Positions 1 to 64,000 of a DNA stretch of 64,000 bases are shown piece by piece. The notes under the pieces were generated by a model that worked only from the letters and a program-made list of their open reading frames with translations, was not told the origin of the DNA and did not search any database. The translations under genes and the position numbers were made by a program. The stretch is from an uncultured Pseudomonadota bacterium (GTDB taxonomy: Bacteria > Pseudomonadota > Alphaproteobacteria > RF32 > CAG-239). Each line of letters opens with the position of its first letter. Within the stretch, counting starts at the first letter, position 1. The stretch covers positions 166,671 through 230,670 of the forward strand of contig CABUUO010000002.1 of NCBI GenBank assembly GCA_902494875.1. The letters run 5' to 3'.

Positions 1-15
1 CTTCCTGCATCTGCG

Positions 16-1047
16 TCAGAAATTCCACATACTGTTGCGTTTGACTTTAGGTTTAACCACCTTGATGTTCGGTTTTTTGGCTTTAATGGCCCGCCAGTCC
101 CACGGCATATAGAAACGTCCCTGCCACAAACCGACACGCTGTTTCATAGCGTTGTCCTGATAAGGCATATAAATGTCGGTATATTTGGTATAGGCCACAG
201 CCCAGCCGGCATTTACCAAAGCGGCACCAAGATCATATTGTCCAAGCGAGCAGACGCCGACCATGTTGCCGCGGGCATCCTGCTGCATAATGCGACACTC
301 AAGCTCGTTGTCTGTTATCCAATCGCGCAACCAGGTTGCCGCCTGACGCCCACAGTGATAAGAACGCCCGCTGCGGTTGGCACAGGTTTGATCCGATTCA
401 GGCGCATCAATACCAAACAGACGAATATAGCGTCCGTTCATTTTCAGCGTATCGCCGTTTACAACGCTGACGCTGCCGTAAACAGCCGGATAATCAGCCG
501 GATTGAGACTGGCCTGAGGCTGCGATTTTCCACCAAAAGATCCCATCAGTTTACTGAAAGTTCCGGCAGACTGTTCCGGTACATTTTGCGCCTGCATTCT
601 CTTTTGCTGCGCAAATTCAGCCTGAGCGCGAGCCACGGCTTCCTGACATTCGCCGGCACATTCTTCGCTGATCTCAACAGCCTCCGTATCTATATCGTCT
701 TCATCTATGAGACTGAACGTTCCCTGCGGAACCTGAGAAACGCCGGCAGCAGGCTGTTGTCCGAGAAAAGCACGCATGGTTGGTATAATGCCGGTTACGC
801 CGTTGCTGAAACCGCCGATGGCATAGAGAATAAAAGCAAAAATACCGGTTATAATCAGCAAAGAAGGCAGGCAACCCATTGCCCGCCAAGCCATTTTGAC
901 AAAGATATATAAAACGACTAAACCGATAATCAAGCCGATAAAACCGCCGCCCTGCAGCAACGTATTATTGCTTTGGGTTCCGGCACCTCCCCAGAGAATC
1001 AGGAAAAAAGCGCCCAAAGCCGTCAGAGTTTTTTTAAGAAAAGCCAT
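16..1047 (-). CDS. Membrane-anchored staphylococcal-nuclease (SNase/thermonuclease) family protein. The N-terminal part has several hydrophobic segments plus a Q/A-rich linker; the C-terminal domain carries GDTL...IRLFGIDAPE and downstream W/Y-rich SNase-like motifs.
   Basis: Complete 343-aa ORF. The C-terminal motifs match the micrococcal-nuclease fold signature (GDT...R..GIDAPE). The N-terminus is strongly hydrophobic. Confidence 0.55.
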   Translation of the reverse strand: MAFLKKTLTALGAFFLILWGGAGTQSNNTLLQGGGFIGLIIGLVVLYIFVKMAWRAMGCLPSLLIITGIFAFILYAIGGFSNGVTGIIPTMRAFLGQQPAAGVSQVPQGTFSLIDEDDIDTEAVEISEECAGECQEAVARAQAEFAQQKRMQAQNVPEQSAGTFSKLMGSFGGKSQPQASLNPADYPAVYGSVSVVNGDTLKMNGRYIRLFGIDAPESDQTCANRSGRSYHCGRQAATWLRDWITDNELECRIMQQDARGNMVGVCSLGQYDLGAALVNAGWAVAYTKYTDIYMPYQDNAMKQRVGLWQGRFYMPWDWRAIKAKKPNIKVVKPKVKRNSMWNF

Positions 1048-1178
1048 TCTTATCTTCCCACCATTTATCTGATATTTTTATATTAGCCTATAATATATTC
1101 CTGACAATATTATTTTTTGGTAAATATATGGTTACTACCGCAAAAACAACACAAAAACCAAATTATGGATGAGAAAAA

Positions 1179-1481
1179 CTATTTTACAGTATTTTCCTTT
1201 AAAGGAGAAATATCGTTGAAAAAGCGGCTGAATCCCGAAGCGCTGACTTCTAACAGCCCAAAATAATTAAGACAAAACAGGAGCAAAGCCGTAATAATGA
1301 TGAAAACAAGTATTTTCCAGGCTATTTTTGCAAAGAAATTCAAAAGCAGCAGGCCAACGACAAATGCCAATATTATTCCGCCTTTGCAAAACAACGCTTT
1401 GGCATCGACATCAAACACGGCTAAAACGAATATGCCGAGACTGACCAGAGCCAAAAACAGATATTCTACAAAAATCAGCAT
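1179..1481 (-). CDS. Small hypothetical membrane protein (100 aa, about 3 TM helices).
   Basis: ORF with strongly hydrophobic composition. No recognisable motif. Confidence 0.3.
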   Translation of the reverse strand: MLIFVEYLFLALVSLGIFVLAVFDVDAKALFCKGGIILAFVVGLLLLNFFAKIAWKILVFIIITALLLFCLNYFGLLEVSASGFSRFFNDISPLKENTVK

Positions 1482-1545
1482 TCTTTTCCTTAAAAACCAA
1501 AAAAGAGCAGAGGTTTATCCCCTGCCCTTTCAAACAAAAAACCTG

Positions 1546-1794
1546 CTATTCTGCCGCTTGCGTATCAGCAGCTTTGCAATAGCAATGGCAATGACAAATG
1601 CCATCGCGCTCGATATCCTGACGGCAGGTTTCCGAAATGCAATAGCGCTTTTCGTTGTTGCCGTCACAGGGGCAGCGCTGCCATTCTTTTTCGCCAAACA
1701 TCATGGTTTTGGCTTTGGCAATTTTTTCTACGTTCGGTGTTGTGGCATAACCCGCTTCAGAACATCTTTTCAACATATTTTCCAAAATGGTCAT
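1546..1794 (-). CDS. Small Cys-rich protein resembling the ferredoxin-thioredoxin reductase catalytic (beta) subunit: CPC ... C..C ... CHCHC motif spacing.
   Basis: 82-aa ORF containing RCPCDG...YCISETC...ICHCHCYC. The CPC/CHC arrangement is the hallmark of FTR-beta-like 4Fe-4S/disulfide proteins. Confidence 0.35.
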   Translation of the reverse strand: MTILENMLKRCSEAGYATTPNVEKIAKAKTMMFGEKEWQRCPCDGNNEKRYCISETCRQDIERDGICHCHCYCKAADTQAAE

Positions 1795-1811
1795 TTTATA
1801 TCTCTCTTAAG

Positions 1812-2786
1812 TTAATCTACGACTTTTATTGAAAACTTCTCCGAGCCCGCAGTCTGAGAATCAGTTTTAAATACAGCGTTAACCGCAGGCTGGGATTCAT
1901 TTTTCCGTTTTTGTTCCAAAATCTCGATAATCATATCAAGCTCGGCAACGGAAGCATACTGCAATACAACTTTGCCGCCGCCCTGCTTGCTTGGCGTGAT
2001 TTTGATACGGAGTCCCAACTCCCGGTTCAAATCTTTTTCTATGCTCTCAAGGTCTTCGTCCTTTGCCTTGGGCGCTTTTTCTTTTTTCGGTTCTTTCTGT
2101 TTGGCCACCAGTTCTTCTACCTGGCGGACGTTCAAGTCTTTTTCAATAATAGTTTTGGCAAGGCTCAGGGCATTCTCCAAACCGACCAAAGCGCGGGCAT
2201 GACCGGCGGAAAGTTTGCCTTCCTTTACCAAAGCCTGAACTTCTTCAGGCAGATTTAATAATCTCAGCATATTCGCGATATGACTGCGCGACTTGCCGAC
2301 GATCTGCGACAAAGCTTCCTGCGTATGGGAAAACTCGTTAATCAGACGCTGAAAACCTTCCGCCTCTTCAATGGCCGACAGGTTTTCGCGCAGCAGATTC
2401 TCAACCAACGCAACTTCAAGAACTTCTTTGTCGTTCAGCTCTTTTATTATAACAGGAACTTTATCAAGTCCAGCAATTTTTGACGCCCGCCATCTTCTTT
2501 CGCCGGCAATCAGCTCATATTTTCCGCCTTGGCGACGGACAAGCAGAGGCTGCAAAACGCCTTTTTCCCTGATGGATTCAGCCAAAGAATCCAAAGCTTC
2601 GGCATCAAATTCGGTACGGGGCTGATACTTGCCCGGAACAATGTCGGAGATGGGGATAAAATCAGCATTTTTTGACGATGCATGCGGGCGGACCGGTTCA
2701 TTTAAATCGGCCAAATCCAAATCTTCGTCGCCAAGCAAAGCACCCAAACCGCGACCAAGGCTTTTTCTTTTGTTTTCTTCTAACAT
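1812..2786 (-). CDS. parB: Chromosome partitioning protein ParB. The longest ORF extends to 2855, but the likely start is the M at 2786, giving MLEENKRKSLGRGLGALLG.
   Basis: Shows the ParB N-terminal GRGLGAL box, an HTH region (SQIVGKSRSHIANMLRLL) and a C-terminal dimerisation region. It lies immediately downstream of parA on the same strand. Confidence 0.9.
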   Translation of the reverse strand: MLEENKRKSLGRGLGALLGDEDLDLADLNEPVRPHASSKNADFIPISDIVPGKYQPRTEFDAEALDSLAESIREKGVLQPLLVRRQGGKYELIAGERRWRASKIAGLDKVPVIIKELNDKEVLEVALVENLLRENLSAIEEAEGFQRLINEFSHTQEALSQIVGKSRSHIANMLRLLNLPEEVQALVKEGKLSAGHARALVGLENALSLAKTIIEKDLNVRQVEELVAKQKEPKKEKAPKAKDEDLESIEKDLNRELGLRIKITPSKQGGGKVVLQYASVAELDMIIEILEQKRKNESQPAVNAVFKTDSQTAGSEKFSIKVVD

Positions 2787-3559
2787 GCCATCAATTCCTT
2801 TTCTCTTTTCAAAACTTCTCCGGTTAGGCTGATATAAGCCTGAGAGCCCGGACATTTAAAATCATAAATCAGCACCGGCTTGCCGTGCGACGGCGCCTCA
2901 GAAATTCTGACGTTTCTCGGAATAACCGTCTGATAAACCTTTTTGCCGAAAAAGTTTCTGACATCGTCTTCAACCATTTGGCTGAGATTGTTTCTTTTAT
3001 CATACATGGTCAGAACAACCCCCTGCAATTCGAGCTCGGGATTGAACTTGCGTTTAATCTGGTTGATATTGCGAATCAGGTCCGTTATGCCCTCCAAAGC
3101 CAAAAATTCACATTGTAGGGGAACGATGACGGCGTTGGCCGCAACAAGCGCGTTAATCGTTATCAAGTTAAGCGAAGGCGGACAGTCTATAAGTACATAG
3201 TCATAGTTGACGGCATCATAAGCAAGAGCATTTTTTAAGGCAAACTCCCGATGCTCAACGTCAACCAGTTCAATTTCGGCTCCGGCCAGGTCCGGCGACG
3301 ATGGAACAATTGAAAAATTTGGAATCTCGGTCCAAACGATCGATTCACATAATTTGGCCGTGCCAATCAATACTTCATAAGAGGAGTTCATGCGGCCGCG
3401 CTTGTTTACGCCCATTGAGGTTGAGGCATTTCCCTGTGGATCCAAATCAATTACCAAAACCTTTTTTCCGGCGGCGGCCATGGCGGTGGCAACGTTGACC
3501 GTCGTGGTGGTTTTTCCGACGCCGCCTTTGCGGTTTGCGATGGCAATAATTCTTGGCAT
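2780..3559 (-). CDS. parA: Chromosome partitioning ATPase ParA (Soj).
   Basis: Deviant Walker A KGGVGKTTT is near the N-terminus. Length 259 aa. Sits in the parAB operon context. Confidence 0.92.
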   Translation of the reverse strand: MPRIIAIANRKGGVGKTTTTVNVATAMAAAGKKVLVIDLDPQGNASTSMGVNKRGRMNSSYEVLIGTAKLCESIVWTEIPNFSIVPSSPDLAGAEIELVDVEHREFALKNALAYDAVNYDYVLIDCPPSLNLITINALVAANAVIVPLQCEFLALEGITDLIRNINQIKRKFNPELELQGVVLTMYDKRNNLSQMVEDDVRNFFGKKVYQTVIPRNVRISEAPSHGKPVLIYDFKCPGSQAYISLTGEVLKREKELMAC

Positions 3560-3570
3560 TTATTATCTCC

Positions 3571-4185
3571 TTATTTCTTATTCAGACCGGTTATAACTAA
3601 AATTTTACCTTCGTTGCTTTGTTCACTGGCAAAAATTTCCACATTAAAATTCCATTGTCTGCGGGCTTCCAAAATTTCTTCGGCATATTTTTTGCCTTTC
3701 GGAAAAATGCAGACTGTTTCTTTTTTGCAAAATTTATAGGTATAGGCCAAAAGTTCTTTTAAGGACGCCATGGCACGCGAGGTGATAACGTCGGCCTTTT
3801 CGACTTTCAGATTTTCAATGCGATCATTAACAATTTCAACATCCGCATGCGTCAGTTCGGCAACAGCTTTTAAATACAGTGTCTTTTTTCTAATACTTTC
3901 AATCAGCCGCACTTTTAAATACGGTGTTTTTTCTTTAAGCATAATTGCCAGCACCATACCCGGGAAACCAGCACCAGAGCCGAAATCATACATTACACGC
4001 GCCGTTTGCGGAATATATTTTATCAGCTGAGCGGAATCAAGAAAATGGCGATTCCAGCAGTCGTTCAACGATGCATTGCTGACCAGATTGAATTTTTTCT
4101 GCCACTCAAAAAGAGAGGCTTCATAGGCTTTCAACCGGTCAAATGTTTCACGTGAAACATTGTATGTGTCTATAAAATTTTTCAT
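3571..4185 (-). CDS. rsmG: 16S rRNA (guanine527-N7)-methyltransferase RsmG (GidB).
   Basis: 204 aa with the SAM-MTase motif DFGSGAGFPG. Lies in the canonical position between parA and mnmG. Contains a perfect parS. Confidence 0.9.
   Translation of the reverse strand: MKNFIDTYNVSRETFDRLKAYEASLFEWQKKFNLVSNASLNDCWNRHFLDSAQLIKYIPQTARVMYDFGSGAGFPGMVLAIMLKEKTPYLKVRLIESIRKKTLYLKAVAELTHADVEIVNDRIENLKVEKADVITSRAMASLKELLAYTYKFCKKETVCIFPKGKKYAEEILEARRQWNFNVEIFASEQSNEGKILVITGLNKK
4144..4159. promoter_or_regulatory. parS centromere site TGTTTCACGTGAAACA (perfect 16-bp palindrome) inside the 5' end of rsmG.
   Basis: Exact match to the universal parS consensus tGTTtCAcGTGaAACa. parS sites characteristically lie within gidA/gidB/parAB near the origin. 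Confidence 0.75.
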
Positions 4186-4315
4186 AAAATATTTATATAA
4201 TTTTTGAAAATTATTTAAAACACAAAAACCCGAGTTATAAACACATATTTTACAACAAAGAGAAAAGAATCTTTTTACAACAAGTTAGACAACGTTTCTT
4301 GAATCTGTTTTTGAA

Positions 4316-5131
4316 CTATTTGAGAGAAAAACGCACCTGGCAACCGAGCTCTTTTAACAGATTCTCGGCTCGTTCGAAATGCTGGCCAATTTGCTCGACA
4401 CGATGTGCGTCGTCGCTGATTAAGGTCGGGACCCGACGTTTGCACAGTTCTTTCAACATCCAGGTATTGGGATGCTGCTCGTTGATGCGATTATAGCCGC
4501 TGGTATTGACCTCAAAGGGTTGTTTGCGTTTATCCAGCGCCTCAATAATCTGCCAGCGGTACTCGTCATATTCCGGCTTGTCGGGAATTTTGATGACACA
4601 ATAATCAAGGTGCGCCATAAAATCGTAATAACCGCTGTTGATAGATTCGATGACATTGCGCCAATGGCCGCGAATACATTCGGTCAAAAAATCCCGATCA
4701 AAATCGGCGGGAAGATATTTGAGATGATAAAGGTTACAGATAAAACTTTCATCCTTATTCATAACAAAATGATTGGTACCGATAAGATAATCAAAATCAA
4801 GCGCCTTTTGAAGCCGCTCAAAGCCACGGCGCCACTCTGCCGACTGAAAGAAGTCGGCTTCCGCGCCAACCAGAACGTTAATTTTGTGGCGGCTGCCTAC
4901 TTCACGGATTAAATCAATACTGCGCTTATGGATATCAATTGCCTTGTCAATATCAGCCAAAAACATAGGTTCGTGCGAAGTATCGACATTAGGGTGCCAA
5001 ATGAGGTGATTGGAAACGCCAATGGTTTTGAACCCCATTTCTTCAGCTCTGGATATCATTTCCTCGGCACTGTTATGACCGTCAAAAAAGTTAAAATTGT
5101 TATTATGGGTATGATAAGTAAAATCCTGCAT
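4316..5131 (-). CDS. PHP-domain phosphoesterase (histidinol-phosphatase-like, HisJ/PHP family).
   Basis: 271 aa. N-terminal YHTHNNNFNFFDGHNS matches the PHP H-x-H...D-G metal-binding motif. Further His/Asp clusters are spread through the sequence. Confidence 0.65.
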   Translation of the reverse strand: MQDFTYHTHNNNFNFFDGHNSAEEMISRAEEMGFKTIGVSNHLIWHPNVDTSHEPMFLADIDKAIDIHKRSIDLIREVGSRHKINVLVGAEADFFQSAEWRRGFERLQKALDFDYLIGTNHFVMNKDESFICNLYHLKYLPADFDRDFLTECIRGHWRNVIESINSGYYDFMAHLDYCVIKIPDKPEYDEYRWQIIEALDKRKQPFEVNTSGYNRINEQHPNTWMLKELCKRRVPTLISDDAHRVEQIGQHFERAENLLKELGCQVRFSLK

Positions 5132-5132
5132 A

Positions 5133-6554
5133 TTATTTTATTCCGGGCAGGGCAGGGATTTCTCTGCCATTTGCCGAAGCTTTAATGTTTATTCCCAGTT
5201 TTTGCATATTTTCCAGCAGGTCAGGATAGCCTCGAAGAGCAAAACTTGGTTCATTGACGATACTTTCACCTTCAGCTGTTGCTGCGGCCAAAATTACCGA
5301 CATGGTACCGCGCAAATCGGTTCCTTTGGCCTCTCCGCTGTGCAGAGACGAGGGGTGAATGTTGATATAGAGGTTTTTAGCGCTGGCCTGCTGTCCGCTG
5401 ACAACATCAAACTGATGATAATCAAACTGAAGACCAAACTTAGCCAGTTCAGCCAAATGTGCATATCGGCCGGGCCAAATCATATCGGAAATTACGGAAG
5501 AGGTCTGAGCCTGAGCCAAAACCGGCGTCCAAATCTGCTGTAAATCGGTTTCAAACCCCGGAAACGGTGACATCTGCATAATAAAACCGTCAAATTTTTT
5601 CCTGTTCCTGAAATCCAAATTCAATTTAGTCAAATCAGGAGAAAAATAAATGCCCTTATCAAACATTCTGGTCAGTTGGCCAATCCAAGGACTGCAATGT
5701 TCAAAATTTATGCCGTCCAACTGAACTTCACCCTGAGTTGACAAGGTCAGCAAAGCATAGGTTGCAGCTTCAAGACGGTCAGGAATAACCGAAAATTCTA
5801 TTCCATGCAAAAGACCGGTATTTTTGCCGTCATAAATCAGGCCGGTACGTTCATTTCCCATCAGTCCCAGTCCCATATTCTGCAGCATATTAATGAGGTT
5901 TGAAACTTCTGGTTCCAAAGAGGCATTATACATCATCTTCAGCTGATTAGATCCGGCAACGGACAAAAGCCAGTGAAAGGTTGCTCCGTGAGACGGTTTA
6001 GCCGTGGTGTAAACCGGACACAAATCATCAGGCTCGACAGACGGCAATGTAAAAGACAAATAGGAATATTTGTCGTTATCTTTACTTTCAACAGCAACAT
6101 GAGCACCAAAAACGTTTTTTATCAGTTCTTCGTGAAAATCGGTCGGCCGCTTACCGCCGAAAGAACAACCGCCAGGCAAACAGACTTGCAGATTGTTATA
6201 TTCACCGGTGCGCTTGAAACGCGCCAGAAGAGAACCCCAAAGATAGTAGCTGGCTCTGAAATTGGCTGCCTGATGCGAAATGACGTTTTTGTTGATCTTG
6301 GCAGCATGGAGACGAAGACGGCGTTCACGCGGATTAAAACTCACATCAACGCCGATGTCTTGCATAATCTGTCCCATTTCCAAAACATCGGTAATATAAG
6401 GAACATTGTTTAAGACAACCGGTTCATCAGTCAATAACGATGCAGCCATTAAACCCAAAATCGAATTTTTGGCGCCGCTAATTTTTATATGTCCCTGTGC
6501 AGGCTGACCGCCGTTTACAGCTAATTTTTCGGGAATAAAAAAGTTTTCAGTCAA
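5133..6554 (-). CDS. murA: UDP-N-acetylglucosamine 1-carboxyvinyltransferase MurA (enolpyruvyl transferase), 473 aa, with insertions relative to E. coli MurA.
   Basis: N-terminal ISGAKNSILGLMAASLL matches MurA ISGAKNAALPILFAALL. The active-site loop LPGGCSFGGKRPTDFH carries the catalytic Cys. FPGFETD and a C-terminal TDLRG...AEGESIV...RGY...L..LG block align along the whole MurA length. Confidence 0.8.
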   Translation of the reverse strand: MTENFFIPEKLAVNGGQPAQGHIKISGAKNSILGLMAASLLTDEPVVLNNVPYITDVLEMGQIMQDIGVDVSFNPRERRLRLHAAKINKNVISHQAANFRASYYLWGSLLARFKRTGEYNNLQVCLPGGCSFGGKRPTDFHEELIKNVFGAHVAVESKDNDKYSYLSFTLPSVEPDDLCPVYTTAKPSHGATFHWLLSVAGSNQLKMMYNASLEPEVSNLINMLQNMGLGLMGNERTGLIYDGKNTGLLHGIEFSVIPDRLEAATYALLTLSTQGEVQLDGINFEHCSPWIGQLTRMFDKGIYFSPDLTKLNLDFRNRKKFDGFIMQMSPFPGFETDLQQIWTPVLAQAQTSSVISDMIWPGRYAHLAELAKFGLQFDYHQFDVVSGQQASAKNLYINIHPSSLHSGEAKGTDLRGTMSVILAAATAEGESIVNEPSFALRGYPDLLENMQKLGINIKASANGREIPALPGIK

Positions 6555-6614
6555 TCATATTGCTCCATTGTTTCAGATATAAAATATAATAAACGAGATT
6601 TAAATTTTAGTAAA

Positions 6615-7247
6615 TCATTTTACAGTCACGCCGATCATATCATATACATCGTTATGACACAGAACATCAAAATGATTTTTAATTTTATTGTATGAGGCAA
6701 TCACAAAGAGCAGTTTATCATATGCAACATTATAACGCACGGCAATGCTCCGATAGCGTTGCTCGACGGTACAGTTGTCTCCCAGATTATTTACTGCGTC
6801 AGCCAACTGCAGCAAGCGATCGTAGTCATCATATTCAACAGTCGTCAGGTAGTTTCTGCAAAATACCATGTCCTTGCGCGGATGCGGCATAAGCCCAATA
6901 TCAAATTCCTTATCAACGAAATTATGCGTAATGGAAATTTTTGCTAGCTGCGGCCATCCTTTCTGACATAAAAGATGATATCCGACAACGCCATGATAAT
7001 CGCCGGTAGCATATTCGTCGACAATACGCCCGCAATCGTGCAGCAATCCCATAACATAGGCCAAATCAGCGTTTAAATACGGTGTCTTGGAAGCAATCGT
7101 TTCCGCTATGATTGCGACACCGTGGCAATGACGGCGAAAAGTATCTTCCATATTACCTCGAAAAGGATAAGGCGTTTTATTGCGCTCGGCAATAACCCAT
7201 TCAAAAAAATCAACGGCTTCGGAACGGCTCGGAAACGGCATATTCAT
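6615..7247 (-). CDS. HD-domain metal-dependent phosphohydrolase. The likely start is M19 of the longer ORF, which runs to 7301.
   Basis: Contains the HD motifs H..GVA...LLHDCGR. Using the longer ORF start would overlap the 3' end of mnmG. Confidence 0.55.
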   Translation of the reverse strand: MNMPFPSRSEAVDFFEWVIAERNKTPYPFRGNMEDTFRRHCHGVAIIAETIASKTPYLNADLAYVMGLLHDCGRIVDEYATGDYHGVVGYHLLCQKGWPQLAKISITHNFVDKEFDIGLMPHPRKDMVFCRNYLTTVEYDDYDRLLQLADAVNNLGDNCTVEQRYRSIAVRYNVAYDKLLFVIASYNKIKNHFDVLCHNDVYDMIGVTVK

Positions 7248-7251
7248 CGGA

Positions 7252-9099
7252 CTACCTTTTAACATACCCGAGAACGGCGGTGATTGCCGCCGGCGTAACA
7301 CCCGGTATACGAGATGCTTCGCCGATGGTGGAAGGCCGTACCTTGGAAAGTTTGGCGATCATTTCGCGAGAGAGTCCGCCGATTTTAGAATAATCTATAT
7401 CATCTTTAATTTTAAGGTTTTCATCTTTTTTGAAAATTTCTATATCGGCCAGCTGTCGTTTAATGTAACCGGCATAGCGCGCTTCAATTTCAATAGCGTC
7501 ATAAACAACTTCGGGCATATCTTTCAGTTCCGGCCATATGCGGATAATTGTTTCACGTGAAACGTCGTCATAAGACATAAGATTGAAAACCGTACGTTTG
7601 GTACCGTCACTTTTTACTTTTATGCCGTAAGTTTCAAGATTTTTCGGGGTGGTCAAAAGTTCCTCACAAAGCCGGCGATAATATTCTATTTGGGCTTTTT
7701 TAGCTTTAAATACACTGTATCTGTATTCACCGACGCAGCCGATCTCATATCCTTTTTCGGTCAGGCGCCAATCGGCATTGTCCGCCCGTAAAAACAGACG
7801 ATATTCGGAACGAGAGGTAAACATACGATATGGTTCGTCAACACCTTTGGTTATCAGGTCATCAATCATAACGCCTATATAAGCTTCACTGCGGTCAACC
7901 GTAAAACAACGTTTTTGACCGTTTGCCGCCAAAGCTGCGTTAATACCGGCAATCAATCCCTGGGCCGCCGCTTCTTCATAGCCCGTAGTTCCGTTAATCT
8001 GTCCGGCCAGAAACAGTCCCGGAACTTTTTTGACGGCAAGACGGTTGTCCAGCTCCTGAGGATCTACATAGTCATATTCAATGGCATAGGCATATTTCAA
8101 AATTTCGACATCTTCCAAACCTTCCATGGTATGAATGAAAGCTTCCTGAACATCTGCCGGCAGAGAAGTTGAAATTCCGTTCGGATAAACGACATCGGTA
8201 TCCAGCCCTTCAGGCTCCAAAAAAATCTGATGACTGGTACGATCGGCAAATTTAACCAGTTTATCTTCAATACTCGGACAATAGCGCGGACCGATACCGG
8301 TAATCAACCCGGAAAAGAGAGCGCACTTATCGAAATTGTCACGAATAATCTTATGGGTTTGTTCATTGGTGTGCGTGATAAAACACCGAATCTGAGGATT
8401 ACTGATTTTTTCGGTAAGATAAGAAAACGGCTGTGGCGGATTGTCTCCGTCTTGTACAGCCAATTTTTCCCAATGAATGGTTTTACCGTTCAAACGGGCA
8501 GGGGTTCCGGTCTTCAGCCGTCCTACTTTCAAGCCCAAAGACTTTAAATACGGTGTTATTCCCGTACAACTGACATCATCAATACGACCGCCGACCGTGG
8601 CCTGATGACCGACAAACATTATGCCGTTCAGGAAAGTTCCCGAAGTTAATATTACAGATTTTGCAAGCAATTGAACGCCATCAGCCAAGACAACACCTTC
8701 AACTTTGTTGTCATTGACAACCAATCCTTCCACAGCTGCCTCAATAATGTCAAGATTGTCCTGAGCGCGCAAAGCCTCAAGCATATAGCGCTTATAAAGT
8801 CTGCGGTCAGCCTGGGCTCTCGGACCGCGCACAGCCGGACCTTTCGACGCGTTAAGCATACGAAACTGTATGCCGGCCTTGTCAATTACCCGTCCCATCA
8901 GGCCGTCCAAAGCGTCTATTTCACGGACAAGATGACCTTTGCCCAAGCCGCCGATGGCCGGATTGCAGGACATTGCGCCGATGGTGTCAATATGATGTGT
9001 GACCAGTGCCGTTTTGGCGCCCATACGGGCCGCCGCCGCACAGGCCTCGCATCCGGCGTGACCACCGCCAACAACAATTACGTCATAGTTTGTATTCAT
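7252..9099 (-). CDS. mnmG: tRNA uridine 5-carboxymethylaminomethyl modification enzyme MnmG (GidA).
   Basis: 615 aa. N-terminal FAD-binding motif [14 protein letters not shown]. Typical GidA length and C-terminal domain. Confidence 0.95.
7549..7564. promoter_or_regulatory. parS-like site TGTTTCACGTGAAACG (15/16 match) inside mnmG.
   Basis: One mismatch to the parS consensus. Located in the classical gidA position. Confidence 0.6.
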
Positions 9100-9351
9100 T
9101 ATATCAGAGCCTTAAATTGTGCAAATTTTTCTCTGGTATAACTTAACAAATAAAAGTTAGCAAGGATTTAATGGCGGAAGATAAATAAAACGCCGTAAAA
9201 ACAGGCGATTCAACGATGTTTTGTCAGGTATCGACACAAAAAAAAGCATTTTTTATAACAAGGACGATAAATTTACGGCAATATCAGGTATAAATATGAC
9301 TTTTGAGCAAGGTTCAAAGGACTCGGAACCATTCTGCGCCAGACATAATAT

Positions 9352-9395
9352 CCCAATAAAAAAACACTGTCAAATCAGACAATTTGACAGTGTTT
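9352..9395 (-). terminator. Rho-independent terminator for the minus-strand ORF 9419..9868: a 14-bp perfect stem (AAACACTGTCAAAT / ATTTGACAGTGTTT) with a 6-nt loop, followed on the minus strand by TTTTTTTATT.
   Basis: Inverted repeat 9362..9375 / 9382..9395. On the plus strand an A-run 9358..9364 precedes it, which reads as a T-run after the stem on the minus strand. Confidence 0.6.
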
Positions 9396-9418
9396 CCAGA
9401 TTAGATCAATTAATTTTA

Positions 9419-9868
9419 TTAAAACCAGATCCCGTTGCGAGAACAGTAATCCAGCAGCGCAACAACAGCGCTTTCGGAAAAATATTCCGGGCAGCGGTAC
9501 GCCAAAGACAAAAGCAACAAAGCTTCAAGGTAGTTGTCGTAAACTTTTCCTATTCGGAAAAGCTCGATGAAATCTTCAACGGCAGCAATATAACTGCTGC
9601 GCATAGTTTCCAACTTTTCCAACTTTGCGTCAGAGTTTTCAATCAAGAGCAAAACAGGAAAGCTCTGACTGTGGTTCTCAAAAAGGCTTACAAACTCTTT
9701 TACGTCTTCAGCCAACTGTTTCAATTTTTTCCGGTCGTAAAACAGCACCTCAAGATGATCATTGTCAAAATAGTTTTGATCCATGATGATCTCAAACAAT
9801 TCTTCTTCCGGAAGCGGTTGGAGATTTTTGGAGATCAGAAAACTGATTCCCGTACTAAGCTTTCTCAT
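9419..9868 (-). CDS. Hypothetical acidic 149-aa protein inserted between mnmG and mnmE.
   Basis: ORF with protein-like composition, followed by a strong intrinsic terminator in the correct orientation. No recognisable domain. Confidence 0.4.
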   Translation of the reverse strand: MRKLSTGISFLISKNLQPLPEEELFEIIMDQNYFDNDHLEVLFYDRKKLKQLAEDVKEFVSLFENHSQSFPVLLLIENSDAKLEKLETMRSSYIAAVEDFIELFRIGKVYDNYLEALLLLSLAYRCPEYFSESAVVALLDYCSRNGIWF

Positions 9869-10015
9869 TTTTAATAATTTTTAGTGATAGTATATAAGTA
9901 ATTAACAGCTGATATGAGCTATAACACAAGGATCTGCCAAGGTCAATAGACAAATTGACAAATAAAAAAGACGACACTTCTTAATCAAAGCGCCGTCTTT
10001 AGTGTGTAATTACGA

Positions 10016-11359
10016 TTACTTTCCGATGCAAAAATCTCCGAAAATCTTATCCAAAACCTCATCCACTTCTATGCGGCCGGTTATTTTTCCCAAAGCGCGA
10101 GCCGCCAACCTTATGTCTTCGGCGGTTAATTCAATTTCTTTGTCAAACCCGAAAGCCTGCAAATTGTCGACAACGTCCTTTAAAGCTTCTCTATAGCGGC
10201 GGCGGGTAATCAGCAAACTTGAATTAGAGGTAAAACGCTCTTTGATATTATCTCCGATTTTTTGCAAAAGCTCGTCAACACCATCTTTGTATTTGGCAGA
10301 AATGACCAGACAACCGGATTTTTTTAAATTAGAACATTGTTCGGGAGACAACTTGTCACTTTTGTTGGCAACAAACAAGGCCCTGTTTTTAAATGAATTT
10401 CTAATTTTATCAAAGACCTGAACATTGTCTAGCGATGCGTCAAACAAACAAATGACTAAATCTGCATCGTGAATTTTGGAATAGGCAATGTCGATACCCT
10501 TTTTTTCGATTTCTTCTTCAGTCTCCCGCAAACCGGCCGTATCGGTAAACATTACCGGATAACCATTTAAATCCAAATGGATATCAATGGCATCACGGGT
10601 AGTGCCGGCTATATCAGACACGATTACCGCATCTCTTTTAACAATGGCATTAAGCAAACTTGATTTTCCGGCGTTGGGCGACCCTATAATAACAACTCGA
10701 AAACCTTCACGCAGACGTTCACCTATTGAATCACCGTTCAGATGTTGATTTATCTCATCTTCAAGTTTAAATACGGTGTTTTTCATATCACTCATTACAG
10801 ACGAGGGAATATCTTCATCAGGAAAATCAATGAAGGCTTCCAAATGAGCCAAAATCTTAACCAGCCTCGTCCGCCAGTCTTCGTAAAGATTTTTCAAACC
10901 GCCTTCCATTTGACGCATGGCATATTTTTGCTGCTCGGTTGTTTCCGAATCAATCAGGTCTGCCAAACCCTCGGCTTCAGTCAAATCCATCTTGCCGTTA
11001 TAAAAAGCCCGTCTTGAATATTCTCCAGGCTCGGCCAGACGAAAATCAGGCAGCCGACTCAAGTTCTCCATCAGTGAATTTATGACGGCTTTGGAACCAT
11101 GGGTTTGAAACTCGACAATGTCCTCTCCGGTGAAAGAATAAGGTCCCTTAAAATATAAAACCAGGCTTTGATCCAATGTTTCACGTGAATCAATATCGCT
11201 GATTTTAGAAAAATAGGCATAACGCGGTTTTATTCCGGAAACGTCAATATCCGTCATTCGCGTAACGGCTTGCAAAGCCGATGGTCCGGAAATGCGGATA
11301 ACGGCGACGCCCGATTTTCCATAAACAGTGGATAAAGCATAAATGGTTTCAGCTGTCAT
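10016..11359 (-). CDS. mnmE: tRNA modification GTPase MnmE (TrmE).
   Basis: 447 aa. G-domain motifs GSPNAGKSSLLN, DTAG and NKSD. Ends with the typical C-terminal ...FCIGK. Confidence 0.95.
   Translation of the reverse strand: MTAETIYALSTVYGKSGVAVIRISGPSALQAVTRMTDIDVSGIKPRYAYFSKISDIDSRETLDQSLVLYFKGPYSFTGEDIVEFQTHGSKAVINSLMENLSRLPDFRLAEPGEYSRRAFYNGKMDLTEAEGLADLIDSETTEQQKYAMRQMEGGLKNLYEDWRTRLVKILAHLEAFIDFPDEDIPSSVMSDMKNTVFKLEDEINQHLNGDSIGERLREGFRVVIIGSPNAGKSSLLNAIVKRDAVIVSDIAGTTRDAIDIHLDLNGYPVMFTDTAGLRETEEEIEKKGIDIAYSKIHDADLVICLFDASLDNVQVFDKIRNSFKNRALFVANKSDKLSPEQCSNLKKSGCLVISAKYKDGVDELLQKIGDNIKERFTSNSSLLITRRRYREALKDVVDNLQAFGFDKEIELTAEDIRLAARALGKITGRIEVDEVLDKIFGDFCIGK
11177..11192. promoter_or_regulatory. 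parS-like site TGTTTCACGTGAATCA (15/16) inside mnmE.
   Basis: Single mismatch to the parS consensus. This is the third copy within 7 kb. Confidence 0.5.
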
Positions 11360-11671
11360 AAAATTTCTCCTTTCGCATTTTTTTTATAATAAGATTGTCA
11401 AATGAAAGCAACATTTAAAAGCGACTCTACATAAACAGCGATTTTTTGACTCAGGAGAGGGTAAGGCCTTTTTTACGACGCATTTATTATCTACCGGGCT
11501 AATTTCTTTTGTACGGGCAAATTTTGGATTTATTATTCTGCAACTTATAAGTTAAAAACAAAAAAAAATTATTTCTATTGTTGAAAAAAACAAGTTATTG
11601 ATTTTTGTCAAATTTGTGATAAACTAAAAACAACATAAAATTAAACAGATTATTATTTAAATTTAGTAATT

Positions 11672-12415
11672 ATGAAAAGATTAAAATTAAATTTTAAACT
11701 AATTGCAATTGTTGCAATTGGTTTGGCGGCATGTATTACAGGTATTTTGTTTTTTCATTTGGGATATACCATCAGCGCTTCAATCATTTGCTTTGCTTTT
11801 TATTATACGCTTGAAGATGGTGAACGCGACAGTGAAATATGCATCGGCGAAAACCAATTAAATTTATTTCCGTTGTTAATTTTTCTTCTTTTATGGCCGA
11901 TTATTGAAGTCAGCGGTATGATCTTTCTGCCTTCACTCATTATATGCCTGACGGCATATATGTTAAGGCGTCCTTTATGTGACTACATTTGGCCGGACGA
12001 ATATAATAACAACAGCTTTTTGGAAAACGTAAAATACAATATAGACGTATATGTTCTTCCCGTTTTACGTATCGTTATAGTCAGCGGCATACTTTCCGGT
12101 TGTTCTTTCTTTTTAACCCAAATCGACGAAGGTATAAAAGAAAAAACAGAAGCTAAAAAAATAGAACAGAGTGAAAAAATACGCCGGGCCACAGAACAGA
12201 AAACTACGGCGACCGTAAAAGAAATAAAAAGCGAAACGGTTAACGGCAATACGGTTTATTATGTCGTCGTAAGCAATAATATTTCACAAAAAACAGACAC
12301 CCTCAGCCTTGATACGTCTTCCGGAGCGATCTGGTTGAAAGAGGGATCCTTCGTATCTTATAATTATTCTCCGGAAAATATCGTGGAAAATTTCAGGATA
12401 ATTGAACATCCCTGA
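11672..12415 (+). CDS. Hypothetical membrane protein with 4-5 N-terminal TM helices and a hydrophilic C-terminal domain.
   Basis: 247-aa ORF convergent with rho. Followed by a strong bidirectional terminator. Confidence 0.45.
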   Translation: MKRLKLNFKLIAIVAIGLAACITGILFFHLGYTISASIICFAFYYTLEDGERDSEICIGENQLNLFPLLIFLLLWPIIEVSGMIFLPSLIICLTAYMLRRPLCDYIWPDEYNNNSFLENVKYNIDVYVLPVLRIVIVSGILSGCSFFLTQIDEGIKEKTEAKKIEQSEKIRRATEQKTTATVKEIKSETVNGNTVYYVVVSNNISQKTDTLSLDTSSGAIWLKEGSFVSYNYSPENIVENFRIIEHP

Positions 12416-12417
12416 AA

Positions 12418-12469
12418 AATTCTTAAAAAGAAAAGCTCCTTTGGTAAGGAGCTTTTCTTTTTAAGAATT
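12418..12469. terminator. Bidirectional intrinsic terminator: a perfect 24-bp-arm palindrome AATTCTTAAAAAGAAAAGCTCCTT-TGGT-AAGGAGCTTTTCTTTTTAAGAATT between the convergent ORF 11672..12415 and rho.
   Basis: Perfect inverted repeat read directly from the sequence. T-runs flank the GC core on both strands. It overlaps the rho stop codon. Confidence 0.7.
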
Positions 12470-13714
12470 CATAGTATTGAAGAAATCCTGATTGTCTTTG
12501 CTTTGTTTCAGCTTATCAAGCAGAAATTCCATACCGTCGGTCATGCCCATCTGCATCAGAACGCGGCGCAAAACCCACATCTTGGACAAAGTTGCCTTAT
12601 CAACCAACAGTTCTTCTTTGCGGGTACCGGAACGTGTGATATCAATGGTCGGGAACAGACGTTTGTCCGTCAATTTACGATCCAAAATGATTTCGGAATT
12701 ACCGGTACCTTTGAATTCTTCAAAAATAACCTCGTCCATACGGGAACCGGTATCAATCAAGGCCGTAGCAATAATGGTCAGGGAACCGCCTTCTTCAACG
12801 TTGCGGGCAGCACCCAGCAGTCTTTTGGGACGCTGCAGGGCATTAGCGTCAACACCGCCGGTCAAAACCTTGCCCGAAGAAGGGATAACGGTATTGTAAG
12901 CACGACCGAGACGCGTGATGGAATCCAGCAGGATAATGACGTCTTTTTTTGTTTCGACCAAACGTTTGGCTTTTTCAATAACCATTTCAGCAACCTGAAC
13001 ATGGCGGGCAGCCGGTTCGTCAAAAGTGGATGAAATAACTTCACCTTTGACGGAACGCGTCATGTCGGTCACTTCTTCCGGACGTTCGTCAATTAAAAGT
13101 ACCATAAGATAAGCTTCAGGATGATTGGTTGCTATCGCGTGCGCAATATTTTGCAGCATAACCGTTTTACCGGTACGCGGCGGAGCCACAATTAACCCGC
13201 GCTGACCTTTACCTTGCGGGGCGATAAGATCAATAACGCGGGTCGTATAATCTTTGTCACCGCAGATAATGTCAAAATCTAATTTTTCAGTAGGGTAAAG
13301 AGGCGTGAGGTTATCAAAGTTAATACGGAGTTTGGAAAGTTCAGGATCTTCAAAGTTTATGCGATTGACTTTCGTCAGGGCAAAATAGCGTTCGTTATCT
13401 TTCGGTGCACGTATTTCGCCTTCTACAGTATCGCCGGTGCGAAGGCCAAATTTCTTGACCTGCGAAGGCGAAACATAAATGTCATCCGGTCCGGCAAGAT
13501 AGTTTGACTGGCTGGATCGTAAAAAACCGAAGCCGTCTTGCAGAACTTCGATTGTACCTTCACCGTAAATAATGTTGTCTTCGCTGGCAACTTTTTTCAA
13601 AATGGCAAACATTAAATCTTGTTTGCGCATGGAGGAAGCATCTTCAATGCCTAAATCTTCAGCTTCAGTAAGCAGTTCTTTAGGAGATTTCTGTTTTAGA
13701 TCTTTTAAATTCAT
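12461..13714 (-). CDS. rho: Transcription termination factor Rho.
   Basis: 417 aa. Contains the N-terminal RNA-binding domain, Walker [13 protein letters not shown], and Q-loop/R-loop regions. Confidence 0.95.
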
Positions 13715-14356
13715 ATTAACCTTGAGATAGTATATTGGGAATAAGTTTAAGGGATTAAACTTTTGTTAAGCGTTATTTGTTAACTGTAATCGGTAAGTTG
13801 GAAAATTTATATTATGTTATTTCATTTTTGTCAATAAAGTTTTGACAAAACCGGGAGATGTTAATTTATCTTTTGGTATGTAAATTTCCGGTTTCTGCTG
13901 AAAGTTTTATTCACAGCCCCGCAGGGCTAACTATATAATTTTTAAAATTTAGTAGTTGATAGTGAATCCCAGTGAATCCTGTGTATTATTTTTTATACCT
14001 GATTTTATACACAGTTTAACGATTTGTTAATAAGTTTGTGAATCAAAAATCAGGCGGATTCTTTTTTTGATTCTTTTTCAAACGTCTATAGAGGCCAAAC
14101 CTTTTTTTTGTGCTTTGTTGATAAAAGTATTTATCCACGTTTATTTGAGATGTTAATTTAAGTTATTAACTTGTATATAACTTATATATATAAATTTGTT
14201 TTATGCCGATAAAATTGTATAAATACGAGCAGGGCTTCGGTTATGCACAGAAAGTTAACGAGCTGTTAATAACTAGGGTAACCTTTTGAATTGATATATT
14301 ATTTATGTCTGAAAAATGTTTTTTCAAGGGACAGGCATAATTTTAAGGTTTAAACG
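13715..14356. promoter_or_regulatory. Candidate chromosomal replication origin (Cori-like): an AT-rich 640-bp divergent intergenic region between rho and coaE.
   Basis: Five GANTC (CcrM) sites lie within 110 bp (GAATC at 13964, 13974 and 14040; GATTC at 14057 and 14069). A DnaA-box-like TTATCCACG sits at 14131..14139. TTAA-N7-TTAA (CtrA-like) motifs occur at 13755..13769 and 14255..14269. The flanking genes (rho on one side, coaE-dnaQ on the other) match the Caulobacter Cori neighbourhood. Confidence 0.45.
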
Positions 14357-14944
14357 ATGAAACTTATTGCAATTACCGGTTCGATTGGCTGCGGAAAAAC
14401 GACCATTGCCAAAATAATCAAAGCTCTTGGCTACAGCGTGTTTGATGTTGACGGTTGGGTGCGAGCCTTATATTTTCAAAAGGATTTTATTGCAACCATT
14501 GTCAAAAATTTTCCCGAGGCGGCCGATGACGGTGTGTTTAATAAAAGAAAACTGCGCAATCTGGTTTTTGACGACAACAGGGAACTGAAAAGGCTGGAGG
14601 CTTTGATACATCCGTTTTTAAAAGAGAAGCTGAAGTCGGTCATCCGTCGCAACGCGGTCTGCGACGATTTGTTTTTTTTGGATGTGGCTTTGTTGTTTGA
14701 AATGGGATGGGATAAATATTGCGATTTTATCATTGTGGCCGATGTTGCCGATGATATTCAAAAGCAGAGGGTCATGAAAAGGGACAAAGTCAGTGCCGAA
14801 CATTTTGAAAAAATCAACAGCGTGCAGATGAACAAAAGAGTCAAAGCCGACATGGCCGATGCTGTGATTGATACTGATGTTCCGCTTAATTTGCTGAAAG
14901 TGGATATTTTAAATATTATCGAAGGGTTGGAGAACAATGGTTAG
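14357..14944 (+). CDS. coaE: Dephospho-CoA kinase CoaE.
   Basis: N-terminal P-loop IAITGSIGCGKTT. Length 195 aa. Overlaps dnaQ by 8 nt. Confidence 0.85.
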   Translation: MKLIAITGSIGCGKTTIAKIIKALGYSVFDVDGWVRALYFQKDFIATIVKNFPEAADDGVFNKRKLRNLVFDDNRELKRLEALIHPFLKEKLKSVIRRNAVCDDLFFLDVALLFEMGWDKYCDFIIVADVADDIQKQRVMKRDKVSAEHFEKINSVQMNKRVKADMADAVIDTDVPLNLLKVDILNIIEGLENNG

Positions 14945-15653
14945 AGAGATTGTATTTGATACGGAAACAACCGGTTTTGACGCGCCGAAAGGCGATCGCT
15001 TGGTTGAAATCGGCGCCGTGGAATTAATTAACCATCTGCCGACCGGCAAAGTATACCACCAATATATCAATCCGCAGCGTGATGTTCCTGAAGACGCTTT
15101 TAAAGTGCATGGGCTGTCCTATGAGTTTTTGAAAGATTTTCCGACGTTTGACCAGATTGTGGACGATTGGCTGGCTTTTGTCGGCGATGACGCCGTTTTG
15201 GTTGCGCATAATGCTTCTTTTGATATTAATTTCTGCAACTATGAGCAGAAGGCGCTGAATAAACCTGAATTCAGCTGGGACCGGGTGGTTGATACGCTGG
15301 AAATTGCACGAAATATGTTTCCCGGTTCAAGAGTCAATCTTGACGCCTTGTGCAAACGTTTCGGTGTGGACAATTCAAACCGTACCAAACACGGCGCTCT
15401 GCTTGATGCCGAACTGTTGGCCGAAGTTTATCTTCAGTTAATCGGCGGGCAGGAGCCAACTATGATGTTTGAAGACAAAAAGGCGTCTTCGGCAGTTGAT
15501 CGTTTTACAGCGGAAAAAATTGAGCGCAAATTCAGAGAACCCCGCCATTATGCTCTTTCGGAAGCAGATTTGCAGGCGCATAAAGATTTTCTGGCGGCCA
15601 AGATAAAAGGGGCGTTGTGGTATGCCGGCGAGCAAGATAAACCGGCAGAGTGA
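14937..15653 (+). CDS. dnaQ: DNA polymerase III epsilon subunit (3'-5' proofreading exonuclease) DnaQ.
   Basis: Exo I motif FDTETTGF, Exo II HNASFD and Exo III HGALLDAELL. Length 238 aa. Confidence 0.9.
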   Translation: MVREIVFDTETTGFDAPKGDRLVEIGAVELINHLPTGKVYHQYINPQRDVPEDAFKVHGLSYEFLKDFPTFDQIVDDWLAFVGDDAVLVAHNASFDINFCNYEQKALNKPEFSWDRVVDTLEIARNMFPGSRVNLDALCKRFGVDNSNRTKHGALLDAELLAEVYLQLIGGQEPTMMFEDKKASSAVDRFTAEKIERKFREPRHYALSEADLQAHKDFLAAKIKGALWYAGEQDKPAE

Positions 15654-15656
15654 AAT

Positions 15657-16214
15657 TCAGTTGCGTTTGCGGCGCAAAAGGATATACAAAGCTCCGTCTC
15701 CGCCGTCTTGCGGGCGCGAATAGGAAATGCTTAAAATAAGAGGTCTCAAAATGGGATTGTTAAGCCATTGCGGGACTTTTTCTTTTAAAATGCCGCGGAT
15801 GACGAACGGGTCGTCGTCAGGGTGGGGACGACCTTTGCCGGTGACGATCAGTATACATCTCAATCCCTGCAGATAGGCGTTTTTAACAAAGTTTTCGACG
15901 GCTTCGTAGGCTCGGTCTTCTGTATATCCGTGCAAATCAAGTCGCCGTTCTATTTTGAATTCTCCGCGGCGGAAACGCTCGGCCGTTCTGCGGTCTATGT
16001 CCGGAGCGGCACCAATGTCAAGCGCGTTTAAAGAATTTCCGCTGTAAACGTGTTGCGGGTTGATGGTATTGCGGATTTCAGGCAAAACCGGCGGCGCTTT
16101 TTCTATCAACAGCGGTTGTTCTGTTTTTGTGATGTCTTTGGTCAGTTCCGACCAGAAGCTCAAATCTTCGGAACTAGGCTTTGGTTTTTCTTTCGGCATG
16201 GTCGGTTTCTTCAT
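15657..16214 (-). CDS. Smr-domain protein (MutS2-related small nuclease family).
   Basis: The C-terminal half carries LDLHGYTEDRAY...LIVTGKG, typical of Smr. Located in the conserved smr-mltA-Tim44-secB alphaproteobacterial cluster. Confidence 0.7.
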   Translation of the reverse strand: MKKPTMPKEKPKPSSEDLSFWSELTKDITKTEQPLLIEKAPPVLPEIRNTINPQHVYSGNSLNALDIGAAPDIDRRTAERFRRGEFKIERRLDLHGYTEDRAYEAVENFVKNAYLQGLRCILIVTGKGRPHPDDDPFVIRGILKEKVPQWLNNPILRPLILSISYSRPQDGGDGALYILLRRKRN

Positions 16215-16662
16215 TTTTATCTATCATCAAGTCGGAAAAATTGAGAACGACAAATTCTTTCCAGTCTCCCTCAGGCGAAACGCAGCCGATTTTTTTATTT
16301 TCGGCATTAACCAGAACAATGCCGCCGAAGTTCCATAGCTGTTCGCAATTGTCCAGTCCCGACACCAGATATTTTTTTGTGCGTTCAATGACAATGCGGT
16401 AAAGTTTCTTTTTGAAGTAAGCGGAATATACCATAATCATGGCGACAATGAACAGCAAACCGAACAAAACGCCGACGCTTACGATGAGTATGAGGCCGAG
16501 GAGGACCGGCAGCAAAATCGGCAGCAGGCATTCCCAGGGATTGTAAATCGGCGAACCGGGCCGGTTTATTTTACCGTAGTCCAAATAAATGCGCAGTTTA
16601 TCTTGTTCCACCGCTTTTTGCAAAGCATGGAAGGTAAGACTGTCGGCGCGGCTGTGTTTCAT
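16174..16662 (-). CDS. Hypothetical small membrane protein (162 aa, 2 TM).
   Basis: ORF lying between mltA and smr. Hydrophobic central segment. Overlaps the smr start by roughly 26-41 nt depending on start choice. Confidence 0.35.
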   Translation of the reverse strand: MKHSRADSLTFHALQKAVEQDKLRIYLDYGKINRPGSPIYNPWECLLPILLPVLLGLILIVSVGVLFGLLFIVAMIMVYSAYFKKKLYRIVIERTKKYLVSGLDNCEQLWNFGGIVLVNAENKKIGCVSPEGDWKEFVVLNFSDLMIDKNEETDHAERKTKA

Positions 16663-17816
16663 TGTTTTATCTCCATATTCTTAGGCAGAAAAATGTAATA
16701 TTGTCCAGTGGAATTCATTTTTCCGGCCAGATCAAGAATGTCGTCACCGCCACTGCCCCAGAAGTAGTCGCCGCGAACGGCTCCTTTGATGGCGCCGCCG
16801 ATGTCCTGAGCCACAACCATTTTGTTTATCGGTTGCCGATCAGGTCCGGAAGTTTCCAACCACAACAAAGCTCCCAGCGGAATGTAGGATTTGTCTACGG
16901 CAAGGCTGCGGCCGGCAGTCAACGGAACACCCTGAGCGCCGATCGGACCGGGAGACTGTATCAGTCGGTGAAAGACGTAGCGGTTGTTTTCGTTCATATG
17001 AACGGTTGATGCGTCAATGTTTTCTTTCAGCCATTTTTTTATGTGGCTCATTGATGCCTGTCCTGGTTTTAACAGGCCTTTTTCCAGCAAAATGCTGCCG
17101 ATACCCTTAAAATCGCGACCGTTGTTTTCCGCATAGCCGATACGCACTTTGGAACCATCGGTCAGAGTGGCGACGGCCGAGCCCTGAATTTGCATGATGT
17201 AGATGTCTATGTAACTGTCTGACCAGAGAATAACAGGAGCGTCAATACCGTTGTTTTCAATTTCGCTGCGGGTGTAATACGGAACCAGCTTTTGGTTTTC
17301 AATCCGCCCGACATATCTTTTGTTCGGCAGTTTTTTATCAAAATCATGCAGGTTTATTTCAATGATGTCGTTCGGGCGTCCGTAAATCGGATAACGGTAT
17401 TTTTCGTCCGGCGTTTTGGAAGCATGAAGCTCTGCCTCGTAATAGGAGGTGAATTTGCCCTGAGACGAGTTGTCGAATTTTACGAGATAAGGCGTGAAGT
17501 TGCTTTTGATGAATTTTTTGATGTCCGTTTTGGGGTTTTTCAGCAGTTTTAAGCAGATGTCGGCATAACTTTTGGTCGGAATTCTAATTTCGGAGCTGCC
17601 TAAAAATTCGGATTTTTGAGTGATTATTTTCGAGCATGATTTTTCAAAAGCCGGAACAATGTCGGACAACCGGTCGTTTTTCCAGCCTTTTAGGTCCGAA
17701 AAATCCGCTTTTACCAGTTCCAGACCGGATGAAGCTGTTTTTTTTTCTTGTTCCTTTTCTCCGCAGGAAACGAGAAGCAGGCAAATGCAAAATATTTTCA
17801 GAAAACGCGGAATCAT
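16659..17816 (-). CDS. mltA: Membrane-bound lytic murein transglycosylase A (MltA), a lipoprotein. The start is probably M10 of the longer ORF, which runs to 17843.
   Basis: Lipobox LLLVSC follows MIPRFLKIFCI. The C-terminal 3D domain carries AVDKSYIPLGALLWLE, characteristic of MltA. Confidence 0.8.
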   Translation of the reverse strand: MIPRFLKIFCICLLLVSCGEKEQEKKTASSGLELVKADFSDLKGWKNDRLSDIVPAFEKSCSKIITQKSEFLGSSEIRIPTKSYADICLKLLKNPKTDIKKFIKSNFTPYLVKFDNSSQGKFTSYYEAELHASKTPDEKYRYPIYGRPNDIIEINLHDFDKKLPNKRYVGRIENQKLVPYYTRSEIENNGIDAPVILWSDSYIDIYIMQIQGSAVATLTDGSKVRIGYAENNGRDFKGIGSILLEKGLLKPGQASMSHIKKWLKENIDASTVHMNENNRYVFHRLIQSPGPIGAQGVPLTAGRSLAVDKSYIPLGALLWLETSGPDRQPINKMVVAQDIGGAIKGAVRGDYFWGSGGDDILDLAGKMNSTGQYYIFLPKNMEIKQ

Positions 17817-18490
17817 TGTTTTTTCGTCGATACCAATAGCCAATTGGGGTTAGTGGATGCCAAAGCTTTTTCAAAAGTCCAGACGTCCGTAATATTTTGT
17901 ATATACTGTTCGTCCCCTTCAATAACGCGGCCTTCAGCGTTTTTAAGCATATTGACCTGTTGAGAGACGAATTTGACTGTGATAGCGGCAATGTCGTTTT
18001 TGGTAATTTGGGCTTTTTGAATTTCAGTTTCGTCAAAACCTATGAAATCAGTTTCTGAGGTTATGCCTTCACTGCGGCGCTGTTCAATAACGGCCTGAAA
18101 CTTTTTGAGCAAATCTTTGCTGACCAGCATTTCTAACGTTTCCGTATCGCCTTTGTTAAACGCTTCAAGAATGATTTCAAAAGCGCGTTTGGCTCCGTTA
18201 AGGAAAGTTTCTTTGTCAAAACCGGGAATGCGGCGGAATATTTTTTCTTCTTCGGTAAGATTGACAGCTTCTTCAGGGGCTTTTTGCCCTGTCGAGTTTT
18301 GTTTCTTTTCGGCTTCGATTTCCTTTTGCGCGTCTTTCATTATGATATCAAAAATTTTGGCGGCGTCTTCATCGCTGATTTTGCGGCTTTCCGTTCCTTC
18401 AGGACGTGTGCCCAGCAGCCCTTTCAGGCGTTGGTAAATTATAACGACAACAACCAGGAGAACGATTATGTCAAAATACTGTGCTATCAT
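17813..18490 (-). CDS. Tim44-like domain protein (alphaproteobacterial homologue of the mitochondrial import component Tim44), with an N-terminal TM anchor.
   Basis: 225 aa. N-terminal TM helix. The C-terminal domain ends in ...WTFEKALASTNPNWLLVS, typical of Tim44-like/NTF2-fold proteins. Sits in conserved synteny with mltA and secB. Confidence 0.6.
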   Translation of the reverse strand: MIAQYFDIIVLLVVVVIIYQRLKGLLGTRPEGTESRKISDEDAAKIFDIIMKDAQKEIEAEKKQNSTGQKAPEEAVNLTEEEKIFRRIPGFDKETFLNGAKRAFEIILEAFNKGDTETLEMLVSKDLLKKFQAVIEQRRSEGITSETDFIGFDETEIQKAQITKNDIAAITVKFVSQQVNMLKNAEGRVIEGDEQYIQNITDVWTFEKALASTNPNWLLVSTKKQ

Positions 18491-18661
18491 ATGCGAAATC
18501 TTTCCTTTTAAACATCTTTACAAGCTATAATATAGGGATTTTCAAAGATTATATCAATATAAATTATATATATTAAAAAACATCTAAATAATTGACCTGT
18601 AGTTTTTTTCAGTATAACTATTAAGTTAAATGCAATTAATATGAAAATCGGGAGATTATTT

Positions 18662-19138
18662 ATGGAACAGGACAATAAAAAAACTGAAAACGAAAATAAC
18701 GGAAACAATCAGGGACAAGCCGCGCCGATTGTCATCAACAATCAGTACATTAAGGATCTGTCTTTGGAAATTCCTTTTGCGCCGCAGATTTTTAACGAAG
18801 TAAAGCAAAATCCGGACATTAACATTAATGTTGATGTCAATGCCGGCCGTTTGGAAGAGAATTTTTACAACGTTGAGCTGGTTTTTACCATTAACGGTGA
18901 TATTCCCGGCAAGAAACTGTTTGTTTTGGAACTGACTTATGCCGGTGTGGTACAGCTCAATGTGCCTCAAGAGCATATTGAACCGGTTTTGCTGGTAGAA
19001 ATTCCGCGGATGCTGTTTCCTTTTGCGCGCAATATCATTACCACCTCTTTAATGAACGCCGGTCTGCCGCCGTTTATGATTAATCCGATTGATTTTGTGG
19101 CGATGTACAACGCGCGCAAAAGCCAGCAGGCAAACTAG
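18662..19138 (+). CDS. secB: Protein-export chaperone SecB. The ORF extends to 18641; the start with an RBS is at 18662.
   Basis: About 158 aa. Shows SecB-family conservation (...ELTYAGVVQL...LLVEIPRMLFPFARNII). GGAGA lies upstream of the ATG at 18662. Confidence 0.85.
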   Translation: MEQDNKKTENENNGNNQGQAAPIVINNQYIKDLSLEIPFAPQIFNEVKQNPDININVDVNAGRLEENFYNVELVFTINGDIPGKKLFVLELTYAGVVQLNVPQEHIEPVLLVEIPRMLFPFARNIITTSLMNAGLPPFMINPIDFVAMYNARKSQQAN

Positions 19139-19158
19139 AGGAATCTTTGTTGTAATAA

Positions 19159-19186
19159 GGGCTGAACATTGTTCAGCCTTTTTTTT
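19159..19186 (+). terminator. Rho-independent terminator downstream of secB: GGCTGAAC-ATTG-TTCAGCC followed by T8.
   Basis: Stem-loop plus a run of 8 T. Confidence 0.7.
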
Positions 19187-19254
19187 GCTGATTTCAGCGA
19201 ATCCAAAGCGAATCGACAAGGTTTTGTTAAGCTTTTTCGGCTATTAATATTGAT

Positions 19255-22200
19255 ATGGATTCGTTTTTAAAGAGGTCTTTTATGTGCCGAAAGAGACTGG
19301 AAATTTTGGTTTCTTGTCTGTTCTTGTCAAGTTTTTGCTGTGGTACGGCAAAAGCTCAGACTTCCGTAGATTCATGGGATGCTCTGAAAACGGGTGTGGC
19401 AGCCGGAGAGGTGGCACTTGGAGGAGACATTCAGGCAACGGCCAATCAGCCGATCCGCGATTATCAAAACGGGGCGGTAATTCACGGCAACGGACATAAA
19501 ATTACCGGCAGCGACTATATGACGGATTCTGCCGGCGGCGGCGGATTGATCGTTTTAGACAAGGTTTCGGGAGACGGGCTGAGTCTGGACGGCGTAGATG
19601 TCAGCGGTTTTCATAATACTTCTTCGGACGATGACGCCAGCGGAACCGGCGTTATTTATGTTAAAGATTCAAATATGGGGACGATTGACGGCAAGTTTTC
19701 CGACAACAGCGTCATAAGCAGTTATGGTACTATCGGTTCGGTCGTCAGCAATGCGGGCGGAAAGATTGCCGGCATTACCGATAGTGTTTTTGAGGGAAAC
19801 AGCGTAGCAGAAAACAGTTCCGAAAAAGACGAGGTTACGTCCCGCGGTGGCGCCGTATATAACGGTGCGTCCGATGATAATGCCGGCGTTATCGGGGACA
19901 TTACCGGATCGACGTTTAAGAATAATTCGGTTACTTCCGAAAACAACGGTGCCGGCGGCGGCGCAATTTACAACTCCGCCGACAGTTCGATAGGCAATAT
20001 TGCGGCTGATTTCAGCGGCAATAAGGTTATCAGCAACGCTAATGTTGACAAGGACCGTTTTGTTGCCAACGGCGGTGCCATTTATAACAATGCTTCAAGC
20101 ATCGGAAATATTTCCGGCAATTTTACTCAAAACAGCGTGGAAGCCACCCAAAGCGGAAGTGCCGGCGGCGGTGCTATATTGAACCGCGACGGAGCGGAAA
20201 TCAAAGATGTCAGCGGCACTTTTTCCGGTAATACGGCGACCGGCAGCGGAGCATACGGCGGCGCGATTTTGTCGGCCGGTTCAAGTACGGAAGATTCTAA
20301 AATAGGCAATATTACGGCTGATTTTACACAAAACGAAGCCGTCGGTACGGAAGGGGCGTATGGCGGAGCCATTGACAACGAAGCCAAAAGCATGATAGGC
20401 ACCATAAGCGGAAAGTTCGACGGAAACGCGGCGGTTTCGGAGAAGGAATCTCTGGGCGGTGCCATTTATAACGGCGGTACGATTACCAATATCGAAAACG
20501 CAACCTTTACCGATAATAAGGCGGAAGCGACGACGGAAGGCGGACAGGCTTTGGGCGGTGCCATTTATACGGAAACGGATCTGACCATATCCGCCAATAA
20601 CGGAGATTCGTTGTTTTCGGGAAATGTGACTTATGTAAACGGCGAAAGTTTTTCCAATGCGGTTTATGTCGGAAATCAAGACGCAATATTAAGTTTGAAT
20701 GCCAAGAACGGTAATATAACGTTTGACGACGGTATTTACGGGAGCAAGGGTTATCAAGTTCAAATCGGCGGTGATGCCACCGGTTCGGTTAACTTGAATG
20801 AACAGATCGGCAATGCGGGAGAAATATCTGTTGATGACGGGGTAACGGTTAATTTTGGCGAAAAAGTGACGGTTGATACGGATTTAAACGTTAATAACGG
20901 CACGGTTAACGATGCCAGCATTGTCAACGGGGGAAAGATTTCCGTTGCAGCCGGTTCCACGGCTCATAATTTGGCGCTGTTGGCCGGTTCCGGATTTGAT
21001 TTTTCCGACGGCGCCGTTTTGACCGGCAGTATTTTGATTGACAAAGGTGCTGTTTCCGCTTCCAGCTATGACCATATTTTTGCCAATGACGTTGAAAGCA
21101 AACTGATTTTGACCGGTGGTTTTAACGAGGCCTTTACGGCATTGAAAAACGATTATGCTGACAAAAGTCTGGTATTGGCGAACGGAACTTATAATTTTTC
21201 CGGCGAAAGCGGAAAAGGACTTGAGCTTTCAGGCTGGGAATCAATAACCATCGGTTCGGACGACGGAAACGCAGCAGTCGGCAAGCTGGAAGGCAATATG
21301 AATATGCCTGATGTAACCGACAGTTTATATATTAAAAAGAACGGCACGTTTGATTTGTCCGGCAGCGGCGCCGGGGTTTTTGAGTTCGGCGGTTCGGTGG
21401 TTAACGACGGCACAATTTCTTTTCAGGACAATTCCGCCGACGATGTTACGACCATAAAAGGCAGTTATACGGCTCAAAACAATGCGCAGATGATTGTTGA
21501 CGTCGATCCGTCAGCCGGAACGTCTGATCTGCTCAAGATAGAAGGCGATGTTGTCGGGCATACGTCCGTTGTGGTTAACGCTTTGGGCAGCGGTATATCA
21601 AGAAATCAGATTTTATTTGCCGACGTGAGCGGTGACGATGAGGCAACGGCTTCTTCTTTTGACGTATACCGGGTTATGAATAATCCGTTTATGTGGAATG
21701 CGGTTTTGGAAGACAAAAAATGGTATTTTGACAAGACCAATATTGTGGTCGGTGAGGTTATCGCCTATACGGGGCTGCCCGGTGCCGGCATAGATCAAAC
21801 CAGAGGTCTGATTGACAATATTTCCGCCAATTCACATGGAACGGAAAAAACCAAAAAAGAGTGTCAGTATTATAAGGACTATTTCCGCTGCCGGAGCTAT
21901 AATACGCTTAACACTTGGGTTGCGCCGGTTTACGGCACGTCAGACGTTACGGCTCCGTTTAAGTATACGGCCGACGTTGCGGGCGTGGATGCGGGCGTGG
22001 ACGTTGACTACGGCTTTTACAACAAGTTGGGATTGTTTATGTCTTACCGCACGGGGGCGTATGATTTTGACGGAACCGGAGAAGAAATTTCTTCGGACAC
22101 GGGTTCCAGCATTGATATCAACAGCTATCTGGCCGGTTTATATTATCGGTACGAGCGCGGTTATCTGTGGACGATGTCTACGATTTTCGGCGGCGTGCAA

Positions 22201-22692
22201 AATGCGGAAATGAGCTCGGATGACGGTGTCAGTTCGGATACCAGCGGTATGGAGCTTGGCGCCAGTTTTGAGGCCGGTTTGATTTTTAATCCGATGACGG
22301 ATTTGTTTATCGAACCGATTGTCGGACTGTTTTATACGCATATTGCCTATGACGATTTTACGGACGATTATGGCAAAAAGGTTGAGTATGACGCGGTTAT
22401 GAATTTGGATTTGGAAGCGGGAATCCGAATTGAAAAAAGGTTTAAGACCGACAACGGTTATGCCAAGTTTTATTTCAAGCCGAGCGTTATTCAGAGCCTG
22501 TCTTCCGGAGACGTCAATATCAGCGAGCTGCCGGCGATGAGCAGCACGGACAACCGGACTCTGACAAAGTTTGAATTTGGCGGCAGCATTGATTTCAGCG
22601 ACGGCTGGAACGGTTTCGGCAATGTATCTTACATTACCGGCAGCGATTACAGCAATGTGGCGGCAAACGTCGGCGTGAACTATACCTGGTAA
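19255..22692 (+). CDS. Autotransporter (type Va) outer-membrane protein with a Pmp-like passenger domain. It carries at least 8 tandem GGA[IVL]-x(15-20)-FxxN repeats and a C-terminal beta-barrel translocator ending NVGVNYTW.
   Basis: N-terminal signal peptide (LEILVSCLFLSSFCCGTAKAQ). Repeated units GGAIYN...IGNI.G.F..N occupy roughly nt 19800..20620. The C-terminal approximately 300 aa has alternating beta-strand hydrophobicity and a terminal aromatic residue. Confidence 0.85.
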   Translation: MDSFLKRSFMCRKRLEILVSCLFLSSFCCGTAKAQTSVDSWDALKTGVAAGEVALGGDIQATANQPIRDYQNGAVIHGNGHKITGSDYMTDSAGGGGLIVLDKVSGDGLSLDGVDVSGFHNTSSDDDASGTGVIYVKDSNMGTIDGKFSDNSVISSYGTIGSVVSNAGGKIAGITDSVFEGNSVAENSSEKDEVTSRGGAVYNGASDDNAGVIGDITGSTFKNNSVTSENNGAGGGAIYNSADSSIGNIAADFSGNKVISNANVDKDRFVANGGAIYNNASSIGNISGNFTQNSVEATQSGSAGGGAILNRDGAEIKDVSGTFSGNTATGSGAYGGAILSAGSSTEDSKIGNITADFTQNEAVGTEGAYGGAIDNEAKSMIGTISGKFDGNAAVSEKESLGGAIYNGGTITNIENATFTDNKAEATTEGGQALGGAIYTETDLTISANNGDSLFSGNVTYVNGESFSNAVYVGNQDAILSLNAKNGNITFDDGIYGSKGYQVQIGGDATGSVNLNEQIGNAGEISVDDGVTVNFGEKVTVDTDLNVNNGTVNDASIVNGGKISVAAGSTAHNLALLAGSGFDFSDGAVLTGSILIDKGAVSASSYDHIFANDVESKLILTGGFNEAFTALKNDYADKSLVLANGTYNFSGESGKGLELSGWESITIGSDDGNAAVGKLEGNMNMPDVTDSLYIKKNGTFDLSGSGAGVFEFGGSVVNDGTISFQDNSADDVTTIKGSYTAQNNAQMIVDVDPSAGTSDLLKIEGDVVGHTSVVVNALGSGISRNQILFADVSGDDEATASSFDVYRVMNNPFMWNAVLEDKKWYFDKTNIVVGEVIAYTGLPGAGIDQTRGLIDNISANSHGTEKTKKECQYYKDYFRCRSYNTLNTWVAPVYGTSDVTAPFKYTADVAGVDAGVDVDYGFYNKLGLFMSYRTGAYDFDGTGEEISSDTGSSIDINSYLAGLYYRYERGYLWTMSTIFGGVQNAEMSSDDGVSSDTSGMELGASFEAGLIFNPMTDLFIEPIVGLFYTHIAYDDFTDDYGKKVEYDAVMNLDLEAGIRIEKRFKTDNGYAKFYFKPSVIQSLSSGDVNISELPAMSSTDNRTLTKFEFGGSIDFSDGWNGFGNVSYITGSDYSNVAANVGVNYTW

Positions 22693-22697
22693 AAATA

Positions 22698-22727
22698 AAG
22701 CTCCATATCGACGGAGCTTTATTTTTA
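22698..22727. terminator. Bidirectional terminator between the autotransporter gene and nth: AAAGCTCC-ATATCGAC-GGAGCTTT followed by ATTTTTA.
   Basis: 8-bp stem and T-run. The hairpin overlaps the nth stop codon on the other strand. Confidence 0.6.
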
Positions 22728-23360
22728 TATTCTTTTATCTTTGCTGTGACAGAAATCGGCAATCGGGCAATTGGCACAGTCCGGCTTTTGAGCCTTGCAG
22801 ACATAACGGCCGAACAGAACCAGCCAATGGTTGGCATTCTTTACATATTCCGGCGGCAAAACCTTCAGCAAATCCTGTTCAATGGCCAGCGGTGTTTTAC
22901 CGTTGCTGAAACCCAGCCTATGCGAGATACGCATAACGTGCGTGTCGACGGCAAGGGTCGGCTGGTCAAACCAGACGTTTAAAACCACGTTGGCGGTTTT
23001 TCTGCCGACGCCGGGCAGGTTTTCCAAGGCTTCGCGGTCAGCCGGAACTTCTCCCTGATATTTTTCAACCAGCGTTTGGCTGAGGGCAATGATGTTTTTG
23101 GCCTTGTTGTTATACAAGCCAATGGTTTTGATATAGTTTTTCAGCTCTTCAAGACCCAATGCTGCCATTTTTTGCGGGGTATCCGCGATTTCAAACAGCG
23201 CTTTGGTCGCTTTGTTGACGCCTTTGTCGGTGCTTTGGGCCGAAAGAACCACCGCTACCAGCAGAGTAAATGCGTTTTTATAATCCAACTCGCAGCGCGG
23301 ATTGGGATCCTTTTGAGCAAAGACGCTCATTATTTCTAAAATTTCGTTTTTATTTCTCAT
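22725..23360 (-). CDS. nth: Endonuclease III (Nth). The longer ORF reaches 23414; the likely start at 23360 overlaps the tsaD stop as ATGA.
   Basis: HhH-GPD fold: LPGVGRKTANVVL. C-terminal 4Fe-4S cluster loop C-x6-C-x2-C-x5-C (CKAQKPDCANCPIADFC). Confidence 0.9.
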   Translation of the reverse strand: MRNKNEILEIMSVFAQKDPNPRCELDYKNAFTLLVAVVLSAQSTDKGVNKATKALFEIADTPQKMAALGLEELKNYIKTIGLYNNKAKNIIALSQTLVEKYQGEVPADREALENLPGVGRKTANVVLNVWFDQPTLAVDTHVMRISHRLGFSNGKTPLAIEQDLLKVLPPEYVKNANHWLVLFGRYVCKAQKPDCANCPIADFCHSKDKRI

Positions 23361-24451
23361 GCTTTTACGCCTCCGGCTCCTGCCGCTTTGGGTGCGTTTT
23401 CGTCCAGCGGCCAACGCGGACGGGGTTTGAAATCAAGATTGCTGACGTATCCGTTTTGAAAACGTTCCAATCCCGCCCAGGCAATCATAACGCCGTTGTC
23501 GGTGCAGAAACGGATCGGCGGCGCCGAAAAGATCAATCCCTGCCGGTCGGCCAGTTCCTGCATGCGGGTGCGCAGATAAGTGTTGGCGGCTACGCCTCCG
23601 GATACGACGATGTCTTTGCCCTGAGGATATTTTTGTTTGAAAATTTTGATGGCTTTTTCCAGTTTGCAAATGAGGCAGTCGGCCACGGCCAGCTGAAAAC
23701 TTGCGCAAACGTCGGCCACGTCTTTTTTGCGCATGATGGCGTGTTCAATGTTGCCGTCGGGATCATAGGATTCAATGATTTTGCGCACCGCGGTTTTTAA
23801 GCCCGAGAAAGAAAGGTTGCAGTCGCCGGAATTGTGCAACGGGCGGGGAAGAACAAAGCGGTTCTCGTCACCGAGTTCGGCCATTTTTTCGACAATGGGG
23901 CCACCCGGATATCCCAGTCCCAGCATTTTTGATACCTTGTCAAAAGCTTCGCCGGCGGCGTCGTCAATGGTGGTGCCGAGACGTTCAAAATCTCCGACGC
24001 CCTTGACGATTAAAATCTGGCAGTGTCCGCCGGAAACCAGAAGCAGCAGATAAGGATATTCGACATTGCCGGTAAGACGCGGCGCCAGAGCATGGCCTTC
24101 CAGATGGTTGACGGCAATGAAAGGTTTGTTCAAGGCCAGAGCCATGGCTTTGGCTGCCATAACGCCGATGACGACGCCGCCGATAAGCCCCGGTCCCGAA
24201 GAGGCGGCAAAAGCGTCTATGTCCTGCGGTTTTAGACCGGCCTTTTTCAAGGTGTGTTCAATAATGTCGTCGATGTGTTCCAGATGTGCACGGGCGGCGA
24301 TTTCGGGAACGACGCCGCCGTAAATCTTGTGATCTTCTATCTGCGTCCAGAGACATTCGCCGACTATTTCTTTTTTTTCGTTAACGACGGCAGCGGCGGT
24401 TTCGTCACAGCTGCTTTCTATTCCTAAAACCAACATCTTTCTTATATCCAC
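23357..24451 (-). CDS. tsaD: tRNA N6-adenosine threonylcarbamoyltransferase TsaD (Gcp/Kae1).
   Basis: N-terminal LGIESSCDETAAAV. His pair HLEGH. Length 364 aa. Confidence 0.9.
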   Translation of the reverse strand: MDIRKMLVLGIESSCDETAAAVVNEKKEIVGECLWTQIEDHKIYGGVVPEIAARAHLEHIDDIIEHTLKKAGLKPQDIDAFAASSGPGLIGGVVIGVMAAKAMALALNKPFIAVNHLEGHALAPRLTGNVEYPYLLLLVSGGHCQILIVKGVGDFERLGTTIDDAAGEAFDKVSKMLGLGYPGGPIVEKMAELGDENRFVLPRPLHNSGDCNLSFSGLKTAVRKIIESYDPDGNIEHAIMRKKDVADVCASFQLAVADCLICKLEKAIKIFKQKYPQGKDIVVSGGVAANTYLRTRMQELADRQGLIFSAPPIRFCTDNGVMIAWAGLERFQNGYVSNLDFKPRPRWPLDENAPKAAGAGGVKA

Positions 24452-24520
24452 TAATTCTATTGAAGTTTTTTTTAATTTATATACACTAAGAAAATAAAAA
24501 TAGCAAAAGGATTTAGCAAA

Positions 24521-25507
24521 ATGGTTGACGCAAGCAGGGAAGACGCTTCGGAGAAGAGAAAAACGGGCGTTTCGGTTAAGTTTAAAAAAGGAATCAAAAT
24601 TGCCGTATTTGCGACGGTTGTGGCCGGTGCCGGATACGGTTTGTGGAAAAATCCGCAGGTTGTAGAACAGGTTAAAACCTGGCTGGGCACGTCAGCGGCA
24701 GCGGAAGAAAATGAAACGGCCGTTTTGCGGGAGGAAGTACGTGATCTGCGGGTACAGCTGAACAATTTGCAGCGTCAGTTTTACGAACAGCAGGATAATT
24801 CGGTTCTGATGGAAAAATTTGCCAATCTGGAACGCTATAACTTGAATGTAATTAATTCCAAAGCCGACGTGGCGGCCGTTTTGGGGCTGGTGATGCGGAT
24901 GGACAAGGCCGAACAGAAACTGGAAGCCGTTGCCGGCGCGACGGATCGCGGCGCTCTGGTTTTGACGGCAACCATGTTGGTTAAAGAAAGCGCGGATCGC
25001 GGCGGAAGTTTTGAATATGAAGCCGAGGTACTGCGTCAGTTGGCTTCGGGAAACACAGAACTGAAAGATGCTGTGGAAGAAATTGTCAAGACCGCAAAGA
25101 CCGGTGTGGTAACGAATCAGCAGCTGGCCGGGGAGTTTGCCGGCGTGTATGAAAAACTGGTCAAAAAACAGCGCGAGGCTTTTGAGCAGGACTGGAAAGA
25201 CCGTCTCAACAACAAAATCAGCGAATATATCAAAGTCAAAAAAGTTAACGAAAAAGCCCGGGAATTTGAGGAAAATCGGGAGCTGGAGCTGGTTAAGGAC
25301 GACGTTGCGGCCGGAAATATCAAAAAAGCGTTGTTTGATTTGGAAAATATTAAGAATAAAGAGTTATTAAATGAAGAAAGCCTGAAAGCATGGATGCGCA
25401 AGGCCGGAGACAAGGTTGGATTCAACGATGCGGTTAACCGGATTTCCGCTTATTATCTGGCGTCTCTGAAAATTAACTTTATGAAAAAGGAAACCAGTCA
25501 TGACTAG
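24521..25507 (+). CDS. HemX-like / alphaproteobacterial Mic60 (mitofilin)-like candidate: N-terminal TM helix, long coiled-coil, C-terminal globular region.
   Basis: 328 aa. TM at about residues 25-45. Heptad-rich charged middle region. It occupies the slot that in other alphaproteobacteria lies between hemC/hemD and the HemY_N gene, and it overlaps the start of the following gene (ATGACTAG). Confidence 0.45.
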   Translation: MVDASREDASEKRKTGVSVKFKKGIKIAVFATVVAGAGYGLWKNPQVVEQVKTWLGTSAAAEENETAVLREEVRDLRVQLNNLQRQFYEQQDNSVLMEKFANLERYNLNVINSKADVAAVLGLVMRMDKAEQKLEAVAGATDRGALVLTATMLVKESADRGGSFEYEAEVLRQLASGNTELKDAVEEIVKTAKTGVVTNQQLAGEFAGVYEKLVKKQREAFEQDWKDRLNNKISEYIKVKKVNEKAREFEENRELELVKDDVAAGNIKKALFDLENIKNKELLNEESLKAWMRKAGDKVGFNDAVNRISAYYLASLKINFMKKETSHD

Positions 25508-26933
25508 AAAAACCTCCATCTTTATTTTTATCGGTTTGATTTTTACATTTGTGTTGTGGATGTGCGACAAGTCAAGCCTGGTTGCCGTTGATTGGCGCAA
25601 CACCCACTCGGAATTTTCCATTCCGGAAGCCATGCTTTTTGCGCTGGTTGTTTTTGCGGTGATAGACATGATGACCCGGATTGTCCGCAAGCTGATAAAA
25701 GCTCAGTTGAAAGAGGTTTATAAGACTTCGGTTTTCCGGGAAAATACCGACGAGAATGCCACGATTGACGTTTTGGCCGGGAAAATAAGCGACAAGCTGG
25801 TTATCAACCGACGCGACTTTGACAGTTCAATGCTGCTGGTGCTGAGAGCCATGACTTCAATTACGGCCGGAGATATGCGCGAAGCCCGCGAAAACCTCAG
25901 AGCGCTGAAAAAAATCATCGGCAACGATCCTATTATCGACGTTTTGAAAATGAAGATTTACAAAGGCGAAAAAGATTTTGACAAGATGGAAAAGCTTTCC
26001 GCCAAACTGATGAAAAACGAAAACATCCGGATTGTCGGCATGAAAGCCGCAGTTGAAGCGCAGATGCAAAAGAAAGAGTTTAAGGAAGCGCTGGAAACGG
26101 CCAATAAGGCTTTTGAGCTGCGTCAGGACCTCTACTGGGTTATTGAAAGCGCTTTTGAACTGCGTGCCAAGGCCAAAGACTGGGACGGGGCAATGCAGGT
26201 TTTGGATGCCGGCTATAAGAAAAAAATGATTGCCGAAGAGAAATTTAAGCGCTTTAAGGCGGTAATTCTGCTGGAAATGGCCAAAGAATATGAAGCCAAG
26301 GGCGATGACGTCAACTTCTTCAAATGCTGCAGCCAGTCGATAGACATGGATCCGACGTTGGCGCCGGCGGCTTTGGAAATGGCCAGATATTATGTCAAGA
26401 ACGACAATCAGTACCGCAAGGCTGCCAAGGTTCTAACCGAGGCCTGGAAGCGCAATCCGGTTGACGAGCTGGCTTATGCCTATCTGGCATTGTGGCCGAA
26501 GGATGATATTTTGGAAAAAATCAAAAGAATGGAAAGTTTTGCAATGTTGAACGGTCTGCGGCCGTCGCTCAACAACCGTATTTTGGCAGAACTGACTTCC
26601 AAAGCCGGTTTGTGGGGCAAAGCCAAAGGCGAGATAGAAGTCTTTCTCATTAACAACCCGTGCACAAAAACCATTTGCGACATTGCGGCCAAATATGAGG
26701 AAAAACATACCAAAGACAAAGCGGCAGCCAAAGAATGGAAGAACCGCGCCAAAAACTGCGCACATGATTCTGCCTGGGTCTGCGAAGAATGCGGCAACGT
26801 TTCGGAAAAATGGGACGCTGTTTGTCCTAAATGCGGCGCTTTCGGTCAGGACAAATGGCATTTGTATGTGGAAGACAGCGTAGAACCGCAGACGGCTGAA
26901 ACTTTGAACGCAAAAGAAGAAGACGATGAATAA
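25500..26933 (+). CDS. HemY_N-domain TPR protein with a C-terminal Cys4 zinc ribbon.
   Basis: N-terminal two TM helices, a TPR-like helical repeat region, then a C-terminal zinc ribbon (CAHDSAWVCEECG...CPKCGAF). Translationally coupled to both the upstream and downstream genes. Confidence 0.6.
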   Translation: MTRKTSIFIFIGLIFTFVLWMCDKSSLVAVDWRNTHSEFSIPEAMLFALVVFAVIDMMTRIVRKLIKAQLKEVYKTSVFRENTDENATIDVLAGKISDKLVINRRDFDSSMLLVLRAMTSITAGDMREARENLRALKKIIGNDPIIDVLKMKIYKGEKDFDKMEKLSAKLMKNENIRIVGMKAAVEAQMQKKEFKEALETANKAFELRQDLYWVIESAFELRAKAKDWDGAMQVLDAGYKKKMIAEEKFKRFKAVILLEMAKEYEAKGDDVNFFKCCSQSIDMDPTLAPAALEMARYYVKNDNQYRKAAKVLTEAWKRNPVDELAYAYLALWPKDDILEKIKRMESFAMLNGLRPSLNNRILAELTSKAGLWGKAKGEIEVFLINNPCTKTICDIAAKYEEKHTKDKAAAKEWKNRAKNCAHDSAWVCEECGNVSEKWDAVCPKCGAFGQDKWHLYVEDSVEPQTAETLNAKEEDDE

Positions 26934-28338
26934 TCAGACGAAGAATTACGAAAATCTGAAAAAGGAGTGGCTGGACAGATATGCATCTGTGCCGGCCGCT
27001 TTGGCACAGATGAAAAATATCAAGGCGGCGGCAACGGCTTTCAATACCAATGTTGACGCGGTTTTGAAAATTTCGGGCCGGCAGCTCGGCCAACTGATTT
27101 CGCAGCAGCATCTGAGTCTGTCCGATATGCAGAATATCCGGGAAACCAAGCTAAATACGCCGGAAGACGTGGTTAAGGGCATTTTCAAGTGTTTCAGCAA
27201 GGGAATTGCCGAAGAATGGATTACCGAAGACAAGAAAGTTTATGACTGGATGGTCAAAAATCTGGGGTATGACCGTTTGCAAATGGGCGGGCAGGGCGGC
27301 ATTGTTGCCAATGTTCTGGCCGTGGCCGGCGTAAAAAAGGTTTATGCCCATGCTAACTCACTGCCAAAGTTGCAGTCTGACCAGTTTTTAAAGCTGGACA
27401 ATCTGTTGTCGTTTGACGAACACGGAAACGAAAAGCCGGCTTATCAGATTGACCGGCAGACGGACATTCCCCTGATTCACTGGATTATCGAGTTTGACAG
27501 AGAGGATGAGCTTTTGCTGGAAGGACAAGTCTTCAAATGTCCTAAATCCAACCGCTTTATTGCAACCTATGATCCTTTGAACCTGCATCTGGTGATGGAC
27601 GACAATTTTGTAAAGGCTTCGGTCGTCAATCCGCTGGATTATGTGATTTTATCCGGTTTTCATGCCTTAACGGAAAACAACGACGGCGTGGCTCTGGCCG
27701 AAAATGCGCTGCCGCTTATCAAAACCTGGAAGGAAAACGGGGCGATTGTTCATTTGGAAATTGCTTCCACGCAGGATTTGGCGGTAAGGAAGTCCATTAT
27801 TGAAAAAATTGCGCCGAAAGTGGATTCAATTGGCATAAACGAGCGTGAAACCATTGACATTCTGGAGGTTACCGGACAGGAAAAACTGGCCGAAGAATGC
27901 GAAAAAGACACGCACAGCGTTTGTTTGTTCCGGGCGCTTAACGAAATTAAGAAAACCATCAAAGCGCCGCGAATCCAGATGCATATGTTCGGCCTGTATA
28001 TTACTGTTCAGGACAAGGGCTTTAAGATTTCTCCCGAGGCTAATCTGCGCGGGATGATGACGGCGGCGACGGTTGCGGCCGGAAAAGCCGGCACCGGCAG
28101 CGTCAACGAGGCAAAAAATTTGCTTTGGGCACAGGGACAAACGGTTTCCGAGACCGGTCTCAAAGAACTTGAAGATTTGGCCGCATATATCGGAGACGAG
28201 GGTTTGGCCGAAAGCGGAATTGCATCTTATCAGGATTGGGACGTTATCGCCGTGCCGACGATTTTGGTTGAAAAACCGATAACTCTGGTGGGAATGGGGG
28301 ACACCATATCTTCTGTGTCGCTGCTGGCCGCAAGGTAA
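26926..28338 (+). CDS. ADP-dependent sugar kinase (ADP-dependent glucokinase/phosphofructokinase family, ribokinase superfamily).
   Basis: Family motifs present: FNTNVDAV (NxNxD); GGQGGIVANVL (archaeal ADP-GK has GGQAGIMAN); NRFIATYD; SIGINERE; MHMFGLYI; and the C-terminal catalytic GMGDTISS (GXGD). The start overlaps the previous gene (ATGAATAA). Confidence 0.7.
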   Translation: MNNQTKNYENLKKEWLDRYASVPAALAQMKNIKAAATAFNTNVDAVLKISGRQLGQLISQQHLSLSDMQNIRETKLNTPEDVVKGIFKCFSKGIAEEWITEDKKVYDWMVKNLGYDRLQMGGQGGIVANVLAVAGVKKVYAHANSLPKLQSDQFLKLDNLLSFDEHGNEKPAYQIDRQTDIPLIHWIIEFDREDELLLEGQVFKCPKSNRFIATYDPLNLHLVMDDNFVKASVVNPLDYVILSGFHALTENNDGVALAENALPLIKTWKENGAIVHLEIASTQDLAVRKSIIEKIAPKVDSIGINERETIDILEVTGQEKLAEECEKDTHSVCLFRALNEIKKTIKAPRIQMHMFGLYITVQDKGFKISPEANLRGMMTAATVAAGKAGTGSVNEAKNLLWAQGQTVSETGLKELEDLAAYIGDEGLAESGIASYQDWDVIAVPTILVEKPITLVGMGDTISSVSLLAAR

Positions 28339-28387
28339 AAAAGCGGTAAAGACGAGCGTCAGGCGGAATATCTTTGTGCCGAACGAA

Positions 28388-29233
28388 TCAGATAATGTTA
28401 CAGGCGGTCTGTTCTTCCGGCGGCGGCGTGACTTTTATCTGACTGAGCTGGTTTTTGTTGCGGCGGACGATTTCAAACTCAAAGCAGTTGAAGATGAATT
28501 TCTGTCCCTGCTGCGGAATGGAGCGGGTGGCGTCCAACAGATAGCCGGCCAGAGTGACGGCGTTTTCGTCGTCAAGGTTCCAGCCCAGCTGGCGGTTGAG
28601 GTCTCGTAAGGGAACCTGGCCGTTGATGAGCCAGCTTTTGTCGTTGATTTTGCGGATGCCGAGAGAATTCAGGCTTTCAATGTCATATTCGTCATTAATA
28701 TCGCCGACGATTTCTTCAATAATGTCTTCCAGCGTGACAATTCCCTGCAGGTCGCCGTATTCGTCTACGACGATGGCAAAATGTTCCCGGCGGGCGCGGA
28801 AGAGCTGCAACTGGGTCAGCAGGCTGGTGTTGTCGGGAATAAACCAAGGTTTTGACATCAGCTCGGTGATTTTGATTTTTTTCAGATTTTCCTTGTTTTC
28901 ATAAGCTTCTTTGAGCAGGGTTTTGACCCGGATGATGCCGACGATGTTGTCCGGGTGGTTTTTATAAAGCGGAATGCGCGAAAAAGGACAGTCTTTGACC
29001 TTGTCGATGATTTTTTTGATTGGCAGGTCAACGTCGACCGAAAACAGATTTTTGCGGTGGTTCATAACGTCATAGACCTCAATTTTGGCGAGATCGAGGA
29101 CGCTTTCGAGCATTTCCTTTTCTTCTTCTATTTCTTCGCCCTGATATTGGGAGATGGCGCCGCGCAGCTCGGATAAGTCGTCAGAACTTTCCTTATTGCG
29201 GAAAAACAGCTTTTTTAAAGAAGAAAACACCAT
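28388..29233 (-). CDS. tlyC: CBS-pair plus CorC/HlyC domain protein (TlyC / CorC family, putative Mg/Co efflux-associated, hemolysin C-like).
   Basis: 281 aa. Tandem CBS domains followed by a C-terminal CorC_HlyC transporter-associated domain. Confidence 0.75.
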   Translation of the reverse strand: MVFSSLKKLFFRNKESSDDLSELRGAISQYQGEEIEEEKEMLESVLDLAKIEVYDVMNHRKNLFSVDVDLPIKKIIDKVKDCPFSRIPLYKNHPDNIVGIIRVKTLLKEAYENKENLKKIKITELMSKPWFIPDNTSLLTQLQLFRARREHFAIVVDEYGDLQGIVTLEDIIEEIVGDINDEYDIESLNSLGIRKINDKSWLINGQVPLRDLNRQLGWNLDDENAVTLAGYLLDATRSIPQQGQKFIFNCFEFEIVRRNKNQLSQIKVTPPPEEQTACNII

Positions 29234-29241
29234 ATTTTGTC

Positions 29242-29778
29242 CTATTGGTTTAAGAAACCGTCAATCGCCTCAATCACGCGCTGTACCGTGTTGTCGACCT
29301 GTTCTTCCCTGGTTTCGACAACAATATCGGCCTCGGAATAATAAGGGTATTCATCGACGATATATTTTTCAAGCTTGTTCTTGAGCTCTTTGTCGCTGCC
29401 GATCAGAAACGGCCGGTGTTTGCGTCCGGCGGTGCGGTTGTACAGGACGTCTATGTCAGCCTTGAGCCAGACGGTGATGGCATGGTCTTTGGCCAGTGCC
29501 CGGGTCTGTTCGGCAACAAAGGAACCGCCGCCCGAAGCCAGAACGCAGGGCGCTCCCTGCAACAGACGTTTCATGACGCGCATTTCTCCGGCACGAAATT
29601 CGGTTTCACCAAAGCATTTGAGCAGGTCGACCAACGAGAGTCCGGAGGCTTTTTCCACTTCGCAGTCTCCGTCGACGAACGGCAGATTGAGCTTTTTGGC
29701 CAGACGTTTGCCGACGCTGGTTTTGCCGCTGCCCATTAAGCCGACGAGCAAGATTATTTTATCAATTTTTTTTATCAT
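29242..29778 (-). CDS. aroK: Shikimate kinase AroK.
   Basis: N-terminal P-loop LVGLMGSGKTSVG. Length 178 aa. Confidence 0.85.
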   Translation of the reverse strand: MIKKIDKIILLVGLMGSGKTSVGKRLAKKLNLPFVDGDCEVEKASGLSLVDLLKCFGETEFRAGEMRVMKRLLQGAPCVLASGGGSFVAEQTRALAKDHAITVWLKADIDVLYNRTAGRKHRPFLIGSDKELKNKLEKYIVDEYPYYSEADIVVETREEQVDNTVQRVIEAIDGFLNQ

Positions 29779-30014
29779 TGTTATTTTTTCATTTTTCTTT
29801 CAGACAATTTATGCTAAATATAAAAACAAGTTTGATTGTTTCGCAATATTTTTTATAAGGTTATATAACATGAGACAGAAAAAATCAAAAACATTATTTT
29901 ATGTTCTGGGATTAATTGTTGTTTTAGCGATAGTTTTTGTTATGACGCTGGAAGTTCCGATTAAGGTCGAGCATGTTGAACAGCCGTTGGAAAACACTTT
30001 TCTGAACAAGTAAG

Positions 30015-30923
30015 ATGAACACGGAAAAACTGATTTCGGATTTTCTGGACATGATGGCGGCCGAGCGCGGCGCAGCGCAGAGAACGCTGGAGAGCTATGA
30101 TCGGGATTTGAGACAGTTTTTTGATTTGCTGCCGTTTGACAGCCTCAGTGCCTATACGCCCGAAAAGATTGCCGAAGCGGTACGGGCGCTGAACAGGAAA
30201 TATGCTCCCCGCAGCGTGGCACGGAAAATTTCGGCCTATCGGGAGTTTTTCAAATTTTTGTTTTCGGAAAAGCTGATTGACAAGAACCCGACGGCGTATA
30301 TTGACACGCCGAAGCAAAGCAAGCCGCTGCCCAAGTTTTTGACCGAAGACGAAATTCGCCGTCTGATTGATGCGGCTCATGCGCGGCGAGAACCGCACCG
30401 TGTGCGGACGGCGGTAATGCTGGAGCTGGCTTATGCCTGCGGGCTGCGCGTTTCCGAGCTGGTATCTTTGTCTGAAAACAGCATAAATCAGGAACGCAGG
30501 GAAATTCTGGTGCGCGGCAAGGGCAGCAAGGAACGCGTGGTGCCGATTTCCGAGCGGGCGGTGAGAGCGGTTAGGGAATATGAAGACTTTGTCCGTGACA
30601 GCTTTATTAAGGCCGGACGGCGTTCAATCTGGCTGTTTCCGTCTCTGAGGTCGGCTTCGGGGCATATTACCAGAGATATGTTTTTTGTCAGTCTGAAACA
30701 GTTGGCGGTTGAGGCCGGCATTGCTCCGGAACGGGTTTCGCCGCACGTTTTGCGCCATTCTTTTGCCACGCATCTGATTAATCGTAACGCCGATTTGCGC
30801 AGCGTGCAAAAAATGCTCGGACACGAGGACATTTCCACTACGGAGATATACACCCATATTTTACCCGAAAAGCTGATTGAGACGGTAAAAAAACTGCATC
30901 CGCTGGCAAAAAAGCCCGGATGA
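30015..30923 (+). CDS. xerD: Tyrosine site-specific recombinase of the XerC/XerD family (XerD-like).
   Basis: C-terminal catalytic box HVLRHSFATHLINRNADLRSVQKMLGHEDISTTEIYTHI, with R..H.R.Y residues. N-terminal SAM-like core-binding domain. Assigning XerD rather than XerC is tentative. Confidence 0.7.
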   Translation: MNTEKLISDFLDMMAAERGAAQRTLESYDRDLRQFFDLLPFDSLSAYTPEKIAEAVRALNRKYAPRSVARKISAYREFFKFLFSEKLIDKNPTAYIDTPKQSKPLPKFLTEDEIRRLIDAAHARREPHRVRTAVMLELAYACGLRVSELVSLSENSINQERREILVRGKGSKERVVPISERAVRAVREYEDFVRDSFIKAGRRSIWLFPSLRSASGHITRDMFFVSLKQLAVEAGIAPERVSPHVLRHSFATHLINRNADLRSVQKMLGHEDISTTEIYTHILPEKLIETVKKLHPLAKKPG

Positions 30924-30945
30924 ATTCCGGGCTTGCGTTTGTTTG

Positions 30946-31386
30946 TCAGCAACCGCTTTCCGCTGCGGTGCGGCGGATTTCCTTTTCGATTTTGTCACGT
31001 TCTTTGGCTTTGGCAATAATCGCTTCGGCTTTTTCCAACTTATGCGCCGTTTCTCTTTTTTCATCGGCCAGCCGCTGCTGTTCTTCGTTGAGGACGTTTA
31101 CCAGACTCAGCTTGACGCGTTTTTTGTAATAATCCAGCAGCAGATTGATCTCCGGCCAGCGAAATTTTTCAATGCCGCATTCAATCAGGTCGATTAGTTC
31201 CGCGGGCAGACCGGTTTCTCTGGAAACGCGGGCGAGTGTGCGGTTGTAGTTCTGGCGAATCAGAAACAGCTGTCGTCCGAGCATTTTGCGCAGGTCGCAA
31301 TACGGACGTCCGCTAAGGTCGTTGTAGAGAAAATTGTCATTTTCGTCGGTGTTGGACGGGTTGATTAAAGATACGTTATGTTTCAT
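30946..31386 (-). CDS. Hypothetical protein with a central helix-turn-helix-like segment and a charged coiled-coil C-terminus.
   Basis: 146-aa ORF. LARVSRETGLPAELIDLIECG resembles an XRE-type HTH. The C-terminus is K/E-rich. Confidence 0.4.
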   Translation of the reverse strand: MKHNVSLINPSNTDENDNFLYNDLSGRPYCDLRKMLGRQLFLIRQNYNRTLARVSRETGLPAELIDLIECGIEKFRWPEINLLLDYYKKRVKLSLVNVLNEEQQRLADEKRETAHKLEKAEAIIAKAKERDKIEKEIRRTAAESGC

Positions 31387-31632
31387 TTTCGGCTCCTTTT
31401 TATTTTATAAAAACAAACCGCCCTGAAAAAACATCAAGGCGGTGGAGCTCAAAAACTGTCAAGATTGCAGTCACGCTAATTCGTCCGGCAAGCCGGCTTA
31501 TATCGCGTACTCCACCTTATAGATGGAATATCTTGAGGGTGTTTTTGAGACACCACGGTTCATCTCTGAACCGCAAAGACATATTAGAAGCCCTTTATCT
31601 TATTTGCAACAGTTATGTTACAAGGAAGTTTT

Positions 31633-31920
31633 TTACGGGATAATAATTTTGGCAATGATTGTTAAACTAATGATGCTTACAACAACAACCAACCATGTTT
31701 GTTTTTCTCTCTTTTGCTGCTCTGTTTTCGGCAATATAAACAGCATATAAAATGCCATGATAAAGACATAAAGGAAAAAAAGCGGAAACAGGTCTTTATT
31801 CATTGCGACTATTGGTGTGCGCAAATCTTTGGCACCAATCAGGTGCAAGGCTATCAAAAAAGACAGCAAACCAGTGCACACCGGATAATTTCTAAAGAAA
31901 TCGACGACGAATTTTTTCAT
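31633..31920 (-). CDS. Small hypothetical membrane protein (95 aa, 3 TM).
   Basis: ORF with hydrophobic composition. Confidence 0.3.
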   Translation of the reverse strand: MKKFVVDFFRNYPVCTGLLSFLIALHLIGAKDLRTPIVAMNKDLFPLFFLYVFIMAFYMLFILPKTEQQKREKQTWLVVVVSIISLTIIAKIIIP

Positions 31921-32046
31921 ATGAATAATATTTTAATTGTTAGTATTAAAAATTAATTTTGCGATTTTTGTATCATACGTTTGAAGAAAGATAAAGGATT
32001 ATTTTTAGGCAACAAAGCCGTAAAGATAGCCACAGAGTATTATAAA

Positions 32047-32901
32047 TCAAAGCAGTTCGGCCAGTTGCAGATATTGCTGCGGGGTGATTTGTTCGGCGCG
32101 CAAGGTTAAATCCAGTCCGAGTTGTCCGCATTTGGTTTCCAAATCGGGGACGGACTTTAAACTCTGGCGAATCATCTTGCGCCGCTGGCCGAAAGCCATG
32201 GCCGCCAGTTTTTCTATTTTGGCGATGACGTCCGGGGCAATTGTCCGTTCGGACGGACGGAACAGGACAACCGTTGACCAGATTTTCGGCGCCGGAACAA
32301 AACAATTGGGATTGATGTCAAACAGACGCTCCGCTTTGCACAAAAGCTGAGAAAGAATCGAAATTCGTCCGTAATCTTTGGTATTAATCGGCGCGGTGAT
32401 GCGGTCGGCAACTTCTTTTTGAAACATCAGGGTGAGGCTGTCAAAGGCTTTGATGTTTTTCAGCCAGCCGATCAGCAGCGGCACGGAAATATTATAAGGC
32501 AGGTTGCTGACAATGTTTTTGGGACTGCCGTCAAAAGCGGCAAAATCCTGTTTGAGCGCATCGCCGTTGATGATTTGCAGGCGTTGTTCACCGACCAGAT
32601 TTTGAATTTCGCGCATAATGTCTATACAGCGCTCGTCCATTTCAACCACGGTCAGTTTTTCCGGCGCGGAAGCCAAAACCGAACGGGTCAGGCCGCCGGG
32701 ACCGGGACCGACTTCAAACACGTATTCTCCGGCAAAAGAGCTTTTGTTTTGGCGCTCCAAAGAGGTACGGATGATTTTGTCGGTGATGTTTCGGTCCAGC
32801 AAAAAGTTCTGTCCCAGAGCCTTTTTGGCCATCAGGCCGCGGGCTTCGACGGTATCGCGCAGCGAGGGCAGAGAATTTATCAGTCCGGCGAGCTCGGTCA
32901 T
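32047..32901 (-). CDS. rsmA: 16S rRNA (adenine1518/1519-N6)-dimethyltransferase RsmA (KsgA).
   Basis: SAM motif VFEVGPGPGGLT and the NLPYNIS catalytic motif. Length 284 aa. Confidence 0.9.
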   Translation of the reverse strand: MTELAGLINSLPSLRDTVEARGLMAKKALGQNFLLDRNITDKIIRTSLERQNKSSFAGEYVFEVGPGPGGLTRSVLASAPEKLTVVEMDERCIDIMREIQNLVGEQRLQIINGDALKQDFAAFDGSPKNIVSNLPYNISVPLLIGWLKNIKAFDSLTLMFQKEVADRITAPINTKDYGRISILSQLLCKAERLFDINPNCFVPAPKIWSTVVLFRPSERTIAPDVIAKIEKLAAMAFGQRRKMIRQSLKSVPDLETKCGQLGLDLTLRAEQITPQQYLQLAELL

Positions 32902-32902
32902 G

Positions 32903-33829
32903 TCAGTTTCTTAATTCGATTACGGCGTTCTGACGCAGATCCTGCAAATATTTCTGGGCAAAATTTTCCATTTTCTGGTTGCTCAGAAAACCGCGGATTT
33001 CCTTTTCAGTCGGATAAACCGGCTTGTCTTTTTTTGGGTCAAAACGCTGGTTGAGTTTCAGAATATAATAACCGTCGTTCAGCAAAACGGCGTCGGTAAT
33101 TTGTCCCGGCTTCAGTTTTTTGACGGCTTTTTCGAGCGGAGCGGGAAGTTTTCCTTCGTTTATCCAGCCCAGATTGCCGCCGTTGGAAGCGCTGGCCGAA
33201 TCCGAGAATTGCATGGCATAGAGTTCAAAGCGGTTGTCCTGGCGCAGATTGTTAACCAAGGACTGAATGTCTTTGGCTTTTTCTTTTTTGATAAAGATTT
33301 CGGAAACCTGATATTTGGGCGTGCTCAGATCCTTTTTGGCGTCAGCCAGGGCTTTTTCTATTTCTTTCTGAGTCAGGGTACCTTCGCCGCGCATTTTGCT
33401 GCGGACCAAACGCAGCCAGGCGATGTCCGACTTCATCTGGGTTCTGAAGCTGTTCATGGAAACCTTGGCTTCTTTCAAAATGTTTTTGAGGCCGCCGGCC
33501 GGAATTTTATTGTTTTTTTCAAAGGTTCTGATTGAGGCGTCAATGTCTTTGTCGCTGACCTCGATGTTGTTTTTTTCCGCAGCCTGAAGCTTTATTTTCT
33601 CGTCAACGGCCGCGTGGATGACGCGTTGGTTGATCATATTGCGGGTCTGGTCGTTCATCGGAATGCCGGTAGTCATCAAAAAGGCGTTGATGCGGTTTTG
33701 AATGTCTTGGCTGGAGATGATGTCGCCGTTGACAACGGCAACGATTTTGACAGAGCTGGCGGCCTGCGCATTATGCACGCTTAAAAGCGCGCTGCTCAGA
33801 ATGGCCAGTAAACCCAGTAGTTTTTTCAT
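32903..33829 (-). CDS. surA: SurA-like periplasmic chaperone / PpiC-type peptidyl-prolyl isomerase.
   Basis: Signal peptide MKKLLGLLAILSSALLSVHNAQA. SurA N-terminal domain plus one parvulin-like domain. Lies in the conserved position downstream of lptD. Confidence 0.7.
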   Translation of the reverse strand: MKKLLGLLAILSSALLSVHNAQAASSVKIVAVVNGDIISSQDIQNRINAFLMTTGIPMNDQTRNMINQRVIHAAVDEKIKLQAAEKNNIEVSDKDIDASIRTFEKNNKIPAGGLKNILKEAKVSMNSFRTQMKSDIAWLRLVRSKMRGEGTLTQKEIEKALADAKKDLSTPKYQVSEIFIKKEKAKDIQSLVNNLRQDNRFELYAMQFSDSASASNGGNLGWINEGKLPAPLEKAVKKLKPGQITDAVLLNDGYYILKLNQRFDPKKDKPVYPTEKEIRGFLSNQKMENFAQKYLQDLRQNAVIELRN

Positions 33830-33852
33830 CGAAAGTCTCCTTTTCAATTTTG

Positions 33853-36111
33853 CTATGCGCCGGTTCCGCCCAAGGTTTTGAGGAGGAAGGTCGCGCCGAA
33901 TTCAAAGTCGCCCTGATAGTCGGGGTCGTTGGAATTGTCTTTGCGAAGATACATGATTAATTTTAAGCATTCGTCTTCATAAATCAAGTTGCCGCCGTGT
34001 TCCAGCGAGCCGCCGTTGTCGGTCAGATCCTGACGGTTGAAAATGCTCAGGCTCCAGTCTTTGGTTAGTCTGGCGTTTAAGGCGGTGTAGAGTTCCTTGC
34101 GCCCGCTGCCGTTAATCAAGGAAGAATCTTTGTTGTCCTGCAGGTAAATGTAGGAAATGTAAGCATTCAGCAGCGAGGGGCCGATGGTGGTCGAAAGTTC
34201 GCTGTAAGACATTTCGAGCGAATCCTTGTCCATACGGAAACGGTAGTTCAGGTCAAAATATTCGCTGGGGTTGGCATAAATGCGACCGACGTAATCGCTG
34301 AAATAGCCGCTGCTGTCGGTTGACTGGGTGAAGCTTTCCTTCTTGTCAAAACGATAGCTCTGAGCCAAAAAGGCAGAGGTGCGGCCGGTAATGTCGCCGT
34401 AAGAACTCCAGTTGAAACCGTAGCTGATGCGGCTGCCGGTGTCGTTACGGTCATAGCCCGAATAGCGGTCGAGGTCTAAAATGTTGGTATCGTCCAATTC
34501 AACGTCCTGGCTGTCTTCGTTGGGGATTTTGTCAACCTTGTTGCCGCCGTTGGGCGCCGCTACCGCAACGATGGTCGGTTCCAAAATCTGGCGGGAGGTT
34601 TCGGTCGCGCGGATAAACGGCAGTTTCCATTCCAAACCCAACTGCGGGAAAACGCGGGCAACACCGCCGTCAAAGTTTTCGCCATCGGGGTTGGTATAGT
34701 TGTCAACATAATAAAGGTCGGATTTGACCGAAGCGACCATACGGTATTTTTCGCCGTAAGGACTGGTATAAGGCAGGTTCCAGGAATTAATCATGGTGAA
34801 ACGCTGCGAGTTAGCCTCTTCGTCGCGGAAAACCGAGGCAAAGTTGAGGTTGGTTTTGGAATAAGCGCCGTATTTGCCTGGTTCGCTGATGTTTTCATAA
34901 TTCAACATCGGCAAAACCAGCGGTTTGTCATATTCTTTCATATCATAGCTGTTCAGTTGATAATAATAGCCTTCAATCGACGCGTAGTTACGGTTGTCAA
35001 AGCCCTGCATTTTTAAGGATGAGGTCAGCCAGGCGTCATCCTGAAGCGAGAGCGACATGTCTTTCAGGTAGTTGCGATCCGAAGAATAATTGATATCGGC
35101 ATTGGCAACCCAAAAATCGTTGACTTCATAGCGGCCTTTCAGGAACAGGTTGCCGCGGCGGTTGTCATCGTCGTCTTGATCGACTAGCATGCTTCCTTCG
35201 GCATGAAGTTCGCCGCGATATGTATATTTGTTGTATTTTCCGCCCCAGACGATGCCTTTGTCGGTAGAAAAGGTCGGGGAGAAAAGAACGTCTTCATGAT
35301 CGGAAACCGCCCAGAAGTATTGCGGCTGAATGGCGGCGCCCAAATATGAACTGCTGGCAATGCTCGGCGGCAGAAAACCGGAACGGCGCTTGACCGAGGG
35401 ATCCGGATGCGAAAGAAACGGCGTGTAGAAAACCGGAATGCCTTTTATTTCCAAAAAAGCGTCATTATAGTAGACATCCTGTTTTTCGGCATTGTGGCGG
35501 ACTTTGCGCGCCTTCAGCTGCCAGAGGGGATCTTTGCCGGAACAGACGTCGCAAGGAGAGTAAACTGCGTTTTCCATGACTTTGTTGTCATTTTCCAGAC
35601 GACGTACCTTGCGGGCGGCAATTTGGCTTTTGTCTTTCATGATGACTTTAATGTTGTCCATTTCGCCGGCTTTCATTTTGTCGGTGAGGACTACATAGTC
35701 CGAGAAAACAACGCTGCCGTCTTTTTCGACCAGAACCACGTTGCCGACGGCGGTGATGACGTCTTCTTTCTGGTTATAAACAACTTTGTCAGCTTTGACC
35801 GTCAGATTGTCGCGGATGATGTTGACGTTGCCGATGGCCGTGATGGTGCTCAGCTTTTGGTCGTTTTGCATTTCGTCGGCGCTGAAGTAAATGTCTTGTT
35901 CTTCGGTTTCGGCGGCCGGTGCGGCGATGTCCATGACGCTGGTGAGATTTTGCGCGGGGCTGAGTTCGGCGTAAGGCGTGCGCTCTTTTTTGTGCAGGAT
36001 GGCTCCGGCATCAGCGTTGTTAACGGCAACTTCGGCGGCGGCCGTTGTTGTCCAAAGACTCAAAATTGCCGCTGTCAGACACAAAAGACGGGAAGAAAAA
36101 GGTTTATGCAT
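33853..36111 (-). CDS. lptD: LPS-assembly outer-membrane protein LptD (OstA).
   Basis: 752 aa. Signal peptide. N-terminal OstA domain and a large beta-barrel. Located between lptG and surA. Confidence 0.85.
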   Translation of the reverse strand: MHKPFSSRLLCLTAAILSLWTTTAAAEVAVNNADAGAILHKKERTPYAELSPAQNLTSVMDIAAPAAETEEQDIYFSADEMQNDQKLSTITAIGNVNIIRDNLTVKADKVVYNQKEDVITAVGNVVLVEKDGSVVFSDYVVLTDKMKAGEMDNIKVIMKDKSQIAARKVRRLENDNKVMENAVYSPCDVCSGKDPLWQLKARKVRHNAEKQDVYYNDAFLEIKGIPVFYTPFLSHPDPSVKRRSGFLPPSIASSSYLGAAIQPQYFWAVSDHEDVLFSPTFSTDKGIVWGGKYNKYTYRGELHAEGSMLVDQDDDDNRRGNLFLKGRYEVNDFWVANADINYSSDRNYLKDMSLSLQDDAWLTSSLKMQGFDNRNYASIEGYYYQLNSYDMKEYDKPLVLPMLNYENISEPGKYGAYSKTNLNFASVFRDEEANSQRFTMINSWNLPYTSPYGEKYRMVASVKSDLYYVDNYTNPDGENFDGGVARVFPQLGLEWKLPFIRATETSRQILEPTIVAVAAPNGGNKVDKIPNEDSQDVELDDTNILDLDRYSGYDRNDTGSRISYGFNWSSYGDITGRTSAFLAQSYRFDKKESFTQSTDSSGYFSDYVGRIYANPSEYFDLNYRFRMDKDSLEMSYSELSTTIGPSLLNAYISYIYLQDNKDSSLINGSGRKELYTALNARLTKDWSLSIFNRQDLTDNGGSLEHGGNLIYEDECLKLIMYLRKDNSNDPDYQGDFEFGATFLLKTLGGTGA

Positions 36112-37237
36112 TATCCGTCCTTTCTTCCCGGTATGTTTTTTTGCTGCGAAAAGCGCTGGGGTTGTAATAGCGCAGCAGATAAATGCAGACGCTCAGCGGA
36201 ACGACCAGATTAGCGTACATCAGCGGCAGCAGCGAAATGTGTTTGGCGGCTATGTTGGTTATAGAGAGATCCATTGCCTGAATGATAACCATAAACGCGA
36301 TTGATATTGAAATAATCTTAGCCTGTCCGCGGCGGTTGAAGTTGCCTACCAGCAGCCCGGTGCAGGCCAGCAGGGCAAACAGAACATTGTAAAAAGGGTT
36401 AACCAGACGGCGGTTGCCTTCAACGATGTAACGTCTGGCTTCTTTGGGGTCCAGCTCGGGATTGCTGCCGGCGGCAAGAAGTTCGGTCAGGGGTTTCTGG
36501 CGGACGCCGGCTTCTTTTTTGCGGGCCGTTTCCTTGACGCCGAAATCAACCGAATAGCGTTCAAACGATACGGAGCTGAATTGTCCGGTTTTGGTATTGA
36601 TTTCCTGGCGTGCGCCGTTGACCATGATTATTTTCGGGGTGTTGCCGGTATAGACGACGCGTCCTTTTTCGGCTGAAAGGGTTACGCGCGACTGCGGGTT
36701 GCGTTCGTCATTGACCAAAATCCCGGAAATTGAGCCGTCTTTTTCGTGAGTGGTGATAAACACGGTCAGGCCGTTTTGTACGGAAGTAAATTCGCCTTCG
36801 CGGAACATCAGGTGCGAAACGTCGTTTTTGACTTTCCACTGCAAATCGTCAAATTTTCTTTCTGACCAGGGAATGCCGTAGTTGAAGACAAAAGAACAGA
36901 ATAGACACATGACAAGGCCGAAGATTACGGCAGGAACAGCGCATTGCCAGGGGCTGATGCCGGCGGATTTCATCACGACCAATTCACGGTCGGAAAGCAT
37001 GCGGTTGTATACAAACAGTACGGCGGCAAACAAAGATATCGGCGCCAGAATAGTAAAAATGCGCGGCATTAAAAGCGAGGTCATGGATACAAAGGTGGTG
37101 AACGGAATGCCGTTGTTGGTGATGAGGTCGACAAAACGCAGCGACTGAGTCAGCCAAATGATGGACATCAGCGAGAAGGTGACCAGCAGAAAACCGATGA
37201 AAATTTGCTTTAGTATATATCTGTTTAGTTTTTTCAT
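36104..37237 (-). CDS. lptG: LPS export ABC permease of the LptF/LptG (YjgP/YjgQ) family, probably LptG.
   Basis: About 377 aa. Six predicted TM segments with a large periplasmic loop. Adjacent to and overlapping lptD. Confidence 0.7.
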   Translation of the reverse strand: MKKLNRYILKQIFIGFLLVTFSLMSIIWLTQSLRFVDLITNNGIPFTTFVSMTSLLMPRIFTILAPISLFAAVLFVYNRMLSDRELVVMKSAGISPWQCAVPAVIFGLVMCLFCSFVFNYGIPWSERKFDDLQWKVKNDVSHLMFREGEFTSVQNGLTVFITTHEKDGSISGILVNDERNPQSRVTLSAEKGRVVYTGNTPKIIMVNGARQEINTKTGQFSSVSFERYSVDFGVKETARKKEAGVRQKPLTELLAAGSNPELDPKEARRYIVEGNRRLVNPFYNVLFALLACTGLLVGNFNRRGQAKIISISIAFMVIIQAMDLSITNIAAKHISLLPLMYANLVVPLSVCIYLLRYYNPSAFRSKKTYREERTDNA

Positions 37238-37513
37238 GCGGGTGATTATAACCAAAATATCTTATAAAAAAACTAATATTTTTAAAATATGCGATTTTTT
37301 TCCAAAAAAAACGAGTCCGGGCAACGGTTTGCGGCCAATCTGCCCCAAAAAGATTCACTTTGAGGCGTAAAAGCCGATTTTACTGAACTAAAAGGAAAAA
37401 CTTCTTGAATAAGGATTTATTTACGAATAGCATCATAACATAAACCATAAACAACAACAGATGCCGGAATACGGTATTTGGAGACCGGCGTCTAAAACAA
37501 GAAAGGTAGGACT

Positions 37514-37996
37514 ATGACTGAAGAAGTTTCCCTGGCTTCCCAAGTCGCTAGCAAATGGCGCAAAAAACGCGGGTCATTGATTATGGCTCTGCACGAAATT
37601 CAAGATGTCAAAGGTTATGTTCCCTGGGAAGACGCGGTTGACATTGCCAACGGCATGAACGTTCCTCTGGCACGGATTTATGAGGTTTTGACTTTTTACA
37701 ATTTTTTCAAGCTTGACGCTCCCGGCAAAGCGGTTATTTCGGTTTGTACCGGAACGGCCTGTTATTTGAAAGGCAATGACAAGGTTCTGGAAGAATTTAA
37801 GAAACAACTCGGCATCAATGAAGGCGAAAGCACTTCAGACCGGATGTTCCATTTGCAGGTGGTGCGCTGCGTCGGCTGCTGCGGTCTGGCTCCGGTCTGC
37901 GTTGTCAACGGCAAGACTTACGGCCGAATCACTCCCGCGGATGTAAGCAAAATCCTTGAAGAGTGGAAAAACAAACTTGACGAAGACAAGGAGTAG
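37514..37996 (+). CDS. hydC: [FeFe]-hydrogenase gamma subunit HydC (NuoE / 24-kDa-subunit-like thioredoxin-fold 2Fe-2S protein).
   Basis: 160 aa. Cys ligands CTGTAC...CVGCCGLAPV are typical of NuoE/HndA. Confidence 0.8.
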   Translation: MTEEVSLASQVASKWRKKRGSLIMALHEIQDVKGYVPWEDAVDIANGMNVPLARIYEVLTFYNFFKLDAPGKAVISVCTGTACYLKGNDKVLEEFKKQLGINEGESTSDRMFHLQVVRCVGCCGLAPVCVVNGKTYGRITPADVSKILEEWKNKLDEDKE

Positions 37997-38000
37997 AACC

Positions 38001-39689
38001 ATGGCCGAAATTGACAAGAGATTTGACATTCATGAAATAGCCGCTGCCAAAAAACAGGATTTGGAGCGGTTTGTTTGTAATATTTACTGCTGCCACTCAA
38101 CGGGGTGCAAGTCTTCGGGCAGCGACGACATTATCGATCTGATTAAAGAAGCCATTGAAGAGCATGACCTTGAAGACAGAGTGCGAATCGTGGCGACCGG
38201 CTGTATGGGCCTTTGCGCGCAGGGGCCGCTGGTGCGGGTTGAGATTAAAGGCCAGAAAGACGTTTTGTATAAAAGGCTGGAACCGCTGGTTGCACGGCTG
38301 ATTGTTACTGAGCATATCGTTCCGGCGCTTAAGCTGGAAAAAGGCGAGGAATTTCAGGTTCCCGAATTTTTGCAGAAATACGTTTTGTCTTTGGAGCTGC
38401 CGTTTTTCACCAAGCAGGAAAAGGTGGTTTTGAAGGACGCCGGCAACCTTGATCCGGAAGATATTCAGGAATATATTGCCCACGGCGGATATCTGGCTTT
38501 GGAAAAAGTTTTGAAAACCATGAAACCTGCGGACGTGGTTGCGGAAATCAAAAAGTCCGGTTTGCGCGGACGCGGCGGCGGCGGTTTTTCTACCGGCATG
38601 AAATGGGAGATTGCCTCCAGAACGCCGACGGTTGACGAAAAGTTTATTATCTGCAACGGCGACGAGGGCGATCCCGGCGCCTATATGGACCGCAGCATTC
38701 TGGAAGGAAATCCGCACGCAGTGATTGAAGGCATGATGATTGCGGCCTATGCCATCGGCGCAACGGAAGGATGGTTTTATGTCCGCGCCGAATATCCGCT
38801 GGCCGTCGAGCGTCTGGAAAAAGCGATTAAGGCCTGCAAGAAGACCAGACTGCTCGGCAACAACATCATGGGCACGGATTTTTCTTTTAACATAGACGTT
38901 CGCCTCGGCGCCGGCGCTTTTGTCTGCGGCGAGGAAACCGCTTTAATCCGCTCAATTGAAGGCAACCGAGGCACACCGCGTCCGCGTCCGCCGTATCCGA
39001 CTGACAGGGGGTTGTGGAACAAACCTTCCTGCGTAAACAACGTCGAAACGCTGGCCAACGTGGCGAGCATTATTCTTAAAGGCGCCGACTGGTTTGCTTC
39101 TTTCGGTACCGAAACGTCCAAAGGAACCAAGGTTTTTGCCCTGACCGGACAGGTTGAGCATTCGGGACTGATTGAAGTGCCGATGGGAATTACCATTAAC
39201 GAAATCGTCAATGAAATCGGCGGCGGTGTTCCGAACGGTAAAAAACTGAAAGCGGTGCAAACCGGCGGCCCTTCCGGCGGCGTTATTCCCGCGGACAAGC
39301 TGGATTTGCCGGTTTGTTACGAGGAACTCAAAAAAGTCGGTTCCATTATGGGGTCCGGCGGTATGATCGTGATGGACGACAGTTCCAACATGGTCGACAT
39401 TGCTAATTTTTATCTTGATTTTACGGTTGACGAATCCTGCGGAAAATGCGCGCCGTGCCGTATCGGCGGCAAGCAGATGCTGCTTTTGCTTGAGAAAATA
39501 AACAAAGGCAAGGGTACCAAACAGGATATTGCCGATTTGAAGCGGATTGCAACCGCAATGCAAAAGGCTTCTCTGTGCGGATTGGGGCAGACTGCTCCGA
39601 ATCCGGTTCTTTCAACGCTGCGCTTCTTTGAAGACGAGTATCTGGCCAAAGTCGGCGAAACTAAAGAAAACAGAGCGGGGGAGAAATAA
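38001..39689 (+). CDS. hydB: [FeFe]-hydrogenase beta subunit HydB (NuoF / 51-kDa-subunit-like NAD(H)-binding flavoprotein with extra N-terminal 2Fe-2S and C-terminal 4Fe-4S domains).
   Basis: N-terminal CHSTGC...TGCMGLC. FMN/NADH site RGRGGGGFSTGMKW and the GDEGDPGA motif. C-terminal CGKCAPCR. The start at 38001 is preceded by GGAG. Confidence 0.85.
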   Translation: MAEIDKRFDIHEIAAAKKQDLERFVCNIYCCHSTGCKSSGSDDIIDLIKEAIEEHDLEDRVRIVATGCMGLCAQGPLVRVEIKGQKDVLYKRLEPLVARLIVTEHIVPALKLEKGEEFQVPEFLQKYVLSLELPFFTKQEKVVLKDAGNLDPEDIQEYIAHGGYLALEKVLKTMKPADVVAEIKKSGLRGRGGGGFSTGMKWEIASRTPTVDEKFIICNGDEGDPGAYMDRSILEGNPHAVIEGMMIAAYAIGATEGWFYVRAEYPLAVERLEKAIKACKKTRLLGNNIMGTDFSFNIDVRLGAGAFVCGEETALIRSIEGNRGTPRPRPPYPTDRGLWNKPSCVNNVETLANVASIILKGADWFASFGTETSKGTKVFALTGQVEHSGLIEVPMGITINEIVNEIGGGVPNGKKLKAVQTGGPSGGVIPADKLDLPVCYEELKKVGSIMGSGGMIVMDDSSNMVDIANFYLDFTVDESCGKCAPCRIGGKQMLLLLEKINKGKGTKQDIADLKRIATAMQKASLCGLGQTAPNPVLSTLRFFEDEYLAKVGETKENRAGEK

Positions 39690-39690
39690 G

Positions 39691-41460
39691 ATGGTAAATT
39701 TGAAAATAGATAATTTTGACGTTGATGTTCCGGCCGGCACCTCTATTTTAGATGCGGCGAGAACGGTGCAGATTGACATTCCGACCCTGTGCAAACATCC
39801 CGACGTCGATCCGTCCGCCGGCTGCGGCATTTGCATCGTCAAGGTTAACGGAAGGATTATGCGTTCCTGTTGTACGCCGGTAGCCGAAGGAATGCAGGTT
39901 ATTACTTCCGATCCGGAAATTGTGAGTGTGCGGCGGACGGTTCTGGAATTGATTTTAAGCAATCACCCGAACGAATGCCTGAACTGTATTCGTTCCGGTC
40001 ACTGCGAGTTGCAGGATCTGACCAATACTTTCGGTATTCGCAGTTCCAATCTGCTGAGCCTGAATAAAAAATATGAGATTGACGATTCAACGCATTCGAT
40101 TGTTTTGGATCCGTCCAAGTGCATAGTCTGCGGCCGCTGCGTGGAAGTCTGCCAAAATCAGCAGAACGTATGGGCTTTGAGTTATCTTAACCGCGGTCTG
40201 GCCACTAAAATTACGGCAGCCGGCGGCATTAAGCTGGCGGACAGCCCCTGTATCAAATGCGGACAATGTTCGGCGCATTGTCCGACCGGTGCGATTGTCG
40301 AATATGACGAGACGCAGAAGGTTTGGGATATGCTGGCAGATCCGGAGCTGGTGACGATCGTGCAGATTGCGCCGGCGGTACGCGTAGCCATCGGCGAAGA
40401 GTTCGGCTATGATTTTGGCGAGAATCTGACCGGAAAAACCTATGCGGCGCTGCGTCGTCTCGGTTTTAACAAAATTTTTGATACAAACTTCGGTGCGGAC
40501 TTGACGATTATTGAGGAAGCGACGGAGTTTGTCCGTCGCTTTACCAAGGAACCGGAATCGCTGCCGATGTTTACGTCTTGCTGTCCGGCCTGGGTGGATA
40601 TGCTAGAAAAATATCATCAGGATATGATTCCTAATTTTTCGACCTGCAAATCGCCGCAATCGATGGTGGGGGCAATGGCCAAGACCTATTATGCCGAGAA
40701 AAATGCCATTGATCCGGCTAAAATCCGCGTGATTTCGGTAATGCCGTGCACGGCCAAAAAATGGGAAATTGTCCGTAGCGAAGATATGCGTTCTTCCGGT
40801 TTTCAGGATGTTGACGTATCGATCACGACCCGAGAACTGGCAAGGATGATTAAACAGGCCGGCATCAATTTCCGTGCTCTGCCGGAGGAAAAGGCGGATA
40901 ATCCGCTGGGCGAATATTCCGGTGCGGCAACGATTTTCGGTACAACCGGCGGCGTTATGACCGCGGCGCTCAGAACCGCTTATTTCTATATTACCGGCGA
41001 AGAACTTGAAAATATTGACTTTAAGGAAATCGACGGTTTGGAAGGCGTCAAAGAGGCCGAGGTCGACATTAAGGGGATCAAGGTCAGGATAGCCGTTGCC
41101 CATGGTGCCGGCAATGTCGAAACCGTGTTGAACCGTATTCGCGAAGCCAAGGCCAACGGCGAAGAGCTGCCATATCACTTTGTAGAGGTTATGGCCTGCC
41201 GCGGCGGTTGTGTTTCCGGCGGCGGTCAGCCGCGGGTTATGATGCCGGGACAGCCTAAACCGCGCGGGATTACCGACGACATTCGCAAGAAACGGGCACA
41301 GGGTCTGCTGAATGAAGATTTGCAGGCTAAAAACCGTCGTTCGCATCATAACGAATCGATAAAAACGCTGTATAAGGAATATCTGGGTGAGCCCAACGGG
41401 GAAAAATCGCATCATTTGCTGCATACGCATTATGAACCCCGCCGCAAATATTCCAAATAA
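39691..41460 (+). CDS. hydA: [FeFe]-hydrogenase catalytic subunit HydA (M3-type: N-terminal 2Fe-2S domain, His-ligated 4Fe-4S, two ferredoxin-like 4Fe-4S sites, then the H-cluster domain).
   Basis: H-cluster signature motifs L1 TSCCPAW, L2 MPCTAKK and L3 EVMACRGGCVSGGGQP are all present. N-terminal CKHPDVDPSAGCGICIV, CIVCGRCVEVC and CIKCGQCSAHCP. The start ATG at 39691 follows the hydB stop by 1 nt. Confidence 0.9.
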   Translation: MVNLKIDNFDVDVPAGTSILDAARTVQIDIPTLCKHPDVDPSAGCGICIVKVNGRIMRSCCTPVAEGMQVITSDPEIVSVRRTVLELILSNHPNECLNCIRSGHCELQDLTNTFGIRSSNLLSLNKKYEIDDSTHSIVLDPSKCIVCGRCVEVCQNQQNVWALSYLNRGLATKITAAGGIKLADSPCIKCGQCSAHCPTGAIVEYDETQKVWDMLADPELVTIVQIAPAVRVAIGEEFGYDFGENLTGKTYAALRRLGFNKIFDTNFGADLTIIEEATEFVRRFTKEPESLPMFTSCCPAWVDMLEKYHQDMIPNFSTCKSPQSMVGAMAKTYYAEKNAIDPAKIRVISVMPCTAKKWEIVRSEDMRSSGFQDVDVSITTRELARMIKQAGINFRALPEEKADNPLGEYSGAATIFGTTGGVMTAALRTAYFYITGEELENIDFKEIDGLEGVKEAEVDIKGIKVRIAVAHGAGNVETVLNRIREAKANGEELPYHFVEVMACRGGCVSGGGQPRVMMPGQPKPRGITDDIRKKRAQGLLNEDLQAKNRRSHHNESIKTLYKEYLGEPNGEKSHHLLHTHYEPRRKYSK

Positions 41461-41482
41461 CGTTTTGTTGCGGAAATAAAAA

Positions 41483-41521
41483 AGACACGCCGGGGACAGA
41501 TGTCCGAGGCGTGTTTTTTTT
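41483..41521. terminator. Bidirectional intrinsic terminator after hydA (AGACACGCC ... GGCGTGT followed by T8). The same hairpin also serves the convergent minus-strand gene.
   Basis: Stem with an internal sub-hairpin GGACAGATGTCC. A T-run follows on the plus strand and an A-run precedes it (a T-run on the minus strand). Confidence 0.65.
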
Positions 41522-41535
41522 GAAGAGCAGCCGCG

Positions 41536-42642
41536 TTATAAAATAATATGCGGAACAAAGTTGCTCATATTATGGGTTATGCGGGAAGCGGTTTCCCTGA
41601 TTCCCATGCCACAGGGGGCACCGCCGATAATCCAGCTGCCCAAGACGGGATAACGGCATTGAAACGAAGGAATATCCACCAGTTCCTGATAAACGTGGCC
41701 TTCTTTACCGTATTCTCCTCCGGTGCTTTCCAGAACCAGTCCGTTGCGAATCAGTTCAATATTGGCACCTTCGCGGGAGAACACCGGTTTCTTACAATAA
41801 GACTTCAAGTGTCCTGGTTCGCTGTAAGCCGGCAGAATATAAGGACTGTCCGGAAACATTTCATATAAAACAGACAGCATGGCCTTGTTGGACATGAGGG
41901 ATTTCCAGAGCGGCTCAATCCAGCACATCGGCGTCATACATCCTTCCGGGTCTTCTTCAAACATCGTTTCCCAGGGATAAAGTTTGAACATACAGTCAAT
42001 AGGAATATCTTCCTGCAGATAGAGGGCGTTGCCAAAGTGTTCGACATTGCGGATATCCGTTTCGCTGACCGAAAGTCCGGCCTCGACGGCGGTGGAGATA
42101 ATATAAGCCAAAGTAGCGTTATCTTCCAGACAATCCGAAATTGAGGCAAATACATAGTTTTCGCATTTATATACCTGATGAATGTCTTTCCACGACTGAA
42201 CCAATGCCTCATGAAGATAATTAAACTGGTCTGCCTGCGGAAACAGGTCCTGTTTCCACTGCCATTGGATGACGGCGGCTTCTATCAGCGAGGTCGGTGT
42301 GTCGGCATTGAATTCCAGAAGTTTGGGAATGCCGTTGACAAAAGCAAAATCAAAGCGGCCGTATAAAGACAAGTCGTCGTCTTCCCAGCTTTGGCGGATG
42401 CTGTTTCTGAGAAGCGGCGGAATGTGCAGGCGGTCAAGTTTTTTGTCATCGTAAAGGCAGGTCTCTACGGCATCGCAGTACATTTGGTAACATTCGCGGC
42501 TGGCTTTTTCTATTTCGGCGATTTCTTCGGCCGAAAAAATATAATAAGCGTTTTCAAGCCAATATTCCTGATGAAAACCGAAACCTAAGTTCTCGACGGT
42601 CTTTTCGTAACCGGGGCGAGGCGTAATCATGTTTCTTTCCAT
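41536..42642 (-). CDS. Glutathionylspermidine synthase-like ATP-grasp family protein (GspS C-terminal-domain homologue; YgiC/YjfC-like). The longer ORF reaches 42873.
   Basis: Likely start is MERNMITPRPGYEK. The sequence resembles the GSP-synthetase pre-ATP-grasp/ATP-grasp family (LIEAAVIQWQW..., C-terminal ...GSWIIGG). Confidence 0.55.
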   Translation of the reverse strand: MERNMITPRPGYEKTVENLGFGFHQEYWLENAYYIFSAEEIAEIEKASRECYQMYCDAVETCLYDDKKLDRLHIPPLLRNSIRQSWEDDDLSLYGRFDFAFVNGIPKLLEFNADTPTSLIEAAVIQWQWKQDLFPQADQFNYLHEALVQSWKDIHQVYKCENYVFASISDCLEDNATLAYIISTAVEAGLSVSETDIRNVEHFGNALYLQEDIPIDCMFKLYPWETMFEEDPEGCMTPMCWIEPLWKSLMSNKAMLSVLYEMFPDSPYILPAYSEPGHLKSYCKKPVFSREGANIELIRNGLVLESTGGEYGKEGHVYQELVDIPSFQCRYPVLGSWIIGGAPCGMGIRETASRITHNMSNFVPHIIL

Positions 42643-42646
42643 AATG

Positions 42647-43045
42647 TTACGCGCCGAAAGAACGAGACGGGCTGACACTTTTTCCGAAAGAGCGGCTCGC
42701 CGGTTTAGAACTGCTGTTGTAAGATCTCGTCGATGAGGATGAATTCGGTTTGACCGAAGCCGGACGATAGGTTGATTCACTGATACCGGTCGGCGGATTG
42801 ACTTTTGTGCCGCTGCCGTTGGTCCAAGAATTGCTGCCCGGATAGTAGTAGTAAGACGGAGAACCGCCGCCATGAGGCATCAACGCCCATCTCATCAGAG
42901 CTGCGTTGTAAATCCAAGAGTTTCCCTGAGAATCAACGTGTTTTTCCTTATCTTTGGGATTTTGGGGCAGAGTGTCTTTCTGCGTGCAGGAAATGAAAAA
43001 AGATAAACTTAATCCTGCAATTAACAAAAATTTTAATTTCTTCAT
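42647..43045 (-). CDS. Small secreted protein / probable lipoprotein, rich in Ser/Tyr/Pro/Gly.
   Basis: N-terminal MKKLKFLLIAGLSLSFFISC: a signal peptide with a lipobox-like Cys. Low-complexity mature part. Confidence 0.4.
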   Translation of the reverse strand: MKKLKFLLIAGLSLSFFISCTQKDTLPQNPKDKEKHVDSQGNSWIYNAALMRWALMPHGGGSPSYYYYPGSNSWTNGSGTKVNPPTGISESTYRPASVKPNSSSSTRSYNSSSKPASRSFGKSVSPSRSFGA

Positions 43046-43212
43046 AAATTGTAATTTTTAATAATTAGACAAAATATAAATCTCAGTATTTATTTTTATT
43101 TATAACTTTGCAAAAGTCAATCTTTTTGGCAGGAAACTTTTCTTCTTTACAAATTGTGTATATGTAATAGACTGAATAATCATAAAATATTCAGCTAAAG
43201 GGAGGTGCGGTT

Positions 43213-43719
43213 ATGAAAATACGCAAGGCGGAAATCTCTGATGCAGAAGCAATCATGAAAATTAATGTCGATACCTGGCAGCAGGCTTATCGGGGGCTGA
43301 TGCCCGACGACGTTCTGGAACAACGCGTCTGTTCTCCAGAACGGGCCGAAAGATGGCGAAAAAATATCAAAAAGACTTTAAGCGGGGCGACGGCCATTTA
43401 TGTCGCCGAGGATGAAAACAGCCGATTGGCCGGGTTTGTCTGGGGCGGCGAAAGCAGGGACGGCAATGTTCCGCGGCATATTGAACTTTATGCTTTTTAT
43501 GTTCATCCCGAAGCCCAGAAAAAAGGTTACGGCAAGGCTTTGTTTGAAGCTTTTCGGAAGTATGCGGCCGGAAAGTTTTATTTATATATGCTGGAGGGCA
43601 ATAAACAGGCTCAGAACTTTTATAAAAGAACCGGCGGCGTGCTTATGCCTCAGTTTGCCAAGGAAAGTTCTCACAGCGGTTCCAAACGGCTGAAAGAAGT
43701 CTGCTGGTTTTTTGAATAG
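43213..43719 (+). CDS. GNAT-family N-acetyltransferase.
   Basis: 168 aa. Acetyl-CoA-binding-like motif (Q/R-x-x-G-x-G/A), seen in QKKGYGKAL. Confidence 0.7.
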   Translation: MKIRKAEISDAEAIMKINVDTWQQAYRGLMPDDVLEQRVCSPERAERWRKNIKKTLSGATAIYVAEDENSRLAGFVWGGESRDGNVPRHIELYAFYVHPEAQKKGYGKALFEAFRKYAAGKFYLYMLEGNKQAQNFYKRTGGVLMPQFAKESSHSGSKRLKEVCWFFE

Positions 43720-43727
43720 GTGAAAAA

Positions 43728-44228
43728 ATGAAGAAAGTATTTTGGGCTTTGGTTGCTTTAATATTTTTGCCTGCTTTTGTATCCGGTGATATGATTCAGT
43801 TAATGGATGCGCTTAAAAAGGATGAAAAACCGCGGATTGAAGAATTAATAAACAGCAAAAATATTGATTTAAATAGCGGTTTTGAAAATCTTTTGGTGGT
43901 TTATCTCTATGCGAAAGAAAAAAATGCTGAGCTTGAATTTGTCCGTTATCTGCTAGACAAAGGAGTTAATCCGGATTATGCGCCGGGGATTCCGGCAATA
44001 GACATTGCTATTATGCAAGGACGGAGCGACATTGTTTCTTTGTTGATTGAAAAAGGTGCGGATGTTAATATAATTGAAAAACGCAAGGGTTTTTCACCGT
44101 TGGGAATGGCTTTGCTTGTCAGGGATTGCAAGGTGGCGGATATGTTGAAAAAAGCCGGTGCTGTTTTAGATAAAGACAGCCGCAAAGATGTCTTGTTCAT
44201 CAGGGAGCGGGAGTGTTTTGGCGGATAA
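43728..44228 (+). CDS. Secreted ankyrin-repeat protein.
   Basis: Signal peptide MKKVFWALVALIFLPAFVSG. Ankyrin-like repeat units (e.g. ...GVNPDYAPGIPAIDIAIMQGRSDIVSLLIEKGADVN...) spanning about three repeats. Confidence 0.7.
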   Translation: MKKVFWALVALIFLPAFVSGDMIQLMDALKKDEKPRIEELINSKNIDLNSGFENLLVVYLYAKEKNAELEFVRYLLDKGVNPDYAPGIPAIDIAIMQGRSDIVSLLIEKGADVNIIEKRKGFSPLGMALLVRDCKVADMLKKAGAVLDKDSRKDVLFIRERECFGG

Positions 44229-44258
44229 AAAAACGGAGGAAAATCCTCCGTTTTTTTT
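44227..44258. terminator. Bidirectional intrinsic terminator between the ankyrin gene and fabG (ACGGAGG-AAAAT-CCTCCGT followed by T8, preceded by A7).
   Basis: Hairpin and flanking A- and T-runs read directly from the sequence. Confidence 0.65.
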
Positions 44259-44277
44259 ATGAATTGTCTTTAGACAA

Positions 44278-45015
44278 TTAAATCATCGCCATACCGCCGT
44301 TGATGTTGATGGTCTGGCCAGTAATGTACTGAGCTTCGTCAGAGGCCAAGAAAGCAACAACATTGGCAATATCCTGAGCTTCGCCGAGTTTGCCTTCGGG
44401 AATTTTGGCCAGCAGGGCGGCCTTTACGTCTTCAGGCAGAACGTCTGTCATCGGCGTACGGATGAAGCCCGGTGCGATCGAGTTTACGGTAATGCCGCGG
44501 GAGCCGACTTCTTGAGCCAGACATTTGTTCATGGCAATCATACCGGCTTTGGAAGCGGAATAGTTGGCCTGTCCGGCGTTGCCGGTAACGCCGACAACGG
44601 AAGCGATGCCGATAATGCGTCCGAAACGGCGTTTCATCATGCCGCGGACGGCTGCTTTGGCCAGTTTGAAACCGGCAGACAGGTTAACATCCAATACCAG
44701 CTGCCAGTCTTCGTCGCTCATGCGCATAAACAGATTGTCGCGGGTCAGACCGGCATTGTTGACCAGAATGTCAATGCGGCCGAGTTTTTCTTCAACGTTG
44801 GCGACCAGATTTTTAACATCTTCGGCATTGGTCAGGTTAGCGGTGAAAACCTCTACTCTGTCGCCGAGTTCGGCTTTGAGCTTGAGCATCGGTTCTTCGC
44901 GCATATCGGTTAAGGCCAAGGTTGCGCCCTGTTTGTGCAGGGTGCGGGCAATCTTGTCGCCCAAGCCGCCGGCAGCGCCGGTGATGAGGGCTACTTTATC
45001 GTGTAATTCAAACAT
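44278..45015 (-). CDS. fabG: 3-oxoacyl-[acyl-carrier-protein] reductase FabG.
   Basis: SDR motifs TGAAGGLG, NNAG and the catalytic YSASKAG. Length 245 aa. Confidence 0.9.
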   Translation of the reverse strand: MFELHDKVALITGAAGGLGDKIARTLHKQGATLALTDMREEPMLKLKAELGDRVEVFTANLTNAEDVKNLVANVEEKLGRIDILVNNAGLTRDNLFMRMSDEDWQLVLDVNLSAGFKLAKAAVRGMMKRRFGRIIGIASVVGVTGNAGQANYSASKAGMIAMNKCLAQEVGSRGITVNSIAPGFIRTPMTDVLPEDVKAALLAKIPEGKLGEAQDIANVVAFLASDEAQYITGQTININGGMAMI

Positions 45016-45061
45016 ATTATCTCTCCTTTAACGGTCTTGTCTGATGGATAACTAAAGCTGC

Positions 45062-45120
45062 AATCCGGTGCTCGCATCCTCACGTACTTCTATGTACGCT
45101 GTGGGGCTGCGCTCCGTATG
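45062..45120. repeat. Copy of a dispersed repeat of about 58 bp (core ATCCGGTGCTCGC.TCCTCACGTAC.T.TATGTACGCTG.GGG.CTG.GCTCCGT) in the fabG-fabD intergenic spacer.
   Basis: About 85% identical to the two copies at 62303..62372 and 62417..62470. Contains the palindromic core CACGTACG. Confidence 0.6.
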
Positions 45121-45170
45121 GCAACTTTATTTCTCACATCATCCAAAACCTCTTATCGTTAAAATTGCTG

Positions 45171-46124
45171 TTAATTTTGTAAATTCTTTGCCAATTCTTC
45201 AATTTCAGCCGGTGTGCCGACGGAAACGGCATTAATTTCCTTATCGCATCTTTTGACCAGACCGGACAATACTTTTCCGGCGCCGAGTTCGACCACGTCG
45301 GTGATACCGTTGTTTTTCATATAAGCAACGCTTTCTCTCCAACGAACCGAACCGGTTACCTGTTCAATCAAGTGTTTGATAATTTCTTCTTTTTTGCTGA
45401 TTGCCGAGGCCAAAACGTTGGCAATCAACGGAATTTCGGCATCAAGAGCGTTTACTTTGCCGAGAGCCGCGGCCATAACTTCTGCGGCCGGCTGCATTAA
45501 GGGGCTGTGAAACGGCGCGCTGACAGGAAGTTTCAGGCAGCGTTTGGCTCCGAATTCAGAACCGGCAATTTCAACCGCCTTGTCAATGGCTCCCATGTGT
45601 CCGGAAATGACAATCTGTCCGTCAGAGTTGTCATTGGCGGTAACGCAGACATTGTTGCCATCGGCACAGGCTTCAGCCAGTTTTTTGACATCGTCAAAAC
45701 CCAGGCCGATGACCGCGGCCATGCCGCCGACACCCAGCGGAACGGCTTTTTGCATGGCATCGCCGCGCGTGCGCAGCAGTCTGGCCGTGTCTGACAAAGA
45801 AAAAACGCCGGCGGCGCAGGCTGCGGAATATTCGCCGAGCGAATGTCCGGCCACAAAAGCCGCTTTGTCTTTTAACTTAATGCCGAATTCTTTTTCGAGA
45901 ACTTTTACCACAGCCATAGAGTTTGCCATCAGGGCAGGCTGGGCATTGCTGGTCATGGTCAGGTCTGTTTCGGGACCTTCAACCATAATTTTGAACAAGT
46001 CTTGATTTAAGGCTTCGTTGACTTCTTCGAAAACATCCTTGGCCGATTTGAAGTTTTCGGCCAGTTCTTTTCCCATGCCGACAAATTGAGAACCTTGTCC
46101 GGGGAATACGAAAGCTCTAGTCAT
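45171..46124 (-). CDS. fabD: Malonyl-CoA:ACP transacylase FabD.
   Basis: Active-site GHSLGE. Length 317 aa. Adjacent to fabG. Confidence 0.9.
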   Translation of the reverse strand: MTRAFVFPGQGSQFVGMGKELAENFKSAKDVFEEVNEALNQDLFKIMVEGPETDLTMTSNAQPALMANSMAVVKVLEKEFGIKLKDKAAFVAGHSLGEYSAACAAGVFSLSDTARLLRTRGDAMQKAVPLGVGGMAAVIGLGFDDVKKLAEACADGNNVCVTANDNSDGQIVISGHMGAIDKAVEIAGSEFGAKRCLKLPVSAPFHSPLMQPAAEVMAAALGKVNALDAEIPLIANVLASAISKKEEIIKHLIEQVTGSVRWRESVAYMKNNGITDVVELGAGKVLSGLVKRCDKEINAVSVGTPAEIEELAKNLQN

Positions 46125-46285
46125 TCAGTGTTTTCCTTATTATTAATATCGTGTCAAGCATTAGCGAATAATGCCGAAAAGTCAAGTTTTAAAAGCCTTT
46201 TATAAACCTTTATTAATCTCATCTTAAACAATGTCTGCTAGGATGCGCCCAAGATAAAAACAAGTTTTTTGAGAAAGGTTATAAT

Positions 46286-46744
46286 ATGTTTCAGCTGGTT
46301 CCGGGTTTGGCTCAGAAAGCCCACATAATTGATTTGAAACTATGTTCGGTTCTTTTTGAAGATAATGCTCTTTATCCTTGGATTATTTTGGTTCCGCGGG
46401 TCGAAAACGTTAAAAACATGACGTATCTTTGCATGGAAGACCGTCTGCAGCTGATGCGCGAAATGGATTTGTGCGAAGAGGTTATGAGCGAAAATTTTCC
46501 GCATGACCAGACTAATGTGGCGGCCATAGGCAACATTTGTCCGCAATTGCACGTGCATATCCTGTGCCGCCGGCAGGGAGATCCGGACTGGCCGACCACG
46601 GTGTGGAACAATCATTCCGAACCTTATGCTCCGGAAGCAAAAGAAGCGGCAATTGCCAAGATAAAAAAGGCGATTATGATTAAAAAAACGGATCCCAAAT
46701 ATATGCAGGGAATGCATATGCCGGATTACAGCACGCTGGATTGA
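46286..46744 (+). CDS. HIT-family (histidine triad) nucleotide hydrolase/transferase-like protein.
   Basis: Histidine triad-like QLHVHILCRR. Length 152 aa. Confidence 0.6.
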   Translation: MFQLVPGLAQKAHIIDLKLCSVLFEDNALYPWIILVPRVENVKNMTYLCMEDRLQLMREMDLCEEVMSENFPHDQTNVAAIGNICPQLHVHILCRRQGDPDWPTTVWNNHSEPYAPEAKEAAIAKIKKAIMIKKTDPKYMQGMHMPDYSTLD

Positions 46745-46786
46745 TTAATAATATTTTGACAATTCGGGCTTATAATTTTCCCGTAA

Positions 46787-49120
46787 TTGATAAAATTTAT
46801 GGGTTGCAGACTTATGGCTAAGAAGAAAAACAAGAAAAAAGAGAGAACATTGGTGGCTAAAATCGGTTGTCGTTGTCTGGGGCTGGCATTAACGGTGTTG
46901 TCGGCGCTGGTGCTTGTCAGCACTTTTTTCTTTGATCCGGGCGATGTTTCCTTTAATACTGCCGCATCGGGAGATGTCCATAATTATCTGGGGACTTTCG
47001 GCGCCAAAAGCGCGGATTTTGTTTTGTCGTGGCTGGGCTGGTCGCTGCCGTTGTTTTTGATTGCGCCGCTGGCGTGGGGATATGGTTTTCTGCGGCTCAA
47101 AGAGTTTGTGCATCCGTATGCGCGGATTTTTGCCTTCGTTTTCGGAACGTTTTGTTTTTCGGTTTTGCTGAGTCTGGTGCCGCAGGCCTGGGGACTCGGA
47201 AAGATTGGCGGCGCTGTCGGGGTCTTTTTTGCCCGTCATTTGCTCAGCGTGTTTAACAATATTTATGTTTATGCTTACGGGAAGTATGTTTTTGCTTCAA
47301 TTTTGGCTGTTTTGAGCGTTTTGTCTTTTAATTTTGCAGTCGGGATTACATATAAAAACTGGTTTGCCTGGGGAAGAGCGGTCTGCCGTTTTGCGGCAAG
47401 AATCGGAAGTTATGTTGCAGCCGCGGGCAAGGCCGCGTTTAGTTTCGGCCGTCGCCGGAAGAATGATGACGACGCTGCCGGGCGGGTGGTAAAACCTAAG
47501 GCTGCCAAAGAACGCAAAGAACCGAAACTCAAGGAAGAAAAAGCCGAAAAACCGTCTGCCGAAGAAACGAAAATGAGCGGCAGAATGTCGGCGGCGAAAT
47601 CTAAGGCGACGGATGACGGTTATATGAAGCCCAGCGTCAATCTGCTTTCGATGGTTAAGGACAAAAACGCCGGGCAGGTTAACGAAAAAGAGCTTGAAGC
47701 AATAGCCCGCGATTTGGAAAACGTTTTGCAGGAGTTCGGCGTTAACGGCAATATTGTCAAGGTTCGTCCGGGACCGGTTGTTACCCTGTATGAGCTGGAA
47801 CCGGCGCCGGGTACGAAAACGGCGAGAGTTATCGGTCTGGCGGACGATATTGCTCGTTCGATGTCGGTTGTTTCGGTGCGTATTGCCGTGGTTCCGGGTT
47901 CAAATACCATCGGTATTGAGATGCCCAACGTCAAGCGCGAGACGGTTTGGCTGCGCGAACTGTTGGAAGATCCGAATTTTGAAGATTCAAAAAATATTCT
48001 GAACGTGGTTTTGGGTAAAGACATCGGCGGCCGCAACGTCTATGCCGATTTGTCCAAGATGCCGCACCTGCTGGTTGCCGGTACGACCGGTTCCGGTAAA
48101 TCGGTGGGGGTTAATTCCATGATTTTGTCTTTACTTTACCGGATGCGGCCCGATGAGTGCAAACTGATTATGATTGACCCGAAAATGCTGGAGTTTTCCA
48201 TGTATAACGGCATTCCGCACCTCTTGACGCCGGTTATTACCGATCCGGCCAAGGCGGTTATCGGCCTTAAATGGGCGGTGCGCGAAATGGAAGACCGTTA
48301 CCGGGCCATGGCCAAGCTCAATGTACGCAACATTGTGGGTTATAACCAAAAACTCAAAGAGCTGCGCGCCAGCGGCGAAAAAGTGACGCGTACGGTGCAG
48401 ACCGGGTTTGACAAGGAAACTGGCCAGCCGATTTTCGAAGAGCAGGATTTGGATCTGACGCCTTTGCCCTATATTGTAATCGTGGTTGACGAAATGGCCG
48501 ATTTGATGCTGGTGGCCGGCAAAGAAGTGGAAGCGGCCATTCAGCGTCTGGCACAGATGGCGCGCGCGGCCGGTCTGCATCTGATTATGTCGACGCAGCG
48601 TCCTTCGGTAGATGTTATTACCGGCACGATTAAGGCCAATTTCCCGACCCGAATCAGTTTTCAGGTAACCTCTAAAATCGACAGCCGTACCATTCTCGGC
48701 GAGCAAGGCGCGGAACAGCTGCTCGGCATGGGTGATATGCTTTATATGCCGGCAGGACAGCGGCCGCTGCGCGTTCACGGCAGCTTTGTCAAAGACAGCG
48801 AAGTTGAAAAGGTGGTCGAATTCTTAAAGTCGCAGAAAGAACCGGAATACGTTGAGGGCGTGACCGAAGGCGAGCTTAACGAAAAGGCGTCTTCTTCCGG
48901 CGGCGCCGTGTTTGACAAGACAGCCATGGGCGAAGGCAGTGACGAAGACCTTTATATGCAGGCGGTGGAAATTGTGCGCAACGACAAAAAGGCTTCAACT
49001 TCTTACATTCAGCGCAAACTCCGCATCGGCTATAATCGCGCGGCCTCATTGATTGACCGCATGGAAGAGGAAGGCGTGATATCGGCTGCGGATCATGTCG
49101 GCCGCCGCGAGGTTCTATAA
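46787..49120 (+). CDS. ftsK: DNA translocase FtsK.
   Basis: N-terminal 4-5 TM helices. K/E-rich linker. Motor domain with Walker A GTTGSGKS and Walker B VVDEMADL. C-terminal gamma winged-helix domain (YIQRKLRIGYNRAASLIDRME). Confidence 0.9.
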   Translation: MIKFMGCRLMAKKKNKKKERTLVAKIGCRCLGLALTVLSALVLVSTFFFDPGDVSFNTAASGDVHNYLGTFGAKSADFVLSWLGWSLPLFLIAPLAWGYGFLRLKEFVHPYARIFAFVFGTFCFSVLLSLVPQAWGLGKIGGAVGVFFARHLLSVFNNIYVYAYGKYVFASILAVLSVLSFNFAVGITYKNWFAWGRAVCRFAARIGSYVAAAGKAAFSFGRRRKNDDDAAGRVVKPKAAKERKEPKLKEEKAEKPSAEETKMSGRMSAAKSKATDDGYMKPSVNLLSMVKDKNAGQVNEKELEAIARDLENVLQEFGVNGNIVKVRPGPVVTLYELEPAPGTKTARVIGLADDIARSMSVVSVRIAVVPGSNTIGIEMPNVKRETVWLRELLEDPNFEDSKNILNVVLGKDIGGRNVYADLSKMPHLLVAGTTGSGKSVGVNSMILSLLYRMRPDECKLIMIDPKMLEFSMYNGIPHLLTPVITDPAKAVIGLKWAVREMEDRYRAMAKLNVRNIVGYNQKLKELRASGEKVTRTVQTGFDKETGQPIFEEQDLDLTPLPYIVIVVDEMADLMLVAGKEVEAAIQRLAQMARAAGLHLIMSTQRPSVDVITGTIKANFPTRISFQVTSKIDSRTILGEQGAEQLLGMGDMLYMPAGQRPLRVHGSFVKDSEVEKVVEFLKSQKEPEYVEGVTEGELNEKASSSGGAVFDKTAMGEGSDEDLYMQAVEIVRNDKKASTSYIQRKLRIGYNRAASLIDRMEEEGVISAADHVGRREVL

Positions 49121-49165
49121 AAAAATCCCTCCGAACTGAATTTTTTTCGGAGGGGTTTAAAATGT
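49121..49165. terminator. Bidirectional terminator between ftsK and grpE (CCCTCCGAA ... TTCGGAGGG with flanking A- and T-runs).
   Basis: 9-bp perfect stem with T-runs on both strands. Confidence 0.6.
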
Positions 49166-49182
49166 TTTTTTCGTTTTGATTT

Positions 49183-49797
49183 TTATTTTCCGCCTTTGGA
49201 AACGACAACCATGGCTTCGCGCAGAATGCGGTCATTAATCATATAACCGGTCTGCAGTTCGGCAATGATGGTACCGTTGGGTTTTGTTTTGTCTTCGACC
49301 TCCTGAACAACCTGATGGAAGTTGGGGTCAAAAACGGTTCCCATTATTTCCATTTTGCTGATGCCGTGTTTGCTAAAGACTTTCATCAGTTCGGCTTCGG
49401 TCAGTTCAACGCCTTTCAGCAGGTCTTTACAGTTTTCGGCGTTGTCGGCGGCCGCTTCAATGGCGCGGTGCAGATTGTCGGCAACGTTCAACAGGCTTTT
49501 GGCGAAAGAGGAAATGGCGTATTTTGTGTTTTTTTCAATTTCCTGCGCACAGCGTTTTTTGGTATTTTCGGCGTCGGCCAAAGCGCGCAGATATTCGTCT
49601 TTCAAGTGCTGGTTTTCGATACGCAGCGCTTCCATATTGTCTTTGGCGGCCTTGTCCAGATATCCTTCGTCTACAATGTCACCGGTTTCCTCATAATCTT
49701 CTACCTTTTCGTCAACGGCTTCAATCTCTTCTTCGGGAATCATAGCTTCTTCGTGTTCGAGAATTTCGTCGGTTTGTTTATCTGGTTTTTTGTTCAT
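49183..49797 (-). CDS. grpE: Nucleotide exchange factor GrpE.
   Basis: 204 aa. Acidic N-terminus, coiled-coil, and a C-terminal beta-domain (...GYMINDRILREAMVVV). Confidence 0.9.
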   Translation of the reverse strand: MNKKPDKQTDEILEHEEAMIPEEEIEAVDEKVEDYEETGDIVDEGYLDKAAKDNMEALRIENQHLKDEYLRALADAENTKKRCAQEIEKNTKYAISSFAKSLLNVADNLHRAIEAAADNAENCKDLLKGVELTEAELMKVFSKHGISKMEIMGTVFDPNFHQVVQEVEDKTKPNGTIIAELQTGYMINDRILREAMVVVSKGGK

Positions 49798-49957
49798 ATT
49801 TTTCCTCTTTAATTTTGCAGCTTTGATTTTATATATGAAATCTAGTGATTAATCGCCGACAAGTCAATAGCCGGCCTTTTATATTTGCTAAAAAGCTATA
49901 CAAAAGCCTCAAATGCTGTTATATTGATCTAGAGTAAACTTTACCGAAAGACAAGAG

Positions 49958-52000
49958 ATGAAATCAGCCGCCGAATCTGAGTGTTCCGAAGTTTTCAAAC
50001 CTCTGCCGAAGGGATTTAACAGAGGGCGGAAGTTTACGGTGACGTTTTCGGTTTGCAACAATCCGTATTTTAGGGAAATCCAAAACATTTCAAAAAAACA
50101 GTGTCTCGGTAAAGCCGAATGGCCGGCGTTTGAAAAAGTACGCGCCTGGATGATTTCGGCCGAGACCGGCACTTTTATGAAATGGGGCGGTTTGGGAATG
50201 GTTGCTTCCGAACTGCCGGAAGCCTTTAACAAATGTTTTAATGCCGAGGGCAGCGAAATGCTGGTGGTGACGCCGCTTTACAAAGGCAATACCGGCAAAA
50301 AAAAGGCGGAGCTGGACGGACTTTGTTACCGCGGCGCGGAGAAAAAAGAAGTGCTGCTGTCTTTGGCTACGGTCGTTACAGTTTCGTTTGCCGGCGCCCG
50401 CGGAACGTTGGTGAATTATAAAGTTAAGGTTTATACCGCGGGCTGCGGCCGGACGGGTTATATTTTTCTGGAAAACGACCGTTTCTTTTCAATTAATCCT
50501 CGTGCCGACAATCCGCCGGCGCAGGACGGATGCTATGTGCTGAACGAACATAACGTCAACGAGGTTGAGCGTTTTGCGTTTTTTTCCAAAGCCGTTTACC
50601 GCTTGATTGAAGATATTGTTGCAAAAAAAGTTACCGGGATTGAAAAGCCGGACATTTTGCTGGCCAATGACTGGCACAGCGGCGCAATTTCGGGGCTGGT
50701 CAAATATCTGCCGGTTGCCAAAGCTGAAGCCGGGATTATGGATGAGATGTCCGCCGCCGCAATCGGGCATATTCCGGTGATTCATCTGGCGCACCATCTG
50801 GGATATCAGGGCTGGGACTATCAAAATACCGCCAAGCTTTTAAACTCTTTATATGAAAATCTGGCAACCAATGTTTTTAAGAATGCAAAAGCGGTCAAGA
50901 CCGCCAATCCGCGGACCAAAAACGCGCTGATTGTTTATGACAGCTATAATCAGGCGGCCTGTAACTTCAATTTGGCCGACCGAGTGGTGACGGTTTCCAA
51001 AAACTATATGGAGGAAGTTTCCAAGGAACTTTCAATGGGGTTCGATTTTCGCGACGTTTTGAAAATCCGCAAAGACCACCGCAACTTTTTCGGCATTGTC
51101 AACGGCTATGACAAAAAACTGATTGCGCCGCTTAAAGACAAAATCGAGGCAATCAACCAGTATTTCGGCTGTGATTTTAAGTTTTATGACGAAAGCAATC
51201 CGGACGTTAAATTGCAAAACAAGGCGGCATTTATCCGGTTGATTTCAAAAATTGCCCGGGACAAGGCTTATAAAGACCGGGTTATTCCGCTGGTGGATAC
51301 CTATTGTTTTGAAGATATTGAAAAAGATGTCAAAAATCCTGAAAAAACGCCGATTTTCTGCGCAACAAGCCGTCTGGTGGAGCAGAAGGGCTATGACATT
51401 GCCGCGCAGGCAATTGTCAATATTGTCGAAAACCATACTTACCGGGAATATCCGATATTTATTCTCGGAGGCGCCGGTTCTGCCGAATATTTTCAGAAAG
51501 TGCTGGAAAAACTGAAAGACAAGGTCAGAAAAATCAGTCCGCTGGCGGCTAAAAGGATTTTTGTTTTCCGCGGGTATAAAGATGAATTTGCCTATGCGGT
51601 GCAGCTGGCCGCGGATTTTTATATGATGCCGTCGCGGTTTGAGCCCTGCGGTTTGACACAGATGGAAGCTATGGCCAAAGGTGCGCTGCCGGTCGCTACT
51701 TCGACCGGCGGGCTGGTCGATACGATAGAAGACGGTACGGACGGTTTTCGCACCGAGGTCTTTTTTTCCAAAAAGCAGCATGTCTACGGCAGCAATCTTA
51801 TGGCCAAGCGTTTGAAAAACAACGTCAACGCCTATACTCAGGCGCTGAACAAAGCTTTGGAGACTTTTTACAACCGACCCGAGACAATTCGGCAGATGAC
51901 GCAAAATGCCATGCGTAAGGATTTCAGCTGGGATGTTCCCGGAGGATCCGTCTATAAATATCACAATCTGCTTTTAAAAGGATGTATATTGGACGGCTGA
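49958..52000 (+). CDS. glgA: GT5-family glycogen/starch synthase (GlgA-like), unusually long (680 aa from the first ATG; alternative start at 50150 gives 617 aa).
   Basis: N-terminal donor-binding motif MKWGGLGMV (GlgA has KTGGLGDV). C-terminal GT-B motif RFEPCGLTQMEAMAKGALPVATSTGGLVDTI. Compared with a bacterial GlgA of about 480 aa there is a long central insertion. Confidence 0.7.
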   Translation: MKSAAESECSEVFKPLPKGFNRGRKFTVTFSVCNNPYFREIQNISKKQCLGKAEWPAFEKVRAWMISAETGTFMKWGGLGMVASELPEAFNKCFNAEGSEMLVVTPLYKGNTGKKKAELDGLCYRGAEKKEVLLSLATVVTVSFAGARGTLVNYKVKVYTAGCGRTGYIFLENDRFFSINPRADNPPAQDGCYVLNEHNVNEVERFAFFSKAVYRLIEDIVAKKVTGIEKPDILLANDWHSGAISGLVKYLPVAKAEAGIMDEMSAAAIGHIPVIHLAHHLGYQGWDYQNTAKLLNSLYENLATNVFKNAKAVKTANPRTKNALIVYDSYNQAACNFNLADRVVTVSKNYMEEVSKELSMGFDFRDVLKIRKDHRNFFGIVNGYDKKLIAPLKDKIEAINQYFGCDFKFYDESNPDVKLQNKAAFIRLISKIARDKAYKDRVIPLVDTYCFEDIEKDVKNPEKTPIFCATSRLVEQKGYDIAAQAIVNIVENHTYREYPIFILGGAGSAEYFQKVLEKLKDKVRKISPLAAKRIFVFRGYKDEFAYAVQLAADFYMMPSRFEPCGLTQMEAMAKGALPVATSTGGLVDTIEDGTDGFRTEVFFSKKQHVYGSNLMAKRLKNNVNAYTQALNKALETFYNRPETIRQMTQNAMRKDFSWDVPGGSVYKYHNLLLKGCILDG

Positions 52001-52151
52001 TGTATGTTTGGCAGGCAGAAAGCGTTCTTGCTTCATTCTCCGCATTTTTAACTGCTATCGGCTTTCGGGAGAAATGTTTTTTGTGCTTGCGGGGCGGCTT
52101 TTTTTCGGCTATCTTTCTAAGCAGATTTTGAGATTTGAAAGAGAAAAGAAA

Positions 52152-52865
52152 ATGAGACATTCACAACGTCAAAATGACGAAATCCGCAATATTGAAATTA
52201 TTCCGAATTTTAATCCCTATGCCGAGGGTTCCTGCCTGATAAAATGCGGCAACACCCATGTCGTGTGCACTGCCAGCGTGGAGGAAAAAATTCCTACCTG
52301 GCTCAAGGGACAGAACAAAGGCTGGGTGACTGCCGAATACGGAATGCTGCCGCGTTCGGCGCAGACCCGCATTCCGCGCGAAATCAAAAAAGGCCCGTCA
52401 GGGCGCTCGCAGGAGATTCAGCGGCTGATTGGCCGGGCTTTGCGCGCGGTGGTCAATCTGGAAGCGATGAGAGACATCTCCATCTGCATTGACTGCGATG
52501 TCATTCAGGCAGACGGAGGTACGCGGACGGCGTCCATTACCGGCGGATATGTCGCTTTGGTGCTGGCGATTGAAAAACTGCGTCGCGAGGGCCGACTGAC
52601 GGTTAATCCGATAAAGGGGATGGTGGCGGCAATTTCCTGCGGCATCTGTCACGGGGAGTGTGTGCTTGACGTCGATTATGAGGAAGATTCCCATGCCGAG
52701 GTAGATATGAATTTTGTTTTAACGGATGACAATAAAATCGTTGAAATTCAGGGAACCGCCGAAGGAGCCCCTTTTGACGAGGCACAGTTTAACCGTCTGC
52801 TGAATCTGGCCAAGTCCGGTATAGCCCGGTTGATTGAAAAGCAGAAACAAGCGTTAGGAATGTAA
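52152..52865 (+). CDS. rph: Ribonuclease PH. The ORF extends upstream to 52008; the ATG with an RBS is at 52152.
   Basis: MRHSQRQNDEIRNIEIIP... matches the RNase PH N-terminus (MRPAGRANDQLRPV...). About 237 aa. Contains TAEYGMLPR. Confidence 0.9.
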   Translation: MRHSQRQNDEIRNIEIIPNFNPYAEGSCLIKCGNTHVVCTASVEEKIPTWLKGQNKGWVTAEYGMLPRSAQTRIPREIKKGPSGRSQEIQRLIGRALRAVVNLEAMRDISICIDCDVIQADGGTRTASITGGYVALVLAIEKLRREGRLTVNPIKGMVAAISCGICHGECVLDVDYEEDSHAEVDMNFVLTDDNKIVEIQGTAEGAPFDEAQFNRLLNLAKSGIARLIEKQKQALGM

Positions 52866-52866
52866 A

Positions 52867-53463
52867 ATGAAATTTGAAAAAATTGTCGTAGCCAGCCATA
52901 ATCAGGGCAAAATCAACGAGTTCAAAACCATGCTGGAACCGTATCATATCGAGGTGGTTTCCGCCGGTGAACTGGAGCTGCCGGACGTGGAAGAAACTGG
53001 AACGACTTTTGAAGAAAACGCCAGACTCAAAGCAGAGACGCTGGCTGCTCAGTGCGGGCTGCCTTGTCTGGCCGATGATTCGGGTTTGTGCGTGAACGCG
53101 CTGGGCGGCCGGCCGGGCGTTTATTCGGCAAGATATGCCCCAAACAGAGATTTTAACAAAGGTATGGAGATGCTTTTGTCAGAGTTGGATAAAAGCAAAT
53201 CAAAAGACCGCAGCGCTTATTTTGCCTGCGTATTGGCGTTGGCGGTGCCGGGCGGCGGCTGTCAGATTTTTGAAGGCAGGGTTGACGGCGAAATCGCTTT
53301 GGAACCCCGCGGCGCGGCCGGTTTCGGCTATGATCCGATTTTTGTTCCCAAAGGGTATGACCGTACGTTTGCCGAGTTCACCAAGGAGGCTAAAAACCAG
53401 ATTTCTCATCGCGGTATGGCTTTCGGGCAGTTTGAAAATTTCTTAAAAGTCAGTCTGGCTTAG
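52867..53463 (+). CDS. rdgB: dITP/XTP pyrophosphatase RdgB (Ham1 family).
   Basis: 198 aa. Motifs VASHNQGK and the C-terminal GFGYDPIF...SHR. Lies immediately after rph, as in many bacteria. Confidence 0.85.
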   Translation: MKFEKIVVASHNQGKINEFKTMLEPYHIEVVSAGELELPDVEETGTTFEENARLKAETLAAQCGLPCLADDSGLCVNALGGRPGVYSARYAPNRDFNKGMEMLLSELDKSKSKDRSAYFACVLALAVPGGGCQIFEGRVDGEIALEPRGAAGFGYDPIFVPKGYDRTFAEFTKEAKNQISHRGMAFGQFENFLKVSLA

Positions 53464-53471
53464 GGGGCGTT

Positions 53472-56372
53472 TTGCCGGCAGTGCGGAAAAATCTTTACAA
53501 CGTTTCGCTGAGCAGCAGTTTTACCGACGTCGTTGCCGAAAAGCTGCTGGCGGAATATCGGGAAAATCCGCTCGGTCTGCAAGACGTTTTGCTGCTGCTT
53601 CCCAACCGCAGGGCTGCGAAGTCAATGGCGGAAGCGTTTGTTCGCGCGCAGGGAATGAAGCCAACTCTGCTGCCCAAAATGCTGCCGCTGGGCGACGTGG
53701 AAGAAGATGAGTTGTTTCTGACCGGGACGGACGGGGATCGCGAGTTGTTGAATCTGCCGCCGGCAATTGAAAAAAACGAACGACTGCTGCTGTTTACCAA
53801 AATCATTATGGCCAAACCCGGCGACTTCGGTCTGGAGGAAATGCCTCTCGGTCAGGCCTGTTATCTGGCGCAGGAACTGGCCGGACTGATAGATACGGTT
53901 CATAATGAAAATTTGTCTTTTGACAATCTGCAGAATCTGGTGCCGGAAGAGTATGCGGCTCATTGGCAGGAAACGTTGAGGTTTCTGGAAATAATCACCC
54001 GCTTCTGGCCGGAAATTCTGGCAGAGAGGAATCTTACAGATCCCAGTTTGCGCCGCAATCTCCTGTTGAAGGCCCAAAGCCGCCAATGGGCGGAAAATCC
54101 TCCTGAAAAGCGGATAATCATCGCGGGAACCACAGCCACTTATCCAGCCATGAAAGAGTTGGTTAAAACGGTTTTGTCGCTGCCTCAGGGCGAGGTTATC
54201 CTGCCGGGGGTGGATCGGGAACTTGATGACGAATCGTGGGAAGCGATAGATGACACGCATCCGCAGTTTGAACTCAAAAACCTGTTGGATTATCTGCAGA
54301 CGGAACGGCATGAAGTGCAGGAACTGGTGCCGCCGCAAAATGCGGCGCGGGAAACGCTGATTTCCGAAATCATGCGACCGGCCAAGACGACAGACAAGTG
54401 GCTGGGAATCGGCAGTAAAAAAATTGCGACGGAAGCTTTGGCCGGCCTCAGTTTGATAGATTGCGCCGACATTCGCGAGGAGGCTTTGTCCGCTGCGCTG
54501 ATTATGCGCGAAGTTTTGGAAACCCCGGAGAGAACGGCGGCACTGGTTACGTCCGACCGTGATTTGGCACGCCGGGTGGCCGGCGAGTTGGAGCGCTGGG
54601 GGATTAAGGTTGACGATTCCGCGGGCCGGCCGCTTTCTCTGACGCCGGCGGGAATTTTTCTGCGTTTGACGGCTAAAGTCTGCGAAAGCGGTTTTCGGCG
54701 GATTGATTTGTTGAGCCTGCTCAAACATCCGTTGCTGCAAAACGAAATGTCTGCGGGCGCGGCGCGGCGGCTGGCGCGCACTTTGGAGCAAAAGGTCTGG
54801 CGCGGCGGATATGAAGACGCGGAAGCGTCAGCGTTCGAACGAAATGTCAAAGAACATTTTTCCGAATTGTACGCTTTATATCAGCAGCCGCAGGCAGATT
54901 TGAAACTGTTGCTGAAAGTTCACGTCAGAACGGCGGAAAAACTGGCTTCCGCAGCGGGTAAAGACGGCGCGGAAATTTTATGGAAGGGCGATGCGGGCGA
55001 AGCCGCTGCTTCATTTGTTGCAGATTTGTATGATAAAGCCGAGGTTTTGGGAGGCGTTAAGACCGCCGACTATCTGGGCTTTTTTGAGGCGATGATGTCC
55101 GGGGTAACGGTGCGTCCGAAGTTCGGTACCCATCCGCGGCTGAAGATTCTGGGGCCGATTGAAGCGCGGTTGAACCATTTTGACGTGACGATTATCGGCG
55201 GAGTTAACGAAGGCGTGTGGCCGAAGCTTCCGGGGGCTGATCCCTGGATGTCGCGGCCGATGAAAAAAGACTTCGGATTTCCGCAGCCTGAAAAAGCAAT
55301 AGGCATTATGGCCCGCGATTTTGCGGAACTGTTGGGCGGCGAAGAGGTTTATCTGACCCGTTCCGAACGTGTTCAGGGAACTCCAATGGTAAAATCGCGC
55401 TGGTGGCTACGGTTGGAAACGGTTTTGGAGGCCATGCAAATAGAGAGCGGCCGGACTGAAGACGAGGTCTATCGTCTGATTGCGCGTCATATTGACGAAC
55501 CGGCGGCTTATATCAGGGTTAATCCGCCGGCGCCCAAACCGCCGGTCAGCGCCAGACCGCGGGAGCTGGCGGCGAGCGCGATAGAAATGTGGATGCGTGA
55601 TCCGTATGCGATTTTTGCCAAATATATCCTCAAGCTTAAACCGTTGGAAGAAATTGAACCGGATTTAAGTTTGGCGGACTACGGCAATATCATTCACGCC
55701 ATTTTGGAGCAGTTTAACAACCGTTATCCCCGGGCATTTCCGCCGACGGCAAGGGAAGAGCTGCTGGCTTTGGGCGAGGAATATTTCAGAAACAATGAAG
55801 TTGCAATGGAAACAAAAGCTTTTTGGTGGCCGAATTTTGTAAAAACCGTGGATTGGATTGTCAGCATTGAGCAGACGTATCGCCCGGAAATTGAGAAAAT
55901 CCATAATGAAATAAAAGGCGCGTTCGTGCTTAACGCGCCGGCCGGAGAATTCAAGGTAACGGCTAAAGCCGACCGCGTTGACGAAACCAAGGACGGCCGC
56001 ATAAACATTATTGATTATAAAACCGGAAAAATACGCAGCAGAAAGGAAGTGGCCAGGGGCTATGCCCCCCAGCTGCCGATAGAAGGCCTGATTGCAGCGA
56101 ACGGTGGTTTTGAAGGAATCGGCAAAAAGGAGGTGGCAGCGCTGATTTACTGGCAGCTCGGCAAAAAAGCGTCACCGATTGACGATGATGTTCCGGAAAT
56201 CTTGGACAACAATCTGCGGCGTATTGCCGAACTGGTGCATTTGTTTGATTTTGAGACCACGCCGTATCTGAGCCGTCCGAATCCCAAGAGTGTTCCGGAT
56301 TATTCCGATTATGAACATTTGGCCCGGGTGAAGGAGTGGTCGGTGGTTGATACAGAGGACAAAGGGGAATGA
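53472..56372 (+). CDS. addB: Double-strand break repair protein AddB (alphaproteobacterial type, PD-(D/E)xK nuclease).
   Basis: 966 aa. The C-terminal nuclease motif region has a D/E...K arrangement. Overlaps the addA start (ATGA). Confidence 0.75.
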   Translation: MPAVRKNLYNVSLSSSFTDVVAEKLLAEYRENPLGLQDVLLLLPNRRAAKSMAEAFVRAQGMKPTLLPKMLPLGDVEEDELFLTGTDGDRELLNLPPAIEKNERLLLFTKIIMAKPGDFGLEEMPLGQACYLAQELAGLIDTVHNENLSFDNLQNLVPEEYAAHWQETLRFLEIITRFWPEILAERNLTDPSLRRNLLLKAQSRQWAENPPEKRIIIAGTTATYPAMKELVKTVLSLPQGEVILPGVDRELDDESWEAIDDTHPQFELKNLLDYLQTERHEVQELVPPQNAARETLISEIMRPAKTTDKWLGIGSKKIATEALAGLSLIDCADIREEALSAALIMREVLETPERTAALVTSDRDLARRVAGELERWGIKVDDSAGRPLSLTPAGIFLRLTAKVCESGFRRIDLLSLLKHPLLQNEMSAGAARRLARTLEQKVWRGGYEDAEASAFERNVKEHFSELYALYQQPQADLKLLLKVHVRTAEKLASAAGKDGAEILWKGDAGEAAASFVADLYDKAEVLGGVKTADYLGFFEAMMSGVTVRPKFGTHPRLKILGPIEARLNHFDVTIIGGVNEGVWPKLPGADPWMSRPMKKDFGFPQPEKAIGIMARDFAELLGGEEVYLTRSERVQGTPMVKSRWWLRLETVLEAMQIESGRTEDEVYRLIARHIDEPAAYIRVNPPAPKPPVSARPRELAASAIEMWMRDPYAIFAKYILKLKPLEEIEPDLSLADYGNIIHAILEQFNNRYPRAFPPTAREELLALGEEYFRNNEVAMETKAFWWPNFVKTVDWIVSIEQTYRPEIEKIHNEIKGAFVLNAPAGEFKVTAKADRVDETKDGRINIIDYKTGKIRSRKEVARGYAPQLPIEGLIAANGGFEGIGKKEVAALIYWQLGKKASPIDDDVPEILDNNLRRIAELVHLFDFETTPYLSRPNPKSVPDYSDYEHLARVKEWSVVDTEDKGE

Positions 56373-59300
56373 CGGCAGATATTTTACAGGAAAGGCAAAA
56401 CCGTTCGAAACTGGCTTCGGAAAAACAACGCCGCGCAGCTAATCCCGACAAGTCGGTGTGGGTTGAAGCTTCGGCCGGAACCGGCAAAACCAAAGTCTTG
56501 TCCGACCGGGTTTTGCGGCTGTTGCTGAAAGGCGTGGCGCCGTCAAAAATTCTCTGTCTGACATATACCAAGGCCGCGGCGGTGGAGATGAACACACGTA
56601 TTGCCGGCCGTCTCAGCCGCTGGGCGGTTGCCGGGGAAGAACAGTTGGAAACCGAACTGAAGGCTCTGCTCGGAACGCTGCCGGAACAAGCGGAAAAAGT
56701 TTTGGCGCTTAAGGCTGCCGCACGCAAGCTTTTTGCCGTTTTGCTGGATACGCCGGGCGGTATGAAAATTCAGACTATTCACAGTTTCTGTCAGGAAATT
56801 TTGAAAAGGTTTCCGCTGGAAGCCAAAATATCCCCTTATTTTGAGGTTATGGACGACCGGGCGGCCGGCGAAGCGCTGGAAGAAGTCAAGGTTCGGCTTT
56901 TGCAAAAAATCGAACATGAACCAGACAGCCGTTCGGCTCGGAGTTTGGCTTTTATTACGACCAGAGTTTCAGAATTTTTCTTTCCAAAGATTATGAATAA
57001 CATTGCGGCGAATCGCAATAAGATTTCGCGATTGCTGGCCAAATATGCCAATGTTGAAGCCTTGATTGCCGAAACGGCACGGAGGCTCGGCGTAAGTCAG
57101 GATGATACTCCGGAAAAACTGATAAAGGATTTTTGCCGGAGATTGAATCGGGAACTGTTAAAACGGATTGTGAGTGCTTTGGCTGCCGGCACCGAAAGCG
57201 ATAAGAAACGGGCTGACGTTTTGGCCGTTTTTCTGGAAAGCAAAGCTCCGGAAAACCTTTATGTATCTTACCGGGAAATCTTTCTGACCAAAGGGGATAT
57301 CCGCAAAAAACTGGCAACCAAAGACGCCGTGAAAGTCTATCCTGACATTTGTGAGAAGATGTATTCTCTGGCGGAGAATGTTCAATTTTTGGAAAACCGG
57401 ATCTGCGCGGCGGGTCTGTTGGAAACTACCAGGGCGGTTTTGTATCTGGCCGAAGATTTAATCAGCGGTTATAACAGTTATAAACGCCGGCATTCCAAAA
57501 TGGATTATGAGGATTTGATAGTTTTAACCAGGCGTCTGCTGGAAGACAAAACGGTGGCCGACTGGGTGCTTTTTAAGCTGGACGGCGGCATAGACAACGT
57601 GTTGATTGACGAAGCGCAGGATACTTCTCCTGACCAGTGGGCGATTATCCGCGCGGTGACGGAAGACTTTTTTGACGGTGCGGGCGCGAGAAATGTGACG
57701 CGGACAGTGTTTGCGGTGGGCGACCGTAAACAGTCGATTTATTCCTTTCAGGGGGCGGATCCACAAGAATTTGAAAACATGCGCCGATATTTTGCCGAAC
57801 GTCTGGCGCCGCAAGGTTGTTTTGAGGAAGTGCAGCTGGATGTTTCCTTCCGTTCGACGGCGGCGGTTTTGGATGTGGTTAACAATGTTTTCTCAACTTT
57901 TCCGGCCAAACAAGGCGTGATACCGGAGGGACAGAGCATAAGCCATACGCCTTCGCGAATCGGTGACGGCGGCAAAGTTGAGCTATGGCCGCTGGTTGAG
58001 GCCGAAGAAGACGAAAACCCTGACGTTTATCTGCCGCCGGTAGAAAGAAAAATTGCCGGTTCTACCAGTTCGCGGCTGGCAAAGCAGATTGCGCTGCGAA
58101 TTAAGAAAACGGTGGAAAGCGGCGAGCTGTTGGTTTCTCAAAACCGGCCGGTTCGTTTTGCCGATTTTATGATTTTGGTACAGCGCCGCAACAGTTTTGT
58201 GGAAGAACTGGTTCGTGAATGCAAAAATGCCGGCGTTAACGTGGCCGGCGTTGACAAGATTAAACTTTTGGAACAGATTGCGGTTCAGGATTTGGTGGCC
58301 GCGGCGCAATTTGTTTTGTTGCCGACCGATGATTTGACCTTGGCAACGCTGTTGAAATCCCCACTGTTCGGGCTGGATGACGATGATTTGTTCAAGCTTT
58401 GTTATGACCGCGGCGGTGCAAGCCTATGGTCTCAGCTTGGGATGTTTTCCGAATATGCCGGGATTTACCAAGCTTTGCAGGAACTGTTGAATATAGCGGA
58501 TTTTGTGCGTCCGTTTGAGTTTTATGCCCATATTCTCAACAAATTGGACGGCCGTAAAAAAATGGTGGCACGTCTGGGACCGGAGGCTGTTGACGGCATT
58601 GACGAGTTTGTCAATCTGACGCTTAACTTTGAGCAGGATCATATTCCGACGTTACAGGCTTTTGCCGACTGGATCGCCGAAGACGAAGTCGAAATCAAGC
58701 GCGAGTTGGAGCAAAGCAATGCCGATGCGGTGCGTATTATGACGGTGCACGGTTCAAAGGGTTTGCAGGCGCCGATTGTGATATTGCCTGATACGGTGCG
58801 GGTTAAAGCGGTTAAAAACGAAGCAGGACTGTTATGGGACGAAGATGTTTTGTATTACCCTTTCGGTTCCGAAAATTATGAAACTAACTGCAAACGTATC
58901 AAAACCCGTGAAAAAGAGCTTTCTTTGGAAGAATACCGCCGCCTGCTGTATGTGGCGCTGACCCGGGCGGAAGACCGCCTGTGCATTTGCGGTTATGTGA
59001 AATCAAAAGAGCCGGGCGAAGAATCCTGGTATGCCATTTGTGAGAAAAGTTTTGCCGGATTTGGAGTACGTGATGATAACGGCAATGTCTGTCATGAGGT
59101 GAAACAGCAGATTAAAACCGCACCCGGCGCCGGTAAAAATGTCGTTCCGCCGCCGGTGCCGGATTTCGATTGGATTTATAATAAACCCGAAGCGGAGAAT
59201 CCGTTGGCAAAACCGCTGACGCCGTCAAGGCCGGATGAGGATGACGGTGAGGAAGTCTGGGCGTCTCCGATCGGCGAGGATGGTAAAAGCCGTTATCGGC

Positions 59301-59758
59301 GCGGCTTGATTATTCACAAGCTGTTGCAGTTTCTGCCGGACAGCCAAACCATGGGCAATGAACGGGTTATCTCTGAGTTTTTAAATAAAAACGCCGCGGA
59401 TTTGACGGAAGAGGAAAAGAAACAAATAAGCGAAGAAGTCGAAAGGCTTTTGAAAAATGAGGATTTTGCTCCGGTGTTCGGTCCAAATTCAAGGGCGGAG
59501 GTGCCGGTTATGGGGCAAGTCGGCGGCAGAATCGTTTCCGGTCAGATAGACCGTCTGGTCGTGGAACAGGACAGGGTTATTATCATTGATTTTAAAACGA
59601 ATCGTCCGGCAGCGCGGAACGAAACCGAGGTTTCGCAAATTTATGTGAGACAGCTTGCGGCCTATAAGTCGCTGATTGAAGACATTTATCCCGGAAAGAA
59701 AGTGGAAACTTACATTTTATGGACAGATACGGCTAACCTGATGAAGATCGCCTCGTGA
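56369..59758 (+). CDS. addA: Double-strand break repair helicase/nuclease AddA (UvrD-like SF1 helicase with a C-terminal RecB-like nuclease).
   Basis: Helicase motif I ASAGTGKT and motif II region VLIDEAQDTSP. C-terminal nuclease domain (GQIDRLV...IIDFKT). Confidence 0.85.
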   Translation: MTADILQERQNRSKLASEKQRRAANPDKSVWVEASAGTGKTKVLSDRVLRLLLKGVAPSKILCLTYTKAAAVEMNTRIAGRLSRWAVAGEEQLETELKALLGTLPEQAEKVLALKAAARKLFAVLLDTPGGMKIQTIHSFCQEILKRFPLEAKISPYFEVMDDRAAGEALEEVKVRLLQKIEHEPDSRSARSLAFITTRVSEFFFPKIMNNIAANRNKISRLLAKYANVEALIAETARRLGVSQDDTPEKLIKDFCRRLNRELLKRIVSALAAGTESDKKRADVLAVFLESKAPENLYVSYREIFLTKGDIRKKLATKDAVKVYPDICEKMYSLAENVQFLENRICAAGLLETTRAVLYLAEDLISGYNSYKRRHSKMDYEDLIVLTRRLLEDKTVADWVLFKLDGGIDNVLIDEAQDTSPDQWAIIRAVTEDFFDGAGARNVTRTVFAVGDRKQSIYSFQGADPQEFENMRRYFAERLAPQGCFEEVQLDVSFRSTAAVLDVVNNVFSTFPAKQGVIPEGQSISHTPSRIGDGGKVELWPLVEAEEDENPDVYLPPVERKIAGSTSSRLAKQIALRIKKTVESGELLVSQNRPVRFADFMILVQRRNSFVEELVRECKNAGVNVAGVDKIKLLEQIAVQDLVAAAQFVLLPTDDLTLATLLKSPLFGLDDDDLFKLCYDRGGASLWSQLGMFSEYAGIYQALQELLNIADFVRPFEFYAHILNKLDGRKKMVARLGPEAVDGIDEFVNLTLNFEQDHIPTLQAFADWIAEDEVEIKRELEQSNADAVRIMTVHGSKGLQAPIVILPDTVRVKAVKNEAGLLWDEDVLYYPFGSENYETNCKRIKTREKELSLEEYRRLLYVALTRAEDRLCICGYVKSKEPGEESWYAICEKSFAGFGVRDDNGNVCHEVKQQIKTAPGAGKNVVPPPVPDFDWIYNKPEAENPLAKPLTPSRPDEDDGEEVWASPIGEDGKSRYRRGLIIHKLLQFLPDSQTMGNERVISEFLNKNAADLTEEEKKQISEEVERLLKNEDFAPVFGPNSRAEVPVMGQVGGRIVSGQIDRLVVEQDRVIIIDFKTNRPAARNETEVSQIYVRQLAAYKSLIEDIYPGKKVETYILWTDTANLMKIAS

Positions 59759-59850
59759 TTTTTAGATAATTACTCTTTAATATAAAAAAAAATTCATTAT
59801 ATTAGATTCATTAACGTCATTTATAACTATTGTTTTAGAAAGGAAATGTT

Positions 59851-60165
59851 ATGAAAGCAATTACAGACAGCCAGTTTGAAGCGGAAGTGTTGAATTCCAA
59901 GGGTTTGGTTCTGGTGGATTTCTGGGCGGAATGGTGCGGGCCGTGCCGTCAGTTGATTCCGGTTTTGGAAGAAGTGTCCAAAGATATGGCAGGCAAAGTT
60001 GAAATCTGCAAAATGAACGTCGACGAATCTCCGAATACGGCTGCCCAATATGGAATTCGCAGTATTCCGACCATGTTTCTTTTCAAAGACGGCAAGCAGA
60101 TTGACATGAAAGTCGGCTTGAATTCAAAGGCGACCCTGGTTTCTTGGATTGAGGCCAACCAATAA
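59851..60165 (+). CDS. trxA: Thioredoxin.
   Basis: 104 aa. Active site WCGPC. Confidence 0.92.
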   Translation: MKAITDSQFEAEVLNSKGLVLVDFWAEWCGPCRQLIPVLEEVSKDMAGKVEICKMNVDESPNTAAQYGIRSIPTMFLFKDGKQIDMKVGLNSKATLVSWIEANQ

Positions 60166-60191
60166 TCCTTTTGCCGTTTTGAAGCGGTTTG

Positions 60192-60232
60192 AAAAACACG
60201 TTTGACCGAGAGGTTTGAAACGTGTTTTTTTT
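60192..60232 (+). terminator. Rho-independent terminator after trxA (12-bp stem AAAAACACGTTT / AAACGTGTTTTT followed by a T-run).
   Basis: Perfect 12-bp inverted repeat with a 14-nt loop and at least 8 downstream T. Confidence 0.7.
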
Positions 60233-60301
60233 GGTTTTTGGTTTAATTTTGACAATCCGTGATTATATCTAAAGCTGTAATTTTTTGGCAGGGGCATCGC
60301 G

Positions 60302-61207
60302 ATGGTTTGGGTCATCAACGGGTTGATATACGGCTTCTTTACGGCACTTTATACACTGGTTAACCAGCACTATAAAATGAACGGCTATCTTTTGGGCATT
60401 TGGCGCGGTTTTGGAATCTCGCTGATTTTCTTTCCTTTTCTTTATTTTAATTTTCCGTGGCCGCAGACGGCCTATCATTGGGGAATGCTGGTCCTTCAGG
60501 GATTGTGCATCGGTTATTATGATTCGCATTTGTTTTTTGCCTCGGCCAACTTCGGTGCAGGAGCGACTTCGCGGGTGATGGCGCTGACAACACTGGTGAC
60601 TTCGGTTTTTTGGTGGGCGCTGACGCCGACGGCGTTTTTGCATTTGTTTGATGACGGTTCGGTGTTTATTACGCTGATTTTGATTTTATTCGGTTTTACT
60701 GTCAGTTGCTGGTATATGTTTAAGGATACACTCTCGCGGGCAACGGTAAAATATATGATTCCGGTGATTGTTGCTCTGGCGGTTATGAGTATCATTACCA
60801 AAGAACTGGCTGTTCACGGTTCAACGGTGTGGCCGGCAATTACATATTATCTGGTTATTCCGACTTTTGTCAGCGGCTGTTATAATCTGTTTTATTATAC
60901 GACAACGGAAAAACCCGGATTTATCGGCTTTTTCAAAAATGTCTTTTCCGGGCGTGCGGCCGGGGTCGGTTTGTATATTGTTGCTTTTAGCGCAGCATTG
61001 ATCACGGCTAAAAATATTGCTTTAAGAATTGCACCTAATCCCGGGTATGTAATGTGTTTGGTTTTGACGGCGCCGATTTTCGTGTTCTTTTTGAACAAGT
61101 ACAACAAAGTTCCCGACAATGTTTCGGTTAAAGCCGGTTTTTCGATGATTTTTTTCATCGTTTTGCTGATTGTTCTGGTCAACGGAAATTTCGGCGTGGT
61201 TGACTAG
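60302..61207 (+). CDS. Hypothetical polytopic membrane protein (about 10 TM; possibly DMT/EamA-like transporter).
   Basis: 301-aa ORF of strongly hydrophobic, W/F/Y-rich helices. Confidence 0.45.
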   Translation: MVWVINGLIYGFFTALYTLVNQHYKMNGYLLGIWRGFGISLIFFPFLYFNFPWPQTAYHWGMLVLQGLCIGYYDSHLFFASANFGAGATSRVMALTTLVTSVFWWALTPTAFLHLFDDGSVFITLILILFGFTVSCWYMFKDTLSRATVKYMIPVIVALAVMSIITKELAVHGSTVWPAITYYLVIPTFVSGCYNLFYYTTTEKPGFIGFFKNVFSGRAAGVGLYIVAFSAALITAKNIALRIAPNPGYVMCLVLTAPIFVFFLNKYNKVPDNVSVKAGFSMIFFIVLLIVLVNGNFGVVD

Positions 61208-62478
61208 CAGCACAAATCTTCGATGATTTTGTTTAAGAGCAGTCGTCCGTCATCGCTTGCGCGTATGCTGTCGCCGTTGTCTTCAAGCAGTTTTTTTTGA
61301 AGCAGGATATACAGGTTTTCCTGATTGACAAAAGCGTCAAAATCCATGCCGCAGTTATGTTTGAAATTTTGGCGGCTGATGCCTCTGTTCAGGCGCAGAC
61401 CCATTAATACCAGTTCTTCCGCCCGTTCTTCCGGCGTAAGTTCTTCCATTATGCAGCGATGGGTAGAGGCAAAGATTTTTCCCTGGCTTTTGATGCGGCC
61501 GTGCGCTGCCGGGCCGATGCCGAGGTAGTCGTTTCCGGTCCAGTATATTTGGTTGTGGGCCGATTCAAAATTCGGCCGAGCGTAATTTGATATTTCATAT
61601 TGATTGTAATTGCAGGCATGCAAGAAAGCGTTGGTAAAGTCGTACATTTCCGCGGCGGCGTTTTCCTCCAACGGTTTAACGCCTTTTTTATGAAAAACCG
61701 TTCCGTCTTCAATGGTCAGCTGATACATTGACAGATGTTTAAAGCCGAAAGACGCGGCCTGTTTTATTTCTTCCTGCCATTGTTTTAAGCTTTGTGCGGG
61801 GCGGGCATAGATGAGGTCGATCGAATGGTTGTCAAACTGCTTTAAGACCTCTTCCATGGCCTGATAAGCCTGTTGCAGATTATGCGTGCGGCCGAGGAAT
61901 TTTAAATCTGCGTCGTTTAGAGCCTGAATACCAAGCGAAAGGCGATTGATGCCGGCGTTTTTCAGGTCTTGAAAAAGTTTCGGTCGGCCGCTGTTCGGAT
62001 TGGCTTCCAGCGAGATTTCGACCTGCTGCGAAAGTTTCCAGCGGCAGGCGATATGATTGATGATTTTTTCAATGTTTTGCGGAGCAATTAAGGACGGTGT
62101 GCCGCCGCCGAAAAAAATGCTGGTGACGCATTGATCTCCCGTATACTGATAATAAAAGTCAAGTTCTTTAAGATAGTCTTCAATAATTTCATCTTGCGGT
62201 ACGTCTTTTTTTACCTTGCTGAAAAAATCGCAATACGGACATTTGCTGAGGCAGTAGGGCCAGTGAATGTAAATTCCAAAGGGAAAATTCGTTTTAAGGG
62301 GAATCTTCGGCAAAAATCCGGTGCTCGCGTCCTCACGTACGTTTATGTACGCTGCGGGACTGTGCTCCGTGTTTGTTACCGTATCTTCCTTCTTAAAACG
62401 AATTTTTGAAGAGGAAGACTTCGGTAAAAATCCGGTGTTCATGTTCTCACGTACGTCTATGTACGCTGTATTTTTCAC
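61204..62478 (-). CDS. hemW: Radical-SAM heme chaperone HemW (HemN-like oxygen-independent coproporphyrinogen-III oxidase family). The 5' boundary is uncertain: the longest ORF includes two in-frame copies of the dispersed repeat, and an alternative TTG start lies near 62268.
   Basis: Radical SAM motif CLSKCPYCDF close to IYIHWPY (HemW: PLSLYIHIPWCVQKCPYCDF). HemN C-terminal domain. Confidence 0.75.
   Translation of the reverse strand: MKNTAYIDVRENMNTGFLPKSSSSKIRFKKEDTVTNTEHSPAAYINVREDASTGFLPKIPLKTNFPFGIYIHWPYCLSKCPYCDFFSKVKKDVPQDEIIEDYLKELDFYYQYTGDQCVTSIFFGGGTPSLIAPQNIEKIINHIACRWKLSQQVEISLEANPNSGRPKLFQDLKNAGINRLSLGIQALNDADLKFLGRTHNLQQAYQAMEEVLKQFDNHSIDLIYARPAQSLKQWQEEIKQAASFGFKHLSMYQLTIEDGTVFHKKGVKPLEENAAAEMYDFTNAFLHACNYNQYEISNYARPNFESAHNQIYWTGNDYLGIGPAAHGRIKSQGKIFASTHRCIMEELTPEERAEELVLMGLRLNRGISRQNFKHNCGMDFDAFVNQENLYILLQKKLLEDNGDSIRASDDGRLLLNKIIEDLCC
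62303..62372. repeat. Dispersed repeat copy B, within the 5' region of the long hemW ORF.
   Basis: CTTCGGCAAAAATCCGGTGCTCGCGTCCTCACGTACGTTTATGTACGCTGCGGGACTGTGCTCCGTG. It is related to the copies at 45062..45120 and 62417..62470 and is in frame with hemW (encoding ...AYINVREDASTGFLPK...). Confidence 0.6.
62417..62470. repeat. Dispersed repeat copy C (3'-truncated), tandem to copy B.
   Basis: CTTCGGTAAAAATCCGGTGTTCATGTTCTCACGTACGTCTATGTACGCTGTA. Encodes ...AYIDVRENMNTGFLPK... in the hemW frame. Confidence 0.55.
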
Positions 62479-62497
62479 GCCGTCTTCTTTCCGGAAA

Positions 62498-63805
62498 CTA
62501 TAAGATAAATTTGGACAGGTCGGTTGCCTGCGTGAATTTCATCAGTTTTTGCTCAACGAATTCGGCGGTAATAACTTCTTTCTGGCCGCTGCGGTCAGAA
62601 GCGTTGAAGCTGATGTCTTCCAGCAGAATTTCCATGACCGTATGCAATCTGCGGGCGCCGATGTTTTCGACATTTTCGTTGATTTCGACCGCAATGTCGG
62701 CAATCTTGTCGATAGCGGCCTTTTCAAATTCGATGTCAAAATTTTCGGTTTTGAGCAAGGCTGTATATTGTTCAATCAGATTGGCTTCGGGTTCAGTCAA
62801 TATCCGCACAAAATCTTCATGCGTCAGGGCTTTTAACTCAACGCGAATCGGCAGTCTTCCCTGTAGTTCCGGCAAAAGATCCGAGGGCTTGGCCAAATGA
62901 AAGGCACCCGAGCAGATAAACAGTATGTGGTCGGTTTTGACCATACCGTATTTGGTGGTGACGGTGGTGCCTTCAATCAGCGGCAGCAAGTCACGCTGAA
63001 CGCCTTCTCGAGAGACGTCGCCGCGGGTGTTTTCAGATTTGCCGGTGATTTTATCAATCTCGTCAATAAAGACGATACCGTCGTTTTCGACCGCTTCAAT
63101 GGCCGCTTTGACAATCTGGTCGTTGTCCAGGAGTTTGTCGCTTTCTTCGGCGATCAGGATGTCGTAAGCTTCGCCGACTTTCATTTTTTTGGTTTTATAT
63201 TTGGTTCCGGAAGCGCCAAGCAGGTCTCCGAGGCTGATCATTCCCATTTGGGCGCCGGGCATGCCGGGAATGTCTATGGTCGGCATTGAGGCGTTGGAAT
63301 TGTCCAGTACGCTGATTTCTATTTCCTTGTCATTCAGCTGGTTCTCCCGCAGAAGTTTGCGAAACTTTTGTTTGGTTTCGTCACTGGCGTTCAAGCCGAC
63401 CAAAGCTTCCAAGACGCGTTCTTCCGCCGCAAGTTCGGCTTTGGCGGTAACGCTTTTGCGCATTTCCTTGCGGGTATTGTTCAAAGCAATTTCAACCAAA
63501 TCGCGGATGATGCTTTCGACGTCTCTTCCGACATAACCGATTTCGGTAAATTTGGTGGCTTCCACCTTTACAAAAGGCGCTTTGGCAAGTTTTGCCAACC
63601 GGCGCGAAATTTCGGTTTTTCCGACGCCGGTCGGTCCTACCATCAGAATGTTTTTGGGGACGATTTCTTCCCGCAGATGCGCATCAAGCTGCATTCGCCG
63701 CCAGCGATTGCGCAAAGCGACGGCCACGGCCTTTTTGGCTTCGTTTTGGCCAATGATATACCTATCCAGTTCGGAAACAATTTCGCGAGGACTATAAACT
63801 GCCAT
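62498..63805 (-). CDS. hslU: ATP-dependent protease ATPase subunit HslU.
   Basis: N-terminal [17 protein letters not shown]. Walker A GPTGVGKT. Length 435 aa. Confidence 0.95.
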
Positions 63806-63813
63806 TTTAAGAC

Positions 63814-64000
63814 TACACTTTCTCTATGATAACGTTATGATTGGTATAAATATCAATGTCACCGGCAATTTTCATGGCTTTTTGAGCAATTTCTTCCAGA
63901 GACAATCCTTCTACGTCATATAAGGCTTTGGCCGCCGCCATGGCGTAGTTGCCGCCGGAACCGATGCCGATGATGCCGTCGTCGGGTTCCATGACTTCTC
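63814..64000 (-). CDS. hslV: ATP-dependent protease subunit HslV (C-terminal part only; the gene continues beyond the window end).
   Basis: The minus-strand translation ends ...[21 protein letters not shown], matching the HslV/ClpQ C-terminus (IAGE.CIYTNHNI). It sits 8 nt upstream of hslU. Confidence 0.75.

Follow-up and report, generated by a model that had tools for sequence, protein, structure and literature searches.

Palindromic repeats related to Rickettsia RPE-1 between hslU and hemW of an alphaproteobacterium outside the Rickettsiales

Two similar repeats precede the conserved part of hemW in this alphaproteobacterium and lie within the longest open reading frame of the gene (61204..62478, minus strand; 424 aa from a GTG start), which raises the question of whether they encode an extension of the HemW protein, control the mRNA, or represent mobile DNA that remains open in one frame. 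The window, namely, the whole stretch of 64 kb analyzed here, was compared with related and more distant loci. We consider it likely that the hslU-hemW feature is a tandem array of a non-coding, hairpin-forming, selfish repeat of the RPE-1 family, composed of one intact and one internally deleted unit.

The repeat unit and its homology to RPE-1

The window was found to possess three copies of one palindromic element in the same orientation, all of which read TCACGTACNTNTATGTACGCTG on the plus strand. Copy B (62284..62406, minus strand) adjoins hemW, and copy C (62407..62497, minus strand) is the distal unit; together they occupy the entire gap between hslU and hemW. With copy A in the fabD-fabG spacer, this amounts to three copies at two loci within 64 kb, a count that refers to the window alone, and a search of these 64 kb by blastn-short and nhmmer detected no fourth copy. 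The apex cores are located on the plus strand at 45080..45101 (copy A, TCACGTACTTCTATGTACGCTG), 62333..62354 (copy B), and 62447..62468 (copy C). The earlier note had proposed a repeat family, which is real: copies A and B are 89% identical over 56 nt, copies B and C are 88% identical over 50 nt, and the degenerate 40-nt pattern matched the window three times, at copies A, B, and C, and 0 of 100 shuffles. Chance or low complexity as the source of the similarity can be dismissed with near certainty, given these shuffles, our estimate that 20 specified bases correspond to about one chance match per 596 Gb on both strands, and the presence of the core at more than 119 loci among the matches listed, nearly all of them in a hairpin context. 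The copies are significantly similar, and more of them occur in relatives and well beyond.

The unit is an imperfect palindrome of 111-149 bp, much longer than the 58-70 bp initially assigned to it. Copy B is a full-length palindrome of 123 bp with the terminal inverted repeats AAAATTCGTTTTAAGG / CCTTAAAACGAATTTT, the palindrome proper of copy A (45027-45164, minus strand) has 138 bp, and the period from B to C is 114 bp. Copy C had been taken for a shorter copy and is instead a full-length unit minus 15 nt of the inner right arm. The suggestion of a palindrome capable of hairpin formation was borne out, as the gene strand folds with z scores of -3.7 to -4.2 relative to shuffles, and the opposite strand also folds far better than shuffles. 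The element forms an imperfect hairpin of roughly 50 bp.

Copy A provides a comparison of a filled site with empty ones. In the close relatives L146 and L148 the empty alleles read fabD ..AATTTA TAA AGGAGATTAAC ATG fabG, with identical DNA at the 5' end of fabG, and the window has 149 additional base pairs (45031..45179, minus strand) between the fabD stop and the fabG Shine-Dalgarno sequence. More distant empty sites were also identified (L141-L145, L147). Alignment with these alleles indicates that copy A is a discrete 149-bp insertion that is missing from close relatives. Its RPE1-sense strand is the minus (gene) strand, and its fold has a z score of about -4. TTAA is present at both ends of the palindrome (45028-31, 45159-62), and the target-site duplication is ambiguous, being either TA with one substitution or none. 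On one side, the Shine-Dalgarno sequence (45020-45025) of fabG (44278..45015, minus strand) abuts the end of copy A. On the other, the old stop codon of fabD (45171..46124, minus strand) has changed from TAA to CAA, hence the two extra codons (Q N) that run into the inserted DNA.

The Rickettsia palindromic element RPE-1, said to have been described by Ogata et al. in 2000, has been reported within Rickettsia proteins. The resemblance suggested earlier proved to be more than an analogy. The translated C+B stretch scores 50.7 bits against the NCBI RPE1 model TIGR01045 (cutoff of 30), with two stretches aligned; within the full hemW ORF the model scores 43.7 bits at residues 30-65, corresponding to copy B, and the peptide of copy A alone reaches 28.7 bits, slightly below the cutoff. 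For comparison, the same model gives 88 bits for a copy from Rickettsia tamurae. Since the inner 57 nt, comprising the inner arms and the apex, are approximately 88% identical to Rickettsia copies, the comparison identifies the window repeats as true sequence homologues of RPE-1 in a host outside the Rickettsiales. The two elements have in common that they are imperfect palindromes of 110-150 bp with a stop-free frame (..TAAYIDVREDASTG..) and that they are sited both intergenically and in phase with ORFs. They differ in their hosts, which are Rickettsiales for RPE-1 and a free-living or gut lineage known from alphaproteobacterial MAGs for the window element. In addition, the outer arms and termini of the window element are unrelated to those of Rickettsia RPE-1, and the window element, unlike RPE-1, forms tandem arrays with a 114-bp period and is located at the very 5' end of a gene, to which it probably donates the start codon, whereas RPE-1 inserts in surface loops. 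RPE-1 has been stated to be restricted to Rickettsia (PMC3767692). However, the nearest relatives of the window, L101 and L105, are gut alphaproteobacterial MAGs; the finding thus widens the host range of RPE-1, and homology is not excluded by a host other than Rickettsia. A search of literature texts for the core sequence, and for RPEs in hosts other than Rickettsia, retrieved nothing relevant.

History and reading frame of the hemW array

The number of copies at the hemW site differs widely among relatives: none (P0010, P0013, P0016, and others), one (P0004, P0005, P0007, L023), two (the window, P0001-3, L056), or three to four (P0011, P0017, L101). In three subfamilies, the proximal apex is constantly located 71 nt upstream of the PFG codons, which argues for a single ancestral event. 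Homology between the empty L120 and the filled L121 picks up again exactly at TTCGGTATTTAT, and therefore the native hemW start appears to have been replaced. The hemW copies are thus best traced to one old, vertically inherited insertion that replaced the native start region. The "empty" L120 allele carries GTAACGGACAAATGG, which resembles an element end, and may itself be a deletion derivative. From this beginning the array, as judged from the alleles compared, grew and shrank in 114-bp steps between zero and four units, and unequal recombination or replication slippage between units would account for these changes. The distal copies of L101 and L140 are orthologues of copy C and share its 15-nt deletion and flank. 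We rejected the idea that a truncated terminal copy in the arrays points to an integration mechanism, since in the window and L101 the apparent truncation is an inherited internal deletion of 15 nt.

It had been noted that the repeats lie in frame with hemW, and this was confirmed: the ORF that begins with GTG at 62478 is open through copies C and B (..AYIDVRENMNTGFLPK..AAYINVREDASTGFLPK..) and in phase with the conserved HemW body (61204..62274, minus strand; IYIHWPYC.. to the stop). The upstream gene hslU (62498..63805, minus strand) is followed directly by copy C. HemW could therefore carry an N-terminal extension of 55-66 residues that contains one or two RPE-1 peptides at a tolerant terminus. 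Such an extension should be tolerated because native HemW N termini are short and variable. In addition, the in-phase copies of relatives are all spaced by 114 or 120 nt, the ATG of L023 overlaps the hslU stop (TGATG) with a frame open through the copy, and many 90%-identity clusters hold constant extended lengths (411, 449, and 547 aa), RPE-containing N termini of constant length being predicted by gene callers for the abundant clusters P0036 and P0031 and for the 547-aa Scatocola forms.

The substitution pattern argues against a translated repeat. Between the window and L101, hslU shows 53 synonymous and 2 non-synonymous changes and the hemW body shows 30 and 21, whereas the 38 codons upstream of GIYIHW, covering the proximal copy, show 0 synonymous and 6 non-synonymous changes, with one of the six at a third position. 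Since there are no synonymous and six non-synonymous changes, the repeat peptide is not conserved as a protein, and the comparison indicates that the RPE-coded peptide is not under purifying selection at the protein level. The frame is also broken, by a 1-nt deletion in the third copy of L101 and by a frameshift and a stop upstream of the repeat copy in L130, and arrays vary from 0 to 4 copies, of which distal ones decay (e.g., L121). In-frame placement in several lineages was rejected as statistical evidence for coding, as these lineages share an identical junction (apex at -71) and count as one event, that is, a single ancestral junction. The open frame is inherent to the element, and gene callers merely choose the long ORF. 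We regard a translated extension as rather unlikely, though as the most probable of the alternatives.

The HemW model TIGR00539 scores 294.4 bits (cutoff of 205.4), the aligned region covering ORF residues 69-414 and model positions 3-360; it begins at residue I69, and RPE-free orthologues begin 3-17 residues ahead of FGIYIHW. A TTG near 62268, previously suggested as the start, fails because it belongs to another frame (T TTG GAA). Between the apex and the HemW core, a single in-frame start codon is available, the TTG at 62311..62313 (minus strand), which forms part of the hemW-proximal end of copy B (MPKIPLKTNFPFGIYIHW..); from 62311 to the IYIHW codons there is no in-frame ATG, GTG, or TTG. 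This TTG is present in all five proximal copies of related lineages, and the four in-frame distal copies have TTA in its place. It lacks a good Shine-Dalgarno sequence, and the native hemW start of L120 also has a weak one. Upstream in-frame alternatives are the GTG at 62478 and an ATG at 62442. We propose that the element persists at gene boundaries for three reasons: one of its strands has a stop-free frame, its gene-proximal end would provide an in-frame codon for initiation (TTG in the window and either ATG or TTG in sister subfamilies), and its period is a multiple of three. Together, these features point to TTG 62313-62311 as the most likely initiation codon of hemW. The remaining array would then form a structured intercistronic leader that is co-transcribed with hslU and that, as a long double-stranded RNA, is a probable target of RNase III-type processing.

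The hairpin tip beyond close relatives

The 22-nt hairpin tip has exact matches at more than 119 loci among the matches listed, and these loci belong to several phyla. It is conserved base for base in Alpha-, Beta-, Gamma-, and Deltaproteobacteria, Bdellovibrionales, Paenibacillus, and Terriglobales. The arms around it are unrelated between loci yet complementary, and 64 dissimilar representatives have a median of 31 inter-arm pairs, compared with 12 in shuffled sequences, and a median z score of -4.8. Within the apex stem, covariation was observed at three pairs: C4:G19 is replaced by T:A 14 times, G5:C18 by C:G or A:T 5 times, and C8:G15 by G:C twice. We propose that the spread of the family depends on this conserved, asymmetric tip, which a putative trans-acting factor would recognize in a folded single strand, the arms needing only to pair. 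In 79% of the cases the core strand coincides with the strand that is locally G-rich, a figure that is confounded with gene-strand bias, as it splits into 94% and 42% according to gene balance.

Some of these matches fall into systems that have been described separately. The 75-nt Xanthomonas RNA sX9 has been verified by Northern blotting (PMC3300014). Its Rfam consensus (RF02228), AUGUACCACU.CGUACACUCCGGUUCCUCCGCGCCG.., corresponds to the apex, with a compensated C4>U / G19>A change, and the right arm of Lysobacterales members, and a Lysobacterales copy (L025) scores 45.1 and 33 bits against the sX9 model, for which 44 bits served as the criterion. sX9 spans half an element on the strand opposite to the RPE1 frame, and it has been described as a single sRNA gene, not as a repeat. 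The sX9 model gave no match in window positions 62250-62520 at E<=10, and Rfam searches of the whole window at the gathering threshold and of the element at E<=10 returned chance miRNA-like hairpin matches only; for a Brucella-type copy, no match was obtained at E<=5. In Alteromonas sp. D210916BOD_24, both sampled 23S genes (L084, L102) carry a helix-25 hairpin of approximately 160 nt that is tipped by the apex. Intervening sequences of 23S rRNA in helices 25, 45, and 9 are removed by RNase III. Like RPEs, they are long additional hairpins that are tolerated at the surface, but they reside in rRNA, whereas the window copies are found in mRNA leaders. Palindromic repeats termed Bru-RS1 and Bru-RS2 were reportedly described in Brucella by Halling and Bricker in 1994. 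Their length is 103-106 bp (PMC10800456). The matches in Brucella, Ochrobactrum, and Pseudochrobactrum (L019, L032, L052, L078, L108) are palindromes of approximately 105 bp with an identical apex, and their size agrees with that of Bru-RS1/Bru-RS2; their arms (..CTGCGCTTCCGGTGC / CGCTCCGGTTCTCG..) are unlike those of the window type.

These occurrences raise the question of whether the hairpins are cis-regulatory RNAs selected by the host, acting as a site for RNase III or other processing, a stabilizer, or a gate on translation by which hslU is uncoupled from hemW, and fabD from fabG. Each of the three window copies is flanked by co-directional genes, and the strand that folds better has the mRNA sense; the RPE1-sense strand is the better-folding one in 72-80% of elements, the Alteromonas member is an rRNA intervening sequence, the verified sX9 RNA starts inside the apex, and a hemW copy persists across genera. 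However, copy A is missing from close relatives and the hemW copies from many lineages, and apex cores have decayed at some orthologous sites (e.g., at sites of the P0036 type and in the distal copy of L121). The orientation relative to flanking genes is close to 50/50 (46 same, 44 opposite) and was rejected as a clue. Promoter and terminator functions were likewise rejected, as the gene strand has no promoter-like or terminator-like signal; a minus-strand intrinsic terminator, namely, a GC-rich hairpin with a U-run, was found at neither locus. A host-selected regulatory role is hence unlikely.

Mobility and implications

We know of no transposase for RPE-1 or the window element. An all-against-all BLASTP comparison of 1,625 ORFs located within 8 kb of 119 loci identified neither a transposase nor any other gene that recurs, and mobility is therefore inferred from filled and empty sites only. 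A DUF559 endonuclease was rejected as a general mobilizer because it adjoins only L005 and the Scatocola hemW locus (1 of 119 in tblastn), and viral carriage was rejected on the basis of 1 match in 2.9 million viral contigs. A classical MITE, that is, a deletion derivative of an IS moved by the DDE transposase of that IS via terminal inverted repeats, would be compatible with the size of 110-150 bp, the filled/empty polymorphism, the terminal inverted repeats, and a possible TA or TTAA at the ends of copy A. Across lineages, however, variability is greatest at the ends and conservation is greatest at the center, and this origin is disfavored because transposases that recognize ends would yield the opposite pattern. 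The 119 loci revealed neither a parent IS with matching terminal repeats nor a recurrent transposase ORF, and the target-site duplication is not clean. We consider a MITE to be very improbable. REP/REPIN-RAYT, ERIC, Correia, and other bacterial palindromic repeats are likewise short non-coding sequences that form hairpins; they are multi-copy, often lie between cistrons, and can influence mRNA processing. In these, a recognition sequence is conserved at the base or the ends, each within a genus or family, whereas the window-type family conserves its tip across phyla and has no RAYT-like gene nearby; with regard to RAYT, a Y1 HUH gene, the 119 x 8 kb of sampled flanks contained no recurrent ORF family.

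Returning to a selfish hairpin, we tentatively suggest, as a reading that we hold to be slightly less likely than not, that RPE-1 is the Rickettsia branch of a cross-phylum hairpin family whose tip is read in the folded single strand by a possibly host-encoded machinery for the propagation or processing of the elements. The proposed tip of approximately 27 nt is asymmetric, with a bulged T, an S:S pair, a T.C mismatch, CA:TG, a bulged C, a 5-bp stem CGTAC/GTACG, and a loop NTNTAT, and the arms may vary if paired. Proposed members are the Xanthomonas sX9-type RNAs, the Alteromonas 23S helix-25 intervening sequence, the Brucella and Ochrobactrum palindromes of approximately 105 bp (probably Bru-RS), and conserved single copies in Paenibacillus.

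For 25 years RPEs have been a textbook oddity, selfish palindromes inside genes of obligate intracellular Rickettsia, and to our knowledge they have neither a known movement mechanism nor a tractable host. This work adds a bona fide relative of RPE-1 from a gut alphaproteobacterium, in which one clean filled/empty polymorphism was observed, as well as a copy-number-variable array at the start of hemW, a gene of an essential pathway. N-terminal extensions and fused ORFs annotated in these genomes are likely artefacts of the open frame of the element, examples being the 424-aa HemW of the window and the 547-aa DUF559-RPE-HemW forms. If the tip is indeed conserved with covarying arms, RPEs would be linked with an rRNA intervening sequence and with an "sRNA" family, three phenomena described separately, and the question of what recognizes an RPE would become testable in culturable and genetically tractable bacteria, for which Ochrobactrum/Brucella, Mesorhizobium, Alteromonas, and Paenibacillus are candidate hosts.

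Repeat copies in the window and their kinship with RPE-1

Three copies of a palindromic repeat, A, B, and C, have plus-strand cores (TCACGTACNTNTATGTACGCTG) at 45080-45101, 62333-62354, and 62447-62468, respectively. Copy A is located at the fabD-fabG junction, whereas B and C lie between hslU (62498-63805) and the following gene, hemW (longest ORF 61204-62478, minus strand). The repeat noticed in the earlier note is real: the copies are mutually similar (89% identity over 56 nt for A and B, 88% over 50 nt for B and C) and are the sole matches to a degenerate 40-mer in the window, as compared to none in 100 shuffles. Searches of the 64-kb window with blastn-short and nhmmer found no fourth copy. 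The unit size proposed was too small, since B is a 123-bp imperfect palindrome (62284-62406; ends AAAATTCGTTTTAAGG / CCTTAAAACGAATTTT) and A covers 45027-45164. In the alignment, C is a full unit except for a 15-nt internal deletion. The period between B and C is 114 bp, and their extents imply that all 230 bp of the hslU-hemW interval are element DNA. The proposed hairpin was borne out in all three copies, which fold on the gene strand with z = -3.7 to -4.2 relative to shuffles.

The minus-strand frame across C and B (..KNTAYIDVRENMNTGFLPK..TEHSPAAYINVREDASTGFLPK..) matches TIGR01045, "palindromic element RPE1 domain," in two stretches (50.7 bits, E = 1.3e-13; cutoff, 30 bits). Copy A scores 28.7 bits, and an independently retrieved Rickettsia tamurae element scores 88 bits; a Pfam search of the repeat-encoded frame gave no match. 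At the DNA level, copy B is 70-76% identical to Rickettsia copies over the central 74 nt and about 88% identical over the inner 57 nt (ATCCGGTGCTCG..TCC-core-.GG..CTGTGCTCCGTGT), whereas the outer arms of the window copies are unrelated to those of Rickettsia RPE-1. Given this score and identity, the supposed RPE-like behavior amounts to literal homology. Judged by sequence, the window repeats are members of the RPE-1 family in a host outside the Rickettsiales, a new host clade. RPEs have been described as Rickettsia features, with related elements in Wolbachia (PMC3767692); we found no report of RPE-1 in other hosts in the searchable literature, although such absence is no proof. The nearest genomes are uncultured gut Alphaproteobacteria MAGs (L101 and L105).

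Insertion at fabD-fabG and history of the hemW array

By comparison with relatives, copy A is an insertion. The FabG proteins of loci L146 and L148 are 94-96% identical to that of the window, with identical DNA at the fabG start, and their junction reads fabD ..AAGAATTTA TAA AGGAGATTAAC ATG fabG, with an 11-nt spacer. In the window, an additional 149 bases (45031-45179) separate the fabD stop from the Shine-Dalgarno sequence of fabG; that sequence and the ATG are unbroken. The former fabD stop is now CAA, and fabD consequently extends two codons into the insert. The site is also empty in more distant relatives. The target duplication is ambiguous (TA with one substitution, or none), and the TTAA at each palindrome end may be part of the element.

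The product of the gene downstream of the B/C array matches TIGR00539 with 294 bits (cutoff, 205; model position 3 at ORF residue I69) and is by this measure a bona fide HemW. Clade orthologues have none, one, two, or three to four copies at hemW; L101 has four, with periods of 114, 113, and 114, and copy-free orthologues start with MSDFGIYIHW, MAFYQGFGIYIHW, or MNAETLPDLSHQDNSVKFGIYIHW. In three different subfamilies, the distance from the proximal apex to the P-F-G codons downstream is always 71 nt. This points to one insertion in an ancestor, after which copies diverged, were exchanged unequally, and were sometimes lost. In the near-identical pair of hemW alleles L120 (empty) and L121 (two copies), shared sequence begins at TTCGGTATTTAT (F-G-I-Y), and the filled allele is without the native ATG and first six codons. 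On these comparisons, the array is judged old and unstable. At the hemW start of L120 (757-790), GTAACGGACAAATGG resembles the sister-element terminal repeat TTAACGG(A/T)(A/C)CA..ATG; this "empty" allele may be a footprint of array loss, its ATG derived from the element.

Elsewhere in the window (1-16000), GC skew, negative at first, becomes positive at ~10-12 kb, after which cumulative skew climbs to the window end. This switch may mark a replication origin, in which case hslVU-hemW and fabD-fabG would lie on the lagging strand. A perfect 16-bp palindrome, TGTTTCACGTGAAACA, occurs in similar contexts at 4136-4163, 7541-7568, and 11169-11196 (repeat family D10); close to the switch as it is, it may serve to bind a regulator. 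A GC-rich motif (GTGCCGGCGGCGGCGCAATTTACAAC..) recurring every ~100 nt at 19949-20191 (repeat family D4) probably marks a repetitive protein-coding region.

Initiation of hemW

The repeats are indeed in frame with the longest hemW ORF, the minus-strand frame being open through C and B, but the TTG near 62268 suggested as a start is out of frame. We lean somewhat toward initiation at the in-frame TTG at 62313-62311 (GGA TTT TTG CCG AAG), at the proximal end of copy B, which would yield MPKIPLKTNFPFGIYIHW. This preference arises because no other in-frame ATG, GTG, or TTG is present between 62311 and IYIHW, because this TTG is found in 5/5 proximal copies of related lineages as opposed to TTA in 4/4 in-frame distal copies, and because a homologous codon nearby reads TTG or ATG in sister subfamilies, the ATG being part of the element's terminal repeat TTAACGGTCAT. 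At hemW, the array would probably act as a structured leader supplying the start codon.

The alternative, in which one or both repeats are translated as a HemW extension, is possible but doubtful. In its favor, an open frame runs in phase with hemW, repeat periods are multiples of three, and gene callers predict extended proteins; however, the open frame is built into RPE-1 itself, and the phase reflects a single historical event. Furthermore, substitutions between the window and L101 show that the repeat-encoded stretch is not constrained at the protein level: the 38 codons from the proximal copy up to G68 have 0 synonymous and 6 non-synonymous changes (4/1/1 at codon positions 1/2/3), compared to 53 and 2 in hslU (10/2/47) and 30 and 21 in the hemW body (14/11/35). 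The third copy of L101 is out of frame through a shift, the copy of L130 is preceded by a frameshift and a stop, and distal copies decay, as in L121.

The hairpin tip across phyla

A scan for the 22-nt core (20 specified bases, one genome per species, ~1 chance match estimated) gave >119 loci among the matches listed, core invariance being by construction of the search. Hosts among these matches are Rickettsia, Tisiphia, Caedibacter, Caedimonas, many gut alphaproteobacterial MAGs, Brucella, Ochrobactrum, Pseudochrobactrum, Mesorhizobium, one betaproteobacterium, Lysobacterales, Solimonas, Alteromonas, Desulfosudaceae, Bdellovibrionales, three Paenibacillus species, and one Terriglobales MAG. 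The flanking arms are unrelated between lineages, yet complementary (median of 31 inter-arm pairs versus 12 when shuffled, median z = -4.8; 64 representatives with arm identity <70%), and the core-flanking pair covaries (CG 54, GC 30). Diverged copies, sought with <=5 mismatches to the core, contain compensatory apex-stem changes of C4:G19 to T:A (14 times), G5:C18 to C:G or A:T (5 times), and C8:G15 to G:C (twice), next to ~12 one-sided changes. The tip is asymmetric (bulged T, T.C mismatch, bulged C), and, of the two strands, the RPE1-sense one gives the better fold in 80% of elements (mean, 4.2 kcal/mol; p = 3e-14) or, for de-replicated arms alone, in 72% (p = 3e-4). Arm pairing, covariation, and strand bias together argue for selection on a folded single strand. 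On sequence evidence, the tip, not the ends, is the part conserved across phyla, the reverse of the pattern in MITEs, REP/REPINs, and attC sites.

Links to other named entities were also seen. In Alteromonas sp. D210916BOD_24, the tip (apex CAGCGTACATAAAAGTACGTGA) caps a ~160-nt hairpin within 23S rRNA gene helix 25 in both sampled operons (L084 5140-5300, gene 4588-7637; also L102), which we assign to the RPE-1-type hairpin family as an rRNA intervening sequence. Two copies in Lysobacterales MAG L025 (7597-7678 and 7753-7834) match Rfam sX9 with 45.1 and 33 bits (gathering threshold, 44). The sX9 consensus comprises the apex (a compensated variant) and right arm, half of each L025 copy, and the RNA start falls within the apex; this suggests that the sX9 "sRNA" is a processed repeat fragment. 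sX9 is a Northern-verified 75-nt Xanthomonas RNA (PMC3300014) and its annotation frequency is among the highest for "sRNAs" (PMC9029176), which is what a repeat would be expected to show. Brucellaceae members are ~105-bp palindromes and in size match Bru-RS1/2 (PMC10800456).

Other gut alphaproteobacteria carry arrays of 3-7 units with periods of 117-127 nt (L088 2900-3540, L004 6620-6880, L038 617-976, L095 7003-7346), which yield long spurious ORFs, such as one of 278 aa in L088, where two arm subfamilies alternate. In 3/3 Paenibacillus species (L008, L014 at 2542-2563, L067), a single conserved copy with an identical apex sits at one and the same locus, between a CoA-binding-protein gene and ptsI, and resembles a fixed 5'-leader structure more than a dispersed repeat.

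Among the matches listed, no recurrent neighboring gene was found, and one viral match does not support phage carriage. At the two window loci, the gene strand shows no promoter or terminator signal. Orientation relative to flanking genes is unbiased (46 versus 44), and convergent contexts outnumber divergent ones (30 to 9). The TCACGTAC..GTACGCTG strand is on the locally G-rich strand in 79% of 169 elements (L001-L119 and the window; p ~1e-7 per locus), an effect confounded with gene-strand bias (94% with genes on the same strand, 42% with opposing genes). At L005 (3950-4830), a gene for DUF559 (Vsr-like endonuclease) is inserted within an RPE-like copy after GGTGACTAA, with GC-rich tandem palindromic repeats of ~36 nt on both sides (..CCCTCCCCCGTAAGAGGGGGAGGGG..). 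In Candidatus Scatocola (P0032, P0062), RPE copies and hemW follow immediately after a DUF559 gene, resulting in fused ORFs of 547-589 aa annotated as HemW.

Of the by-products of this analysis, the conservation of the asymmetric tip across phyla is the most interesting and merits independent verification. The repeats themselves, correctly spotted in the earlier note, are most likely selfish hairpin DNA whose built-in open frame and start codon allow it to be tolerated at gene boundaries.
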